Source: Dehalococcoidia bacterium (lineage in GTDB: Bacteria; Chloroflexota; Dehalococcoidia; Lucifugimonadales; CAJWER01). From it: a stretch of 64,000 nucleotides of DNA. A model generated the notes under the pieces. It was not told the origin of the DNA, did not search any database, and was given only the letters and a program-made list of their open reading frames with translations. The position numbers were made by a program, and so were the translations under genes. Shown here piece by piece: positions 1-64,000 of the stretch. Position 1 is the first letter of the stretch. Every line of letters starts with the position of its first letter. The stretch covers positions 130,511 through 194,510 of the forward strand of contig CBDBQI010000004.1 of assembly GCA_965209165.1 (NCBI GenBank), given 5' to 3'.

Positions 1-2
1 TA

Positions 3-746
3 GACGACGACCTGATGAAGGAGCTCGAGGCCGTCAGGGACGCCGTCGACCCCGTCGAGACCCTGCTCGTCGTGGATGCCATGACCGGCCAGGACGCCGT
101 CGCCGTCGCCCAGGAGTTCCACGAGCGCATCGGGCTCACCGGGCTCGTGCTGAGCAAGCTGGACGGCGACGCACGTGGCGGCGCGGCCATCTCCATAGTG
201 TCCGTGACCGGCGTGCCAATAAAGTTCATCGGCACGGGCGAGCGGCTGGACGCCCTTGAGGAATTCCACCCCGACAGGCTCGCCTCCCGCATCCTCGGCA
301 TGGGAGACATGCTCACCCTCATCGAGAAGGCCCAGACCTCCTTCGACCAGGACGAGGCCGTCAAGCTCGAAAAGAAGATCCGACAGGCCACTTTCGACCT
401 GAACGACTTCATGGCCCAGCTCCAGCAGGTCAAGAGCATGGGCTCCCTCAGCCAGATCATGGAGATGATCCCCGGAATGTCCGCGATGAGGGGCCGGGTT
501 TCCGAGGCGGACCTCGACGACGACCAGCTCGTCAAGGTCGAGGCCATCGTCTACTCAATGACGCCCGCAGAGCGCAGCAACCCGAGCATCATCGGCGGCA
601 GCAGGCGGCGGCGGATAGCGAAGGGAAGCGGCACGACCCCGCGAGACGTCAACCAGCTCCTCAACCAGTTCAAGCAGACCCAGAGGCTCATGAAGCAGAT
701 GAGCACCGGCAAGGGCATGAAGGAGATCGCGAGGATGTTCCGCTGA
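3..746 (+). CDS. ffh: Signal recognition particle protein Ffh, 3' part (truncated by window start)
   Basis: SRP GTPase motifs DAMTGQDA, SKLDGDARGGAA, IKFIGTGE, FHPDRLASRILGMGD; Met-rich M domain with SRRRRIAKGSG. Confidence 0.97.
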   Translation, partial: DDDLMKELEAVRDAVDPVETLLVVDAMTGQDAVAVAQEFHERIGLTGLVLSKLDGDARGGAAISIVSVTGVPIKFIGTGERLDALEEFHPDRLASRILGMGDMLTLIEKAQTSFDQDEAVKLEKKIRQATFDLNDFMAQLQQVKSMGSLSQIMEMIPGMSAMRGRVSEADLDDDQLVKVEAIVYSMTPAERSNPSIIGGSRRRRIAKGSGTTPRDVNQLLNQFKQTQRLMKQMSTGKGMKEIARMFR

Positions 747-786
747 CCCTTCGTCGTACTCGTTCGCCGCAGCAGGAGGCCGCCCC

Positions 787-1905
787 ATGAAGTTCCGCGT
801 AGGAGTCATCGGCGCAACAGGGTTCATCGGCACCCCGTACCGCGCCCATATCAGGGAGGCGAAGGACGACGCCGACATCGTCGCCCTCTGCGCCCGCCGC
901 CGCGGCCCCCTCGAAGAGGCCGCAAGGGAGGACGGCGCCGGCTTCGTCACGGGAGACTGGCGCGAGATAGTCGAGCACCCCGACGTCGACCTCGTGATGG
1001 TCGTCACGCCGGACGCGCGCCACCACGAAGCCGTGATGGAGTGCGCGGCGCGGGGCAAGCACCTGATCTGTGACAAGCCCATCGGCGCGAACGCCGCCGA
1101 GGCGTACGACATGTGGTCGGCCTACCGGGACTCCGGCCTGGGCCACTTCGTGCCCTTCTGGACACGCTACCTGGCCGTCTTCGCCCGCACGAAGGAGATC
1201 GTCGACTCCGGGGTCCTCGGCGAAGTGCGCGGCGTCGTGTGCAGGTGGCAGAACCCACGTCCCGAGGCGATGCCCTTCACCTGGCGCGACGACGCCTCGG
1301 TGTCCTCGTCCGGCAGCATCGGCGACCTGGGCTCCCACGCCTACGACACGGTGCGGTGGCTGATGGGTCTCGAGGCCGTCCGCGTCATAACCCACGCCGG
1401 CGTCATCACGCCGCCAAAGCCCGACATCGGCGACCCCAACCTGGAGGAGGCGCTGCGCTGGGGGGAGACCCACCTGTCGAGCGACAGCGAGCGCGTCCGG
1501 GCCGGGACTGCCTTCGACTACGGCTCGATCTCGATCGAGTTCGCCGGCGGCGCGGTCGGCTACATCATGCCGTCCCACTCGCCATATCTGCGGAAGGGGC
1601 TCGCGCCGGATATGGAGATACACGGCACGAAGGCCTCGCTGGGCGTGGAGCGCTGGGCGGGCCGGCTGCTCTTGGCCTGGCCCGAGGAAGACCCCGAATT
1701 GCTGGAGACGATCCCCGCCGGCGGGCCCGTCAACCAGTTCGCCCAGTTCGCCTTCCCGGGCGTGCGACAGCGGGCCGAGGGCTCGGGCACGGACCACCCG
1801 GGCCTGGACGACGGCTGGAAGGCCCAGCTCCTCACCGACGCCGCTGCCCTCTCCGCCCAGCGCGGCGCCTGGGTAGACCTCGACGAGCTAAATCCCGAGG
1901 CATAG
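787..1905 (+). CDS. Gfo/Idh/MocA family NAD(P)-dependent oxidoreductase
   Basis: N-terminal Rossmann VGVIGATGFIG, GKHLICDKP, DLGSHAYD; RBS AGGAGG at 773-778. Confidence 0.9.
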   Translation: MKFRVGVIGATGFIGTPYRAHIREAKDDADIVALCARRRGPLEEAAREDGAGFVTGDWREIVEHPDVDLVMVVTPDARHHEAVMECAARGKHLICDKPIGANAAEAYDMWSAYRDSGLGHFVPFWTRYLAVFARTKEIVDSGVLGEVRGVVCRWQNPRPEAMPFTWRDDASVSSSGSIGDLGSHAYDTVRWLMGLEAVRVITHAGVITPPKPDIGDPNLEEALRWGETHLSSDSERVRAGTAFDYGSISIEFAGGAVGYIMPSHSPYLRKGLAPDMEIHGTKASLGVERWAGRLLLAWPEEDPELLETIPAGGPVNQFAQFAFPGVRQRAEGSGTDHPGLDDGWKAQLLTDAAALSAQRGAWVDLDELNPEA

Positions 1906-1953
1906 CCCGGCCGCCCTTCCAAATAGGATAACTGCACAATCTGAAAGTACTAC

Positions 1954-1983
1954 TTGCAATTTGCGCAATATTGCTGGTATCTT
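1954..1983 (+). promoter_or_regulatory. Putative sigma70 promoter (TTGCAA-N18-TATCTT with extended -10 TG) for a leaderless transcript; contains palindrome TTGCGCAA
   Basis: AT-rich patch, -10 ends 6 nt before ATG 1990, no RBS. Confidence 0.45.
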
Positions 1984-1989
1984 TGCGGC

Positions 1990-3159
1990 ATGATCCAGCG
2001 CGAGATCGCACCCCGGCTGACGACCCTCTTCCGGCAGTACCCCTTTGTGACGGTGACCGGGCCGCGCCAGTCGGGTAAGACGACCCTCTGCCGCTCGGCG
2101 TTCCCAGATCTCAACTATACCAACCTGGAGGCGCCCGACCAGCGCGACTTCGCGGAATCGGACCCGAGGGGATTCATCGCCCAGCTGGGCGAGGGCGCGA
2201 TCATCGACGAGATCCAGCACGTTCCCGCGCTCCTCTCCTACCTCCAGGTCCTTGCCGACGAAAGGGGCCGGAACAGCCTCTTCATACTCACCGGCAGCGA
2301 GCAGTTCAGGCTCTCCGATGCCATCAACCAGTCACTCGCCGGGCGGACAGCGTTGCTCCGCCTGCTGCCGTTCTCGCTGGCAGAACGCAAGAAAGCTGGC
2401 GCCAGCATTGCGGTGGACGACATCCTGTACTCGGGTTTCTATCCCCGGATTCTCGACCAGGGACTCGATCCGCGGCAGGCACTCGGCGACTACATCGAGA
2501 CCTATGTCGAGCGCGACGTTCGCCGGCTGGGCGAGGTACGCAACCTTTCCAGCTTCCGCACTTTCGTCCGGCTGTGCGCCGGACGAGTGGGGCAGCTCGT
2601 CAACCTCACGTCGCTGGGGTCGGATGCCGGAGTCTCCCACACCACGGCGCGAGAGTGGCTCACGGTGCTGGAGGCGAGCTACATCGTCTTTCAGCTACAG
2701 CCGTTTCACGCCAATATCCGGAAGCGCCTGGTCAAGTCGCCGAAGCTCTACTTCTACGACGTTGGACTCGCCAGCTATCTCATCGGCGTCGAGAACGCGA
2801 GCCAGGTTGTCACCCATCCCCTGCGCGGGGCGCTGTTCGAGAACGCTGTCGTCGCGGAGGTGTTGAAGCACCGGTTCAATCGGGGGCTGCAGCCCAACCT
2901 GTCATTCTTCCGGGATGCACGGGGGCTCGAATGCGACCTCTTCTACGAGACCGGCCACGGCATCGGGGCCATCGAAATCAAGGCCGGCTCCACGGTCAAC
3001 TCCGACTACTTTCGTTCGCTCGACCGCGTTGCCGAACTGGTCCCGGAAGTCTCCGCAAAGGCCGTAGTATACGGCGGATCGAACAGCCAGTCCCGGAGCG
3101 ATTGCGAGGTAGTGCCGGTAGGTGGCTTGGCCGGAGTGCTGGGCAGCTTCGAGAGCTAG
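1990..3159 (+). CDS. AAA_14 family ATPase with C-terminal DUF4143 (PD-(D/E)XK-like) domain
   Basis: Walker A GPRQSGKTT, Walker B IIDEIQ, ILTGS, SLAGR, KSPKLYFYDVGL, ECDL...IEIKAG; start set at ATG 1990. Confidence 0.9.
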   Translation: MIQREIAPRLTTLFRQYPFVTVTGPRQSGKTTLCRSAFPDLNYTNLEAPDQRDFAESDPRGFIAQLGEGAIIDEIQHVPALLSYLQVLADERGRNSLFILTGSEQFRLSDAINQSLAGRTALLRLLPFSLAERKKAGASIAVDDILYSGFYPRILDQGLDPRQALGDYIETYVERDVRRLGEVRNLSSFRTFVRLCAGRVGQLVNLTSLGSDAGVSHTTAREWLTVLEASYIVFQLQPFHANIRKRLVKSPKLYFYDVGLASYLIGVENASQVVTHPLRGALFENAVVAEVLKHRFNRGLQPNLSFFRDARGLECDLFYETGHGIGAIEIKAGSTVNSDYFRSLDRVAELVPEVSAKAVVYGGSNSQSRSDCEVVPVGGLAGVLGSFES

Positions 3160-3160
3160 G

Positions 3161-3742
3161 CTACTGCACTAATTCCTCGGTGAATGCCACCATCCACTCA
3201 CCGTCCACCTTTCGGAAGACCATGCGGACGCGGCGCTCGCCCACGACCGTCATCAGCTTGAGGTACACCTGGGCGTCGCCGTTCTCCAGCTGCGCAGGAG
3301 GGCCCTCCTCGGTCGCCTCCACCTTGGCCGCAAAGGTCTCCAGCAGCCCTATGTTGGTGCGGACATCCTCATCCTGCGTCTGGCGGAATTCCTCAATCAT
3401 GAACCCCAGCGCCTTGTCGGGTTCATAGTCGTTGTATGCCTTCCAGAACTCCGTGAAGACCTGCATGATGGCTTCCGCATCCGGCGAGCCGACAGGTTCG
3501 AGCTGCGGCTCCGGCGTGGGCGAGGGCTCGGGTGTCGCAGCGGCAGCCGGCGTGGGGGTAGGCTCCGGCGTAGGTGTGGGCTCAGGCGTAGGCGTGGGTG
3601 TGGGTTCCGGCGTGGGCGTGGGCTCAGGCGTAGGCGTGGGTGTGGGTTCCGGCGTGGGAGTAGGCTCAGGCGTCGATCCGCACGCGGCCCCGGCCGAGAC
3701 AAGCATCACCAGCACGCCAAGGATTACCCAACGTCTCAGCAT
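3161..3742 (-). CDS. Lipoprotein with PTPTPE low-complexity linker and small C-terminal NTF2-like domain
   Basis: Hydrophobic signal ending in lipobox-like AAC-G, (PT)nPE repeats, C-terminal [10 protein letters not shown] typical of NTF2-like folds (fold is inference). Confidence 0.7.
3545..3672. repeat. Coding tandem repeat for the PTPTPE linker
   Basis: Repeated ggcgtggg/ggctcaggcgtagg/ggttcc units. Confidence 0.85.
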
Positions 3743-3888
3743 CGTCCTCAAAGCGCCTCCGGGCTGGCCAACAGCCTCTATCGGAACGTCTGGCCGGTTC
3801 GGGCATGAGCATAGTCTTGAGTCTGATTCCTGTCAACATATAAGATTCGGCCCATCCGCGCTTGATCGCGAATCAAGGAGTCGAGGAG

Positions 3889-4653
3889 ATGAACCTGTCC
3901 AAGACACTTTGCCGCAGCTTGTCGATCACAGCCCTGATCGCAACTCTCCTCGCCCTCACCGCAGCCTGTGGAACTGAACCCGAGCCCACGCCCACGCCGG
4001 CCCCCGCTGCGACGCCCACGCCGGTCCCTGACGTTAGGGACGTGCTCTCGAGGGCCGGAGAGAAGATGGCTGCCATGAAGTCCGCAAAGTTCGGCATGAT
4101 CGACGAGACGGAGACGGGCGCCAAGTTCTTCGACACCACCTTCAAGAGCATGGAGGCCGAGGTCAAGGCCCCCGACAGCTTCAGAATGCTGGTGGACGTG
4201 GTGGCCCCGGCATTCGGGTTCGTCGAGATCGAGATGCTGGCGGTCGGCGACCAGGCCTTTATGAAGTTCTCCGAGGACGCGCCGTGGGCTCCTCTGCCGC
4301 TGGACCAGGTGCCCTTCAACTTCGGCGGTCTGGGCCCGACGTTGCGCGACGTGCTCGCCAGGCTCGAGGATCCTACCCTCGAGGGCCGGGAGGCCATCCA
4401 GGGCGCGCAGACCTTTCACGTCGAGGGAAGCATCACCTCCGATGGCCTGGCGGACCTCATCACGGACGTGGACCCGGGGCATGATATAACCCTCACCCTG
4501 TGGATCGACGAGACCGACTATGCCCTGCGGCAGATACGGATCGCGGGCCAGATCTACGACGACGACGGGCCCGGGACTACCCGCCTCCTGACCATCGAGG
4601 GCATCGACGTCCCGGTGGACATCCAGCTCCCGGAGGTGGGGTCCGGCCAGTGA
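3889..4653 (+). CDS. LppX/LprAFG family lipoprotein
   Basis: Lipobox TAAC, short PT linker, beta-rich domain with [25 protein letters not shown] and terminal DVPVDIQLP typical of the family; RBS GAGGAG. Confidence 0.8.
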
Positions 4654-6113
4654 ACGAGGTCCGCGACCGGCTGACTTCCCTGGGATCATCCCAGACGGTC
4701 GTGCTGGGGATCCTCTGCCTGGGCGTGTTCTCCACAGCCCTCGACCAGACGGTGGTCGTGGCCGCCCTCCCCAGCGTCATGGTCGACCTGGAGATTCCCC
4801 TCACGGACCTCGACAGGGCGGCCTGGATCGTAACCGCCTACCTGGTCGCATACACCGTGGCCATGCCGCTGGCGGGCCGCCTGTCCGACGTCTACGGCCG
4901 CGTCAGGATGTTCCAGGCGGCCCTCGTCGTCTTCTCCATAGGGTCCGCCTTCGTCGCGCTTGCGCCCAACTTCCCCTGGATAGTGGCCGCCAGGGTGGCC
5001 CAGGCAGCGGGGGGCGGCGCAACCGTCCCCATCGGCCTGGCCATGGCCGTGGGCGTAGTATCGCCGGAGAAGCGCGGCATCGCCCTGGGACTCGTGGCCG
5101 CATCCGCCGAGCTGGGGTCCGTCCTGGGCCCCCTGTACGGAGGGGCGATCATCGAGCTGATCGGCTGGAGGTGGATATTCTGGCTCGACATACCCCAGAG
5201 CTTCTTCCTCATAGCGCTCCTGGCCATACTGCCGAACAGGGCCAACCCCGGCTCGAAGATGGACTACTTCGGAGCGGTCATCCTCGGGGCGGCGCTCACT
5301 GCCCTGACCATCGGGCTGGCGCAGAGGAGCATATTCTCGGGAACGTCTGTGTACCCTTACCTGATGCTGGCCGGGGGACTCCTCCTGGTCGCCCTACTCG
5401 TCCTGGTGGAGCGCCGCGCGGTCCAGCCGTTGCTGGCGTCCTTCCTGTACACCTCCAGGGCGTTCCTGTCCTCCAACATCGCCCAGTTCATGGTGGGAGT
5501 GGCCCTGATCATCGCCCTGGTCGCCGTGCCCCTCATGGCGGGCACCGTAATGGAGAAGTCTGCGTGGCAGAGCGCCCTCCAGCTGCTGCGCCTCACCGCC
5601 GCCATTCCGGTGGGGGCGGTGATAGGGGGCTACATACTTCGCTGGACGGGTGTGAGGACAGTATGCATAACCGGCCTCGTCTTCATGGGAACGGGACTGC
5701 TCGTCATGAGCGGCTGGGAGACGCAGGTCGACGAGCTCAGGCTCACGCTGCCCCTGATAACGGCTGGCCTGGGGTTCGGGCTCGTCATCCCGCCAATAGC
5801 CGTGAGCGCCCTGAGCGCCGCGCCTAGCCACTACTGGGGCGCAGCGGCCTCCCTGGTCACCGCGTCGCGGATGGTCGGGATGGCCCTGGGTCTGGCGGCC
5901 CTGTCCGCCTGGGGCATCGAGCGCTTCTACAGCCTCACCGCCGACGTCGTCCCCACCGAGTCCTACGAGGTCACCGAGGCCCTCCTGATCGACGCAGGCG
6001 TCACCGTCTTCCAGAACATGTTCATGATCACCGGCTTCCTCTCCCTCATAGCCATCCTCCCAGCCCTCCTAATGAAAGAAGAACAAGTAGAAGAAGCCAC
6101 CGGCCTCATCTGA
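4650..6113 (+). CDS. MFS DHA2-type (14-TM) efflux transporter, P55/Rv1410c-like
   Basis: ALDQTVV, WIVTAYL, GRLSDVYGR (MFS motif A), GSVLGPLYGG; GTG 4650 overlaps upstream TGA (GTGA). Confidence 0.88.
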   Translation: MNEVRDRLTSLGSSQTVVLGILCLGVFSTALDQTVVVAALPSVMVDLEIPLTDLDRAAWIVTAYLVAYTVAMPLAGRLSDVYGRVRMFQAALVVFSIGSAFVALAPNFPWIVAARVAQAAGGGATVPIGLAMAVGVVSPEKRGIALGLVAASAELGSVLGPLYGGAIIELIGWRWIFWLDIPQSFFLIALLAILPNRANPGSKMDYFGAVILGAALTALTIGLAQRSIFSGTSVYPYLMLAGGLLLVALLVLVERRAVQPLLASFLYTSRAFLSSNIAQFMVGVALIIALVAVPLMAGTVMEKSAWQSALQLLRLTAAIPVGAVIGGYILRWTGVRTVCITGLVFMGTGLLVMSGWETQVDELRLTLPLITAGLGFGLVIPPIAVSALSAAPSHYWGAAASLVTASRMVGMALGLAALSAWGIERFYSLTADVVPTESYEVTEALLIDAGVTVFQNMFMITGFLSLIAILPALLMKEEQVEEATGLI

Positions 6114-6526
6114 GGTTGGCTTGCCCGGAGGACTTGGACGTGACGATTCTAGTCTTCGTCGGTAACATGCACGAATTGCTGCTACTACTCTCTGTGGAAC
6201 TGGGGCCCGCTTGAAGAGAAAATCCGCTTGCGTTCGGATCTCCTCATTGAGGCTCAGCCAGGATCGGGACTGAACAGCCGACCTGTGTATCGTGCGTCCT
6301 CGCACCGATGCTTGACTTGCCTGCGCGGATGACTGACGTTCGAGATGGTCGGGGCTCTCCCGATAAGACGAGCCCCGGCTCCAAGACACTGACGGAAGAA
6401 CTTATCGGGCGACTAGGGCGCCCAATGAATTAGCAGTGCTTGTTCGAGAGCTGGCTGGGATGATTGCCAAGTGAATTCCGGGTAGACTGATGTCTTATTG
6501 GAGGAGAGGCCACTAGGCTTGAGTGC

Positions 6527-7219
6527 CTAAATGGGATGGCCAGATGGATTAGCAGATATGAGCTCTAGAGCATGTTGTATATTGCTGGCACGGAATATGC
6601 CTACAGATTCACTGGTGTAACCAATGATGTTCTTTGTGTCTACGTTGCCTGAATTATCCGTACCGTACACAGGCTGAGTCGTCTGTTGACGATCAACAAG
6701 GACTGCGGAGAGTAACAGACCACCTTCCTGCTTGACAAATACAGGTCCACCGGAGAACCCTGGATTACTGTGTCCCGCCACAAACAGAGACTCATGGCCA
6801 CTTTCTAGATGAGTAAACCCACTGATAATCCCTTCTTTCACATATGCAACAGGATGCCCGAGGCTTGTGATGGTGGCGAAACGATGAGGGAAGCCAAAGA
6901 ACAAAACCTCTTGCGCTAACTTCGGATCAGTTTCAATCTCCAAGTTGCCCAATTCTGTTGAATCAACCCAGAAAGGGATATTGCGCGTTGGTCGTAGGAC
7001 TGCAATGTCTATTGCATCTGCGCTGAGTCCTATCACTCCGTCAACTAACGGCAGCCATTGCTTCCCCACTGCAATCTTGTAAGTGTCTATTGGGCCTGAG
7101 ACTAGATGCTTAGCGGTAATGAGGTATTGGCAACCCTCTACATCGAGAGCAAAGGTAGTGCCTGTTCCCGCAGGAGTCTGAATACAAAGGGTACGGCGGA
7201 CTATATCAAATTGGGACAT
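6527..7219 (-). CDS. Stand-alone trypsin-like serine protease (Trypsin_2/S1)
   Basis: Catalytic triad motifs LITAKHL, DIAVL, NPGFSGGPV; no signal peptide; more AT-rich than the flanks. Confidence 0.85.
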   Translation of the reverse strand: MSQFDIVRRTLCIQTPAGTGTTFALDVEGCQYLITAKHLVSGPIDTYKIAVGKQWLPLVDGVIGLSADAIDIAVLRPTRNIPFWVDSTELGNLEIETDPKLAQEVLFFGFPHRFATITSLGHPVAYVKEGIISGFTHLESGHESLFVAGHSNPGFSGGPVFVKQEGGLLLSAVLVDRQQTTQPVYGTDNSGNVDTKNIIGYTSESVGIFRASNIQHALELISANPSGHPI

Positions 7220-7242
7220 ACTCTGAAGCTCCTTTCCGAATT

Positions 7243-7301
7243 GGCGGGTCGGACAGGTTCTCCATCTAGTAGCGCGACGACGGGAACAGGTCGCCGGGGT
7301 A
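7243..7301 (-). pseudogene. 59-bp diverged fragment of the menC-like gene (matches 14137-14195)
   Basis: Manual ungapped alignment gives 54/59 identical; reads YPGDLFPSSRY*MENLSDP vs YPGDLFPSSRFYTEDLSDP. Confidence 0.85.
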
Positions 7302-7342
7302 GGGGTCTAATGACCTTTGACCCGATAGACCCTACGGTCGGC

Positions 7343-8299
7343 CTATGGCACAGTTGATTCGGTAATGCGCACTGCGTAGTGGAAGACCTCGTTAAGGAAG
7401 TCTATCCAAGGCTGTCCGTCCTCTGACAATTCGTCCAGCAGGAACACCTTGACGACTCCCATCTGATCCAGTCTGTTCTGCATTTCCTGAGTGACGACGC
7501 CGGCAACGAGGAAGTTAACGCAATCACGCGGAGTAGCTTCGAAGCTCTTCTGCATCGCACCGAGTCGTTCGAGGGCTCCAGCGGGGTCCTTGCCGCCTTT
7601 GATCTCGATCGTCGCTGCATGTCGTGTGCGATCTCCGATCTCCTGCCGAAACAGGATGTCCGGCTCCGACCCAAACCGCATCAAGTAGCCTTTGGGCAGC
7701 TTGAACTCCGTTGCGTCTCTGCTCCGCTCTATGACCAAGCCTTGACTGTCAAGCCAGTTCCTGATGCGGGTCTTTACGAGATTCTCGGCATCCTGACCAA
7801 TGATATTGCGAAACGTTCCATCGAGCCCGATTCCCATGTTGGCAATTATGTTCCGATAGCCATTCTCCAGGGTCCAGTTGGTAGTCCCTTCGATGATGGA
7901 CGAGATCACCCCGTTGTAAAGCCGAGCAACTTCAAGGCTATGTTCGTACTTGACGGGACGCCTGCGCGAATCGTCCTCCCAAGACGAAACTGGCACGGCA
8001 ATACTTGCTACACGCTTTTGGGGTAGAAGGGCAATGCCGCGGTAATACTGCGAGGTTCGAGGATGTTCTCGCAGTAGCCTCGGATGAGCGAACACCAGCT
8101 TGGGCTCTATACCCGAACGGACAGTGTAACTCCACGCCTGCTCACTGATCATGAGGTCATCCAGCCGACGAAAGTCCAACTCCTCGGTGTAGCCGGCAAT
8201 CAACTTCCGTAACTCGTGGTCGGTACGAAGGCGTATCCTCTCCGACATCAGGGTCGATCTGAGACGTGCGGCACGTTGACTACTTACCTCGGCACTCAC
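7343..8299 (-). CDS. Type II restriction endonuclease, XcyI-family-like
   Basis: PD-(D/E)XK motif SEPDILF...IEIKGGKD resembling XcyI family; 3 nt downstream of an MTase. Confidence 0.78.
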   Translation of the reverse strand: MSAEVSSQRAARLRSTLMSERIRLRTDHELRKLIAGYTEELDFRRLDDLMISEQAWSYTVRSGIEPKLVFAHPRLLREHPRTSQYYRGIALLPQKRVASIAVPVSSWEDDSRRRPVKYEHSLEVARLYNGVISSIIEGTTNWTLENGYRNIIANMGIGLDGTFRNIIGQDAENLVKTRIRNWLDSQGLVIERSRDATEFKLPKGYLMRFGSEPDILFRQEIGDRTRHAATIEIKGGKDPAGALERLGAMQKSFEATPRDCVNFLVAGVVTQEMQNRLDQMGVVKVFLLDELSEDGQPWIDFLNEVFHYAVRITESTVP

Positions 8300-8302
8300 T
8301 AC

Positions 8303-9694
8303 TCACCTCCGGACCCACTTGTAGACGCATTTCCTTAGTTCACGTCTCCCGAAGCGGCCCATCTGTTGGCTGGAGTTGCCCTTTCCTCGGGGGAGCATCC
8401 AGATGTTCTCGCAAACCAAACCTGCCTTCTCTGCGAAGTCAGACAGTATCAGGTCGACCGGTACTTCCTCGCCATGATACTGAACGTTGTCATTCACCAT
8501 GATCACGGTTCCGCCGGGTCGAACGACGCGACCCAGTTCAGCGATGACGACGGCCATTTCAAGAAAGTATCCTTCTATCAGCCGGATGACATGTCGATTG
8601 CCCAACTCGTGGATGCGCTCCCTGAGAACGGCGAGCACTTCGTGGATGGCGCTCTGGTTCTGGTACATCTGGAAGGCGTCATTGAGCGGCTGGGGATCCT
8701 CCGAGTAGACTTCTCCCAGCCACGCCAGCTTGGTCTTGTTCTCCACGGTAGCGGACAGCAGGCGTTGCCGTAAGTCGGAGAACGCGTCCTGATCAAAGCC
8801 AAGCCAGGCAAGCTCCAGGGCGTAGGTCCGCGTATAGTCGTACCTGTTCGCATACGGTGGAGAAGTAATGACCATGTCGAATCGCGCGTCGGGCAACGTT
8901 CGCATCAACTCCAAGCAAGAGCCGGTTATGAACTCGGGATATCCGCCTCCATACTCCTGCTTGAGCATGTCGATGTCCTGGATCATTTCGAACAACCGGG
9001 CTCCGAGAGCGTGCTGGAAGGACAGGATAGGCCCTTTGTTCACCCTGGCCCTGAGTGTCCTGCCCGACCGATAGTCCCATCGAAGGTACTGCCCATCCTT
9101 TCGTGTATAGCTCACCTCTTCGAGAACCGTCATACACGCTAGGTTCAGCAAACTCCGCATAGCTTGGTCATCCAGCTTGGCTATGTACTGCCGGGCTTTT
9201 GCGATCGCGGTCTCTGTAGCGTCCGGAAAGGCCGCTTCCGTGATCTTGACGTGGGGGAATGCGTACTTGGCTGGGGCGGGTTCCTGTGACGACACCCTGT
9301 CGATCATATCTCTACCTACGGACTCGAGTGCTGCCTTTGATACCCCGTTGGCAGCCTGTGCGATCCCGTTTCCCGCCAGTACACCGACGGGCATGATCTC
9401 AATCCCTGTAGCCGACTTCCCCTTGCCAGAGGCGACCAGGGGCGTGGTTCCAATGCCGGCAAATGGATCAAGCACAGCGGTCGGCTGATGCTCATCGATG
9501 AGGCGCTCTACAAGAGTGCGCGAGAAGCCCTCTTTGTACTTCATCCAACGGAGACCTGGAACTCCCCGATTCCCCTGATAAGAGACTGTCTTCCGAGTGA
9601 ATTCGGGGTTGACGGAAAGGCGACCGCCGAACTGTTCCTGCAGAGCCTGACGTCCTTGAACACTACCTCCGTTGGGAGACACCATCGGTACCAT
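8303..9694 (-). CDS. Site-specific DNA amino-methyltransferase, probably N4-cytosine (motif I before motif IV)
   Basis: SAM-binding VLDPFAGIGTT near N-terminus, catalytic ITSPPY, N-terminal WMKYKEGFS. Confidence 0.92.
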   Translation of the reverse strand: MVPMVSPNGGSVQGRQALQEQFGGRLSVNPEFTRKTVSYQGNRGVPGLRWMKYKEGFSRTLVERLIDEHQPTAVLDPFAGIGTTPLVASGKGKSATGIEIMPVGVLAGNGIAQAANGVSKAALESVGRDMIDRVSSQEPAPAKYAFPHVKITEAAFPDATETAIAKARQYIAKLDDQAMRSLLNLACMTVLEEVSYTRKDGQYLRWDYRSGRTLRARVNKGPILSFQHALGARLFEMIQDIDMLKQEYGGGYPEFITGSCLELMRTLPDARFDMVITSPPYANRYDYTRTYALELAWLGFDQDAFSDLRQRLLSATVENKTKLAWLGEVYSEDPQPLNDAFQMYQNQSAIHEVLAVLRERIHELGNRHVIRLIEGYFLEMAVVIAELGRVVRPGGTVIMVNDNVQYHGEEVPVDLILSDFAEKAGLVCENIWMLPRGKGNSSQQMGRFGRRELRKCVYKWVRR

Positions 9695-9728
9695 CTAGAC
9701 TGACCTCACGTCGATAGCTGCTGAGAGC

Positions 9729-9756
9729 AGTATAGCATAAGTGTTCGTAATTGCAA
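9729..9756 (-). promoter_or_regulatory. Putative promoter of the RM operon (TTGCAA-N16-TATACT, extended -10) with degenerate LexA-like box GAAC-ACTT-ATGC
   Basis: Minus strand reads TTGCAATTACGAACACTTATGCTATACT; RBS GAGGT precedes ATG 9694. Confidence 0.45.
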
Positions 9757-9789
9757 CCACTTAGTCTGGGATAAACGCATCTTCAGAGT

Positions 9790-9988
9790 CTAGATTATCG
9801 ACCTCGACTGTACCTTCACCTTCTCGAGCCAGGCGCGGTCCGGGCTTGGACAGCCGTCCCTCGAATGGCCTGAACGTCTTGCGAGGCGTCAGCCACACCG
9901 GTACGCCCGCGCCCTGGTACAGGTCGTGGATCGCCTTCGCGTTCGCCCGGCCCGCCCACGCGCCCGGGCTTGATGTTGATCTACTCGC
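9790..9988 (-). pseudogene. Degenerate, internally deleted copy of the 3' end of the menC-like gene (homologous to ~14028-14131 joined to ~14268-14362)
   Basis: With frameshifts and a stop it reads INIKPGRVGG..ANAKAIHDLYQGAGVPVW/LTPRKTFRPFEGRL..LEKVKVQSRSII*, paralleling the C-terminus of 14028-15128. Confidence 0.85.
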
Positions 9989-10129
9989 GGCCCGCCCACG
10001 CCAGCCGCCAGGGTTGCATCGGCCCAGCCAGGGAACCACGCGTTCGGAGCGGGTTCGGCCTGCGGCATACCTCGTACCCATACGTGACGCTAAGGGTGGG
10101 GCGCTTTGCAGTATGCCCCCCGCAGCCGC

Positions 10130-11914
10130 CTACTGAGAATGCAGCTCGTAATAGAGCCCGCGCCTCGCCAACAGCTCCGAATGAGTGCCCTGCTCCACGA
10201 TGCGCCCCTGGTCCAGCACCACTATGCGGTCCGCGTTCTGCACCGTCGACAGCCGGTGGGCGATCACGAAGGACGTGCGGCCCTGCATCAGGCTCTCCAG
10301 GGCCTGCTGGATCTGCAGCTCCGTCTCCGTATCCACGTTCGCCGTCGCCTCGTCGAGGATCAGGATGCGCGGATTCCTGGCGAGGGCGCGCGCGAAGCTG
10401 ATCAACTGCCGCTGTCCCATGCTCAGGTTGGCGCCCCGCTCCTCAAGCTCCGCGTCGTAGCCGTCCTTCATGCGGGCGATGAACTCGTGGGCGCCGACGG
10501 CCTTCGCGGCCACCACCACCTCGGCGTCGGTCAGGTCGGTCCGGTTGTACCGGATGTTCTCGCGCACGGTCGCTGAGAACAGGAAGGGCTCCTGCGGGAC
10601 CGCGCTGATCTGCCTTGAAAGAGAGCCGGGCGTCACCTCGCGCACGTCGTGGCCGTCGATCGTGATCCGTCCCTCGGCCACGTCGTAAAGGCGCATCAGC
10701 AGCGACACGAGGGTCGTCTTGCCCGCGCCGGTCGGGCCCACGAGGGCGACGGTCTCGCCCGGCTCCACGTCCAGGCTGATGTCCCGCAGCACCGGCGACT
10801 CCGGCGCGTAGTGGAAGCCGACGTTCTCGTACTTGACCCTGCCGGTCACGGACGGGAGGGCAACCGCGTCCGGCGCGGTCGGGACGTCCGGCGTGACGTC
10901 CAGGAGCTCGAATACCCGGTCGGCGGCCACCAGGGAGCCGGTGAGCTGGCCGAACTCGCCCGTCAGGTCGCGAATGGGCTCGAACAGCCTGTCTATGTAG
11001 AGGGCGAAGGCGACGAGCAGCCCCACCTCCAGGGACGTCCCGATCATCCGGCCTCCAACGTAGATGACTGTGGCAGTCGCGATGACAGCCAGCAGCTCGA
11101 CCGAAGGCCACAGGCCGTAGCGGTAGCGGGCGGACTTAAGGGCGGCGTCCAGGTTGTCGCTGTTGACCGTCCTGAAGGTACTGGCGTTGTGCCGTTGCCG
11201 GTTGAGGCTCTGCACGACGCGGATTCCCGCGACGTTCTCCTGGATGCTGGAGTTCACGCCGGCGACGGTCACCCTGGCCCTCTTCAAGTGCGGCTGGGCA
11301 AACCGGCGCCAGAACACCAGGCTCGGGACCAGCAGCGCGACCATGCCCAGGGTGATCGCCGCAAGCGTGGCATCCATGAGAAGCATCGCTATGGCAATGC
11401 CCACCACGCTGACCAGGTCGGCCAGCGCGAATGCGAGGACGGCGAACAGCGCCTGGCTCAGCTCCATCGTGTCGTTCTGGACTCGCGACATGACCCTGCC
11501 CGCCTGGTTCCGGTCGTAGAAAGACATCGACAGGGCCTGGATGTGCTCGAAGAGCCGCGTGCGGATGTCGAGGATCAGGCTCTCGCCGACGTTCACGAGC
11601 AAACGGCTATGGACTACGCCCGTGGCTAACCGCAGCAGGGCCACCAGGCAGAAGAGCCCCACAGCTGCTGCGAGGCCTGCAAAGCTGCCGTCGTCCGACA
11701 TGACCTGCCCGTCGATGGCCAGCTTGACCGTCCAGGGCAGCGCCATCATCGTTCCGCTGTATGCCAGCATGGCCGCGAGGGCCAGGGCAATCTTCCCCCT
11801 GTACGGGCGGGCGTACCCCAGCAGCCGAAGAAGCGTCCGCCAGTAACGGATCCTGCGCTCCTCGTCGAGGTCGAGACGCAGGGCCCCCTGGTTCCGGCCT
11901 GTCGCAGTGGCCAT
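10130..11914 (-). CDS. ABC exporter ATP-binding/permease subunit (second half of heterodimer)
   Basis: TM domain plus GPTGAGKTT, LSMGQRQ, ILDEAT, IAHRLST; ATG 11914 overlaps upstream TGA. Confidence 0.93.
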   Translation of the reverse strand: MATATGRNQGALRLDLDEERRIRYWRTLLRLLGYARPYRGKIALALAAMLAYSGTMMALPWTVKLAIDGQVMSDDGSFAGLAAAVGLFCLVALLRLATGVVHSRLLVNVGESLILDIRTRLFEHIQALSMSFYDRNQAGRVMSRVQNDTMELSQALFAVLAFALADLVSVVGIAIAMLLMDATLAAITLGMVALLVPSLVFWRRFAQPHLKRARVTVAGVNSSIQENVAGIRVVQSLNRQRHNASTFRTVNSDNLDAALKSARYRYGLWPSVELLAVIATATVIYVGGRMIGTSLEVGLLVAFALYIDRLFEPIRDLTGEFGQLTGSLVAADRVFELLDVTPDVPTAPDAVALPSVTGRVKYENVGFHYAPESPVLRDISLDVEPGETVALVGPTGAGKTTLVSLLMRLYDVAEGRITIDGHDVREVTPGSLSRQISAVPQEPFLFSATVRENIRYNRTDLTDAEVVVAAKAVGAHEFIARMKDGYDAELEERGANLSMGQRQLISFARALARNPRILILDEATANVDTETELQIQQALESLMQGRTSFVIAHRLSTVQNADRIVVLDQGRIVEQGTHSELLARRGLYYELHSQ

Positions 11915-13653
11915 CAGTCGAGCCCCCGCATCTCTTCGGCCGGCCGGAGCTGCAGGTCGTGAATCCTGCGGTAGAAGCCGTTCAGCTCCAGCAGCTCCTC
12001 GTGCGAGCCGCGCTCGACGATCCTGCCCTGGTCGAGCACGAGTATGACTTCCGCGCTCCGGACCGTGGACAGCCTGTGGGCTATGACGAAGGAAGTCCTT
12101 CCCTTCATGACCTCCTCCATCGCCCTGTGTATTTCCGCTTCGGTGCCCACGTCGACGCTGGAAGTGGAGTCGTCCAGGACCAGCATGGGCGTGTCGAGGA
12201 GGATCGTGCGGGCGATGGCAAGCCTCTGCCGCTGGCCGCCCGAGAGCGTTATGCCGCGCTCGCCCACCCACGTCTCGTACCCATCCGGCAGGCCCTCGAT
12301 GAAGTCATGAAGCTGGGCGACCTTCGCCGCCTCAACGAGATCGTCCATGGTCGGGTCGTCGATCCCGTAGGCGATGTTGTCGCGTATGGTTGCCGAGAAC
12401 GCGAACACGTCCTGCTGCACGATGCCCACGTTGCGGCGCAGCGACTCCAGGGTAACGTCGCGAACGTCGAGGCCGTCGATCAGTACTCTGCCCGCCGATA
12501 CGTCGTAGAAGCGGGGCAGCAGGTGCGCGATCGTGCTCTTGCCCGAGCCCGCCGCGCCCACGATGGCCGCAGTCTGGCCCGGCTGCAGCTCGAAGCTCAC
12601 GTCGTGCAGTGCGGGGACATCAGTGTCGTATTCGAAGGACACGGAGTCGAACTCGACGCGTCCCGTGGCGGACAGGTCCTTCGCATCCCCGGGGACTTCG
12701 AGCGGGTTGCGGGTGTCGAGCACCTCGAATATGCGCTCGCCCGCGGCCAGCGCCCTGGAGAAGACATGCACCCTCCACTCGAACCCGCCAATGCTCGAGG
12801 CCAGCATGACCATGTAGAGCACGAACGATGCCAGCGCGCCCGGCGAGAGCGAACCCTGCTGGACCTGCCATCCGCCGGCCAGCAACACCCCGGCTAGCGC
12901 CACGGCGAAAAGGAACATCAGGACGGCATCCCTCGTGACGGCTAGCTGGCCCTCGAGGATGGAGCTGGCGGCGACCGCCCCCGCCCGCTCCCTGAACCGC
13001 GCTACTTCGTAGTCCCGCGAGCCCAGCGCCTTGACCGTCCTCATTCCGGACAGGCCTTCCTGCACCAGCGTGTTCATCCGCCCGGTCTCCTGGAAAATGC
13101 GCCTGTTGGCGCGGTACAGCCTGGCGGCCAGGCTTACGCCGAACCACGACACGAGAATGAAGCAGGCGAGGACGCCGAGCCCCATGCGCCACTCGATGGT
13201 GATCATGACGGCAATCGGCAGGATGTAGGAGACCAGTGCGGATATGCCGTGCAGGAAGCCGATCGAAATGAACCTCCCGGTGGCGTCTATGTCCACCGTG
13301 GCCCGGGACATCAGGTCTCCGGTCTTCTGCCGGTCGTAGAACCCGAAGTTCAGGCTCTGCAGCTTGTCGAAGAAGTCGTTCCTCAGCCGGTAGTCCGTCT
13401 CCCGGCCGACCCTCTCGCCCATGTAGAGGGCGAGGTAGCCCAGGACCGCCCTGACCAACCCGGCGAGTACGATCTGCCCTACCACGAGAGCCAGCTCGGC
13501 ATGGGCGCTGGCCAGCGCTTCGTCGATGGCGTTGCCGGTGAGGCGGGGGATCGCGACGCGCGGCACGATGGAGCAGACCATCACCACGGCCGTCACGATG
13601 AAGAGCGCCCTGCGCTCCAACGAGTAACCGACCAGCCGCAGCAGGACCTTCAT
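11914..13653 (-). CDS. ABC exporter ATP-binding/permease subunit with degenerate Walker B
   Basis: GAAGSGKST, LSGGQRQR, VLDDST (D in place of catalytic E, as in TM287/288-type heterodimers); start set at ATG 13653. Confidence 0.93.
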   Translation of the reverse strand: MKVLLRLVGYSLERRALFIVTAVVMVCSIVPRVAIPRLTGNAIDEALASAHAELALVVGQIVLAGLVRAVLGYLALYMGERVGRETDYRLRNDFFDKLQSLNFGFYDRQKTGDLMSRATVDIDATGRFISIGFLHGISALVSYILPIAVMITIEWRMGLGVLACFILVSWFGVSLAARLYRANRRIFQETGRMNTLVQEGLSGMRTVKALGSRDYEVARFRERAGAVAASSILEGQLAVTRDAVLMFLFAVALAGVLLAGGWQVQQGSLSPGALASFVLYMVMLASSIGGFEWRVHVFSRALAAGERIFEVLDTRNPLEVPGDAKDLSATGRVEFDSVSFEYDTDVPALHDVSFELQPGQTAAIVGAAGSGKSTIAHLLPRFYDVSAGRVLIDGLDVRDVTLESLRRNVGIVQQDVFAFSATIRDNIAYGIDDPTMDDLVEAAKVAQLHDFIEGLPDGYETWVGERGITLSGGQRQRLAIARTILLDTPMLVLDDSTSSVDVGTEAEIHRAMEEVMKGRTSFVIAHRLSTVRSAEVILVLDQGRIVERGSHEELLELNGFYRRIHDLQLRPAEEMRGLD

Positions 13654-13848
13654 ACGAGTCGCTCCCCGGACTGTCGTGAAGGGGGGTCCGTCCGCCGCCA
13701 AAGAATCATTCTATGGCGCGTGGAGTTAGCCTGCTAGGATTTCGCCCTGCCCGTAAGTGTTCAGAGGCGAGGGTGAGGCGGCTCGGCCCTCTTCCCCCGA
13801 CGAGCCTTTGGACAACCGTCATGCCTGTGCCCGAGTCGCAGGTGTAGT

Positions 13849-13903
13849 CGTCGTTCCTGCGGAGGCAGGATTCCTGCCCCAGGAACCGTCTTCCACCCAG
13901 AGG
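13849..13903. repeat. CGTC-type palindromic (REP-like) element, near-identical to 31713-31767
   Basis: cgtcgttcctgcggaggcaggattcctgccccaggaaccgtc occurs at both places; a remnant also lies at ~28806-28835. Confidence 0.8.
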
Positions 13904-14027
13904 AGCGAGGGGAGGGGTCTTCTCCCCGGCGCAGTTGCGCTGCGCAAAGGTCTCCCGAGGGGGAACATTGAACCTGACCTGCGCCTGCCGAAGGGACGGG
14001 GGCTCTCGCCCTGCCGAAGAGCGAGGC

Positions 14028-15128
14028 CTAGACTATAGACCTCGACTGCACCGTTACCTTCTCCAGCCGCGCCCGGTCCGGTGTGGGCAGCCGGCCCTCG
14101 AAAGGCTCGAAAGTCTTGCGCGGCGTCAGCTCCATCGGCGGGTCGGACAGGTCCTCCGTGTAGAAACGCGACGACGGGAACAGGTCGCCGGGGTACGTGA
14201 AGTTCGGCAGCGTCGCCACCTCCACGCACAGTGCGCCGCCCAGCGCGCTCTCCAGCATCCCGCCGATCCACACCGGTATGCCCGCGTCCTGGCACACGTC
14301 GTGGATCGCCTTAGCGTTCGCGAGGCCGCCCACGCGCCCGGGCTTGATGTTGATGTACTCGCACGCGCCCACGCTGATCGCCTGCTCGGCCGCCTTGACG
14401 CTCACGATCGTCTCGTCCAGGCACACCGGCGTCTCGATCCGCCTGGCAAGCTCGGCGTGGTCCAGCACGTCCGCGTAGTGGAGCGGCTGCTCGATGAACG
14501 CCAGCCCCAGCTCGTCGATGGCCTGGAAGAACGGCAGGTCGTCCAGTGTGTACCCCGAGTTGCAGTCGATGTGGAACGTCGTGTCGGGGAACGCGTCGCG
14601 GACGGTCCGCAGCATCTCCAGGTCCCACCCTGGCGCCACCTTCAGCTTGATCCGCGGGAACCCGCCGTCGACCGCCTGCTGGATGTTCCCCAGCAGCATG
14701 TCGTACGAGTCCTGGATGCCGAAGTCCGCGCCGGCCTGCACCTCCCTCGTCTCGCCGCCCAGCAGCCGGTGCACCGGCGTGCCGGTGATCGCGCTCTGCA
14801 GCGTCCACCAGCATATCTCGATGGCCGCCTTGGCGAAGCTGTTGCCCTTGAACACCCGCATCCGCTCATTCAGCTCGTCCGCCGAGTCATACTCGCCGCC
14901 CACCACATGGGGCCCGAAGAACTCCGTCACGTTGTGGAACACCGACGCCGCGCTCTCCGTCAGGTACGTCGGCGCCCGCAGCGGGCTCGACTCCGACCAC
15001 GCGTCATACTCGCCGCTCACCGCCCTCACGACCACCGAGTGTATGTCGTAGTCCTCGCCGTACGCCGTACGCCACGGATAGATCAGCGGCATCGCGACGT
15101 GATAGACCTCGAACCTGTCAATACGCAT
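14028..15128 (-). CDS. menC: o-succinylbenzoate synthase / N-succinylamino acid racemase (enolase superfamily, NSAR/OSBS subfamily)
   Basis: KLK catalytic motif, metal ligands DCN/EQP/DE, INIKPGRVGG, WIGGMLE, YPGD; no other men genes nearby, so racemase role is possible. Confidence 0.82.
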   Translation of the reverse strand: MRIDRFEVYHVAMPLIYPWRTAYGEDYDIHSVVVRAVSGEYDAWSESSPLRAPTYLTESAASVFHNVTEFFGPHVVGGEYDSADELNERMRVFKGNSFAKAAIEICWWTLQSAITGTPVHRLLGGETREVQAGADFGIQDSYDMLLGNIQQAVDGGFPRIKLKVAPGWDLEMLRTVRDAFPDTTFHIDCNSGYTLDDLPFFQAIDELGLAFIEQPLHYADVLDHAELARRIETPVCLDETIVSVKAAEQAISVGACEYINIKPGRVGGLANAKAIHDVCQDAGIPVWIGGMLESALGGALCVEVATLPNFTYPGDLFPSSRFYTEDLSDPPMELTPRKTFEPFEGRLPTPDRARLEKVTVQSRSIV

Positions 15129-15275
15129 CAGCGCCCTCCGTGCTACACCTAGCCCTTACTGTACACCGAACTTACGGATGGTGATGGTACTGTAGCCTAC
15201 CTGGCGTCCCATTCGACGTCAGGTTCGCTGGTGGCGCTCCCTACTGGAAGGGATGGACTGGAGAGATGGCGCGTT

Positions 15276-17774
15276 CTAACGCCCCGGCGGGAAGTCGGGC
15301 GGTAGCCACACTGGCAGTTCAGCGATCGACGTCCGCGCAGCCTGCGACGTCGGCACGCCCCACGCCTCAAAGAACGGACCGAGGTTGCGGCCTACCTGCC
15401 GCGAGAAACGAACAAGCCACTGATCACGCTTCTCATCATCGCTTTTCGGACGCTCAGCTTCGGGCAGGGCGCGGTACGCGGCGAACACCTCCCGGTAAGC
15501 CCCCCAGCCAAACGCCTGCTGCATCTGCGTGTACATGACTAGGGCTAGGAATGGCTCACGCTTCCACTGCTCAAAGTCTGGATCATCAAAATCGTAGCGC
15601 GCCATCTGCTCCGCTTGGAATGCGGCGGAGCCTCTCTCGTTTTCGGCCACTGGAATGCCGCACAGAAACTCGTAGACGTAGAGGGTGAACAGGTTGACGG
15701 TCACCTCTACCGTACCATCAAACGTCCAGTCGCCGACCTGGTGGTTGTGGCCCACCTCGTGGAAGAAACCCCAGTTGCTGCCTGTACGTTCGTACCGGCA
15801 TGTGGAAATGTGAGGCGCATTTACGAGATTGGCCTGCTGATCCAAGTGAGCCATCAAGGGATAGCCGGAGTGCATGTATCCCACCGAGATCTGCCGGTCT
15901 ACGACGAATCGCTCCGGGTACAGGCGGGGCGAGTCCCAGCTCGCCAGCTCCGCATTCAGGTCGAGCACGCGATCCCAAGTTTCGGCGACCGCCACCGGAT
16001 CGTCGAGTCCGCGGACCTCGGAAGAGACCGTAGTGACGATCATGTTTCGCCCGGCGATCTCCGCCCATGGGGCCGGCGCATGGCGGATCTCGTTGCGCCA
16101 AGCGATCGGGTCCGTCTCGCCCAACACGAACAGCGGAGCTGCCACGGCACCCTCGATCTCGATGGTGACGCTTCCGAGGTCAGCCTCGGCAGGGACCTCG
16201 ATGTATATGAGGCCTCCGAAAGCATTCGCCACGAGGGTCTCGGTCGCGGAGATGGGGAATCGGCGGCTTATTTCGGGCATGCGCACCCACTCGGATTGGT
16301 GCCAGATGCGGTCGCGGTGCGCGCCCACTCGCACGTGGAAACCGTCGGCTGTTACTACCTCAGTCGGCACACTGATCGTAACCAGTTCGCCCGCCGCGGC
16401 GTATAGGCCGGTTGAGTGCCAGCGGGGTATCGCGGTATCGATGGCGAGACTGCGCGCAATACGTGGAGCGTCGTCGGGGACAGGGCCAGGGAAATCCGCA
16501 GCCATCGGATGCGCGCGCACGGACTCCGGTGGAGTGCGGTTCTGCTCCAGCACAAACAGTGCAGCAGCCAGTCGGGCGATCACGTCGGCTTGGCCCACAG
16601 ATTGCTCGGCCGAGGGCCAGCGGATGTTCTGTTCGCCTCGCCCGACCAGCACCTCCAAGCGCGGCGCAAGAAGCGCCTCGTCCGAAGGCAGACAGCGGGT
16701 GGCACGCAGCAGGCTATCCGAGGCCTGATCAATCTCTGGTTGAGTCAGCGTGCGCTTTCCACTCGCGTGCGCCTCGACGGCTTCGAGAGCCGTCCCTGCG
16801 TGCGTTAGCTCAGGGGGCGCTCCATCCACTGCGTAGCCCTCCGGCGATGTTCGACTCAGGTAGTCGTGGGACCAACGGATGCCGGCATGAGCGAGCAGTC
16901 GGTTGCCAGCGTGGTCGCTGACGAGATCGAGGTGCGGATGCAGCTGCGCCCAGCCCCAACCAGTGACGGCCGTAACAAGACCTCCGCCGCCGCGCACATA
17001 CGCCGAAAGCGCTCTAATCTCCGTTGCGCTCTGACTCCACATGACCACCGCCACAACATCGACTGCCCCAAGAGAATCCGGTGTCAGCGATACTTCCACG
17101 ACATCGTGCCCGCCCTCCTTGAGCCACGTGCGCAGCTCTGCGGCGCCTACGACACCGATGCGGGGACCGGATGTTGCTCCACCAGCAGACCAACGCAGCG
17201 CATTCACAATCAGGTGCCCCGTATCCAGCGACTGTAGCGTGGGACGGGCGAAGTAGCCCTCGTGACCCAAAGCGACGATGCGGCCTGCCTGCCACCGGCC
17301 CGCAGCCATGACCGGGGCACGGACTTCGCCAATCGCACCGACGATCACAGGGAAGACCTCAGAGCCGTAGATGCACAGGGGACCTGGCACGCCCGGTGCA
17401 TCGATCTCGCGCACGCCGTCGAGCAGGGCACCAATGTCATCCACCGAATCTTCCACTCCTCCAACCACCACTGTGGGTATGGGCTCCTGAGTTGGTGTAG
17501 GCGTGGGCGTGCTGGTTGGCGCGGCTGTTGGCTGGCTAGCTGGCGTGGGCGTGCTGGTTGGCGCGACTGTTGGCTGACTGGCTGGCGTGGATGTGGGTGC
17601 GCTGGTTGCGGTAGGTGTGGGAGTCTGTGTGGGTGTCACGGCCGGAGCTAGTGTAGTGATGCCGGTTGGCGCCGGGGTTGGCACCGGGCCGTCTCCGCAG
17701 GCGTTTAGGGCGGCTATGGCAAACAGACTCCCCATGACTACGGGCCAGCAGATACGAAGATTGCGTGCGCCCAT
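15276..17774 (-). CDS. Peptidase M60 family (TCAF/enhancin-like) zinc metallopeptidase lipoprotein with Pro/Thr linker
   Basis: Lipobox LNAC, PT-rich stalk, WHSTGLYA, FGGLIYI, QISVGYMHSGYP, WGFFHEVGHNHQ (HEXXH) followed by EVTVN. Confidence 0.88.
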   Translation of the reverse strand: MGARNLRICWPVVMGSLFAIAALNACGDGPVPTPAPTGITTLAPAVTPTQTPTPTATSAPTSTPASQPTVAPTSTPTPASQPTAAPTSTPTPTPTQEPIPTVVVGGVEDSVDDIGALLDGVREIDAPGVPGPLCIYGSEVFPVIVGAIGEVRAPVMAAGRWQAGRIVALGHEGYFARPTLQSLDTGHLIVNALRWSAGGATSGPRIGVVGAAELRTWLKEGGHDVVEVSLTPDSLGAVDVVAVVMWSQSATEIRALSAYVRGGGGLVTAVTGWGWAQLHPHLDLVSDHAGNRLLAHAGIRWSHDYLSRTSPEGYAVDGAPPELTHAGTALEAVEAHASGKRTLTQPEIDQASDSLLRATRCLPSDEALLAPRLEVLVGRGEQNIRWPSAEQSVGQADVIARLAAALFVLEQNRTPPESVRAHPMAADFPGPVPDDAPRIARSLAIDTAIPRWHSTGLYAAAGELVTISVPTEVVTADGFHVRVGAHRDRIWHQSEWVRMPEISRRFPISATETLVANAFGGLIYIEVPAEADLGSVTIEIEGAVAAPLFVLGETDPIAWRNEIRHAPAPWAEIAGRNMIVTTVSSEVRGLDDPVAVAETWDRVLDLNAELASWDSPRLYPERFVVDRQISVGYMHSGYPLMAHLDQQANLVNAPHISTCRYERTGSNWGFFHEVGHNHQVGDWTFDGTVEVTVNLFTLYVYEFLCGIPVAENERGSAAFQAEQMARYDFDDPDFEQWKREPFLALVMYTQMQQAFGWGAYREVFAAYRALPEAERPKSDDEKRDQWLVRFSRQVGRNLGPFFEAWGVPTSQAARTSIAELPVWLPPDFPPGR

Positions 17775-17852
17775 TGAGTGGACTCAATTCACCCCAGCTT
17801 CAGCCTGACACGAAAGGTTTCTCGACTTCTAGTCCAGCATGGTGCACCATCA

Positions 17853-20800
17853 TCAGATAGTCAGCCGCCGGTAAAGATAAAGCAGCCTGTTGGGCAGAGC
17901 GTGGATGTCGTCCAGCACCTCGTACCCCATGTCCGCGCACATCGTCTTCAGGTAGTCGTGCCCGTTCTTGTCGACCGTCAGGCAGAACGCGCTGATGTCC
18001 TTGTCCCGCGCCTCGTCCAGCGCCATCCGCGTGTCGTGGACCGCGTACTCCTTCTCCACCCCCTCGCGGCTGTACCCACGGTCCTGCGGCCGCCCGTCGC
18101 TGATCAGGAACAGCAGCTTCGTGCGCGCGTCCTGCGCCTCCAGCTTCATGGTCGCGTGGCGGATGGCCGGCCCCATCCGCGTCGCGTGTAGCGGCGCCAC
18201 CCGGTCGATCCTGCGCTGCACCCGGTCGGAAAAATTCTCGTCGATGTCCTTGATGGTGTAGAACTCCACGTTCTCCCGCCCGTACCCCGAGAAGCTGTAG
18301 ATGCCGTACACGTCCCCGATCGCCTCCAGCGCGTGGATCAGCAGGACGATCGCCTCCTTCTCCAGGTCGATGATCCGCTTGTACGAGCGGCGCATCCCGT
18401 CGCCTCTGCGCGTGCGGAGCCACACCATGTACTCGACCGGGTCGCTCGGCGCGTCCCAGTCGTCGGTGACGTTCTTCGAATCCTCGATGGCCTCCGCGGT
18501 TGACGCGCTCGTGTCCAGCAGGAACACCACGGCCACGTCGCGCATGACCTTGTTGCGCTTCCAGTAGAGTTTCTCGCTCGGCCCCGCCCCCGTGCGTATG
18601 TCGACGATCGCCTCGATCACGTCGTCGATGTCGATCTCCTCGCCGTCCTCCAGCTTGCGCACCTTGCGGAACATCTCCGGCACCAGCATCTCGAACTGCC
18701 GCCGTATCTGGTCCGCCAGCGGCCCGTAGCTGTGCAGCGTGCTGCCGAAGTACGCCGCGTCCCCCTCCGCCATCTTCTTCTGGCGCACGATGCACCAGTT
18801 CGGCTTGTAGTCGTCGGCCCGGAAGTCCCACTCGTCGTACACGAACGACTGCGGCTCGTCCGGGTCCAGCGACCCGCCCTGCTCGTCCACGTGCATCAGC
18901 GGCCCCTGGCCCATCTCCGGCGTCTGCGGCAGCTGCAGCCCCGCCTCCTTCAGCATGTTGTCGGCGAACGCGCCCGTCGCCTCCTCCATGCCGCCCTCGC
19001 CCGCTTCCAGGTCCACCTCCGCGCTCGACTTCAGCATCTCCTCGAGCATCTCCTGCGTGATCTGCTCGCCTTCCATGTCATCCGACTCGCCCTGGCGCTG
19101 CATCCTCAGCTCGGTCATCATCTGCGCCAGCTCCGGCTTGAACTCGCCCCGGTAGTCCACGTCCTGGCTGGGGTTGTACTCCTCCTCCTCGCCCTCCTGG
19201 CTCTCCGCGTCCTGTGTGAGCTGGTCGACGAGCTGGCTCTCGTCCAGCCCGGACTCGGCCCCCTCCGCGTCGGGTAACTCCATGTCCTCCCAGTCGTCCG
19301 GCGCGGCCTCCTCGTTCGCTATCTGCGACAGGATCGCGTAGATCCGCAGCGTAGCCTCCGCGGCGTCCTCGACCGTCGCCGTCGGCACGGCCACCCTGCG
19401 CGCCAGCGCCACGACCTGGTGCGCCTCCTCCCTGTACTGCTTCGGAATGGCCAGCCCGTCCTGCTGCCGCAGACTGACCCTGACCAGCAGCTCCACCAGC
19501 GCCTCGCGGGCAGGCAGCGACTTGATGTCCGGCCGGCTCTCCAGCGCCCCCTCCTGCACCGCCAGGTACGACGCGCTGATCCCCGGGTACTCGGCCACGA
19601 CGATCGCGTCCAGCCGCCCGTCCTCGACGATGGTGAACACGTCCAGCGCCAGCCGCCGCTGCTCGAATATGTCGAAGAACCGCTGCATGTCCGTGACCCA
19701 CGCGCCGGCCTCCTCCGACCCGTTCTCGCCGGTCTTCGCCGCCGGGTCGACCTGCGGCCGCAGGTCCTCGAACAGCGTGGATGGCAGGTCGTATATGAAC
19801 CGGAAGCTGCCGAACTCCAGGTGCGCCGTCTGGTGCGTCGAGATCACCTTGTAGAGCGCGAAGTTCTCCCGCTTCGACCCGTACCGCCCCTCCTGCGCCG
19901 GCAGGAACACCGTAGACCCCTCGGTCGTCGGCGCCTCGTCCGACACCCACCCGATGTTCTTCTCCGCCAGGTCGTCGCTCGTGGACAGCTTGATCTCCGT
20001 GCCCGCAAGCGCCCGGCAGTACATCTCCATCACGTCCCTGACGCGCGTGAACTCCACGCTCGACGACAGCGTCTCCAGCGTCTCGTGCGACCGGGACGAC
20101 TCGATGCGGAAGTAGGCCAGCCCGCCGTCCTCGTTGTGGTCCAGGATGGCCGTCCCCTCGTCGAACCACTGGCCGAGCTGGGTTATCGAGACCTTCTCGA
20201 GCGCCCGTGGGCAGCTCTCGATGAAGTTGGGCACCGCCTCCGGCGCCTTCTTCATCAGCGTCTCGGCCATCCCCATGATCGGCTCGTGGTGCTCGGTCTC
20301 GACCTGCCCCAGCGCCTGCCCGGCCGACGCTATCGAGGCGGGCACGTTGACGGCCCCCGCGTCGTGGAGCCCCTGGGCCAGCCGGATGAACCGGGTGCGC
20401 TGGTCCGCCTGTATGTTCGGCAGCGCGCGGGCCGATGACTCGAACAGCCCCTTCACCTGCCGCCACGTCGTCTCAGTCAGCGACGTGCCCAGCCGGATGA
20501 ACGTGCGCTTGTCCTCCCCCAGCATGGGAAAAATGTCCTGCGACGCCGCGAGGCACTCTGCCGCCATATCGTAGGAGCGCTGCGACAGCGCGCCCAGGAA
20601 GGCGGCGAACCGTTCGAGCTCCGGCACCGTTAGCGTCCCGAGAAGGGCCGGGCTGGCCTCGTAGAACTTGGTCGAGAGCGTGCTCGACTTCCACGAGCCC
20701 CTGTACAGCCCGCGCCCCAGGTTCATCCACGTCTCGATGTGCCGCGACCTCAGCCGGCTCATCGCCCCCGGGCTCGCGGCGAAGTACGCGACCGCCAGCG

Positions 20801-21101
20801 TGGGCGACTCCGCGCACAGCTCCGACCCGCAGTCGGCCCACTTCAGGAAGTAGTTGAACGGCATCATCCGCGCCACCGCAGGGCTGACCGCGTAGAACCG
20901 CGACGCCGCCTCCCACGACCGCACCGACTGCTCCGCCATCGCGGCGCCCCGCTCCGCCCACTCCACCACCTGGCCGTCCTGCAGCTCGGCCGACACAGCC
21001 TCGATGGCCGGCTGCACCTCCGCCGACATCCCCTCGCGGGCCGCCTCCAGCCGCTGCTCGATCAGCTCCAGCTCCCCCCGCGTCTTATCGTTCATGGCCA
21101 C
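17853..21101 (-). CDS. Large VWA-domain protein of CbbO/NorD family with extended N-terminal helical repeats
   Basis: YDEWDF, GEEIDID, MIDAS DTSAS, ATRMGPAIRHA, LISDGRPQD, YAVHDT; PTTEGSTVFLP and HLEFGSF as in CbbO/NorD. Confidence 0.87.
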   Translation of the reverse strand: MAMNDKTRGELELIEQRLEAAREGMSAEVQPAIEAVSAELQDGQVVEWAERGAAMAEQSVRSWEAASRFYAVSPAVARMMPFNYFLKWADCGSELCAESPTLAVAYFAASPGAMSRLRSRHIETWMNLGRGLYRGSWKSSTLSTKFYEASPALLGTLTVPELERFAAFLGALSQRSYDMAAECLAASQDIFPMLGEDKRTFIRLGTSLTETTWRQVKGLFESSARALPNIQADQRTRFIRLAQGLHDAGAVNVPASIASAGQALGQVETEHHEPIMGMAETLMKKAPEAVPNFIESCPRALEKVSITQLGQWFDEGTAILDHNEDGGLAYFRIESSRSHETLETLSSSVEFTRVRDVMEMYCRALAGTEIKLSTSDDLAEKNIGWVSDEAPTTEGSTVFLPAQEGRYGSKRENFALYKVISTHQTAHLEFGSFRFIYDLPSTLFEDLRPQVDPAAKTGENGSEEAGAWVTDMQRFFDIFEQRRLALDVFTIVEDGRLDAIVVAEYPGISASYLAVQEGALESRPDIKSLPAREALVELLVRVSLRQQDGLAIPKQYREEAHQVVALARRVAVPTATVEDAAEATLRIYAILSQIANEEAAPDDWEDMELPDAEGAESGLDESQLVDQLTQDAESQEGEEEEYNPSQDVDYRGEFKPELAQMMTELRMQRQGESDDMEGEQITQEMLEEMLKSSAEVDLEAGEGGMEEATGAFADNMLKEAGLQLPQTPEMGQGPLMHVDEQGGSLDPDEPQSFVYDEWDFRADDYKPNWCIVRQKKMAEGDAAYFGSTLHSYGPLADQIRRQFEMLVPEMFRKVRKLEDGEEIDIDDVIEAIVDIRTGAGPSEKLYWKRNKVMRDVAVVFLLDTSASTAEAIEDSKNVTDDWDAPSDPVEYMVWLRTRRGDGMRRSYKRIIDLEKEAIVLLIHALEAIGDVYGIYSFSGYGRENVEFYTIKDIDENFSDRVQRRIDRVAPLHATRMGPAIRHATMKLEAQDARTKLLFLISDGRPQDRGYSREGVEKEYAVHDTRMALDEARDKDISAFCLTVDKNGHDYLKTMCADMGYEVLDDIHALPNRLLYLYRRLTI

Positions 21102-21159
21102 CCTTGATTACCCGTTGGGACGAAGACAGGGCCGCACGCCCCCACACCGCGCAGCGCGA

Positions 21160-21540
21160 CTCTGTAGGGGCGGGTTTGAAACCCGCCCTTCCCCGGTCGC
21201 TGCCGGCCATGCTGTCCCCTCATGCCGGCTCCGCCACTCTGTAGGGGCGTGTTTGAAACCCGCCCTTCCCCGGTCGCTGCCGACCATGCTGTCCCCTCAT
21301 GCCGGCTCCGCCACTCTGTAGGGGCGTGTTTGAAACCCGCCCTTCCCCGGTCGCTGCCGACCATGCCGTCCCCTCATGCCAGCTCCGCCACTCTGTAGGG
21401 GCGTGTTTGAAACCCGCCCTTCCCCGGTCGCTGCCGACCATGCTGTCTCCTCATGCGCGCTCCACCGCTCTGTAGGGGCGGGTTTGAAACCCGCCCTTCC
21501 CCGGTCTCTGCCGACCATGCTGCCCCCTCATGCCGGCTCC
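21160..21540. repeat. Five tandem 77-bp units, each with a GTAG-type REP (GTAGGGGCG(G/T)GTTTGAAACCCGCCC)
   Basis: GTAG starts at 21164, 21241, 21318, 21395, 21472; whole units nearly identical. Confidence 0.95.
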
Positions 21541-22160
21541 CCCGCCGCCGCCAGCAGCTCCCCGCCCTCATCCGCTCGCAGCAGCTCCAGCAGCCCCGTC
21601 ACGATGCGCGCCGTCGCGCCCCAGATCAGGTGGTCGCCGTAGGCGTAGTTCGGCCTGCTCACCGGCACCCCGTCCTCGAAGCGCGTCTCGTCCCGTATGG
21701 TCGAGCCGTCCACCAGCGCGGCCACCGGCACCTCCACCAGCTCGGCCACCTCGACGGCGTTGACCGCGAACGGGTAGCCCTCGGGTATGGCGCCCAGGAA
21801 GGGAGTCACCAGGTAGCCGGTGCTCGTGTTCACGTCATCCAGCCGGCGAAGCACCCGCACGTCCTCGGGCCTCACCCCCACCTCCTCGTGGGCCTCCCGG
21901 AGCGCCGTGTCGAGCAGCGATTCGTCCCCGGCGTCCATCCGGCCCCCGGGAAAAGAGACCTCGCCCTTGTGGTCCTCGACCGTGTCGCTTCGCTTGTTCA
22001 GCAGCAGGTGGGGCTCCCCTTCCTTCGGGTACACGAGCACGAGGACACCCGCCCTGGTCAGGGACGGGTGCTCTTCGCTCTGCGTATCGCTGGGGTTGAT
22101 GTGCCGGTTACTCGAATATGGACGAGATGACCTCGCCGATGCTGCTGTGTATCGAAGCAT
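21528..22160 (-). CDS. Nudix hydrolase, CoA pyrophosphatase (NudL/YeaB-like) subfamily; start uncertain
   Basis: LLLNKRS...[10 protein letters not shown] motif, Nudix box [16 protein letters not shown]. Confidence 0.88.
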
Positions 22161-23016
22161 CGTCCGTGACGGCCCAGTTGACCGCCACCTGGCAGGCCCT
22201 TCTCGGCTGTATGCCCTGCGCTATCAGCTTGCCCGCGTAGATGAGCAGCCGTGTGCTCGCTCCCTCGGCCAGGCCGTGCTCGCGGAGGTTCCGCACCTTC
22301 TCGCCCAGCTTGGCAAGCTGCGCCGCCGTCTTCGCGTCCACCCCCGACTCGTGCGCCACGATCTGCGCCTCTATGTCCGCCGGCGGGGGATGGAACTCGA
22401 TGGCCACGAACCGCTGCCGCGTGCTGTGCTTCAGGTCCTTCAGCGCGCTCTGGTAGCCGGGGTTGTACGACATCACCAGCAGGAACCCCTCGGCCGCCTC
22501 CAGAAGCTCACCCCGCTTCTCCACCGGCAGGATGCGCCGGTGGTCGGTGAGCGGGTGGATCAGGACGGTCGTGTCCTTCCGCGCCTCCACGATCTCGTCC
22601 AGGTAGCAGATGCCCCCCGCCTTCACCGCGCGGGTCAGCGGGCCGTCGATCCAGACCGTCTCTTCTCCCTGCAGCAGGTACCTGCCCACCAGGTCGCTGG
22701 CAGTCAGGTCCTCGTGGCATGCGATGGTCACGAGGGGAAGGTTGCGGTTGCCGTTCTCGCTGTCGTCGGCCGGGGGATCGCCATCCATGCGCTGGCTGAC
22801 CTTGGTCAGCGGCTGGCCCAGCCGGTACGACATGTACTCCACGAACCGCGTCTTGCCGCACCCCGTCGGCCCCTTGAACAGGATCGGGATGCGCTGGCGG
22901 TACGCCGCCTCGAAGAGCTCGATCTCATCGGCTACAGGTACGTAGTAGGGCTCTTCGGTAAGGTGGTACTCCTCGATTATGTAGCTGCGGAATAGGGTCT
23001 GGGTCCTGGTTGTCAT
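22108..23016 (-). CDS. CbbQ/NirQ/NorQ family MoxR-type AAA+ ATPase
   Basis: [61 protein letters not shown]. Confidence 0.93.
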
Positions 23017-23035
23017 AAGCAACAGGCTGCGGATT

Positions 23036-23653
23036 CTAGCGCGAGTCCCCTGGGTCCATTCCTGCGTTGAAGCGGTCCCAGGCTGCCGTGACGCTCGCCC
23101 TCAGGTCGTCGAGACTGCGAGAGTTGTCGATCGCCGCGTCGGCCCGGCTCAGGCGGTCCTCGTTCGACATCTGGGCCCGCATCCTGGACCTGATCGACTC
23201 TTCATCGATGCCCCTTGACCCGACTGCCCTGCTGACCGCCGTCTCCTCCGGGGCCGCGACCACCCACACCTCGTCGAACATGTCCTCCCACCCGGCCTCG
23301 AATAAGACGGGAACCTCGACCACCGCGGCCGATACGCCGGACTGCCTAGCGGCATCCAGCCGCTCTAAGACCAGACGCCGGATCCGCGGGTGGACAATGC
23401 TGTTCAGCGTCATTAGGCGTACCGAGTCGCCGAATACGATGCCCGCCAGCTTGCCCCTGTCGATCTCGCCCGAGGGGCCCGCTATCTCGCTGCCGAAGGC
23501 CTCCACCACCTCGCGCCACCCGTCCGAACCCGGCCTGTAGACCTCGTGGGCAACCCCATCGGCGTCTATCACGAATGCACCCAAGTCTCGCAGGATGTCA
23601 GATACTGCGCTCTTTCCGCTGCCAATACCCCCTGTAAGTCCGATTGTCCTCAT
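23036..23653 (-). CDS. coaE: Dephospho-CoA kinase
   Basis: [36 protein letters not shown]. Confidence 0.95.
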
Positions 23654-23734
23654 AGCACTGCGGTTCAGTGAAGGACATCACATAATACCAACGCCCCCCA
23701 AACACGGTCAACAACGAGCCGCTGGTCCACGTAA

Positions 23735-24075
23735 CCGTCGTTCCGGCCCCCGAGCCGGAACCCAGGGGTGGCGAGGAGGGGGAACTCGGGGCGAGGACCG
23801 GGCGAGTCGCAGCTCCGTCGTTCTGGCCCCCGAGCCGGAACCCAGGGGTGGCGAGGAGGGGGAACTCGGGGCGAGGACCGGGCGAGTCGCAGCACCGTCG
23901 TTCCGGCCCCCGAGCCGGAACCCAGGGGTGGCGAGGAGGGGGAACTCGGGGCGAGGACCGGGCGAGTCGCAGCTCCGTCGTTCTGGCCCCCGAGCCGGAA
24001 CCCAGGGGTGGCGAGGAGGGGAACTCGGGGCGAGGGCCGGGCGAGTCGCAGCTCCGTCGTTCCGGCCCCGAGCCG
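23735..24075. repeat. Tandem array of ~4.3 units of 80 bp with a CGTC-type palindrome (CGTCGTTCYGGCCCCCGAGCCGGAAC)
   Basis: CGTCG starts at 23736, 23816, 23896, 23976, 24055. Confidence 0.95.
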
Positions 24076-24124
24076 CCAGGCCAAGGTCGGCTAATTCAAA
24101 GCATGTAGGTAGACCCGACTCTGG

Positions 24125-24150
24125 GTAGGGGCGACTCGCTGAGTCGCCCT
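24125..24150. repeat. Solitary GTAG-type REP hairpin
   Basis: GTAGGGGCGACTCGCTGAGTCGCCCT. Confidence 0.7.
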
Positions 24151-24385
24151 TACGTCGTTGGGCCGCGAGCGAATTGGAGTAGGCAAATCCACTTCATCAA
24201 TACTGAACAGTTACTGGCAGTGGTGACCGCACAGGCTGGAGGACTGCCTGGCTAGGCCTGTTCTGCTAGAGTCGTTTACACGGGTGGGGACTCCCGGCCG
24301 TGAAGACAACGAGAGCGCAAGTCCCGCAGCTATCGAATGCGTGGTGCATGGGTGCTGAGCGTTTGCCCTGGGGAGGTGACCAGTC

Positions 24386-24814
24386 ATGCCGAACGAGTTC
24401 TGCATCTTCTGCGAGATTGTGGCCGGGCGGGCTGAAGCGAGCGTTGTGTACGAGAACGAGCATGTAATCGCTTTCCTAGATCTGTTCTCCATAAACGAGG
24501 GGCACACACTGGTCGTTCCGAGGGTTCACGCCACCAACCTCAGCGACATGGACGTGGACGTGGGAATGCGTGTCTTCGCAGCGGCTCACAAGCTGACCCA
24601 GGCAGTACGAGATTCGGGGATCAGGTGTGAGGGAGTGAACCTGCTTCTCGCAGACGGCGCGGCGGCGGGGCAAGAGGTATTCCACGTTCACCTGCACGTT
24701 CTGCCCAGGTATGAAGGGGATCAGTTCGGGTTCAGGCTCCCCAAGAAGGGCCGGCCGACCCGGGCGGAGCTGGATGGCACCGCGGCAAGGATTAGGGGCG
24801 CGGTCGGCCCATGA
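24386..24814 (+). CDS. HIT family hydrolase
   Basis: CIFCEIV, GHTLVVP, AGQEVFHVHLHVLPR (histidine triad); RBS GGAGGT. Confidence 0.93.
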   Translation: MPNEFCIFCEIVAGRAEASVVYENEHVIAFLDLFSINEGHTLVVPRVHATNLSDMDVDVGMRVFAAAHKLTQAVRDSGIRCEGVNLLLADGAAAGQEVFHVHLHVLPRYEGDQFGFRLPKKGRPTRAELDGTAARIRGAVGP

Positions 24815-24990
24815 AGATCAAGTACTTCAGCAACACCGACACCCTATACATAGAGCTCTGCCCTGCCGAGGTCGAGGAGACGCGCGAGCTGGACGAAAAT
24901 ACCCTCCTCGACCTGGACGGCGAGGGCAGGCTTTGCGCCATGACCATAGAGCACGCCAGCGAGCGCATGGCGATTCCCGACTTCTCCTAA
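24811..24990 (+). CDS. DUF2283-type small protein (59 aa, not in ORF track), possibly truncated by a few residues
   Basis: MKIKYFSNTDTLYIEL...DENTLLDLDGEGRLCAMTIEHAS; ATGA overlap with HIT; TAA is followed by in-frame EQVPA*. Confidence 0.75.
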   Translation: MKIKYFSNTDTLYIELCPAEVEETRELDENTLLDLDGEGRLCAMTIEHASERMAIPDFS

Positions 24991-25011
24991 GAGCAGGTCC
25001 CTGCCTGAGCA

Positions 25012-25348
25012 ATGCCTGGTCAGACAGAAACCGGCGAGGACCGGCTGCCCGCCCATTCATCCGGGAGAGATACTCGACGAGGAGTTCCTCCAGCCTATGA
25101 ACATCACCCAGTACCGGCTGGCCAAGGCCATCGGCGTGGACGCGCGCAGGATCCACGCCATCGTTCATGGGCAGCGGTCGATCACGGCGGAGACCGCCCT
25201 GCTCTTCTCGCGATTCTTCGGAAACTCAGCCGCGTTCTGGATGGGACTGCAGAGCCAGTACGACCTGGAGCTCGCCGAGGACCGCCTTGCCGGTAGGCTC
25301 AGCTTGGTCTCAGCCCACTCCGCCGGCTCATCGCAAGCACAGGACTGA
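25012..25348 (+). pseudogene. higA: HigA/VapI-family antitoxin with a one-base frameshift near the N-terminus; no higB nearby
   Basis: PIHPGEILDEEFL..ITQYRLAKAIGV..RSITAETAL..FWMGLQSQYDL; removing one C at ~25048-25050 joins ATG 25012 to this frame. Confidence 0.8.
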
Positions 25349-25360
25349 GCCACCCACCAC

Positions 25361-25390
25361 TGTCATTCCGGCCCACGAGCCGGAATCCAG
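25361..25390. repeat. CGTC-like REP palindrome
   Basis: tgtcattccggcccacgagccggaatccag. Confidence 0.7.
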
Positions 25391-25679
25391 TCCCCGGACC
25401 AATCCGTCGTTCCTGCCTGCGAGCAGGTACCGTCCCCCACCCAGGGGCCCGGGGCGGGCAGCCAAGTTCACCGGGCCATCTTCGGCTAATCCAAAATCGG
25501 ATCTTGAATTAGCCGCGTCCCTTGGCCCAGCACCCGCGAACGGATGCCTTAGAATAGACCCGCAATGACCGGCACCCACGCGCCCGACCACCTCGACTAC
25601 AACGACCCCGCACCCTTAGAAGCCGCATCCGAGATGCCCGCGGGTGGACAATACGGCTCAGTCATTCTACCTGCGCCGT

Positions 25680-25933
25680 GTCGGCGAATACGATGGCTGC
25701 CAGCTTGCCCCGGTCTATCTCGCTGCCCAAGCCCTCACCGCCTCGCGCCACCCGTCCGATCCCGGCACGTAGACCTCGTGGCCAACGTCGGCGGCGACTA
25801 TCGCGAATGCGCCCAAGTCTCGCAGGATGTCAACTACCGCGCTCTTTCCGCTGCCAATACCCCCTGTAAGTCCGATTGTCCTCGTAGCACTGTGGTTCAG
25901 CAAAGGAAATCACATAAAACCAACGTCCCCCAA
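25680..25933 (-). pseudogene. Degenerate duplicate of the coaE 5' end plus its upstream region (homologous to ~23425-23702)
   Basis: Exact run gcgctctttccgctgccaataccccctgtaagtccgattgtcctc shared; start ATG mutated to ACG; internal deletion and frameshift. Confidence 0.9.
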
Positions 25934-26023
25934 CAAGAGCCTCCAAGGCCGGGCGCTGTAGGATCCCTCTTGAGCCTCAATAGCCCGTAGGCATGCTTGC
26001 AAGCTGGAGTCAGTATGGGGCAT

Positions 26024-27046
26024 CTAGTCATCTTCTGATGTATCCTGGAAGGGTAGTTGGCGGCCCTCCGTTAGCCTTGGAGGCACATCTGCAACCCGAA
26101 TGTGCTCCATGAGTTCTCCGCGCTCCTCTTCAGATCCAAGGGATAGAACCATTTCGGCAGCCCGCACGATCACAGCTTGGCTTGCTTCCGTCAGCGAGCC
26201 AACGATGCTCCCGACTGTAGCATTGACTTGTCCTTGCAGTGACTGTCGGTCACGCCATAGGCCGTAGACCCGGCGGCTTACGTCGTCCAGCAGATCATCA
26301 AACCGCAGCGTTACATCGCCTATTGGCGACCGTCCGACATGGCTCAAGAGCTGTGCTCTCAGCTTCTCCCGAAGGGCGTCAAGGTCTTCGTCCCTGCTCT
26401 CCGGAATCCAAGGGACAATGTATAAGGGTCGCGGGTCCTCATCAACTCTTGCTCCGAGTACGAGCCGCTCTGGTGCGATATGTCGCGGAAGCGTCCCGCC
26501 TCCTCGGGCTTCGTGAGCGGCTACAAGATAGACTCCATCTTGTCGAATGGCCACACCGATCACCCCGACGTGGCAGACCTGAGTGTTGCTCGCCTCCACT
26601 TGTCCCTTGAGGGCGATGAGTGTCGCCTCCATTGCACTCATGTCGCCTTCTGGCACCAAGTAGGCGACTTCCGCGGACCCTTCCGGGATCGGTAGCCCTC
26701 GCTGCATGATTTCGCTGCCGGCCAGAATGAGACCCCGCGCCTGACGTGTTTGGCCCGATTCGATCCCAAATGACGATGACTTGCACTCAATGACGACGTA
26801 ATGCGACCTCCTGCCGTTCTCCAGCAGGGCATCGGCCACTGGCGCAATGCTCACTGGCGGAATTTGCGCCTGTAGGCTCTCTCTTTGGCCGATACCTACC
26901 GGCAGAGGTTGCTCAATCGAAAAGAGGGAGTACCCTAGGTTGCGAAGGATTGGCTTCGCCGGCGCACTGGAGGGTTGTGGGAGGGTTGCCCAAGTCAGGA
27001 CATTCAATTGAAAAAGGCTGCTGCCCTCAAGAGCGGGGCTATCCAT
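26024..27046 (-). CDS. Hypothetical protein with N-terminal PD-(D/E)XK nuclease-like motif
   Basis: PVADALL...VVIECKSSSFG...QARG pattern; overlaps upstream gene by 8 nt. Confidence 0.65.
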   Translation of the reverse strand: MDSPALEGSSLFQLNVLTWATLPQPSSAPAKPILRNLGYSLFSIEQPLPVGIGQRESLQAQIPPVSIAPVADALLENGRRSHYVVIECKSSSFGIESGQTRQARGLILAGSEIMQRGLPIPEGSAEVAYLVPEGDMSAMEATLIALKGQVEASNTQVCHVGVIGVAIRQDGVYLVAAHEARGGGTLPRHIAPERLVLGARVDEDPRPLYIVPWIPESRDEDLDALREKLRAQLLSHVGRSPIGDVTLRFDDLLDDVSRRVYGLWRDRQSLQGQVNATVGSIVGSLTEASQAVIVRAAEMVLSLGSEEERGELMEHIRVADVPPRLTEGRQLPFQDTSEDD

Positions 27047-28286
27047 GAATCCGGGATGCTCCGTTCACAGCCTTGCGGAGAAAGTCCTCGTATCGGTGCT
27101 CCCCGACAAACGCCGAGACCTTGGGTTGGACGAAACGCTGAACGTTTGTAACTAGGCGGTGGATCGTATTCCCACAGGTTCCCGATGGCAACAATGCATA
27201 GACATGGTTGCGTGTAATCTCAAGGTCCACTGGTTGCCACAGGTGATTGTCGACGGCGTAAAGGTGTACTTTCCCTGGTCCTCTCATGAGTGGAGTACCC
27301 CACAGCCGAAAGCGGTTCGTCTTCCGGCGCAGGGTGTCGATCCACCGTTCAAACGCCCCGGAATCAAGGGGCTCGCTGAACTGGATCAGCAACGGAGCTC
27401 CGATACGCAGCCCGGTTTGCCCAGTAGCCACCACCGGCCACGCGGCATCCTCCAATTGGTGTGTTGACGAGTCATAGTGCTCCATAACGTCGTGCACCGT
27501 CTGCCGGAATGCGGTCGTTGAATGGCTGCGATTCGTGAAGCGGCCGTCAAAGTAGACGTCGTGCCCGCCCCGGTCTGGCGCTGGGATGCGCAATTGCACG
27601 ATGGAGGCCAGAGGATCGTAGCGCTCTTCCCAGGGGAGAACGGCGTCCTGCATCTTGCCGATGCGCTCGGTGATCTGCACGCGAGCACGGCGGCGTTCAA
27701 CCTGGTGAGGCCGCTCATCTTCAAGAGAGTCATCCTCAATGTCGTAGTCTTCTTCGTTCTGTTCAAGAGGATCTTCTTCGAATCGCTGATAGACGCTCTC
27801 GTGCTCGAAGACGATACGGGAAAAGCGATGGCGCGGGAATGTTCTCTCCACAAGCCCCCAGAGTTGCTGGAACATCGATGGCGATAGCCAAGCCCTGTCC
27901 AAGAGCGGGGAATTTATGACAAGCTGATCGATTCTTCGGTTCGCTATGTCGGACTTGACTCCAGTGTATATGACTGGGTAGCGGTCATTCTTGAGTTCAA
28001 GCAGCGCCCAGTCCTGGGTCTCGTCTGGCCATCGCATGCGAAATAGCGTCTCATCCACCGGCTCGAGTCCTACCCTCGAGCCCCCGCCCAACGCCGCCTT
28101 TGCGTCTCTGCCATTGTTGGTTCGCGAGGTTTCGAGGAGGAAGGCCTTCGTAACTGCCCGCGGCGTCCTACGCGCCCGGGGGCCATCACCCGCCCCAACT
28201 GGCCACCCGTCAAGATAGTCGAAGTACTCTCGACGACCCCGTAGCCGCGGCAGAAGATTCTGGGTTGGCGAATCAGGCATTGACAT
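27039..28286 (-). CDS. Hypothetical protein (415 aa) of unknown function
   Basis: Long ORF with globular composition, central acidic tract, C-terminal FRLWG...AVDNHLWQPVDLEI...GTCGNTIHRLVTNVQR. Confidence 0.75.
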   Translation of the reverse strand: MSMPDSPTQNLLPRLRGRREYFDYLDGWPVGAGDGPRARRTPRAVTKAFLLETSRTNNGRDAKAALGGGSRVGLEPVDETLFRMRWPDETQDWALLELKNDRYPVIYTGVKSDIANRRIDQLVINSPLLDRAWLSPSMFQQLWGLVERTFPRHRFSRIVFEHESVYQRFEEDPLEQNEEDYDIEDDSLEDERPHQVERRRARVQITERIGKMQDAVLPWEERYDPLASIVQLRIPAPDRGGHDVYFDGRFTNRSHSTTAFRQTVHDVMEHYDSSTHQLEDAAWPVVATGQTGLRIGAPLLIQFSEPLDSGAFERWIDTLRRKTNRFRLWGTPLMRGPGKVHLYAVDNHLWQPVDLEITRNHVYALLPSGTCGNTIHRLVTNVQRFVQPKVSAFVGEHRYEDFLRKAVNGASRIHG

Positions 28287-28336
28287 TGTGGGACCCTAGG
28301 AAGATTGAATCATGAGGCAAACAGCACCGACGCTCC

Positions 28337-28354
28337 ATTATAGAACAAACGTGC
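28337..28354 (-). promoter_or_regulatory. -10 TATAAT directly preceded by LexA (Cheo)-like box GCAC-GTTT-GTTC
   Basis: Minus strand GCACGTTTGTTCTATAAT; 7/8 match to GAAC-N4-GTTC; ~50 nt upstream of ATG 28286. Confidence 0.6.
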
Positions 28355-28990
28355 ACAGAAGGCGCAACAAGTCAGCATGGAAGCCGGGGCTCCCACTGCG
28401 TCTGGGCACCGCGAGATGGCGTGCAAGGGGAAGGGTTCGCATTAGTGGGGAACGAGCCTGCTAGGGACGACAAGCGGATGGGTCTGTTGGGTCGTCCTTG
28501 TAGCATCCGCATAGGGCCAGCATCATAGCAACCGTGTACTGCCTATGTAAACCTGAACTGCGACAGTCTTGCTGCAGTCCAGAGGGCTGCGGAAGGGGAT
28601 CTGAGACGGCGGGCTGATTCGATGCGGCTCTCGGCGATACGCTTGCGGTGATGTGGGTTGGCACATCGTCGGCCCTGAGGTCTCGATGACCCGAGCGGTC
28701 GTGTCGCATACTCGCTCGGTCATCTAGCCGGCGCGACCTGCCCTGTAGACGACTCCGATCTGTGAGGCAACGGCGATAATGCCGCCGACGTTGATGACGA
28801 AGTTGCAGGCGGGACTGCTGCCCCAGGAACCGTCTCCCATCCATTCCGGTATGGTGGGCCACCACAATCCCGGTCCGCCGAGCTGTTCATCCACATGAGG
28901 GGATCAGGGAGCGGGGACAGACCACCCTCCCAATCCTGCCAATCCCCCAGAATCCTGATTCAGACACTCCCCCCTCTCTCCCTTCACCAA

Positions 28991-30880
28991 CCCAAATCCA
29001 CCGCCTAATTGGAGAAATGTTATTTTCTGACCTCTCGGTTGGGCCGGTGGGGGCGTCGATTGGCGACTGACGGGGTTAGCAGTGGTTTGGCGGGGCCGAT
29101 GGTGGACGTATGAGGGTCTTGGGGTGCTGATTTGCCATGCTTGCGTCGATTTTGAGCCGTTTGGCCTCGTAGGAGGACGCAGCATCCCTATGACGGTTAT
29201 CCACGTCGCTTGTCCGATAGGCGGATGTAGATAAGCTAGTTTCAGGTTGAGGGAGGGCCGTGAGCCAGCGCCGCTATTCTCCGGTGTGCCCCGACCAGCA
29301 GCGGGAACGATGGATGGCCTCGCGCCAGTCGGATCAGCAGCTTCCTGGCATGGTAGACCACTCGACCGGCAAGGTCGATCAGAGCGAAGCGCACCGCCTT
29401 GAGCCGCTTGGTCACCCACTCATCACCCAGCGCCAACTGCTTGACCGCCGAGTTCAGGTTGAACGCCAGCACCGTTATCGCCCACCACGCTGCGTTGGCT
29501 CCGAACTGTCCCGACGGCAGTCTCCCGCCCGCCAGGTCCTCCTTCAGCACACTATGGACCTCCTCGCCTTTCCCGCATCTCTCACGGTACCACCGCACAA
29601 CCTCGTCTCCCGGAAGCTCCCGGTTCGTCACTATCCCGCTGATCTTGTACCAGCCGTGGTTCGGCATCTGCATGACCGGAACCGACAGCTCAAACTCACT
29701 CTCCATGCCCGGTAGCGGCGGTCGCCTCAGAGGTTCTCTGACGGCTATGAAACGGTAGGCGGGACCCTCCTTGTAGCGACCTAATCGACTGGACATGAAG
29801 CCCACCTCGGCCCACTCCTGCCCCGTCTCCACCTCGAACTCCCCCATCATCCGGGGCAACTGACGCCACTCGCTCTCTTCCACCAGCGCCGCCTCATGCT
29901 TGAACTCGTCCGTGACGCGTACCCCAATCGCGAACTCGATCACTCCGAACCGTTCGTCTCTCCCCTCGGCGCAGTACTCCAGAAGATCGTTCTGGTAGCC
30001 TGCCGTGTCGGACCGCAGCATCACCCGCTCCACTCCCTCGGGTACGCACTCCAACGCGTCTCGCAACACTCGTAGCTGCTCAAATCCCGCGGGAACGTTG
30101 CCGTCTCTGAACTCCGAGTGGACGACCAGGTCCGCCTCGGCCCAGTATGTCGTTAGCGGCTGATAGGCTTTGAATCCCTTGTAGCAGTAGAGCGCCTCCT
30201 GCTTGTGAGTCTCGACCAGCGTCGCGTCCATGTCCAGTGTCGCCTGCCTATGCCCAACGTGGCCCCGAACGAAGCCCACCATCTCGGCGTTGACCTTCCC
30301 AAGTCCGTCCAGCGCGTCGTTGGCCTGGGGTATGAACGCCGTATGAGGCTGCCTCGCCTCCTCCTGGGATGCGTCGTGGAACTGGCTCAGATACCGGAAC
30401 ACCGCCGATGGAGACGGCACATAGCGGTGTCGATCACGCCGCCACCGGTTGCGCTCCGCCCTGCGCTCCGAAGCTCGCTGCCGGTGGGTCTCCACCCTTC
30501 CCAACATCCGGCCAAGGCCCTCGTCCGCCTCCAGCACGCGAAGGTCGTCCACCCCTTCGCCGCCCGCCAGGTTCAACAGCGTCAGTGAGGTGACCATCTG
30601 ACGGTCCGTCCAACCCTGGCCTCCCTCTCTGACCCTCACGTGGCGTCTGATCGACTCGCCAAGGCCGATTGCCTCGGCCATCTCCAGGTAGACTGCCAAC
30701 CCCGATAGCGCCGTCATGCCCCCGACGCGGTTCTCTGCCCTGTACTGGAATGGTAGGACTCCATGTTGCATAATAACTGCACCTCGTTGGTGATGGTTTG
30801 GGATTGTCACTTACCATCTTAGTCAGCTTTGCAGCTGACTCCAACGAGGTCTTCTTCTTGCTTTAGGCGGTGGATTTGGG
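28991..30880 (-). mobile_element. Complete IS1380-family insertion sequence (1890 bp)
   Basis: Perfect 18-bp IRs CCCAAATCCACCGCCTAA (28991-29008, 30863-30880); direct repeat ACCAA at 28986-28990 and 30881-30885. Confidence 0.93.
29242..30810 (-). CDS. IS1380 family DDE transposase
   Basis: LDMDATLV, FRDGNV, LRSDTAGY, YRERCGKGEEVHSVLKEDL, FGANAAW. Confidence 0.92.
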   Translation of the reverse strand: MTIPNHHQRGAVIMQHGVLPFQYRAENRVGGMTALSGLAVYLEMAEAIGLGESIRRHVRVREGGQGWTDRQMVTSLTLLNLAGGEGVDDLRVLEADEGLGRMLGRVETHRQRASERRAERNRWRRDRHRYVPSPSAVFRYLSQFHDASQEEARQPHTAFIPQANDALDGLGKVNAEMVGFVRGHVGHRQATLDMDATLVETHKQEALYCYKGFKAYQPLTTYWAEADLVVHSEFRDGNVPAGFEQLRVLRDALECVPEGVERVMLRSDTAGYQNDLLEYCAEGRDERFGVIEFAIGVRVTDEFKHEAALVEESEWRQLPRMMGEFEVETGQEWAEVGFMSSRLGRYKEGPAYRFIAVREPLRRPPLPGMESEFELSVPVMQMPNHGWYKISGIVTNRELPGDEVVRWYRERCGKGEEVHSVLKEDLAGGRLPSGQFGANAAWWAITVLAFNLNSAVKQLALGDEWVTKRLKAVRFALIDLAGRVVYHARKLLIRLARGHPSFPLLVGAHRRIAALAHGPPST

Positions 30881-30894
30881 ACCAATCCTCCCTC

Positions 30895-30949
30895 TTGACA
30901 AACCCACATCTCTCCCACATAATAGCACTTATGTACGCAACATATGTGC
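30895..30949 (+). promoter_or_regulatory. Near-consensus promoter TTGACA-N17-CATAAT followed by two degenerate LexA-like boxes
   Basis: TTGACA 30895-30900, CATAAT 30918-30923, GCAC-TTAT-GTAC 30925-30936, CAAC-ATAT-GTGC 30938-30949. Confidence 0.6.
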
Positions 30950-32115
30950 CTATCAGGGTGGAGCGGAAGCCGCCCACCATCGCCGAGATCGTCCGCCAAA
31001 AGACCGACGACGGCGCACGCATCATAGACTTCTTCCTCGACCTCATGGAGGGCAGGGTCGAGGACGCCAAGCTGTGCCACAGGATCGACGCGGCCAAGCA
31101 GCTCGTGAAGTACGGGTACAAGAAGGCCGCCGACTTCATCGCCGAGCACGGCGACGAAACCTGCGACCATTGCGAGAGTCGGAAACGCGGCCCACGCCCC
31201 CGCAAGGACCAGAGCCCGGCCGCCGGGCCTCTGCAGTCCTCGCCCCTGCACGTCCAGGGTCCCTATGGGTATGACTTCCTCACTATGCTTACGGAAGACT
31301 TCCTCACCGTGCTCTCGGCGGTGGACGAAGACCTGATGATCAAGCTCCTCCGCGCCCAGACGCGCGACGGCGGCACCGTCATCGACTTCCTGGACAACGT
31401 CATGCACGGCAGGGAAGATGGCTTCAGGGTCAACCACAGGATATCCGCCGCCAAGGAGCTCATCTCACACATCCTCCACGACGAGCATGCATTCGCACAC
31501 GCAGTCCTCGATAACATATGGGCAGACCCACGTGTCCGCCCGCTTCCCGCCTCCCAAGTCCCCTCTCCCTCGACTCTTACACCCTCTCCCTCGACGGGAG
31601 AGGGATGGGGTGAGGGTGACTCCCCGGCGCGCGGCTCAGTAGGGGCGATTTTGAAACCCGCCCTCCCCGGTGCGGCATGGGAACCCCGCAACCCCGCAAC
31701 CATCGTCAGCACCGTCGTTCCTGCGGAGGCAGGATTCCTGCCCCAGGAACCGTCCCCCACCCAGAGGGGCGACGAGGGGCGGATCGAGCCCGCTGATGAG
31801 CCTGTCCTGAGCCCAGTCGAAGGGCCCAACTCAATCGTCGTTCCGGCGAAAGCCGGAACCCAGGGGAGTGGCGGGGCCCGCAGCGCCACACCCAACGGTG
31901 CTAGTGCCGAGCCCGTCCCGAGCACCGACGAAGGGCCTGTCCTGATCACTGTCGAAGAGACCAACTCAACCATCGTTCCCGCGCAGGCGGGAACCCAGAG
32001 GAGCGGCGAGGGGCGGAGCCACTCCCAACTAGAAACTCTCCCCCACGTAGAGGGTGACAAGGACGAAGAACCTGCCCCGGCAGAGCTCACCCCAGGCCGC
32101 TCGCCGCCCTACTAG
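30931..32115 (+). CDS. Hypothetical protein with two copies of a ~50-aa helical domain and a REP-derived low-complexity tail
   Basis: IVRQKTDDGARIIDFFLDLMEG..HRIDAAKQL vs LLRAQTRDGGTVIDFLDNVMHG..HRISAAKEL; start assumed at leaderless ATG 30931. Confidence 0.65.
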   Translation: MYATYVPIRVERKPPTIAEIVRQKTDDGARIIDFFLDLMEGRVEDAKLCHRIDAAKQLVKYGYKKAADFIAEHGDETCDHCESRKRGPRPRKDQSPAAGPLQSSPLHVQGPYGYDFLTMLTEDFLTVLSAVDEDLMIKLLRAQTRDGGTVIDFLDNVMHGREDGFRVNHRISAAKELISHILHDEHAFAHAVLDNIWADPRVRPLPASQVPSPSTLTPSPSTGEGWGEGDSPARGSVGAILKPALPGAAWEPRNPATIVSTVVPAEAGFLPQEPSPTQRGDEGRIEPADEPVLSPVEGPNSIVVPAKAGTQGSGGARSATPNGASAEPVPSTDEGPVLITVEETNSTIVPAQAGTQRSGEGRSHSQLETLPHVEGDKDEEPAPAELTPGRSPPY

Positions 32116-32151
32116 ACCTCGACCCAACAACACAACAGAATAGCGAGCTCT

Positions 32152-32262
32152 TACCCCCTCTCCCTCGACGGGAGAGGGTTGGAGTGAGGGCGACTCCCCT
32201 GCGCGACAACACACCGCATCGCGCGCCTCTGTAGGGGCGGGTTTGAAACCCGCCCTCCCCGT
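32152..32262. repeat. Composite palindromic element (CCCTCTCCC..GGGAGAGGG hairpin plus GTAG REP), similar to 31581-31668
   Basis: ccctctccctcgacgggagaggg..gtgaggg..gactcccc followed by gtaggggcg..ttgaaacccgccctcccc at both sites. Confidence 0.8.
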
Positions 32263-32339
32263 GGCGTGCGGGAAGCACTGGCCCCGCACCCCCGTCTGTG
32301 CTAATGTTCGCGTCAGACCGCGTAGCTGGAGACTGAACC

Positions 32340-32684
32340 ATGGCAGACCACCTGGAGGCCCTGCAGCAGGTCGTGCAGGACGCCATAGACGACGAGAGGC
32401 TGGGGCAGCCGCAGTTCGTGCGGTGCGTCGCGCGTGCCCCGGACGTCCGCTCGCTGGACTCGTCGCTGGAGACGCTCGCGTCGATGGGCGACGCGTGGTT
32501 CGGCGGCCCCGCCGCCACCAGAACACGCCGCGGCGAGGGCAGCGGCGCGTTCCTGACCGAGGTGTCGACGTGGGACAAGGGCCAGGGGGCGCTGATCACG
32601 GTGAGCGCCACAGGCGGGAGCGGCACGGCGGACATCGACCTGATGGTCGTCGGCAGCCGCGGCACACTCTACCACCGAGCGTGA
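32340..32684 (+). CDS. Small hypothetical protein, resembles a Gfo/Idh/MocA C-terminal domain
   Basis: Good GC3 bias, LGQPQFVR and VVGSRGTLY patterns, 4 nt upstream of the oxidoreductase. Confidence 0.65.
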   Translation: MADHLEALQQVVQDAIDDERLGQPQFVRCVARAPDVRSLDSSLETLASMGDAWFGGPAATRTRRGEGSGAFLTEVSTWDKGQGALITVSATGGSGTADIDLMVVGSRGTLYHRA

Positions 32685-32688
32685 GGCT

Positions 32689-33843
32689 ATGAGCAAGTAC
32701 GGAGTCCTGTTAGCGGGCGCGAAGCGCACACACCAGCAGAGCCACGCCGACGTGTTCGCGGCCCACCCAGACTGCGAGCTGGTCGCGGTGGTGAGCGAGA
32801 GGGGCGACCCGGAGGGCCGCGTCGCACAGTACCAGGAGCTGGCCGACGACCTGGGCCTGCCCCATATCGCCGACCTGGACGAGGCGCTGGCACGCGACGA
32901 CGTCCACATCGTCAGCTCCACGCCCGCGGTGGAGCGGCGAGGGATCGTCGCTGCCCGGGCGATGGAGACCGGCAAGCACGTCTACCTCGACAAGCCGATG
33001 GCCGGCACGGTGGCGGACCTGGACATGATGGTGTCGGCGGCCGAGCGGACGGGCGTCGTGACCCAGATGTTCACCCAGAACCTCGCCGGCTGGGTCCAGG
33101 ACGCAAAGCGCGCGGTCCAGAACGGCGAGATCGGCGAGCTTCGGGCGATCCACGCCGAGAACCTGTTCTCCAAGGGGCGCGCGGGCTCGGTGCCCAAGGG
33201 CACGGTCCGCCAGGAGAGCGAGGACCTCGACCGGTACACGTACCTGGAGGCCAAGCGGGAGATGTTCGACGTGGGCATCTACAGCCTGGGCTTTATCCAC
33301 GAGGTCACGGGCGGGCTCGGCTTCGAGTCGGTGCTCGGCCACACGGGCAACTACTTCTTCGCCGAGCACATGGGCGCTGGCGTCGAGGACTTCGGCGTGA
33401 TGATGGCGACCCTGGAGGGCGGCGTGACTGCGACGGTGCTGGGAGGCCGGTTCGGGTGGATGAGCCACCCTCTCAGCGGCCCGCAGAAGGTCGTCGTAGT
33501 GGGCACGGAAGGGACGATGAGCTTCGACCCCTTCGCCCTCCGCGTCGAGGTGTACAACAACGAGCCGGACTTCGTTCAGCCGGCTGTCGACCCCTACGAC
33601 CCGATGGGCATGTGGGGCGCGTCGCACCCCGCGTACGCGCCTCCGCCCAAGCAGCGGTGGGTGTCGCTGGGCTCAGGCAACGTGATGGCCGACGACGTAG
33701 CGGCGTTCGTGAAGGCGATCGACGACGGCACGCAGCCGGACATGAACGCGAAGCGAGCGGCCGCGCTGACCGAGGTGATCCTGGGCGGCTTCATCTCCGC
33801 CGCACGCGGCGAAGAGGTGACCCTGCCCCTCCCCCGCGAGTAG
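32689..33843 (+). CDS. Gfo/Idh/MocA family oxidoreductase
   Basis: GKHVYLDKPMA, GEIGELRAIH, VVVGTEGT. Confidence 0.85.
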   Translation: MSKYGVLLAGAKRTHQQSHADVFAAHPDCELVAVVSERGDPEGRVAQYQELADDLGLPHIADLDEALARDDVHIVSSTPAVERRGIVAARAMETGKHVYLDKPMAGTVADLDMMVSAAERTGVVTQMFTQNLAGWVQDAKRAVQNGEIGELRAIHAENLFSKGRAGSVPKGTVRQESEDLDRYTYLEAKREMFDVGIYSLGFIHEVTGGLGFESVLGHTGNYFFAEHMGAGVEDFGVMMATLEGGVTATVLGGRFGWMSHPLSGPQKVVVVGTEGTMSFDPFALRVEVYNNEPDFVQPAVDPYDPMGMWGASHPAYAPPPKQRWVSLGSGNVMADDVAAFVKAIDDGTQPDMNAKRAAALTEVILGGFISAARGEEVTLPLPRE

Positions 33844-33885
33844 GAGAGCTCACCGCAGAGCTCCGGGCGGCGACCCTTGCACAAT

Positions 33886-33916
33886 CGTCATTCCGGCGAA
33901 AGCCGGAATCCAGAGG
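33886..33916. repeat. CGTC-type REP between convergent genes
   Basis: cgtcattccggcgaaagccggaatccagagg. Confidence 0.75.
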
Positions 33917-33967
33917 GTGGTGGGGTCAGCTAGACGACTACATCGAGCGAAACCGAGTCCCTGTAAG

Positions 33968-34831
33968 CTACGCGCCAAGCTCAGCGTAGACAGCCTCTGA
34001 GACGCCGGCCAGGGCGCGGTCTATGCCCTTACCGTCGGTGACCTGCTTGGCCATTAGGGCTACCGCATAGGGGCCCGACGGCGCGAAGACTATTCCCACG
34101 TCGCACCGGACGCTGGTCACGCCCCCCGTCTTGTGTGCGGTCCTAGTGCCGGGTGGCAGGCCATACGGGATGATCGTCGCGGCCTGCTGGCGCTCCAGGA
34201 TGTCCATCGCGGCCGCGGTCGACGACTCCGACAGCAGCTCGCCCCGGTAGAGCATCTCGAGGAGGCGCACCATATCATTGGGCGACGACACGTCGGAGCG
34301 CTCCTCGGACAGCCCGTCCGACCCGGGCACCATCCGCCCATGGGCCAGGGCGTCCGCCACCAGCCGGATCCCCTCGAAGATGTCGTCGGTCTCGACCCCG
34401 TACATGCTGTACAGCAGTTCCTTGCACGTCATGGGCAGGCTGGTCCGGTCCAGGCCGAGCCTCTGCATGGTGTCGTTGAGGCGGTCGCGGCCCACAAGGT
34501 TGTAGAGCATGTCGGTCGCGGTGTTGTCGCTGACGATGATCATCAGCATAGCCAGGTCGTGCACGGTCAACCGCAGGCCGCTGTCCAGCTCCTTCAGCGT
34601 GCCGCCACCGGGCGACCGGAGCTCGTCGGTCAGCTCCAGCCGGTCCGTCGGGTCGACGATGCCCTGATCCACCTGCCGGTAGAGCTCGACCAGTATGGGC
34701 ACCTTGAAGGTGCTGGCGGTGAAGAAGAGGTCGTCGGCCAGGTGGCCCAGCTCACGCCCGGTCTCCAGGTGCCTGGCCGCCATGCCGGTCACGGCAGGCA
34801 CAGCCGCAATCGCCGCTTCGATTCGGTTCAT
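33968..34831 (-). CDS. Class A beta-lactamase-like serine hydrolase (cytoplasmic)
   Basis: ASTFK (SxxK), SDNTATD, AHKTGG; no signal peptide. Confidence 0.88.
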   Translation of the reverse strand: MNRIEAAIAAVPAVTGMAARHLETGRELGHLADDLFFTASTFKVPILVELYRQVDQGIVDPTDRLELTDELRSPGGGTLKELDSGLRLTVHDLAMLMIIVSDNTATDMLYNLVGRDRLNDTMQRLGLDRTSLPMTCKELLYSMYGVETDDIFEGIRLVADALAHGRMVPGSDGLSEERSDVSSPNDMVRLLEMLYRGELLSESSTAAAMDILERQQAATIIPYGLPPGTRTAHKTGGVTSVRCDVGIVFAPSGPYAVALMAKQVTDGKGIDRALAGVSEAVYAELGA

Positions 34832-35145
34832 CGGATTGGCCTCACTTCCAGGTGGACACCCTCGTGCTGTTGCATGTGGCTGAGGACCTCGAACAGGTTG
34901 CGGGCGTGTGGATTCCCAGCCGGTCCGAACATGCGCATGAGGCTCTTCGGCTGCTTGTTTGTCAGTGAGCCGAGCTTCTCGAAACCGATGGTAGCGTTGA
35001 TGTAGTCGCGCAATACAACCTTGCCCGTCTCGACATCACCGGAAAGCAGACATTCGACGCCTTCCTTCAGCAGTCCTTCCCGAAAGGCCGGGTCGCGCTT
35101 GGCACGGGCCATCACGGTTTCCTTGAAGTCGCGAGTGAGAGCCAT
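34828..35145 (-). CDS. Addiction-module antidote-type HTH protein, orphan
   Basis: MALTRDFKETV..LRDYINATIGF..KSLMRMFGPAGNP; ATGA-coupled to downstream gene. Confidence 0.8.
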   Translation of the reverse strand: MALTRDFKETVMARAKRDPAFREGLLKEGVECLLSGDVETGKVVLRDYINATIGFEKLGSLTNKQPKSLMRMFGPAGNPHARNLFEVLSHMQQHEGVHLEVRPIR

Positions 35146-35241
35146 CTTACGCCTCGACATTGATCACACCAGGACGGTAACGCTTTCGTTACCCCATTAC
35201 AAGCTGAGGGACGACCGTGAAGCAGGACTCCTGGACGCCTC

Positions 35242-36525
35242 TCACGCCCCGGATGTGCGCGAGTCGTCGCGGAGGCTGGCGGCGTATGCCCTGAGGGGGC
35301 CGCGGAGGGCGAGGCTCACCGGCAGGATAAGGGAGGTGACGGCTGCCATCGCGATCATCGCCGCCCTCAGGCTGAGCAAGTCGGCGACGCGGCCGTAGAC
35401 GATGGGGGCGAGTGTGCCTCCTATCTCGGTGATTGTGTAGTAGTAGCCGTACCCGGTGGCCCGCCGCCCGGACGGGATGAAGGCCGACACGGTCGCATAC
35501 AGCACGGAGGAGGTGCCGTTGAGGCCGATGCCGAGCACGAGCATCAGCGGCGCCACGGCATACGCGGGCGCGGCGAGAGAGGCGAGTAGGAGCAGGGCGG
35601 TCAATCCCTTGGTGCCCCATATTAGGCTTATGGAGCCGTAGCGGTCGTCGAGCCAGCCGCATACGAACTTCCCGGCCGCTCCCCCGGCGAGCAGGGAGAA
35701 CAGCATCAGCTCCATGCGTCTATCGCTCAATCCCGTGATCTCTGTCATGACGAACGGCAGCAAGGCCAGGGCAGCAGCGCGTGTCCCCGAGTCCAGGAAG
35801 CCCACGCCGCCGAGTATGCCGAACGCGCGCAGGTCCACGGACTCGCGCCTCTGGACCGGCGGCTCTACCGCTGCGGCGGCCGGCGGCCGGCCGGACACGA
35901 TGGTCCGGCGGGCCAGCCCCGCAAGTGCCATGAACCCTAGTCCCGCGAACCCGATTCCGTAGAGCATGCCGCGCCAGCCGTATCTCGCGACCAGGAGCCA
36001 GGTCATGGCTGGGCCGGCCAGCTTCCCCAGGTCGCCCGCGAAGTTCACGGTGCCAACGGCGGTGGACCTGCCGCGCGCGTCGTGGGAGCGCGAGACCATG
36101 CTGGTGGCGAGGGGGTGCTGCGTCCCCCCTCCGAGGCCTCCAACGAGGGCCGCGCCGAGCAGGAGCGGGAACGTGGTCGCCGCCGCCATCGCCACGAGCC
36201 CAGCGGCGACCCAGATGTTGCCGCCAATCAGCAGCCAGAACTCGCCAGTCTGCTCCGCCAGGTACCCGGCCGGCACCTGCAGCAGGGCGGACGCGCCGCT
36301 TTGTACGGAGCGCAGCAGGCCGGTCTGGGTGTACGAGAGGTCGAGGTCGACCCTGATGTGCGTCAGCAACGGAACGGTGATGACGAAGAACAGGTCGCTC
36401 CACACGTGCGTCGCGGATGCGAATACGAGCGTGTTCCTCGCCCTGCTCCTAGTGGAGCCGTCCACCTGGTCTAGCTCCCCACGGACCCGGGTCGGCGGGA
36501 GACGCACCCAGGCCTGGCCGCGCAT
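35242..36525 (-). CDS. MFS transporter (Fsr-like); start uncertain
   Basis: ~12 hydrophobic segments, HVWSD, GGGTQHP, GWLDDRYG, GRVADLL. Confidence 0.85.
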   Translation of the reverse strand: MRGQAWVRLPPTRVRGELDQVDGSTRSRARNTLVFASATHVWSDLFFVITVPLLTHIRVDLDLSYTQTGLLRSVQSGASALLQVPAGYLAEQTGEFWLLIGGNIWVAAGLVAMAAATTFPLLLGAALVGGLGGGTQHPLATSMVSRSHDARGRSTAVGTVNFAGDLGKLAGPAMTWLLVARYGWRGMLYGIGFAGLGFMALAGLARRTIVSGRPPAAAAVEPPVQRRESVDLRAFGILGGVGFLDSGTRAAALALLPFVMTEITGLSDRRMELMLFSLLAGGAAGKFVCGWLDDRYGSISLIWGTKGLTALLLLASLAAPAYAVAPLMLVLGIGLNGTSSVLYATVSAFIPSGRRATGYGYYYTITEIGGTLAPIVYGRVADLLSLRAAMIAMAAVTSLILPVSLALRGPLRAYAASLRDDSRTSGA

Positions 36526-36598
36526 TCATGCCCCTTGCAGCAGGGAGCGATGCCTACGCGACCGGCCGAGTGTGGGACTCTGTTGGTCAGTATCTCCC

Positions 36599-37669
36599 TC
36601 AGGCCGCGCCCAGCCCGGCCTCCCCAAGCTCGCGGTGCGCTGTTCGAAGCAGCCCCTCCGTCTGGGCCCAGTCGACGCACGGGTCGGTGATGGAGACCCC
36701 GTATTCGAGGTTCGAAGGGTCGTCCAAGGACTGGCTGCCGGCGTTGATGTGGCTCTCCAGCATCAGGCCCACGATGCCCTTGTTGCCGCCGAGCCGCTGG
36801 GACATTACGTCCTCGAACGCTACCGGCTGCCTTCGGTGGTCCTTGTTGGCATTGGCGTGGGAGCAGTCGATGACCAGGTGAGGCGGAAGGTCGGCCTCCT
36901 CCAGCAGACCGATGGCCTCGGCGACTGACTCAGCGTCGTAGTTCGGGCCGGTCTTGCCGCCGCGAAGCACGAGGTGAGCGCTCGGGTTGCCCGCGGTCTG
37001 CACTATAGAGGCCACGCCGTTGTCGTCGATGCCGAGAAATACGTGGCGTGAGCCCGCGGCGACGATGCCGTCGACAGCGATCTGGATGCTGCCGCCCGTT
37101 CCGTTCTTGAAGCCGATGGGCATGCTCAGGCCGCTGGCGACCAGCCTGTGGGTCTGGCTCTCGGTTGTTCTTGCGCCAATGGCGCCCCATGCCACCAGGT
37201 CGCCCAGGTACTGGGGTGTGAACGGCTCCAGCCATTCGGTCGCGGTGGGCAGGCCAAGGGCGCAGACCTGGAGCAGGAACTCCCGCGCCTTGGCGAGCCC
37301 CGTGGTGACGTCCGAGCTGCCATTCAGATGCGGGTCGTTGATCAGTCCCTTCCAGCCGACGGTCGTGCGCGGCTTCTCGAAATAGATCCGGCCCACGATG
37401 AGGATACGGTCCTTCACCTCGTCGGCCAGCGCCCGCAGCCGGGTAGCGTACTCCAGCCCGGCGACCGTGTCGTGGATGGAGCAGGGGCCGACGATCATCA
37501 GCATGCGGTCATCTTCGCCCGAGACTACGCGCTCGATCTCCCTCCGTTGGCCCGCGACCTGGTCCTCGATCTCCGGCGTGGCGGGGAACCGCTTCCAGTA
37601 GTCCGATGGCGGGGCCAGCGGCGTGATGCTCTCGACTCTGACGTCTCGTATTCGCGATGTCGTAACCAT
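36599..37669 (-). CDS. 3-deoxy-7-phosphoheptulonate (DAHP) synthase, class I-alpha
   Basis: VGPCSIHD, YFEKPRTTVGWKGLINDP, IGARTTESQTHR, DCSHAN, YGVSITDPC. Confidence 0.96.
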   Translation of the reverse strand: MVTTSRIRDVRVESITPLAPPSDYWKRFPATPEIEDQVAGQRREIERVVSGEDDRMLMIVGPCSIHDTVAGLEYATRLRALADEVKDRILIVGRIYFEKPRTTVGWKGLINDPHLNGSSDVTTGLAKAREFLLQVCALGLPTATEWLEPFTPQYLGDLVAWGAIGARTTESQTHRLVASGLSMPIGFKNGTGGSIQIAVDGIVAAGSRHVFLGIDDNGVASIVQTAGNPSAHLVLRGGKTGPNYDAESVAEAIGLLEEADLPPHLVIDCSHANANKDHRRQPVAFEDVMSQRLGGNKGIVGLMLESHINAGSQSLDDPSNLEYGVSITDPCVDWAQTEGLLRTAHRELGEAGLGAA

Positions 37670-37811
37670 TGTTGGTGTCTTGTATCTCCTTGGGTTGAGG
37701 TGCTTTCAGCCGGGCACGTATGGTCGCCAATAGCTTGGGCGCCAATAGAGGGGCGCCAGCTCGGCCTGGCTAAACCAGCCCCGCGCCGGGGAGAGGACCT
37801 CCGCGGTCATT

Positions 37812-38204
37812 TCACTCCTCGGCAGCAAGGGAAGGCACCTCTTCTTTCATTCCACGGTCCCGCAGGTTCGCGGCGTCCTTCAGGTAGATGAACTGGACGT
37901 CTTCCTGGGACATCTCGCTGTTGACAATCATGAGCACTCGTATGCAGCGGCCCTGGCTGCCGGGCACCGGTATCTCGGTGGCGCAAAGCAGCGCCAGGTC
38001 TGTCCAGCCCATGCGCCGGGCCGCGAGGGGAGGGAACTCGGCGTCGAGGTCGTTGGTGACGGTGAAGTATATGGCCGCGATGTCCTCCACCTGCGTGCCG
38101 TTCGCCTCGACCATTTGGCGAAGCAGGTCCGCGGTGGCGTCGAGGATGGCCTCGTGCGTGTTCTCGTCCGCGGTCGTCGCGCCGCGGATGCCCCTCACAC
38201 TCAT
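37812..38204 (-). CDS. aroH: Chorismate mutase, AroH class
   Basis: VRGIRGATT, FTVTNDLDAEFP, CIRVLM, YLKDAANLR. Confidence 0.93.
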   Translation of the reverse strand: MSVRGIRGATTADENTHEAILDATADLLRQMVEANGTQVEDIAAIYFTVTNDLDAEFPPLAARRMGWTDLALLCATEIPVPGSQGRCIRVLMIVNSEMSQEDVQFIYLKDAANLRDRGMKEEVPSLAAEE

Positions 38205-38259
38205 CGGAGCACGTCGCTCCTGCCCCCGCCCGGTATGGTCGGTGCCGTATTCTTCAATC

Positions 38260-39054
38260 TCACCTGGCGTTACCCCTTAGGCTCGTCGTGAACTCGGCCG
38301 CGGCGGCGGCCTCGTCTCCCGGCGCACCCGCTATCGTGTCGATCAGGGCGCTGCCGACAGCGACCCCGTCCGCGAATTGTGCGACTTCGGAGACATGCTC
38401 GGGCTTCGATATGCCGAAACCCACCAGTATGGGCAGGTCCGTATGGCGGCGTATCCGCTCGACCAGCCCGCGCACGCCGCCGCGAACGTTGGCGCGTGCG
38501 CCGGTCACCCCGGCCACGCTAACGCAGTATATGAAGCCGCCTGCCTGTTCGCAAGCTAAAGCAATACGCTCTTCCGTGCTCGTCGGCGCCAGGAGCGGGA
38601 TGAGGTGCAGCCCGCGCCGCCGGCACTGGTCAGCGAAGGGCCCGCACTCCTCGGCGGGCAGGTCGGCGACGATGAAGGCGTCACATCCCGCGTCGGCGGC
38701 CGCGGCGGCTGCGTCCGAAAGCCCGTACTTGAGCAGGGGGTTGTAGTAGCCCATGAAGAGAATGGCCGCGTCGGGGTAGTTGCTCCGGACGTCCGCGGCC
38801 GCCCGCAGGCACACGTCGAACGTGACGCCCTGCCGGAGCGCGTGAAGGCTCGACCTCTGGATAGTGGGCCCTTCCGCAAGCGGGTCGCTGAACGGCACGC
38901 CCAGCTCCAGCACGTCGGCGCCCGCATCCAGGAGGGCCCCGCCGATGCGCGTGGACGTCTCGACGTCGGGGAAGCCCACGGTCAGGAAGGGCGCGAGGGC
39001 TGGGCGACCCTCCGAGGCTGCCTTCGCCAGCCTCGTGTCGATCCGGTTCGTCAT
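38260..39054 (-). CDS. trpA: Tryptophan synthase alpha chain
   Basis: LELGVPFSDPLAEGPTIQ, MGYYNP, YCVSVAGVTG, VGFGIS; start set at ATG 39054. Confidence 0.95.
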   Translation of the reverse strand: MTNRIDTRLAKAASEGRPALAPFLTVGFPDVETSTRIGGALLDAGADVLELGVPFSDPLAEGPTIQRSSLHALRQGVTFDVCLRAAADVRSNYPDAAILFMGYYNPLLKYGLSDAAAAAADAGCDAFIVADLPAEECGPFADQCRRRGLHLIPLLAPTSTEERIALACEQAGGFIYCVSVAGVTGARANVRGGVRGLVERIRRHTDLPILVGFGISKPEHVSEVAQFADGVAVGSALIDTIAGAPGDEAAAAAEFTTSLRGNAR

Positions 39055-39059
39055 CCGGC

Positions 39060-39797
39060 CTATGTCTCCTCCAGAGCCAGGGCCGCCGCCAGGGCCAGGA
39101 GGTTCTGGGCCGCGTGGGCCGCGAAGGGCGGCCAGAGCGACCCCGTCCTCATGTACAGCCACGACAGCAGCAACCCGATAAAGAACAAGGGTATCACGAC
39201 TGCGAGGCTGGCGTGGGCCGCGGAGAAGATTGCCGAGGCGACAACAGCCGCACGGAGCGGGCCCAGCGGCCGTAAGAGGGCGGCGAGCAGGAAGCCCCTG
39301 AAGAATGCCTCTTCGATCAGCGGCCCGGCGATGCCCACCCCGGCGATGCTCAGGAGCCTGACGGGGCCGTCGGCGAGGAGCTCGTGGGGGAGTCTCGGTG
39401 GGACCAGCATGTCTATGCCGAGCGCCGTCACGGTACTTACGTAGATGGCGCCCAGGCCGAGGCTCGCCAGCAGTACCAGTCCGGGCAGCACAAGCCCCTG
39501 GGGCAGCGACGGCGCCACGAATCCAACGGGCCGCCAGCCCCCGCGATTCCGCACCCCGAAGAGCCATACCGCCGCAAGCATGCTGGAGTGCGGGAGCACC
39601 AGCACGACCACGGTGACGGCAGGGCCGGGCTCCAGCACAGCGAGAACGACAACCGCAGCAGCAGAGACCGCCACTATCAGGCCAATTGCGCGGACGACGT
39701 CCCACAGGTTCCAGGGAACGCCCTCAGCCGCAATCTTGCCTGCGTCGAACACGTTCGCTCCTCTCAGCACCTCTCCGAACCCATTGGTATAATCCAT
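39060..39797 (-). CDS. CPBP family intramembrane metalloprotease (CAAX/Abi)
   Basis: PLIEEAFFRG, FSAAH, HAAQN motifs. Confidence 0.9.
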   Translation of the reverse strand: MDYTNGFGEVLRGANVFDAGKIAAEGVPWNLWDVVRAIGLIVAVSAAAVVVLAVLEPGPAVTVVVLVLPHSSMLAAVWLFGVRNRGGWRPVGFVAPSLPQGLVLPGLVLLASLGLGAIYVSTVTALGIDMLVPPRLPHELLADGPVRLLSIAGVGIAGPLIEEAFFRGFLLAALLRPLGPLRAAVVASAIFSAAHASLAVVIPLFFIGLLLSWLYMRTGSLWPPFAAHAAQNLLALAAALALEET

Positions 39798-39846
39798 CGG
39801 CGGCCCGAAGGTGGGCCAGTATAGCGCGGCGGGGGATGATCCTGCG

Positions 39847-40110
39847 ATGGACTCCAGCGGATTTGCGTTGAAGGGCGAGACCGGCAGCAGGCGTATCGAG
39901 CTGGAATGCGAGCACCAGAGCGGCGTCCTGTACGTGGTCCCCAGCGAGGCGAGCTGGGTCTGCGACGAGGCGATGCTGCACGTCCACTCGCTGGCGGGCT
40001 TCCTGCGGGAGCTGGCCGAGCTCGAAGACCCGGACGTAGGCGCCGCGATGCAGAGGTGGGGGCTGTACTATCGCCCCCGCGCCCTCGCGGAAAAGGAAGA
40101 GGCAGGGTAG
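39847..40110 (+). CDS. Small hypothetical protein
   Basis: Strong GC3 bias; fills the gap between opposed genes. Confidence 0.65.
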   Translation: MDSSGFALKGETGSRRIELECEHQSGVLYVVPSEASWVCDEAMLHVHSLAGFLRELAELEDPDVGAAMQRWGLYYRPRALAEKEEAG

Positions 40111-40123
40111 ACCGCTGCCCGGC

Positions 40124-40999
40124 TCAGACGATCTCGTCGTCCTCGCTGGACACGGGGGCCATCTGGCCGGAAATGGGGTCGAGGACGCGGTCGTAGACGG
40201 GCGCAAACTCGTCGTCGTCTCCAGGCTCGGTGTCGTCGCTGGACCAGTCCTTGATTGCAACGGTCTCGTACCGGGCAACTTCGCCCTTGCTCGTGCCGCC
40301 CCCCGACGTAAGACCGACCAGCGCGTCCCGATAGGCGCCTCGTGCGCCGTCCCTGGAGGGGAAGGAGACGGAGCCCTTCTGTGAAGGGTGCTGGAAGACC
40401 TCCCTGATCATGATGACGAACTCGCGGTCTCCGACGCTCTTCACCGCCGCCTCGTACCTGTTGCCGCCCCGCATCAGCCTGATGAGCCTGGAGCCGAGAC
40501 GCGGCTCCACCTGCCCCAGGTAGCTGTCTCCGATTCCATGGGCCTTTAGCGATCTTCCCTCGACCCTGAGAGTCACCGGGTGTCCCGGGGCTTCCTTCAG
40601 GAGCTCGGCGGTGCGCCCGAGGTTGATCAGGGGAGTGGCCCTCGACTTGCCGCTCTCCTCGATGAATACCCGGCGGGACCCGCCTGCGCCCGTGGTTGGT
40701 CCGGGCTCTCCATCAGCCAGCTTCCCCAGCCTATCGAGATTCCGCCTGGCGATGGGATTGTGGGGGGAAAGCTCGAGGACGCGCTGGAAGGCTGCCCTGG
40801 CCTCGGCGACCCTGCCCGCCTCGGTCAGCGCCTTGCCCATCCGGTTGTATGCCTCGACGTCGTTGGGAAACGCCGAGAGGATGGCCCGATTGGCGTGTAC
40901 GGCGTCGGCCCAGCGGGACTCCATCGCCAGGGCGACAGCCTTCTTGGCCAGGTCCTTCCTGAACCCCTGTCTATCTGTCTCGTAGGTCTGCAAAGACAC
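40124..40999 (-). CDS. Tetratricopeptide repeat protein with C-terminal domain of unknown function
   Basis: TPR-like AYNRMGKALTEAGRVAEARAAFQRVLELSPHN; FIEESGKS; acidic tail. Confidence 0.82.
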   Translation of the reverse strand: MSLQTYETDRQGFRKDLAKKAVALAMESRWADAVHANRAILSAFPNDVEAYNRMGKALTEAGRVAEARAAFQRVLELSPHNPIARRNLDRLGKLADGEPGPTTGAGGSRRVFIEESGKSRATPLINLGRTAELLKEAPGHPVTLRVEGRSLKAHGIGDSYLGQVEPRLGSRLIRLMRGGNRYEAAVKSVGDREFVIMIREVFQHPSQKGSVSFPSRDGARGAYRDALVGLTSGGGTSKGEVARYETVAIKDWSSDDTEPGDDDEFAPVYDRVLDPISGQMAPVSSEDDEIV

Positions 41000-41088
41000 T
41001 CAGGCTCTCAATTTGGCGGGGATTCTAGCCAACCTCCGGCACTGGCGCAAGGCGTATCAGGCATGGATTCGTGGCTGCTGTCCGGCGA

Positions 41089-41814
41089 TCAGGAATCATA
41101 CTTGCCGGCCAGGCTTCGCAGCCGCACTTGCAGTATGTCGTTCAGCGCCAGCATCGAGTCGCGGAGAGGCCTGATCTTGCTCCGGGGCTGGTAGTGCCAA
41201 TGGATGGGCACTTCGACTATCGGCAGGCCCCTCTTTCTTGCCACGTACAGGAGCTCGACGTCGAAGCCGAATCCGTCGATGCTCATGACCCTGAACAGGC
41301 TGTCGGCTGCCTCCGCGGAGAGCCACTTGAACCCGCACTGGGTGTCCTGGAGCCCCCTGACGGCCAGCACTCTGACCACCCAGTTGAACACCCTGCCCAT
41401 GAGATGTCTCATCTGCGGCTCCCCAAACCGCCTTGCGCCCGGGGCCTCGCGGGACGCGATCATCACGTCGTAGCCCTCGTCAGCCCTGTCCAGGAAGCCT
41501 CCGAGCTGGTCGATCGGCATGGCCAGGTCGGCGTCCGCCATGAACCTGAAGCGGCCCCTGGCCGAGAGCATGCCCTGCCTGACAGCCCACCCCTTGCCAC
41601 CGTGGGCTACCGGAAGGACCCGGATGCCGGGGAAGCGACGGCCGGCATCCTCCACGAGCTCGCGGGTTCGGTCGGTGCTTCCGTCGTCGACCACCAGCAC
41701 CTCCCAGGTGAACCCGCGCCCGCCCAGGTAAACTGCGACCTGATCCAGAGTCCGGCCGATCCTCGCCTCTTCGTTATAGGCGGGCACGACCACGGAGAGG
41801 TAGGGCGCGTCCAA
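41089..41814 (-). CDS. GT2 glycosyltransferase (dolichyl-phosphate beta-glucosyltransferase-like)
   Basis: VVVPAYNEE, VDDGSTD, GKGWAVRQG, DADL, DTQCGFK, FGFDVE. Confidence 0.92.
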   Translation of the reverse strand: MDAPYLSVVVPAYNEEARIGRTLDQVAVYLGGRGFTWEVLVVDDGSTDRTRELVEDAGRRFPGIRVLPVAHGGKGWAVRQGMLSARGRFRFMADADLAMPIDQLGGFLDRADEGYDVMIASREAPGARRFGEPQMRHLMGRVFNWVVRVLAVRGLQDTQCGFKWLSAEAADSLFRVMSIDGFGFDVELLYVARKRGLPIVEVPIHWHYQPRSKIRPLRDSMLALNDILQVRLRSLAGKYDS

Positions 41815-41824
41815 GGGGTGGCCG

Positions 41825-43057
41825 CTAGTCCGCGCTCTCGAGCTCGAAGGCGCGGTGGAGGGCCCGCGCCGCGTCCTCCATCCTCTCCTCTCGGACCACG
41901 CAGGTGATCCTGATCTCGGAGGTGGATATGAGCTCGATTGCGATGCCCGCGTCCGCCAGGGCGCGGAACATCCTGGACGCGTAGCCCGGCATGTTCTGCA
42001 TGCCGGTGCCGACTATTGTCACCTTGGCCAGCTCGGCCGAGCCGCCGACCTCGGAAGCGCCGAGGGCCCTGCAGACCGGCGCCGCGACCTCCAGCGCCGC
42101 ATCGAGGTCAGTGCGCTCGACCGTGAACGACAGGTCCGTGTCCCCGTCCACACCCACGTTCTGGACTATCACGTCGACGCTGATGTCGGCATCGGCGAGC
42201 GGGCCGAAGATGTCCGCCTGGAGGCCGACACGGTCCGTCAGGCCCCGCGCGGTGATCTTGCCGACGTTCGTGTCGGTCGCAATAGCCCTGACCCTGTTCC
42301 GAATCTGGCCGACTCTGGTGCTCACGTTCGACTCCTTGTGAATCATCGTGCCCGGACCGTCCTGGAAGCTCGAGGCCACGAGTATGGGAACGTCGTAGAC
42401 GAGGGCCAGCTCGATGGCCTGGGGGGGGAATTTGGCCCCGTAGCTCGCCAGCTCCAGCATCTCCTCGAAGCCTATCTCGTCTAGCCTCCGGGCTCCAGGG
42501 ACTATGCGGGGGTTAGCCGTGTAGATGCCGTCCACGTCGGTGTATATCTCGCATCTCGACGCGCCGAGCCCCGCCGCGACGGCGACAGCGGTTGTGTCGG
42601 AGCCGCCCCTCTCCAGGGTCGTCACGTCCAGGTCGTCGGTTATGCCCTGGAAGCCGGCGACGATCACGATCTTGCCGGACCGCAGCTCGCGGGTGATGCG
42701 CTCCGGCTCAACCACCGAGATACGCGCCCCGCGGTGGCGGGAGTCCGTGCGAATCCCCGCCTGTGCCCCGCTGAGGGAGACGGCGCCGCATCCGAGCGAA
42801 TGGAGCGCCATGGCCATGAGGGTGCAGCTCTGCAGCTCTCCCGTGGCAAGGAGCGCGTCCAGCTCCCTGGTGTCCGGGCGTCCGGCGACCCTCTCGGCCA
42901 GCTCGATGAGCCTGTCGGTCGTGTCCCCCATCGCCGAGACGACCGCGACTACCCGGTCCTCTCCTTCGCTCGACCTGGCAATGCGGCGGGCCACGCTTCG
43001 GATGGCGTCGGCGTCGGCCAGGGAACTGCCCCCGTATTTCTGGACCACGATCGACAA
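41825..43057 (-). CDS. lysC: Aspartate kinase
   Basis: VQKYGGSS, VVSAMGDTTD, RGGSDTTA, YTDVDG, two ACT domains, STSEIRI. Confidence 0.96.
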   Translation of the reverse strand: MSIVVQKYGGSSLADADAIRSVARRIARSSEGEDRVVAVVSAMGDTTDRLIELAERVAGRPDTRELDALLATGELQSCTLMAMALHSLGCGAVSLSGAQAGIRTDSRHRGARISVVEPERITRELRSGKIVIVAGFQGITDDLDVTTLERGGSDTTAVAVAAGLGASRCEIYTDVDGIYTANPRIVPGARRLDEIGFEEMLELASYGAKFPPQAIELALVYDVPILVASSFQDGPGTMIHKESNVSTRVGQIRNRVRAIATDTNVGKITARGLTDRVGLQADIFGPLADADISVDVIVQNVGVDGDTDLSFTVERTDLDAALEVAAPVCRALGASEVGGSAELAKVTIVGTGMQNMPGYASRMFRALADAGIAIELISTSEIRITCVVREERMEDAARALHRAFELESAD

Positions 43058-43065
43058 CGGAGGGC

Positions 43066-43974
43066 TTACTCGTCTTCCACGTAGAGGCGCACGCCCTGCT
43101 CGGAGGGGCGCGTCACCCTGAACTCGCCGCTCACCCCCGATTTGGATGCAGCCTCGGCCATCTCGTACCCGATAGTCATCCTCCGGGTGTTCGCGAACGC
43201 AAGCACGGAGGACCCCGACCCCGACAGGAAGGCTCCCAGCGCGCCCGCGTCCAGCGCGGCCCTCAGGATGTTCTTCATCGCCGGGAAGATCTTCTCTCTC
43301 TCCTGCTGGTGGAGCCGGTCCTCCGTGGCCGTGCGCAGCAGGGAGAGTTCCCCTGTCGCCAGCGCGTTTATGAGAAGCCCAACCCTGCCGATATTGAAGA
43401 CTGCGTCGTCCCTGGTGATCTTGGGAGGCAGCAGAGACCGCGCCTCCTCCGTTATCACGGGCTGGTCGGGCACGAAGAGCACGGCGTCGAGCCCCCTGGG
43501 GAGGGGAACCGACGACACGATGATCCTATCGCTGCCGCTCACCACTATCTGCAGTCCCCCCAGGAAGGCAGATGCCACGTTGTCCGGGTGTCCCTCGACA
43601 TCAGCCGCCATGGCAAGCAGCTCCTCCTGGTTGAACGGGCTGCCGCACAGCTCGTTTCCAGCCACTATCCCTGCTACGACGGCTGCCGAGCTGCTGCCGA
43701 GGCCCCTGCCGACCGGGATCTTGTTGCGGCAGACGATCTCGACATCCACCACTGGGGTGCCCGACTTCTCGAAGGGGACGGCAAAGGCCGAGCTGATGAA
43801 ATTGCCCTGCCCCGCGGGCAAGTTGCTCGCGCCCTGACCGGTGACGCTGAACCCCGTCCCTCCAGTCGTGAACGTGATGGTATTCCAGACATCCAAAGCC
43901 ATCCCCAGGCAGTCGAAGCCCGGGCCAAGGTTCGCCGTCGTAGCTGGGACGCTTACAGTTATCCGCTTTGCCAT
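43066..43974 (-). CDS. thrB: Homoserine kinase
   Basis: VPATTANLGPGFDCLG, PVGRGLGSS, EGHPDNV, LSGSGSS; start set at ATG 43974. Confidence 0.95.
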   Translation of the reverse strand: MAKRITVSVPATTANLGPGFDCLGMALDVWNTITFTTGGTGFSVTGQGASNLPAGQGNFISSAFAVPFEKSGTPVVDVEIVCRNKIPVGRGLGSSSAAVVAGIVAGNELCGSPFNQEELLAMAADVEGHPDNVASAFLGGLQIVVSGSDRIIVSSVPLPRGLDAVLFVPDQPVITEEARSLLPPKITRDDAVFNIGRVGLLINALATGELSLLRTATEDRLHQQEREKIFPAMKNILRAALDAGALGAFLSGSGSSVLAFANTRRMTIGYEMAEAASKSGVSGEFRVTRPSEQGVRLYVEDE

Positions 43975-44112
43975 GGCTGGTCGAATACGGGTGGAATCGC
44001 CTGCGGAACATAATAGCACGGGCCGGGCAGGCCTCCGCGTGCCTGCCGATGTTCGCGTAGGGGCAACTGGTACAATCCAGGCGCAAACCCCTAGCTTGAG
44101 GACTGCCAGAGA

Positions 44113-46515
44113 GTGTCGTCCGGACAGCACAGATTGGCCGAGGCCGAGAGAGAGCGTCTCCTGGGGGAGGCGCTGGACATGCTGGATTTCCCCGAGGTGC
44201 GGAAGCAGCTCGCCTCAGAGACGACATTTCCCCGCACCGGCGGAATGGCCCTCTCGCTGACCCCTTCGTACGACCCGAACGAGGTAGCGCGGCTCCACGA
44301 GGAGACGGCCGAGGCGGCGGCCCTGCTCCAGGAGGGAAGCGACATCGCCCTGCGGGCCGTGGATGACGTGTCCGCATCGACGGCGCGAGCCGCGAAGGGC
44401 GGCCTTCTCACCGGACACGAGCTGCTTGGAATCGCCGAGATGCTGGACGTGCAGGGAAGGGCGCGCACGAGGGTCCTCTCCTTCGGCGACTCCGCGCCCA
44501 TCCTGGCGGCGATAGCCTCAGGCATCTCGGACCTGTCGGACCTTCGTCGCAGGATCGCGGGGAGCATCGGGCAGATGGGCGAGGTGCTGGACGGCGCGTC
44601 GCCGGGCCTCGGACCTCTGCGCCGCAGCGTCAGGCAGGCATACGACAGCGCCGCGGCCGCCCTCGCCCGCGTCGTCGAGTCGCCCGAAGGCGCAGACGCC
44701 CTGCAGGACAGCGTAGTCTCCATTCGTTCCGACAGGCTGGTGGTCCAGGTCAAGGCGAACCACAGGCACCGGGTACCCGGCGTGGTGCATGGCGCGTCGA
44801 ACACGGGCGCAACCCTGTTCGTAGAGCCCTTTGCAACGGTGGAGATGGGGAATCGCTGGCGAGAGCTGGTGCTGGAGGAGGAGCGGGAGACTGAGAAGAT
44901 CCTGTGGGAGCTGTCGGCGTACGTGGGTGAGGCGGCGGGCGAGATAGAATCGGGCGTCGAAGCCGCGACCCGCCTGGACTTCATCATGGCGCGCGCCAGG
45001 TACGGCGCACGGAGCGAGTCGGCGGCGTTGGCCGTGGACGACGTGGGCGACGCCATTCGCCTCACGCGGGCGAGGCATCCACTGCTCGGCGGAGAGGCCG
45101 TGCCGGTGAACGTCCGCGTGGGTCCCGGGTGGACCGGACTGGTGGTGACCGGGCCCAATATGGGAGGCAAGACCGCCGCCCTCAAGACGGTCGGGCTCCT
45201 GGCGGTCATGCACCAGTGCGGCATGCCGATTCCTGTCGAGGGCGACAGCGCGCTGCCTGTCTTCGACGGCATGTTCGCCGACATCGGGGACATGCAGGAC
45301 ATCCAGCAGTCCGCGTCCAGCTTCGGGTCCCACGTCCGCAACGTGGCGGCGATCCTCAGACACGCCTCCCCACGGTCGCTGGTGCTCCTGGACGAGCTGG
45401 GGGCGAGCACCGACCCGGACGAGGGCTCGGCCATTGCCAAGGCAGTGCTGGACAGGGTCGCATCCCTGGGTGCGTGGTCCATCGCCACGACCCATCACAG
45501 GAGCGTGGCTGTCCATGCCGAGACGGCGCCCGGCATGAGCAACGCAAGCGTCGAGCTGGACCCGGTTACCCTCCGCCCCACATACCACATCACCCCAGGC
45601 GTGCCCGGCAGGAGCTACGCGATGGCGGTGGCCGAGCAGGTGGGCCTTCCCAGGGAGATTCTCGACGATGCCCGCTCGATGATGGAGCCGCAGCACGTGC
45701 TGTTCGAGGACTGGCTTCTCGAGCTCCAGGCATCGCGCCGGAACCTGAAGGAGCGCATCGAGGCGGCGGACAGGGCACAGACGGAGGCCGAAGCCTCCCG
45801 GCGGGAGATGGAGTCCAAGCTGGAAGAGCTAGAGGCTTCGCGCGCCGACGTGCTGGCGGAGGCACGAAAGGACGTCGAGAGCAAGTACGAGGAGGCCCGT
45901 AGGGGACTGCGGCGGGCGCAGGCCGCGCTCTCGTGGTCCGCGCCCCCCGGGGAGCCGCTCGAACCCGTGATCGACCGGGTCGCCGAGGAGCTTGCCGCTA
46001 CGAAGCAGGAGATGGCGAAGATCGACTCCGAGTCTGCGGCCCTTCAAGCTCGACGTTCAGGGCAGCCCGTGGCCGCGGGCGACCTGGTCGACGTACGGGG
46101 GATGAGCCTCCAGGGGGTGGTCGAGTCCATCGACGCCCAGGGAGAAGAGGCCGACGTCTCGGTCGGAAACGTCCGGCTCAGGGTCGCCCTGGACCGGCTC
46201 ACCCACGCAGAGGAGCCGGAGCCCGCCGGCGAGCCCCAGGTCGAGGTTGGGCTGGATCTGGGCCCCGTACTCGGGACTATCGAGCTCGACCTGCGGGGAA
46301 TGCAGGCCGAGGACGCTTCGATACGGACGGACGAGTTCCTGGACAGGGCCGTCCGGGACGGGCTCAGCTCTGTCCGCATCGTTCACGGCAAGGGGACGGG
46401 CGTACTGAGGCGCGTTGTCCGCGAGCTCCTGGACCGCCATCCGCTGGTCAAGTCGTTCAGGTCCGAGGCGCCGATGAACGGCGGCAGCGGGGCAACATCC
46501 GTGGAGCTTACGTGA
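44113..46515 (+). CDS. mutS2: Endonuclease MutS2
   Basis: SNTGATLFVEP, TGPNMGGKT, LLDELGASTDP, coiled coil, Smr domain IVHGKGTG. Confidence 0.95.
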   Translation: MSSGQHRLAEAERERLLGEALDMLDFPEVRKQLASETTFPRTGGMALSLTPSYDPNEVARLHEETAEAAALLQEGSDIALRAVDDVSASTARAAKGGLLTGHELLGIAEMLDVQGRARTRVLSFGDSAPILAAIASGISDLSDLRRRIAGSIGQMGEVLDGASPGLGPLRRSVRQAYDSAAAALARVVESPEGADALQDSVVSIRSDRLVVQVKANHRHRVPGVVHGASNTGATLFVEPFATVEMGNRWRELVLEEERETEKILWELSAYVGEAAGEIESGVEAATRLDFIMARARYGARSESAALAVDDVGDAIRLTRARHPLLGGEAVPVNVRVGPGWTGLVVTGPNMGGKTAALKTVGLLAVMHQCGMPIPVEGDSALPVFDGMFADIGDMQDIQQSASSFGSHVRNVAAILRHASPRSLVLLDELGASTDPDEGSAIAKAVLDRVASLGAWSIATTHHRSVAVHAETAPGMSNASVELDPVTLRPTYHITPGVPGRSYAMAVAEQVGLPREILDDARSMMEPQHVLFEDWLLELQASRRNLKERIEAADRAQTEAEASRREMESKLEELEASRADVLAEARKDVESKYEEARRGLRRAQAALSWSAPPGEPLEPVIDRVAEELAATKQEMAKIDSESAALQARRSGQPVAAGDLVDVRGMSLQGVVESIDAQGEEADVSVGNVRLRVALDRLTHAEEPEPAGEPQVEVGLDLGPVLGTIELDLRGMQAEDASIRTDEFLDRAVRDGLSSVRIVHGKGTGVLRRVVRELLDRHPLVKSFRSEAPMNGGSGATSVELT

Positions 46516-47462
46516 AGGCGGGCACCGCCAGGCGGCTGGCCATCGCCCTGGCTGCCGCGCTCCTCATGGCCGCCGTCGTCTGGTGGGGCCCCGGCAGCAG
46601 GCCCGGTCCGGCGCCCACCCCACCCGAGGCCGCGGTACCCGCACCTGCCGAGTCGCCGCTGCCGCCGACCGCGGCGCCCACCGAGACCCCGCAGCCGACT
46701 CCAACAGCTCCGCCTGTCGTCAGGGCCGAACCTGCCATTACGCCGTCCCCGGTCGCGCCGCCGGACGAAGGCGCGGGCGCCGTTGCAACCTCGACGCCAT
46801 TCACCCTGTCGGACCTCGCGGCCACTTCGACGCCAATCTCCGCACTGCTGCCACCGGCGCTCCCCAGCATCACCGTGCCCCCTACCGCGACCCCGGCTCA
46901 TACAGCGACGCCGACTGCTGCCGCGGGCCCACCTCCAACCGCTACCCCGGCTGTTGCCGCTTCGTCGTCTCCGATTGCGGCCCGGACGGCAACGCCCTCG
47001 CCGTCACCAACTGCGACCCCGGCATCCAGCAGCGCCCTAGCCCCGCCCACATTGCCCTACGGGCCGCAGGTGGTGGTCGGCGGGGCGGTATTCACCATCG
47101 ACATAGCGTCTACGGAGGAGGAGAAGCGGATAGGGCTGTCGGGCCGGGAGGGGCTGGCCCCGACGTCAGGAATGCTGTTCCTGTACGAGACGGGCCGGCC
47201 ATACCAGTTCTGGATGAAGGACATGCTGTTTGCCATCGACATCCTCTGGATAGCGCCCGACTGCACGGTGGGCGACATCACCCACGAGCTCCAGCCCCCT
47301 AAGTCCGGGGCGCCGGACTCCGAGATCCCCCGGGCCAGCCCCTCCGTAGAGGCGGCCCACGTCCTGGAGATCGCCGCGGGCGCAAGCAGCAGGCTCGGTC
47401 TTCAGGTCGGCGACCCCGTGAGATTCCTCGACGTCTCGGCGGCGGCGGGGGACTCCTGCTGA
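46512..47462 (+). CDS. DUF192-domain protein with signal/TM anchor and long Pro/Thr/Ala linker
   Basis: GLSGRE..GMLFLY..FWMKDMLFAIDILWI..HVLEIAAG; GTG 46512 overlaps mutS2 stop. Confidence 0.85.
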   Translation: MKAGTARRLAIALAAALLMAAVVWWGPGSRPGPAPTPPEAAVPAPAESPLPPTAAPTETPQPTPTAPPVVRAEPAITPSPVAPPDEGAGAVATSTPFTLSDLAATSTPISALLPPALPSITVPPTATPAHTATPTAAAGPPPTATPAVAASSSPIAARTATPSPSPTATPASSSALAPPTLPYGPQVVVGGAVFTIDIASTEEEKRIGLSGREGLAPTSGMLFLYETGRPYQFWMKDMLFAIDILWIAPDCTVGDITHELQPPKSGAPDSEIPRASPSVEAAHVLEIAAGASSRLGLQVGDPVRFLDVSAAAGDSC

Positions 47463-47677
47463 ACCGGTGTCCGCGCCCCCCGGGGGCGAGTGCCGTCTCG
47501 CGAGAATTGACCGCCACAGGTGTTGACAGGGGGAACAGCGCTCATTTGAATTAAGCGCCTGACCTGACAAGAACTGGATGATGTCAATACAAACCGTAGG
47601 CACGGAGGTGTTGACATGGATCGAAGCTGGTTTGGAAAAGTACAAAAGCGCGGAGTGCAATGTGATAGGATAGAGGG

Positions 47678-47947
47678 ATGGAAGAACTCAATTCGGTCAA
47701 TCCTGCCCTCACAAAGCTGCTCGATGGCATCATACGGAAGGCGGACAGAACCGTGCTCGCGATAATAGGAATCGGCATTGTCGCGGTGCTGATGGCACAT
47801 GCCATCCCGAATAGCCTTCCAGGCCCAATTCAGGCGTCGATAATACTGTTCATCATCATCATGTACGCACTGGTATCCCTAATCCTGTGGGCATGGACGA
47901 CGCCCATGCAGGGCGATGAGACGAAGAGAGACGACCAGGGCGGATAA
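47678..47947 (+). CDS. Small two-TM hypothetical membrane protein
   Basis: Two hydrophobic helices; TGnTAGGAT -10-like element 6 nt upstream of ATG (leaderless). Confidence 0.6.
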   Translation: MEELNSVNPALTKLLDGIIRKADRTVLAIIGIGIVAVLMAHAIPNSLPGPIQASIILFIIIMYALVSLILWAWTTPMQGDETKRDDQGG

Positions 47948-48053
47948 GGTAGCTGCGCTACGGCGTAGAGCGGTCGTCATGCATCCATTCTGTGCCTCCG
48001 GTAGAATCATTGACGACGTTGTGGAGCGGCGCGATACTCCTGCTGGCCTCCCT

Positions 48054-48152
48054 CTATTGACTCCCCGCGAGTAGGATGAAGATCAAGACGCCCAAAGCCA
48101 TGAAGAGCACGGCCATGTGTGCGTAGTATCGCCTCCACCATTCCTTATTCAC
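48054..48152 (-). CDS. Putative 32-aa single-TM peptide MNKEWWRRYYAHMAVLFMALGVLIFILLAGSQ
   Basis: GTG with GGAGG RBS, overlapping the stop of 48145-48519; basic/aromatic N-terminus plus hydrophobic helix. Confidence 0.5.
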   Translation of the reverse strand: MNKEWWRRYYAHMAVLFMALGVLIFILLAGSQ

Positions 48153-48519
48153 TCACCCCTCCTATCCCGAAGTCGGCGCCGCACAAGTCGAACATTGCAT
48201 TAGAGAGATACTCGCGCGTGTATACTTTCCCCTCTATCTCCTGCGACCTCTTTATCGTGTCGGTCACGTAGTCATCGACGGTCTTGCCAGCTTGATAGTA
48301 TAGAACAATCTCATACCCAATCATGGCGCAAGCGGCCGTAAAGTTCCCATCTGTCAGGGCCTCATGTGCACGCACGCGAATGACCTTGATCTTCTCCTCG
48401 GTCGCCGAAGCGAACTCGTCCGAGGCTGTACCATCGGTTTCAGCAGACCCGCTACTACTGCACGCCAGTGAGAGCGTGCCAGCAAGAAGTACGGTAAACA
48501 GCACACTGCGAACGGACAT
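48145..48519 (-). CDS. Hypothetical lipoprotein
   Basis: Signal peptide with lipobox SLAC; RBS AGGAGG. Confidence 0.7.
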   Translation of the reverse strand: MSVRSVLFTVLLAGTLSLACSSSGSAETDGTASDEFASATEEKIKVIRVRAHEALTDGNFTAACAMIGYEIVLYYQAGKTVDDYVTDTIKRSQEIEGKVYTREYLSNAMFDLCGADFGIGGVSE

Positions 48520-48574
48520 AGGGGTACATACCTCCTTCCGTCCCTGTGGGATCTGGCCAGCAGGGCCACCTTGC

Positions 48575-48835
48575 TTACAATCCTGTGCAGACGCCCACGA
48601 CCATCCCGAGGACGGTCAGCACAAGCGCCAGCTTCCACGAGTCGCTGAAGTTCCGCTGTGCCTGGGCGTTGCCACCGCGCGACACTAGGAACAGTATTGA
48701 CACTGCAATCCACGATCCGCCTAGCGTCACAAGGATGACCCACCACTGCGTACTAGTCGCGTCCAGCTCGGCCTGGTCGGCCGTCCAGCTCTTCTTTTTT
48801 GGTGGGGATAGGATGCTTCGTCGTTCGCTGCTCAT
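48575..48835 (-). CDS. Small two-TM hypothetical protein
   Basis: RBS GGAGG before ATG 48835; two hydrophobic segments. Confidence 0.55.
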   Translation of the reverse strand: MSSERRSILSPPKKKSWTADQAELDATSTQWWVILVTLGGSWIAVSILFLVSRGGNAQAQRNFSDSWKLALVLTVLGMVVGVCTGL

Positions 48836-49003
48836 AACAAGATGCCTCCGTAGGGCTGGGTTCCAACTTGCCACAGTGAGAACCGGATCGCGAGCCATAC
48901 GGAGGCACGAGGTCGGAACCCCGGCAACCCGGACTGACTCGCGAACGTAACTCGACTCTCACTGTGGCATCTCCACACTACACACTTACTCTCGCACGGT
49001 CAA

Positions 49004-49246
49004 CTACCAGGGCAAGTCCTGCAGGCCCGCATCACCCTCTTCGGGCGGACCCGCGTCCTCGACCTGCTGGACGAGACTGCGTATGTGCCGCAGCTCTTCC
49101 TTCGACGTCGGATCCCAATGGAAACTGCTGTAGAGACCAGTCATCGCATCGAACGTGTCGCGCGCCGTTTCGAGGGTCTCGTCCAACTTGCCCTCGATAT
49201 CGCGCAACCGCAACCGTAGATGCATCAACTCTTTCACGTCACACAT
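49004..49246 (-). CDS. Small helical hypothetical protein
   Basis: Strong RBS AAAGGAGGT upstream. Confidence 0.6.
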   Translation of the reverse strand: MCDVKELMHLRLRLRDIEGKLDETLETARDTFDAMTGLYSSFHWDPTSKEELRHIRSLVQQVEDAGPPEEGDAGLQDLPW

Positions 49247-49493
49247 TTAGCGCTACCTCCTTTCTCCCCTCGGTTTGCCCGTAAGGGGCTCGTCCCTTAC
49301 CATTGCCATTTCGGGAAGTCAAGCGCGGTGTATCCCTCTCGTCGATTCTCCCTATATCGGCTGAGAGCATTTGGGGGAATATTGGCCATTATTGGCAATT
49401 GTTGGACAGGCTCCTGCCGAGGCACACAACCATTGCCAATTCAGCACCCTTGTGCTATATTGGAGACGTATTCCACCACGGAGAGGTAGCAAC

Positions 49494-49661
49494 ATGACGA
49501 CATGCAAGCATCCCGAACTTAGACCCAACAGAAACCCCTCATGCGAAGACGCAGAGATAGAGGAGGGCGTTGCAGAAGCACAGGCCATCACCCGTGCATT
49601 CGAGAGCATCATGGACGACGAGGACGATGATGCCGAACAGGTTGCCTCTACTTCCGCGTAA
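49494..49661 (+). CDS. Small acidic hypothetical protein (55 aa)
   Basis: RBS GGAGAGGT; TGcTATATT -10-like element upstream; D/E-rich C-terminus. Confidence 0.5.
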   Translation: MTTCKHPELRPNRNPSCEDAEIEEGVAEAQAITRAFESIMDDEDDDAEQVASTSA

Positions 49662-49735
49662 CCCACAGTTGTTAGTGCTCCGCACCTCGCAGTTATTACC
49701 CATGATGTTCCGTTGTTAGTACCCTTGGAAGAGTT

Positions 49736-49764
49736 TTGACTCATTTGGAGTCGATTGGTATTCT
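49736..49764 (+). promoter_or_regulatory. Promoter TTGACT-N17-TATTCT for leaderless transposase mRNA, with inverted repeat GACTC-N5-GAGTC
   Basis: -10 ends 6 nt before ATG 49771. Confidence 0.55.
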
Positions 49765-49770
49765 ACCTGT

Positions 49771-50784
49771 ATGAATAGGCTGCCAACAGAAACACGGGTA
49801 CGGATACTCAACATGCTGTGCGAAGGGTCGTCAATGCGTGCGATAGCACGCGTTAACGATGTGCCGTTCGAGACAGTGAAGCGTCAGCTGGTAACTGCTG
49901 GGGAAACCGCCCTAGCGCTTCACAATAGACTCGTCAACAACCTCGACGTAGACCATGTGCAGTGCGATGAGATATGGGCCTTCTGCTACGCGAAGAACAA
50001 GACGGTCAAGCGACGCAAGGAGCAGGGTGAACCGATACAGGGCCACGATTGGACGGGCGATCTGTGGACATGGACTGCGGTAGATCGCGACACGAAGCTG
50101 CTCATATCGTGGGTCACGGGTACGCGGGAGGAGCACTATGCCCTCCGACTAGCGTACAACGTCAACAGTCGCATCAACGGCGAATTCAAACTCACGACCG
50201 ATGGGCACCGGCCATACGAAGAGGCGTTTGGGCGCACAACAGCTGACCCGGACGACCTCGATTATGTGCAGGTAGTGAAGATATACGATGACAATGGCCG
50301 CTACGTAGGATCTGAGAAGAAGCGTTTATTCGGGGACGGCGTAGACGATGAGCACAACACTTCGATAGCCGAGAGTTTCAATCAGTCAATCAGGACTGAC
50401 AACCGACGCATGGTACGCAAGACGGTCGCCCACTCGAAGAAGGCACTACACCACAACTATCAATTGGCCCTGTACTTCCTCTTCCGCAACTTCATACGGC
50501 CGCACGGCACACTGACACGACGTAACAAGAACCGGCCCACCACGCCAGCGATGGCCGCAGGACTCGCGGAGCAGCCCTTCACATGGGAGGCGTTCCTGCA
50601 GGCCTGCGACTCACGGAACGCCCCGGGGTCGCGCGGACCCTACAAGAAGCACTCTCGGCCAAACGCCAGGGCCAACAACGCGAGGAAGCGGATGGCGCGG
50701 GAACGGGCAGCACGGCCTACGAGGGTCTTCCGCAACGGCGTCCGGCCCACCGACAGCTCCGAGGTGACGAGGGTCATACGATGA
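49771..50784 (+). CDS. IS1-family (single-ORF, HTH+DDE) transposase; element ends not identified
   Basis: N-terminal HTH EGSSMRAIAR, VQCDEIW, WTWTAVDRDTKL, TTDG, TSIAESFN, TPAMAAGL. Confidence 0.85.
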   Translation: MNRLPTETRVRILNMLCEGSSMRAIARVNDVPFETVKRQLVTAGETALALHNRLVNNLDVDHVQCDEIWAFCYAKNKTVKRRKEQGEPIQGHDWTGDLWTWTAVDRDTKLLISWVTGTREEHYALRLAYNVNSRINGEFKLTTDGHRPYEEAFGRTTADPDDLDYVQVVKIYDDNGRYVGSEKKRLFGDGVDDEHNTSIAESFNQSIRTDNRRMVRKTVAHSKKALHHNYQLALYFLFRNFIRPHGTLTRRNKNRPTTPAMAAGLAEQPFTWEAFLQACDSRNAPGSRGPYKKHSRPNARANNARKRMARERAARPTRVFRNGVRPTDSSEVTRVIR

Positions 50785-51085
50785 GCGCCGAATACAGACC
50801 GGGACCGTAAGGCGGGGTTCGAGCCTCTGCTGGTGCGGACACACACCGTCATAGATGCCAGCGGCGGCGTGACATGCCACTTCCGCGTACGGATGCCGAG
50901 CATTGGCAAGGAGAGTGCGTTCGCGGTGGATGCCAACCTCCGAGGCACAGGCCCGCGATCTAGGGGTGGCCCGGGTAGGCGTAGTGGGCTGAGCGGCTGA
51001 TGCGCGAGGCATCGTAGCAGGCCTTGCCATTACGCGCGTTGTGGTACACTCCGCCTGTTCTCTCCGCAGGGGGGCGTTAGCGCGC

Positions 51086-51114
51086 TTGACTTGCCAGCAC
51101 GCCTGTGCTAAACT
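51086..51114 (+). promoter_or_regulatory. Promoter TTGACT-N17-TAAACT (extended -10) for the two-gene unit at 51150-52032
   Basis: ttgacttgccagcacgcctgtgctaaact; RBS AAGGAG follows. Confidence 0.55.
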
Positions 51115-51149
51115 TCCCCTAAACTTCAGGCAAGGAGAATTCTAAGGCA

Positions 51150-51473
51150 ATGGCTATCCAGGTCGGTAAGTTCGTATTCGCGGGCGAGTCAGATGCAAAG
51201 CCCTGCACCCTCGGCCTCGACACAGTGAAAGACCTTCCTCTTGGTGTGGAGTGCTACGTCGGCGCCAAGACTCATGGCAGGAAGCTCGAAGGTGTGATAC
51301 CATCGCATACTGTGATCAAAGAGCCTGGGTCAGGTCGCCAACTGGTACGGGGGATGGCCATACCAGCGGGAAGTGGGAAGATAGGCGTGCGCCTCCCTGC
51401 ATCCTCGATGGGCACCGACACGTGGTACTTGACAGCCGAAGAGGCGGAGGTGGTAATCTTCGCCATTCCTTGA
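51150..51473 (+). CDS. Hypothetical beta-rich protein (107 aa)
   Basis: Promoter and RBS upstream; 17 nt from the dcd-like gene. Confidence 0.65.
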   Translation: MAIQVGKFVFAGESDAKPCTLGLDTVKDLPLGVECYVGAKTHGRKLEGVIPSHTVIKEPGSGRQLVRGMAIPAGSGKIGVRLPASSMGTDTWYLTAEEAEVVIFAIP

Positions 51474-51490
51474 ATAGGGAAGGTGGAGCA

Positions 51491-52032
51491 ATGACAGTTC
51501 TCTCCGACAGGGATATACGCGATGCACTGACCCTTGGAACGCTGCGCATCGATGCCGGAGAGAACGAAATCCTCTTCAGCCGTCCTCTATCGACCTGCGG
51601 CTTAGCACCCCCATTCAGGTCTCAACTCAAGGCTCCACAGAGCCGGGGTCGATACTGGACCCAATGAACATGACAGACGTGATGTCTGCTGTAGAGCGAT
51701 TGTCCTCCACCTACGATATAAGCAGGGAGCATCCCTTTGTACTGGGGCCAGATGCACTCGTTATCGCCACAACGCTGGAGCGGATTTCGCTTTCGGACAG
51801 ACTGGCCGCACGCGTGGAAGGCAAGAGCTCTCTGGCTAGACTCGGGATTTCTGTCCACCTGACAGCTCCAAAGGTTGACCCCGGATTCTCGAACTACATC
51901 ACTTTGGAAATCAAGAACTCGGGACCGCACCGCGTTGCACTCTCCCCAATGATGACAATAGCAACCCTCATTCTCGAAGAGCTACGGTCTCCCGCCACAG
52001 TGTTATACACAGGACAGTTCAATGCACCTTAG
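51491..52032 (+). pseudogene. dcd: dCTP deaminase (trimeric dUTPase superfamily) with a frameshift at ~51570-51575
   Basis: MTVLSDRDI in one frame continues as QPSSIDLRL..VEGKSSLARLG..TAPKVDPGF..ITLEI in another. Confidence 0.82.
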
Positions 52033-52159
52033 TCATGCCCTGGACTGAGGAGCTGAGGCGGTCGGCGATCTAAGACATCCATCCTGTCCAGTTTCCTTTG
52101 ATACACGGGCTGCGGACAGCGGGCCTGCCCCGCAGGGAAGGCAGAGACGACACTCACTC

Positions 52160-52525
52160 TTGAGCAGCAGGCGGCCTACGACTATCTGGTAGATATCGCC
52201 CGCATGGGGCAGGTCACCATGTACGAGCCCGTACTAAAGAGGCTGGGCATCAGGGGATCCTTGCAATGGGCGAACACCAGGCGCCGATTGAGTCAGGGCT
52301 CCTTGCCCTGATGGAATACGACCTCGCTGCCGGGCGTCCGCCATTGGTCGCGGTCATAGTCAGCGCGAACAGAGGGCACCCCTCCGCCGGCTACTTCAAG
52401 ACCACGGAGGCCCTGGGCCTCTACGGACGGCATCAGTCAACCCGCAACTATGGCGTTCTGCTACAAAGGGACGTTGGATGGGCACACTGACCGAGGTTTC
52501 ATGCCTACTGGCACGGTCGTTGATT
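52160..52525 (+). pseudogene. Degraded gene remnant of a small helical domain family
   Basis: AYDYLVDIARMGQVTMYE and GRPPLVAVIVS..GHPSAGYF lie in different frames. Confidence 0.4.
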
Positions 52526-52589
52526 GGAGGGCATTGGTGGAGAGATGAGTGCGTGTATCCGGCAGGAGCTTGTTTGTTCTACTGAATTC

Positions 52590-52618
52590 TTGACAACATG
52601 ACGAAAATGTGATAAGGT
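52590..52618 (+). promoter_or_regulatory. Putative distal rpoBC promoter TTGACA-N17-TAAGGT
   Basis: Consensus -35, 17-nt spacer, TG extension. Confidence 0.5.
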
Positions 52619-52735
52619 TGACGTACCGGCGGCGAAATCCGCAACATCGCCGACAGCGGACAGGCTACACCACGCGGGCACTGCGACGCATCATACAAGT
52701 CTAAAATCGGGATGAAGAGAAGAGAGGCGCAGTGG

Positions 52736-52764
52736 TTGACAGGGTGCCTTTTGTGTGCTAAGTT
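52736..52764 (+). promoter_or_regulatory. Putative proximal rpoBC promoter TTGACA-N17-TAAGTT
   Basis: Consensus -35, 17-nt spacer, TG extension. Confidence 0.55.
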
Positions 52765-52923
52765 ATCGTGGTGAGGATGCGCCCTCTGCCACTCTCCGGT
52801 ACCTTCTGTTTCCCCCAGTCCTTGGTACACCTTTACCTTCTTTCCAGCCATCTCGTCCGGTAGCCCGCGCAGCGCGGGCACTAGCGCGTCCCTCTATTCT
52901 CTCCACAGGAGCGTCAAAAGCGT

Positions 52924-55900
52924 ATGGTGTTTCCTTCTTTGAAGTCAGCGAACGGCAGCGAGAACGGGCGGCGGGTCTACTCGAAGACGCCGACCGTGCT
53001 GGAGGTGCCGAACCTCATCCAGGCTCAGATAGACTCCTTCGAGTGGTTCAAGACCGACGGCCTGAGGGAGCTGTTCGAGGAGATCTCCCCGATGGAGGAC
53101 TACCCGGGAGGCCGCTTCGAGCTGAACTTCCTGACCCACACGTTCGACGAGCCCGCGGCCTCCGAGGAGGACTGCAGGGAGAACGAGACCACCTACTCGG
53201 CAGCCCTGAAGGTCAGGGTGGAGCTCGTCAACAGGGCGCCGGGCCCGGCCCAGGGCGAGCGCAAGTTCCAGGACCTGTTCATCGGCGACATACCGATCAT
53301 GACCCGCACCGGCACGTTCATCATCAACGGGGCCGAGAGGGTCGTTGTGAGCCAGCTCGTCAGGTCCCCGGGCGCCTACTTCACTACGACCACTGACGCC
53401 AACACAGGCAGGCAGCTCGCCTCGGCGAAGATGATCCCGAACAACGGGGCGTGGATGGAGTTCGAGACGAGCAACAAGGACGTCATCTCCGTCAAGGTCG
53501 ATCGCAAGCGAAAGAGCCCAGCCGCAATGCTCATCAGGGCACTGGGCTACGTGACCGACGACGAGGTCCTGGAGCTGTTCAGCGACGTGGACAACGATCC
53601 TGAGCACCAGTACATCCAGACCACCATAGACAAGGACGTTCGCGTCGATACGCACGAGGAGGCGATGCTGGAGTTCTACCGGAGACTCAGGCCGGGAGAG
53701 CCTCCGAGCATCGACAACGCGCGGAAGCTGCTGGACGACCTCTTCTTCAATCCGAGGCGGTACGACCTGGGGCGCGTGGGGCGCTACAAGGTCAACGCTC
53801 GCCTCGGCCTGGACACCAACCCGGACGACCGCATCCTGTCGAAGAACGACATCATCAGCCTTCTTCGCACCATGATCGAGATCAACAACGGGGTGCAGAA
53901 GGGGGACGACATCGACCACCTGGGCAACAGGCGCGTTCGATCGGTGGGAGAGCTGATACAGAAGCAGGTGCGCGTGGGACTGCTGCGCATGGAGCGTGTC
54001 ATCAAGGAGCGGATGACCACGCAGATGGACCCGTCCGAGACAACGCCGGCGGCGCTGATCAACGTCCGTCCGGTGGTCGCCGCGGTCAGGGAGTTCTTCG
54101 GCGGGTCCCAGCTCTCGCAGTTCATGCAGCAGACAAACCCCCTGGACGAGCTCACCCACAAGCGCAGGCTGTCGGCCCTGGGGCCGGGCGGCCTGTCGAG
54201 GGAGCGGGCGGGCTTCGACGTTCGCGACGTCCACCACTCTCACTATGGACGGATCTGCCCCATCGAAACGCCGGAAGGGCCGAACATCGGCCTGCTCGGC
54301 TCCATGGCCACCTATGCCAAGACAAACGAGTACGGCTTCCTCCAGACGCCCTACCGCCGCGTCAAGACCACCATCTCGAGCAAGGACCCCGGGCTGCTGG
54401 GCCACACCGTGACACAGGACGTGGTCGGCGGCACCCGGACGGTCCTCAAGGCGGGCCGGGTCGTCACCGAAGCCACCCTGCCGCGCATAACGAAGCTGCA
54501 GGAGCAGCAGATAAGTGTCGAGGCGCCCGACGGCGGGGAGGAGACCATCTCCAGCACGGACCCAGGGCTGCTGGGCCGTACCGTGACGCGGGACGTGACC
54601 GGCGGCACGCGGACGATAGTGAAGGCCGGCGGCACGGTGTCGAAGGGTCTGCGGACCCAGATCGTCGAGCTGGCGGAGCAGGAGATTTCCGTAAGGCCGT
54701 ACGTCACCGACAGGGCGGAGGACATCGAATACCTGACGGCGGCGGACGAGGAGAGCATTCACATAGCGCAGGCTACCGCGCCCATGGACGAAGCGGGGCA
54801 GTTCAAAGGCGAGAGGGTGGAGACGAGAATCGGCGACGGCGTGTCCTCCGAGCCCCCGGAGAACATCGGGTACATGGACGTATCGCCCATGCAGCTGGTC
54901 AGCGTGTCGACCGCGCTGATCCCGTTCCTGGAGCATGACGACGCGAACCGGGCCCTGATGGGCTCGAACATGCAGCGGCAGGCAGTCCCGCTGCTTCGCC
55001 CCGAGCCCCCCCTCGTCGGCACAGGGCTCGAGGGGCGTGTCGCGAGAGACAGCGGCCAGGTGGTGCTCTCCAGGACATCCGGGGTCGTTACAGAGGCCTC
55101 AGGGGACAGGATCGTCGTGACAGACAAGATGGGCGAAGCCCATGAGCACCGGCTCAGGAGATTCGTGCGCAGCAACCAGGGGACGTGCATAAACCAGCGC
55201 CCCATGGTTGACGTCGGCGACGTGGTCGAGGAGGGGCAGTTCCTGGCAGACAGCTCATCGACGGCGCAGGGCGAGCTGGCCCTCGGGCAGAACGTGCTGG
55301 TCGCCTTCATGAGCTGGGAGGGCTACAACTTCGAGGACGCGATCGTCATCAGCGAGCGGCTGGTCAAGGACGACCGATTCACGTCCATACACATCGAGAA
55401 GCACGAGGTCGAGGCGAGAGACACGAAGCTCGGGCCCGAAGAGGTCACCCGGGACATCCCCAACGTGGGCGAGGAGAGCCTCCGCAACCTGGACGAGGAG
55501 GGGATCATCCGCATCGGTGCGGAGATTGGCCCAGGCGACATCCTCGTGGGCAAGATCACGCCCAAGGGCGAGACGGAGCTGAGCGCCGAGGAGAAGCTGC
55601 TGAGGGCCATATTCGGCGAGAAGGCCAGGGACGTTCGTGACACGTCCCTGCGCGTGCCGCACGGCGAGCGCGGGAAGGTCATCGACGTCAAGGTGTTCAG
55701 CAAGGAGAACGGCGACGAGCTCTCCCCGGGCGTCAACACGATGGTGCGGCTGTGGGTCGCCCAGACGCGCAAGATAGCCGCAGGCGACAAGATGGCGGGG
55801 CGGCATGGCAACAAGGGCGTCATCTCGCAGATCCTGCCCGAAGAGGACCTGCCCTTCCTCCCCGACGGCACTCCCGTCGACATCATCCTCAACCCCATCG

Positions 55901-56919
55901 GCGTGCCGAACCGGATGAACCTCGGCCAGGTGCTGGAGACCCACCTGGGCCAGGCCGCCCACGCACTGGGGTTCCGCGCCGTGACGCCCGTGTTCGATGG
56001 AGCCCCCGACGAAGCCATCGAGGACGCCCTAGGCCAGGCTTGGATCATTCAGAAGTCGGGGGCGGTCAGCCCGCAGACGCTGGACGGCCGCGACACCTCC
56101 CAGATAGACCTGGGTGCCGTGAGGGAGTGGATCGAGGAGCGCGGATACAGCTTCGACAAGATCATCACAAACCCGCAGCCGGGCGAAGCCCGGACGGCGT
56201 GTCTCGAGATCTGGTTCCGGGAGGAGATGGGCCGCGACACCGCCGGTATGACCGTGGAGGAGATGAAGGAAGAGGCGCTGCGGCTGAACCGGGAAGAGTT
56301 CGTCGCCGCCCCGATCCTGGGCAAGTCCGTCCTGTACGACGGCCGCACGGGCGAGCCGTTCGACCAGCCCATCGCAGTCGGCTACATCTACATGATGAAG
56401 CTGATCCACCTCGTGGAGGACAAGATACACGCGCGCTCGACCGGACCCTACTCGCTGATCACGCAGCAGCCCCTCGGGGGTAAGGCGCAGTTCGGCGGCC
56501 AGCGTTTCGGAGAGATGGAGGTGTGGGCCCTGGAGGCCTACAGCGCGGCTTACAACCTGCAGGAGATGCTCACCGTCAAGTCTGACGACGTGCTGGGCCG
56601 CGTAAAGACCTACGAAGCCATAGTCAAGGGCGAGGACATAGTGCAGCCGGGCATCCCGGAGTCGTTCCACGTCCTGCTCAAGGAGCTGCAGAGCCTCGGG
56701 CTGTCCGTGGAGCTGATGGCCGACTACCAGGAGCAGGCTGCTCTCGAGGCAGGGGCCGAGATGCTTGCGGGCGAGCCGACGCTAGAGCTGGTGGACCCGA
56801 TAGACATGGAGGACGGCGCATCCGAGCCGATTCCGGTTGGCGCGGATCCGGCTACCTCGGACGAAGCCGAGACCGGGGAGGGAGACGACGGGGCGACAGG
56901 ACCCGTGGAGGCCGACTAG
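52924..56919 (+). CDS. rpoB: DNA-directed RNA polymerase subunit beta
   Basis: [62 protein letters not shown]. Confidence 0.99.
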
Positions 56920-56984
56920 CCGATTCGAACTGTGGGGGCGGCCTAACGGCGCCTCCGGCGGGCAACAAGGGGGTTAATCAACAC

Positions 56985-61004
<4,020 letters not shown>

Positions 61005-61015
61005 CGAGGCCCCGG

Positions 61016-61705
61016 ATGAGCACCACAACACTGACACAGGAGCCGGCGCAGCGCCGGCGCAGCGTGCCGGACTGGGAGCGCATACGCTTCGCGGCCTGCA
61101 TGGCGGTCTACGGCGCGACCATAGGCGGGTGCGCAATCCTGGTGAACTTCCTGTCCAGGACCCAGTTCCCGGACATCCCGGAGCACATGAGCCTCAGCGC
61201 GTCCCTGTTCTTCGCCAGCGCGGGAGGGCTCGCCGGAGCGGTCATGACTGCGCCGTTGGCCTACTGGATGTATGGCGGCCTGCCCACGTTCGCGTTCACG
61301 CCCCATCCCAAGCGCGGGCCCAGGAGCGTGACGGCCTGGACGCTGCTGGGATTCGGGTACGGCCTGGCTCTTCCCCTGATACTCGGCATACTCCTGCCCG
61401 TGTGGCTCAGGTTCTTCGCCTTCTACGGCGGGGCTATCAGCATGGTGACCCTCGTGTCGAGCCTGATAGACCTGACGATCGGCTCCCTGTATCTTGCCCC
61501 ACTCTTCGGGTTCGAGTACTTCTTCACGAGCCTGGTCGCGGGCGTCCTCTTCGCGGTGGGCGCGCTGGTGATCGACGTATTCAATTCTTCGAAGGACCGT
61601 GCCACGGCGAAGTATGGCTCCCTGTCGATCGCGATAGGGCTGTCCGTGCTCGTCGTCGTGCTGCTGGTCGTGGTACCTGAAACCAGCCTGGCACGGCTCG
61701 GATAG
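61016..61705 (+). CDS. Hypothetical multi-pass membrane protein
   Basis: 5-6 hydrophobic segments; start set at ATG 61016. Confidence 0.75.
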   Translation: MSTTTLTQEPAQRRRSVPDWERIRFAACMAVYGATIGGCAILVNFLSRTQFPDIPEHMSLSASLFFASAGGLAGAVMTAPLAYWMYGGLPTFAFTPHPKRGPRSVTAWTLLGFGYGLALPLILGILLPVWLRFFAFYGGAISMVTLVSSLIDLTIGSLYLAPLFGFEYFFTSLVAGVLFAVGALVIDVFNSSKDRATAKYGSLSIAIGLSVLVVVLLVVVPETSLARLG

Positions 61706-61880
61706 GTGCGAACGGCAACCGAAAGGGGCTGGCTTACGTAGTACATAGCGTAGTGAATCGGGTCGGCGCACGCGGCGATAGCGCGGGCGAATTGCGCCGA
61801 GTCGTGTTATCATGGTCAGGTAGCCCCACTCCCTCCATCGACCTGCCGTTGGGGCACCAGTTGATTCGGAGGGCCCTCAG

Positions 61881-63758
61881 ATGAATACCAAATGGCTGCG
61901 CAACGGCTTCATCTACCTGCTGATAGTCGTTGCGGTTATCGCGATCTTCTACACCCTCTTCGGAAACGAGGGCGGGTCTTCCGAGCGGTCGATCAGCGAG
62001 GTCATAGCTATGGCCAAGCAGCGCCAGATCGACACCATCGAGATCCGCGGCGACAAGCTGACCGCCTACACTACCCGCGGCGAGACTCTCACGTCCCGCA
62101 AGGAGGGCGGCGCAAGCCTGCTGGAGCTGCTGACCGACGCGGGAGTCGACCCGTACGGATCGAACCCGACCGTAGTCGTGAAGGGGTCGAGCGGGCTCGG
62201 CAGTCTCTTCAGCATCCTGCTCAACTTCCTGCCACTCATATTCTTCGGGGCCGTGCTCCTATTCATAATGAGGCAGGCGCAGGGCAATACGAACCAGACA
62301 TTCAGCTTCGGACGGAGCCGCGCGCGCATGCTGGTGGGCCAGCAGCCGAGCGTGAGCTTTGCCGACGTGGCCGGGGCCGACGAAGCGAAGGAGGAGCTCG
62401 AGGAGGTCGTCGAGTTCCTCAAGTACCCGGAGCGCTTCCTCAGCCTCGGCGCCCGGATCCCCAAGGGCGTGCTCCTGGTGGGGCCTCCGGGGACGGGCAA
62501 GACCCTGCTGGCCCGCGCCGTCGCGGGTGAGGCGGGAGTGCCGTTCTTCTCGATCAGCGGCAGCGAGTTCGTCGAGATGTTCGTGGGCGTCGGCGCGTCC
62601 CGCGTCCGCGACCTGTTCGAGCAGGCCAGGCGCAACGCACCCTGCATCGTGTTCGTCGACGAGATCGACGCCGTTGGCCGCCACCGCGGCGCCGGCCTCG
62701 GCGGAGGCCATGACGAGCGGGAGCAGACCCTCAACCAGATACTCGTCGAGATGGACGGGTTCGACACGAGCACGAACGTCATCGTGCTCTCCTCCACCAA
62801 CCGGCCAGACATCCTCGATCCGGCCCTGCTGAGGCCCGGCCGGTTCGACAGGCGTGTGACCCTCGACAATCCCGACATCAAGGGAAGGCATGCCATTCTG
62901 GAGGTCCACAGCAAGGGCAAGCCGCTCGCGGAGGAGATAGACCTGGAGCGGATCGCCAAGCTGACGCCCGGCTTCAGCGGAGCGGACCTCAACAACCTCG
63001 TCAACGAGGCGGCTATCCTGGCGGCCCGCCAGCAGCAGACCGAGATCGACTTCGACGACTTCGTAGAGTCCATCGACAGGGTAATGCTCGGGCCCGCGCG
63101 GAAGTCGCGGGTCATTAGCGCAAGGGAAAGGGAGATCACCGCGTACCACGAGGCTGGACATGCACTCGTCGGTCACTTCCTGCCTCACGCCGACCCAATA
63201 GCGAAGGTCACGATCATCTCGAGGGGCGCTACCGGAGGCCATACCAGGTCGCTTCCGGAGGAGGACCGGCACATGTGGTCCCTCAACCAGTTCAAGGACA
63301 GGATGGCTGAGGCCCTGGGAGGCCGCGTCGCCGAGGAGACCACGTTCGGCGAGGACGAGATCACGACCGGCGCGGGCAACGACCTGGAGATGGCGACCAA
63401 TATCGCCCGGACGATGATCACCCGCTACGGCATGAGCGACAAGCTCGGCCCCCGCACCTTCGGCAAGCGCGAGGAGCTGGTGTTCCTGGGCAGGGAGATC
63501 TCGGAGCAGCGGGACTACAGCGACAAGGTGGCCGAGACGATCGACGACGAGGTCCACTCGCTAATCGACACGGCCTACGACAGGGCGAAGGCACTCCTGG
63601 TCGAGCACAACGACAAGCTGATCGCGCTGGCGAAGTACCTGATGGAGCACGAGACGGCCGACGCGCCGGACTTGGAGAAGATCCTCGGCAAGCCCCCCGG
63701 GGCGGAAAAGCAGCCCCCGCGGCCCTTCATAGGCAGTCCCGCCCCCGCGGCCGAGTAG
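61881..63758 (+). CDS. ftsH: ATP-dependent zinc metalloprotease FtsH
   Basis: Two TMs, [17 protein letters not shown] motif [24 protein letters not shown]. Confidence 0.98.
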
Positions 63759-63768
63759 GCCGGTCCTG

Positions 63769-64000
63769 CTACCCGCCGCGGGTTAGCGCTGGCAGCTCGG
63801 CTGCAAGCGCGTCGAGCACTTCCTGGATCTCCGAAGGCTCGACCCTGCCCATGTGGCCGATGCGCAGTATCTGGCCCTCCACGGGACCCTGGCCGCCGCC
63901 AAGCACGATGCCGTGCTCCTCGCGCAGCGCGGACAGCAGCGCGGAGTCGGACGTCCCCTCGGGCACCTTGACGGCGGTCACCGTGTCGGAGGCGACGGAC
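63769..64000 (-). CDS. Class V PLP-dependent aminotransferase (alanine-glyoxylate/serine-pyruvate type), 3' end only
   Basis: SDTVTAVKVP..GGGQG..ILRIGHMG. Confidence 0.82.
   Translation of the reverse strand, partial: SVASDTVTAVKVPEGTSDSALLSALREEHGIVLGGGQGPVEGQILRIGHMGRVEPSEIQEVLDALAAELPALTRGG

Follow-up and report, generated by a model that had tools for sequence, protein, structure and literature searches.

A candidate two-gene defence module pairing an MJECL33-family protein with a PD-(D/E)XK-fold protein in a Dehalococcoidia genome

In McrBC, Hachiman (HamAB) and Gabija (GajAB) the gene for a PD-(D/E)XK-type effector is coupled to a second gene that encodes no nuclease, and all three systems are patchily spread and located in defence islands. 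These traits are shared by the two-gene unit A-B described here, which was found in a 64,000-nucleotide stretch of a Dehalococcoidia genome (the window). Unlike the partner proteins of those three systems, A is no NTPase or helicase and in its model shows TBP-like domains instead, and it matches no Pfam, NCBIfam or PADLOC model of McrBC, Hachiman, Gabija or Shedu. Shedu offers a likeness for the nuclease alone, the model of B aligning to SduA at Z 5.1 and to McrC at Z 5.2, both of which are among many restriction-fold chains that align to it. Type III restriction systems resemble those homologous loci (at least 10 of 80) in which the pair lies directly beside the methylase (mod) or helicase (res) of a Type III-like operon, and Type I systems resemble 2 loci in which A-B shares one operon with hsdMSR, whereas the window locus carries no methylase or translocase. 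RdgC, CENP-L and TBP are the best structural matches of A, which adds a third domain and motifs of its own. As in LexA-regulated mobile and defence genes, a lineage LexA operator abuts a -10 hexamer at the window locus; unlike such genes, the A-B family does not keep the operator in its homologous loci. A-B is presented as a candidate new defence module, probably undescribed so far. In the reading preferred here, to which a probability of about 50% is given, A and B would form one heteromeric, self-contained, horizontally mobile, restriction-like immune nuclease, raised through LexA in this genome.

Gene A (27039..28286, minus strand, 415 aa) precedes gene B (26024..27046, minus strand, 340 aa); both start with ATG, and in the ORF listing they overlap by 8 nt (27039-27046), as the sequence-only reading of this DNA had it when it described two co-directional ORFs forming one unit. 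Two of its remarks on the setting also stood. GC3 is lower than in housekeeping genes, at 0.66 for A and 0.60 for B vs 0.81-0.93 for the adjoining coaE, CbbQ-type AAA, NUDIX and GFO oxidoreductase genes, and a coaE duplication scar lies beside the pair, with a partial coaE copy (ORF 25715-25903; Pfam CoaE, E 1.3e-9) and 88% identity between 25731-25933 and 23499-23701. Its remark that no methyltransferase is attached was right for the window locus, where ten ORFs scanned between 21.5 and 33.8 kb contained no methyltransferase domain and no cognate methyltransferase or translocase for restriction-modification, but not for other loci, where a methylase adjoins the pair in some Type III-like operons. 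The nearby IS has perfect 18-nt inverted repeats (28991-29008 and 30863-30880) and a transposase matching DDE_Tnp_1_4 (E 1.9e-31). Rfam gave 0 matches between 23.5 and 32.5 kb.

The pair lies in a strain-specific island of about 7.3 kb (25009..32276) that also holds the partial coaE copy, an HTH gene, the IS and a second SOS-type promoter. The island is missing between the same flanks in the closest syntenic genome, which is of the same genus (G007). A was present in 2 of 61 related genomes and in none of the 8 of the same genus, and DNA similarity to the nearest relative (L001) spans exactly 26052-28285, that is, the two genes only. At 50% identity the A family falls into 648 clusters, and species-representative genomes contain at least 148 of its loci; on a quick tree of A, phyla are intermixed. 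Across 62 loci the pairwise identities of A and B were correlated (r = 0.95, a value reached by 0 of 999 permutations), with A more conserved than B (mean identity 42.5% vs 29%). The patchy occurrence among relatives, the mixing of phyla and the low GC3 indicate that the A-B cassette is horizontally mobile; it is passed on as one unit among distantly related bacteria and archaea. A search for longer, fused forms of A found none, which is weak evidence.

A B-like ORF directly downstream of A on the same strand was recovered in 71 of 80 homologous loci with an HMM and in 74 of 80 by BLAST clustering. These loci come from many phyla, and apart from antisense shadow ORFs no family other than B was common to more than 14 of the 80. 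This recurrence in other genomes shows that the pairing exceeds chance, and with it the proposed two-gene unit and the expected co-occurrence of homologues were borne out. A multimer prediction, also suggested by the sequence-only reading, gave A-B a complex score of 0.87, the best control scoring 0.01. The score mark used is reached by 58 of 80 solved complexes and by 2 of 110 mismatched pairs, counts that hold only roughly for A-B, for which the analyst's own alignments were used. At least 90% of contacts agreed between runs, with partner pLDDT of at least 82. A and B are accordingly predicted to form a complex, with an interface (A residues 284-398, B residues 199-210) that coincides with the best-conserved motifs in each protein. 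In A these belong to the C-terminal TBP-like domain (aa ~292-398; 27093..27413, minus strand), delimited by conservation and fold, with the hallmark motifs H-x-Y-A-V-D-x-H-L-W-Q-P and G-T-C-G-N-T-x-x-R. In B the predicted contact includes the invariant linker DPRPLYIVPWIP (aa 204-215; 26402..26437, minus strand), with the pattern DPRPLY..PW.P. On this model the conserved C-terminal motif of A would be mostly a docking surface for B. A sequence search of the PDB with both profiles returned no like complex and nothing below E 0.19.

The AF2 model of B (pLDDT 88.4) has the alpha-beta-beta-beta-alpha-beta core fold of restriction endonucleases followed by a winged-helix-like C-terminal domain. Residues 1-195 matched NucS (Z 7.7, rmsd 3.3, 107 aligned), AF1548 (6.9), BsmI (6.9), FokI (6.7), SdaI (6.2), LlaBIII (6.2) and Can2 (5.6); most of the top-ranked matches are restriction-fold nucleases, with moderate Z values. 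Residues 220-321 matched JetB (Z 5.8) and CAP (5.2). The translation contains D72...E87-C-K89...Q102; in the model strand 70-77 carries D72 and strand 82-88 carries E87-C-K89, and the codons of the catalytic motif D72...E87-x-K89 are at 26780..26833 (minus strand). In 62 intact homologues E87, K89 and Q102 are each present in 62, and the D72 position is D in 53 and E in 9. The restriction-type spacing D...ECK...Q that had been read from this protein is thus supported by fold match and conservation alike. By modelled fold and motif, B is a member of the PD-(D/E)XK nuclease superfamily, and we infer that it cuts DNA.

For A, 293 homologues were found, and among the matches listed 120 of 120 carry PF25924 in precomputed annotation; the nearest ESM Atlas clusters (score 0.97) have PF25924 on 74-83% of members. 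PF25924 'MJECL33' is a family named after an ORF, with no function attached, in keeping with the failure of the sequence-only reading to assign the upstream protein to a named family. The AF2 model (pLDDT 83.4) consists of three TBP-like alpha/beta domains, looks non-enzymatic and matches no enzyme. In structure comparison its matches were CENP-L (Z 8.0-8.1 over 190 residues), RdgC (Z 6.0-6.5 over 174-178 residues) and TBP (Z 6.8 over 82), with identities of 5-13% and no sequence signal; Z values up to 8.1 are at a level that the tool calls common for models without a true match. As these fold matches are middling, they point only weakly to a DNA-binding role for A; a sensor or scaffold role is plausible. 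A GGDEF/palm-like assignment (Z ~6, 117 aligned) was dropped: arginines are present on strand 196-208, taken by the analyst as the counterpart of the strand that binds metal, and unrelated folds give Z values just as high. Two features noted at the outset were found in the translation: a highly acidic stretch, EEDPLEQNEEDYDIEDDSLEDE, and the conserved-looking C-terminus RLWG..AVDNHLW..GTCGNTIHRLVTNVQ, which is conserved in homologues. The acidic loop is predicted to be disordered (aa 167-192; 27711..27788, minus strand; pLDDT < 50), varies in length and is D/E-rich in most distant homologues. Outside the predicted interface, the invariant polar residues E52, R102, D130, Y271, E279, D346, H348, C371, N373 and R377 could have an enzymatic or ligand-binding role, a Cys-His-Asp triad of D346, H348 and C371 being a conceivable reading.

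No system model of PADLOC-DB 2.0.0 matched A or B significantly, which agrees with the proposal that the system is novel. A match of A to PD-T4-10_B (E 0.007) was rejected, as just 1 of 45 members of the A family gives it; the B of the window itself gave no family, and 2 of 33 B members matched AbiEi and 2 of 33 PDC-S02, at E ~0.03. Pfam and NCBIfam scans of A and B gave nothing significant, and for neither model did Foldseek retrieve a PDB or BFVD structure at E 0.001 or below. The families PF25924 (MJECL33) and PF27326 (MJECL32) are named after adjacent ORFs of the large plasmid of M. jannaschii, and tblastn from A reached a gene of this plasmid at E 1e-8. Downstream of the A-like gene there, and overlapping it, is a gene with a D..ECK motif that can be aligned to B (58 columns in hhalign, probability 67%). 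PF27326 is found on 1 of 49 B homologues (P0169, 22% identity), and the close relatives of B carry no precomputed Pfam family. No literature was found on MJECL33, MJECL32 or PF25924, families that the supplements of defence-island surveys might list, or linking RdgC-like proteins with anti-phage activity. In passages of two papers (PMC8868631, PMC6112328), only MJECL36 is concerned.

In 34 of 80 homologous loci the pair has restriction-modification genes (Type I or Type III-like) or an SNF2 helicase within ~7 kb, and in several of these the neighbours share one operon with A-B. The pair sits between the Type III-like methylase and helicase in 7 or 8 loci, and operons so arranged (Res-A-B-Mod, Mod-A-B-Res) are found in, among other phyla, Nitrospirota, Planctomycetota, Acidobacteriota and Aminicenantota; a weak RE_endonuc match was obtained for 1 of 3 of the helicases of Res-A-B-Mod operons. 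Type I hsd genes lie within ~7 kb in 15 of the 80 loci and are operonic with the pair in two, with the orders hsdM-S-R-A-B and A-B-hsdM-S-R (L057 and L046). In the Type I and Type III-like operons with A-B the genes abut or overlap, in several phyla, and the quick tree of A requires 3 changes to explain the Type III label and 6 to explain that of Type I.

PrrC within the EcoprrI operon is a precedent for guard behaviour, as is PARIS, and the placement of A-B inside or at the end of Type I/III-like operons in several phyla, together with the recurrence of the restriction association on the tree of A, would suit a guard or back-up of restriction systems. An inactive A-B would then fire once a phage anti-restriction protein blocks the neighbouring Type I/III enzyme or helicase, leading to abortive infection or second-line cutting, and the stand-alone copy in the window would sense a more general signal. 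The remaining 46 loci, the window's included, have no restriction-modification or SNF2 neighbour within ~7 kb, which speaks against this explanation, and we consider it unlikely. As A-B stands alone in these 46 loci, it is not a canonical restriction-modification subunit either, and an immune nuclease able to work by itself remains the preferred reading.

On a B. cereus plasmid A-B adjoins Hachiman and MazF, and on the M. jannaschii plasmid it adjoins OLD-family endonuclease, EVE, PIN and VapBC genes. Together with the 34 loci having restriction-modification or SNF2 genes, these plasmid neighbours support the defence-type neighbourhood that had been anticipated; a raw tally, made without a random-gene baseline, counts against it, the 123 representative flanking genes including ~50 plain housekeeping and ~29 defence or mobile genes. 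Residence on plasmids beside MazF and VapBC genes would also be expected of an addiction cassette in which B is a toxic nuclease and A its tight inhibitor, maintained by post-segregational killing and with no dedicated immune role. The tight predicted interface, the position of A upstream of and overlapping the nuclease gene, and the movement of the pair as a two-gene unit fit that explanation. Usual type II toxin-antitoxin proteins, however, are far smaller than A and B, the higher conservation of A than of B tells against it, and the presence of the pair within restriction operons suggests that it acts on foreign DNA, so that an addiction cassette appears very unlikely beside the immune nuclease preferred here.

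The sequence-only reading had placed an SOS-box promoter upstream of A, and this held in part: the site matches the LexA consensus of the lineage at 15.3 bits but is absent from the 80 homologous loci. The LexA-box-like site TAGAACAAACGTGCAC (28341..28356, plus-strand reading) lies 55 nt before the ATG of A and abuts a perfect -10 hexamer TATAAT of the gene strand (28337..28342, minus strand), 50 nt upstream of that ATG; read on the minus strand, GTGCACGTTTGTTC (28356-28343) is directly followed by TATAAT (28342-28337). On the plus strand the box is GAAC-AAAC-GTGC, which fits the operator consensus of a PWM built from the lexA promoters of relatives. Its score is comparable to those of sites near dinB (15.8 bits) and radC (15.4 bits), ranks 24th of 65 distinct genome sites of at least 12.5 bits and has a chance of ~0.001-0.002 per 200 bp. 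Genome-wide, however, the number of positions that reach this score is near chance, 26 vs 21.8 predicted from composition and 18 when the genome is reversed, and leaving out the one training site that resembles the box most lowers the score to 13.5 bits. No good -35 element was found for TATAAT, and a promoter scan picked not this hexamer but TTTACA-18-TATGAT at 28551-28522. None of the 80 homologous loci reaches 12 bits, the four other Chloroflexota loci scoring 2.2-7.4 bits, and similarity to the closest relative ends at the ATG of A. If the IS were removed, the intergenic region with the box would also contain a textbook SOS promoter. A LexA box upstream of A is thus plausible as a feature local to this genome, in which A-B probably sits behind a LexA-repressed promoter; as the homologous loci do not share the box, damage induction is a local feature at most and not a property of the system.

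The LexA-type box would also fit a DNA-damage repair or processing complex, in which B is an SOS-induced structure-specific nuclease and A an RdgC-like DNA-binding protein. The repair nuclease NucS is the best fold match of B, A resembles RdgC, and one homologous locus has an SRAP gene after the pair. Vertical inheritance is usual for repair genes, whereas A-B is very patchy among relatives and exchanged across phyla, occurs on plasmids and within restriction operons and does not conserve the box. A dedicated repair complex is therefore held to be improbable, and the immune nuclease is retained as the preferred reading.

In the mechanism proposed for that immune nuclease, B would be the effector, a DNA endonuclease using D72, E87, K89 and Q102, and the C-terminal domain of A would clasp the DPRPLY..PW.P linker and the first helix of the winged-helix domain of B. 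The first two domains of A, RdgC- and CENP-L-like, would bind DNA or sense the trigger, and its acidic loop may serve as a built-in inhibitor. The cassette would have come in with the 7.3 kb island and would work alone here under a LexA-repressed promoter, A-B being raised after DNA damage; elsewhere, joined to Type I/III-like operons or placed ahead of an SNF2 helicase, it may receive translocation and self-marking from these partner genes. We infer DNA cleavage, its target, the defence role and LexA control of A-B. A wider reading, doubtful as a whole, takes MJECL33/MJECL32 as an ancient plug-in nuclease module of bacteria and archaea in which a TBP-fold clamp holds a restriction-fold nuclease. 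Such a module would restrict DNA alone or dock onto Type I/III enzymes or SNF2 translocases, either to do the cutting for them or to stand guard and fire when they are disabled, and would have been captured by the SOS regulon in this Chloroflexota genome.

Should A-B turn out to be an immune system, it would bring in a partner fold (TBP/RdgC-like) that described defence systems lack, and a small nuclease module joined time and again to Type I and Type III restriction operons would bear on how restriction systems are assembled and backed up. The LexA link, if real, would give a further bacterium that couples such a module to the damage response. The predicted interface and the strictly conserved residues are direct targets for mutation. 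A set of 50,697 phage records gave 0 matches. PHROG 22469, a family with no function attached, matches residues 243-391 of A at E 6.9e-13.

The two co-directional genes reported in the sequence-only reading lie on the minus strand, A at 27039-28286 (415 aa, ATG start) and B at 26024-27046 (340 aa, ATG start), with 8 nt in common. The acidic stretch and C-terminal motif quoted there are both found in the A translation, the D...ECK...Q spacing is present in B as D72...E87-C-K89...Q102, and GC3 is lower, as claimed (0.66 in A and 0.60 in B versus 0.81-0.93 in neighbouring housekeeping genes). The flanking coaE copy and IS are also as described. Directly downstream of B is a partial coaE copy (ORF 25715-25903, Pfam CoaE, E 1.3e-9), with 25731-25933 being 88% identical to the resident coaE, and upstream of A is a 1,890-bp IS at 28991-30880 with perfect 18-nt inverted repeats (28991-29008 and 30863-30880) and a 522-aa DDE_Tnp_1_4 transposase. 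The stretch 25009-32276 is without counterpart in the closest syntenic same-genus genome, in which the coaE and oxidoreductase flanks are 1.6 kb apart versus 9 kb in the window. A was present in 2 of 61 related genomes, its own and one of the same order (58% identity), and in none (0/8) of the other genomes of the genus searched for it. In comparison with the nearest relative available (L001, 73%), DNA similarity is restricted to 26052-28285 and ends at the A start codon; the conserved unit is therefore exactly the two genes.

No Pfam, NCBIfam or PADLOC 2.0 model matched A or B; B also had no match among PHROG models, and A matched PHROG 22469 (E 6.9e-13), which is without assigned function. 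The AlphaFold model of B was confident (pLDDT 88.4, pTM 0.85), and Foldseek returned only weak rows, of which many were restriction enzymes. Using an exhaustive structural aligner, residues 1-195 matched NucS (Z 7.7), AF1548 (6.9), BsmI (6.9) and FokI (6.7), with further restriction-fold matches at Z 5-6 (SdaI, LlaBIII, SfsA, Can2, McrC and Bax1), and residues 220-321 matched winged-helix-type domains (JetB 5.8, Scc1 5.5, CAP 5.2). The top N-terminal matches are thus mostly restriction-fold nucleases at moderate Z, and with the motif at the expected position the model supports the PD-(D/E)XK fold proposed earlier. In 62 B homologues (single ORFs >120 bits, nine loci having been set aside for a split or weak copy), conservation was 62/62 for each of E87, K89, Q102 and N15, with D at position 72 in 53 homologues and E in the other 9. 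For A, a large protein search gave 293 homologues, and among the matches listed 120/120 had precomputed PF25924, named 'MJECL33' in the ESM Atlas; one distant homologue of B has PF27326 ('MJECL32'). Profile searching against 1.84 billion representatives yielded 648 clusters at E ≤0.001, the best 150 of which were fragments or about 360-500 aa without added domains; no fused form of greater length was found, a negative that is weak evidence. No papers on the PF25924/MJECL33 or PF27326/MJECL32 families were found in a search that left newer catalogues and defence-island survey supplements outside its scope.

The A model (pLDDT 83.4) had no clear structural match. Residues 16-277 aligned with CENP-L (Z 8.0-8.1), Iml3 and RdgC (Z 6.0-6.5) and residues 291-400 with the AdoMetDC prozyme (Z 7.6), CENP-N (6.9) and TBP (6.8); A is read as three TBP-like domains in the model, at a Z level often reached by unmatched models according to the tool. 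Residues 167-192 form a disordered segment in the model, and the segment is acidic in most distant homologues. Among members sharing only 18-25% identity, E52, R102, G248, Y271, E279, D346 and R377 are invariant and D130, W133, H348, C371, G372, N373 and Q383 near-invariant. The multimer prediction gave A-B a score of 0.87 (three runs: 0.88, 0.84, 0.87) versus 0.01 for the best control, with contact agreement of at least 90% and partner pLDDT of at least 82; of 80 solved complexes 58 attained the score mark, as did 2 of 110 mismatched pairs, counts that hold only roughly because our own alignments were used. The predicted model supports A-B binding without demonstrating it. Its interface comprises the C-terminal domain of A (284-398, including H341, Y343, W350-P352 and E356) and, in B, the invariant DPRPLY..PW.P linker (199-210) and the helix at 223-239, and would explain much of the conservation remarked on from sequence; A residues D346, H348, C371, N373 and R377 lie outside the listed interface, and their conservation is not accounted for by it.

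Scanning one genome per species identified 148 loci encoding an A relative, and the best 80 of these were compared (Chloroflexota, Actinomycetota, Acidobacteriota, Nitrospirota, Planctomycetota, Bacillota, candidate phyla and archaea). A was followed by a co-directional B-like ORF in 71 loci by HMM and 74 by BLAST clustering; one of the loci lacking B is truncated at the end of its contig. Across 62 loci, the pairwise identities of A correlated with those of B at r = 0.95 (0/999 permutations as high), which shows joint inheritance, not contact. Phyla are intermixed in a quick tree of A, and the pair occurs in nine plasmid records. The large plasmid of M. jannaschii has an A homologue (E 1e-8), then an overlapping gene with a D..ECK motif aligning to B, adjoining an OLD-family endonuclease and EVE, PIN and VapBC genes; a B. 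cereus plasmid carries the pair (hhalign probability 99%) next to MazF and Hachiman hamAB. Two MAGs labelled Aminicenantota and Elusimicrobiota (L065 and L066) have identical A proteins, owing either to misbinning or to a transfer of very recent date.

In 34/80 loci, restriction-modification or SNF2 genes lie at a distance of up to about 7 kb. Type III-like operons of abutting or overlapping genes, with an N6_N4-type methylase and a ResIII-type helicase, were found in L014, L019, L020, L029, L032, L035, L065, L066, L071 and L072; in L020 (Blastocatellia MAG, 3661-12578) five genes abut, namely ResIII helicase, A, B, DUF5131 (phage Gp37/Gp68 family, E 9e-103) and N6_N4 methylase. In seven loci, all Acidimicrobiia or kin, an SNF2 helicase of ~1100 aa directly follows B or, in L056, where B is missing, A; the one tested (L017) has a NOV_C domain. 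Type I hsd genes occur at 15 loci, two of which (L046 and L057) have them in a single operon with A-B. On the quick tree 3 changes are needed for the Type III label, of which well-supported branches force at least 2, and 6 for the Type I label, at least 5 of them forced. No gene family other than A, B and the shadow ORFs antisense to them was common to more than 14/80 loci. In our own tally of 123 representative immediate neighbours, made without a random-gene baseline, ~29 were defence or mobile genes (integrases, HNH, TIR, Mrr, RAMP, Schlafen, RAMA, PIN), ~50 housekeeping and ~40 without Pfam match. In the best-supported reading, with a probability of roughly 0.5, A-B is a mobile, self-contained heteromeric nuclease acting on foreign DNA. 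B would be the cutting subunit and A its clamp and a probable DNA-binding or sensing subunit, and the module may work alone or be wired to restriction translocases and methylases. That A-B instead guards restriction systems would suit the shared operons and is unlikely given the many loci at which such genes are missing. An addiction cassette would suit the plasmid copies and fits poorly with the copies embedded in restriction operons, and is very doubtful.

The LexA operator was derived from lexA promoters of 30 loci, one in the own genome and 29 from relatives (one without tblastn match, two without site), giving an order-wide box of about GAAC-N4-GT(A/G/T)C and a PWM of 24 distinct sites, the candidate site not among them. 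The genus lexA promoter has TTGACA-N17-TACATT and then two boxes (C7:214009-214037 in the window's own genome; L099, L104, L105, L107, L108), with half-sites GTAC and GCAC instead of GAAC and the first box overlapping the -10 hexamer TACATT. The SOS-box promoter claimed for A stood in part: TAGAACAAACGTGCAC (28341-28356, + strand reading, 15.3 bits) matches the lineage consensus and abuts TATAAT, 55 nt before the A ATG, but no good -35 was found and 0/80 homologous loci have a box ≥12 bits. It ranks 26 of all genome positions and 24th of 65 distinct sites ≥12.5 bits, the top sites including lexA (rank 1), class II ribonucleotide reductase (13), a dinB-type polymerase (20), radC (22), two XRE regulators and unrelated genes. 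These 26 positions compare with 21.8 predicted by composition and 18 in the reversed genome; once the most similar training site is dropped the candidate falls to 13.5 bits, a value that 49 positions then equal or exceed. For any one 200-bp stretch, the probability of such a site arising by chance is 0.001-0.002. Seven of the 80 homologous loci beat 95% of random windows, about chance expectation, and the four other Chloroflexota loci scored 2.2-7.4 bits. A textbook SOS-type promoter lies 14 nt past the IS end at 30894-30951 (+), with TTGACA-17-CATAAT followed by two LexA-like boxes in tandem, GCACTTATGTAC (17.0 bits) and CAACATATGTGC (11.7 bits), in the layout of the genus's own lexA promoter. 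It faces an apparent ORF (30829-32115, without Pfam match), the length of which is inflated by short GC-rich repeats; were the IS absent, this promoter and A would have one intergenic region. LexA control of A-B could go either way on this sequence evidence and, if real, is a local acquisition. An SOS repair complex, for which the box beside TATAAT speaks and the homologous loci do not, is improbable.

LexA-like box TCGTACATGAGTGCTA (17.7 bits) occurs in three copies in the same genome (C6:620408, C6:220848, C5:303154), two with a second box alongside as in the lexA promoter. Transposases of 520 aa (DDE_Tnp_1_4, Pfam score equal to that of the window IS) are encoded at C7:212343-213905 and C7:163797-165359; one is divergent from lexA, its start 117 nt away from the LexA box, and the lexA promoter is closely preceded by a sequence resembling the end of the window IS. 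At the left island edge, 25097-25348 (+) encodes an orphan 83-aa HTH_3 protein (E 1.4e-7), convergent with B, and no partner toxin ORF was seen for it. An ~80-nt unit is present in four tandem copies between coaE and the HIT gene (23734-24100), with related 18-nt cores again at 25355 and 31707. Short GC-rich repeat elements lie at 31574-32266 and 33869-33932, and the 33.9 kb element matches at dozens of places in every genus genome, like a REP-type dispersed repeat.
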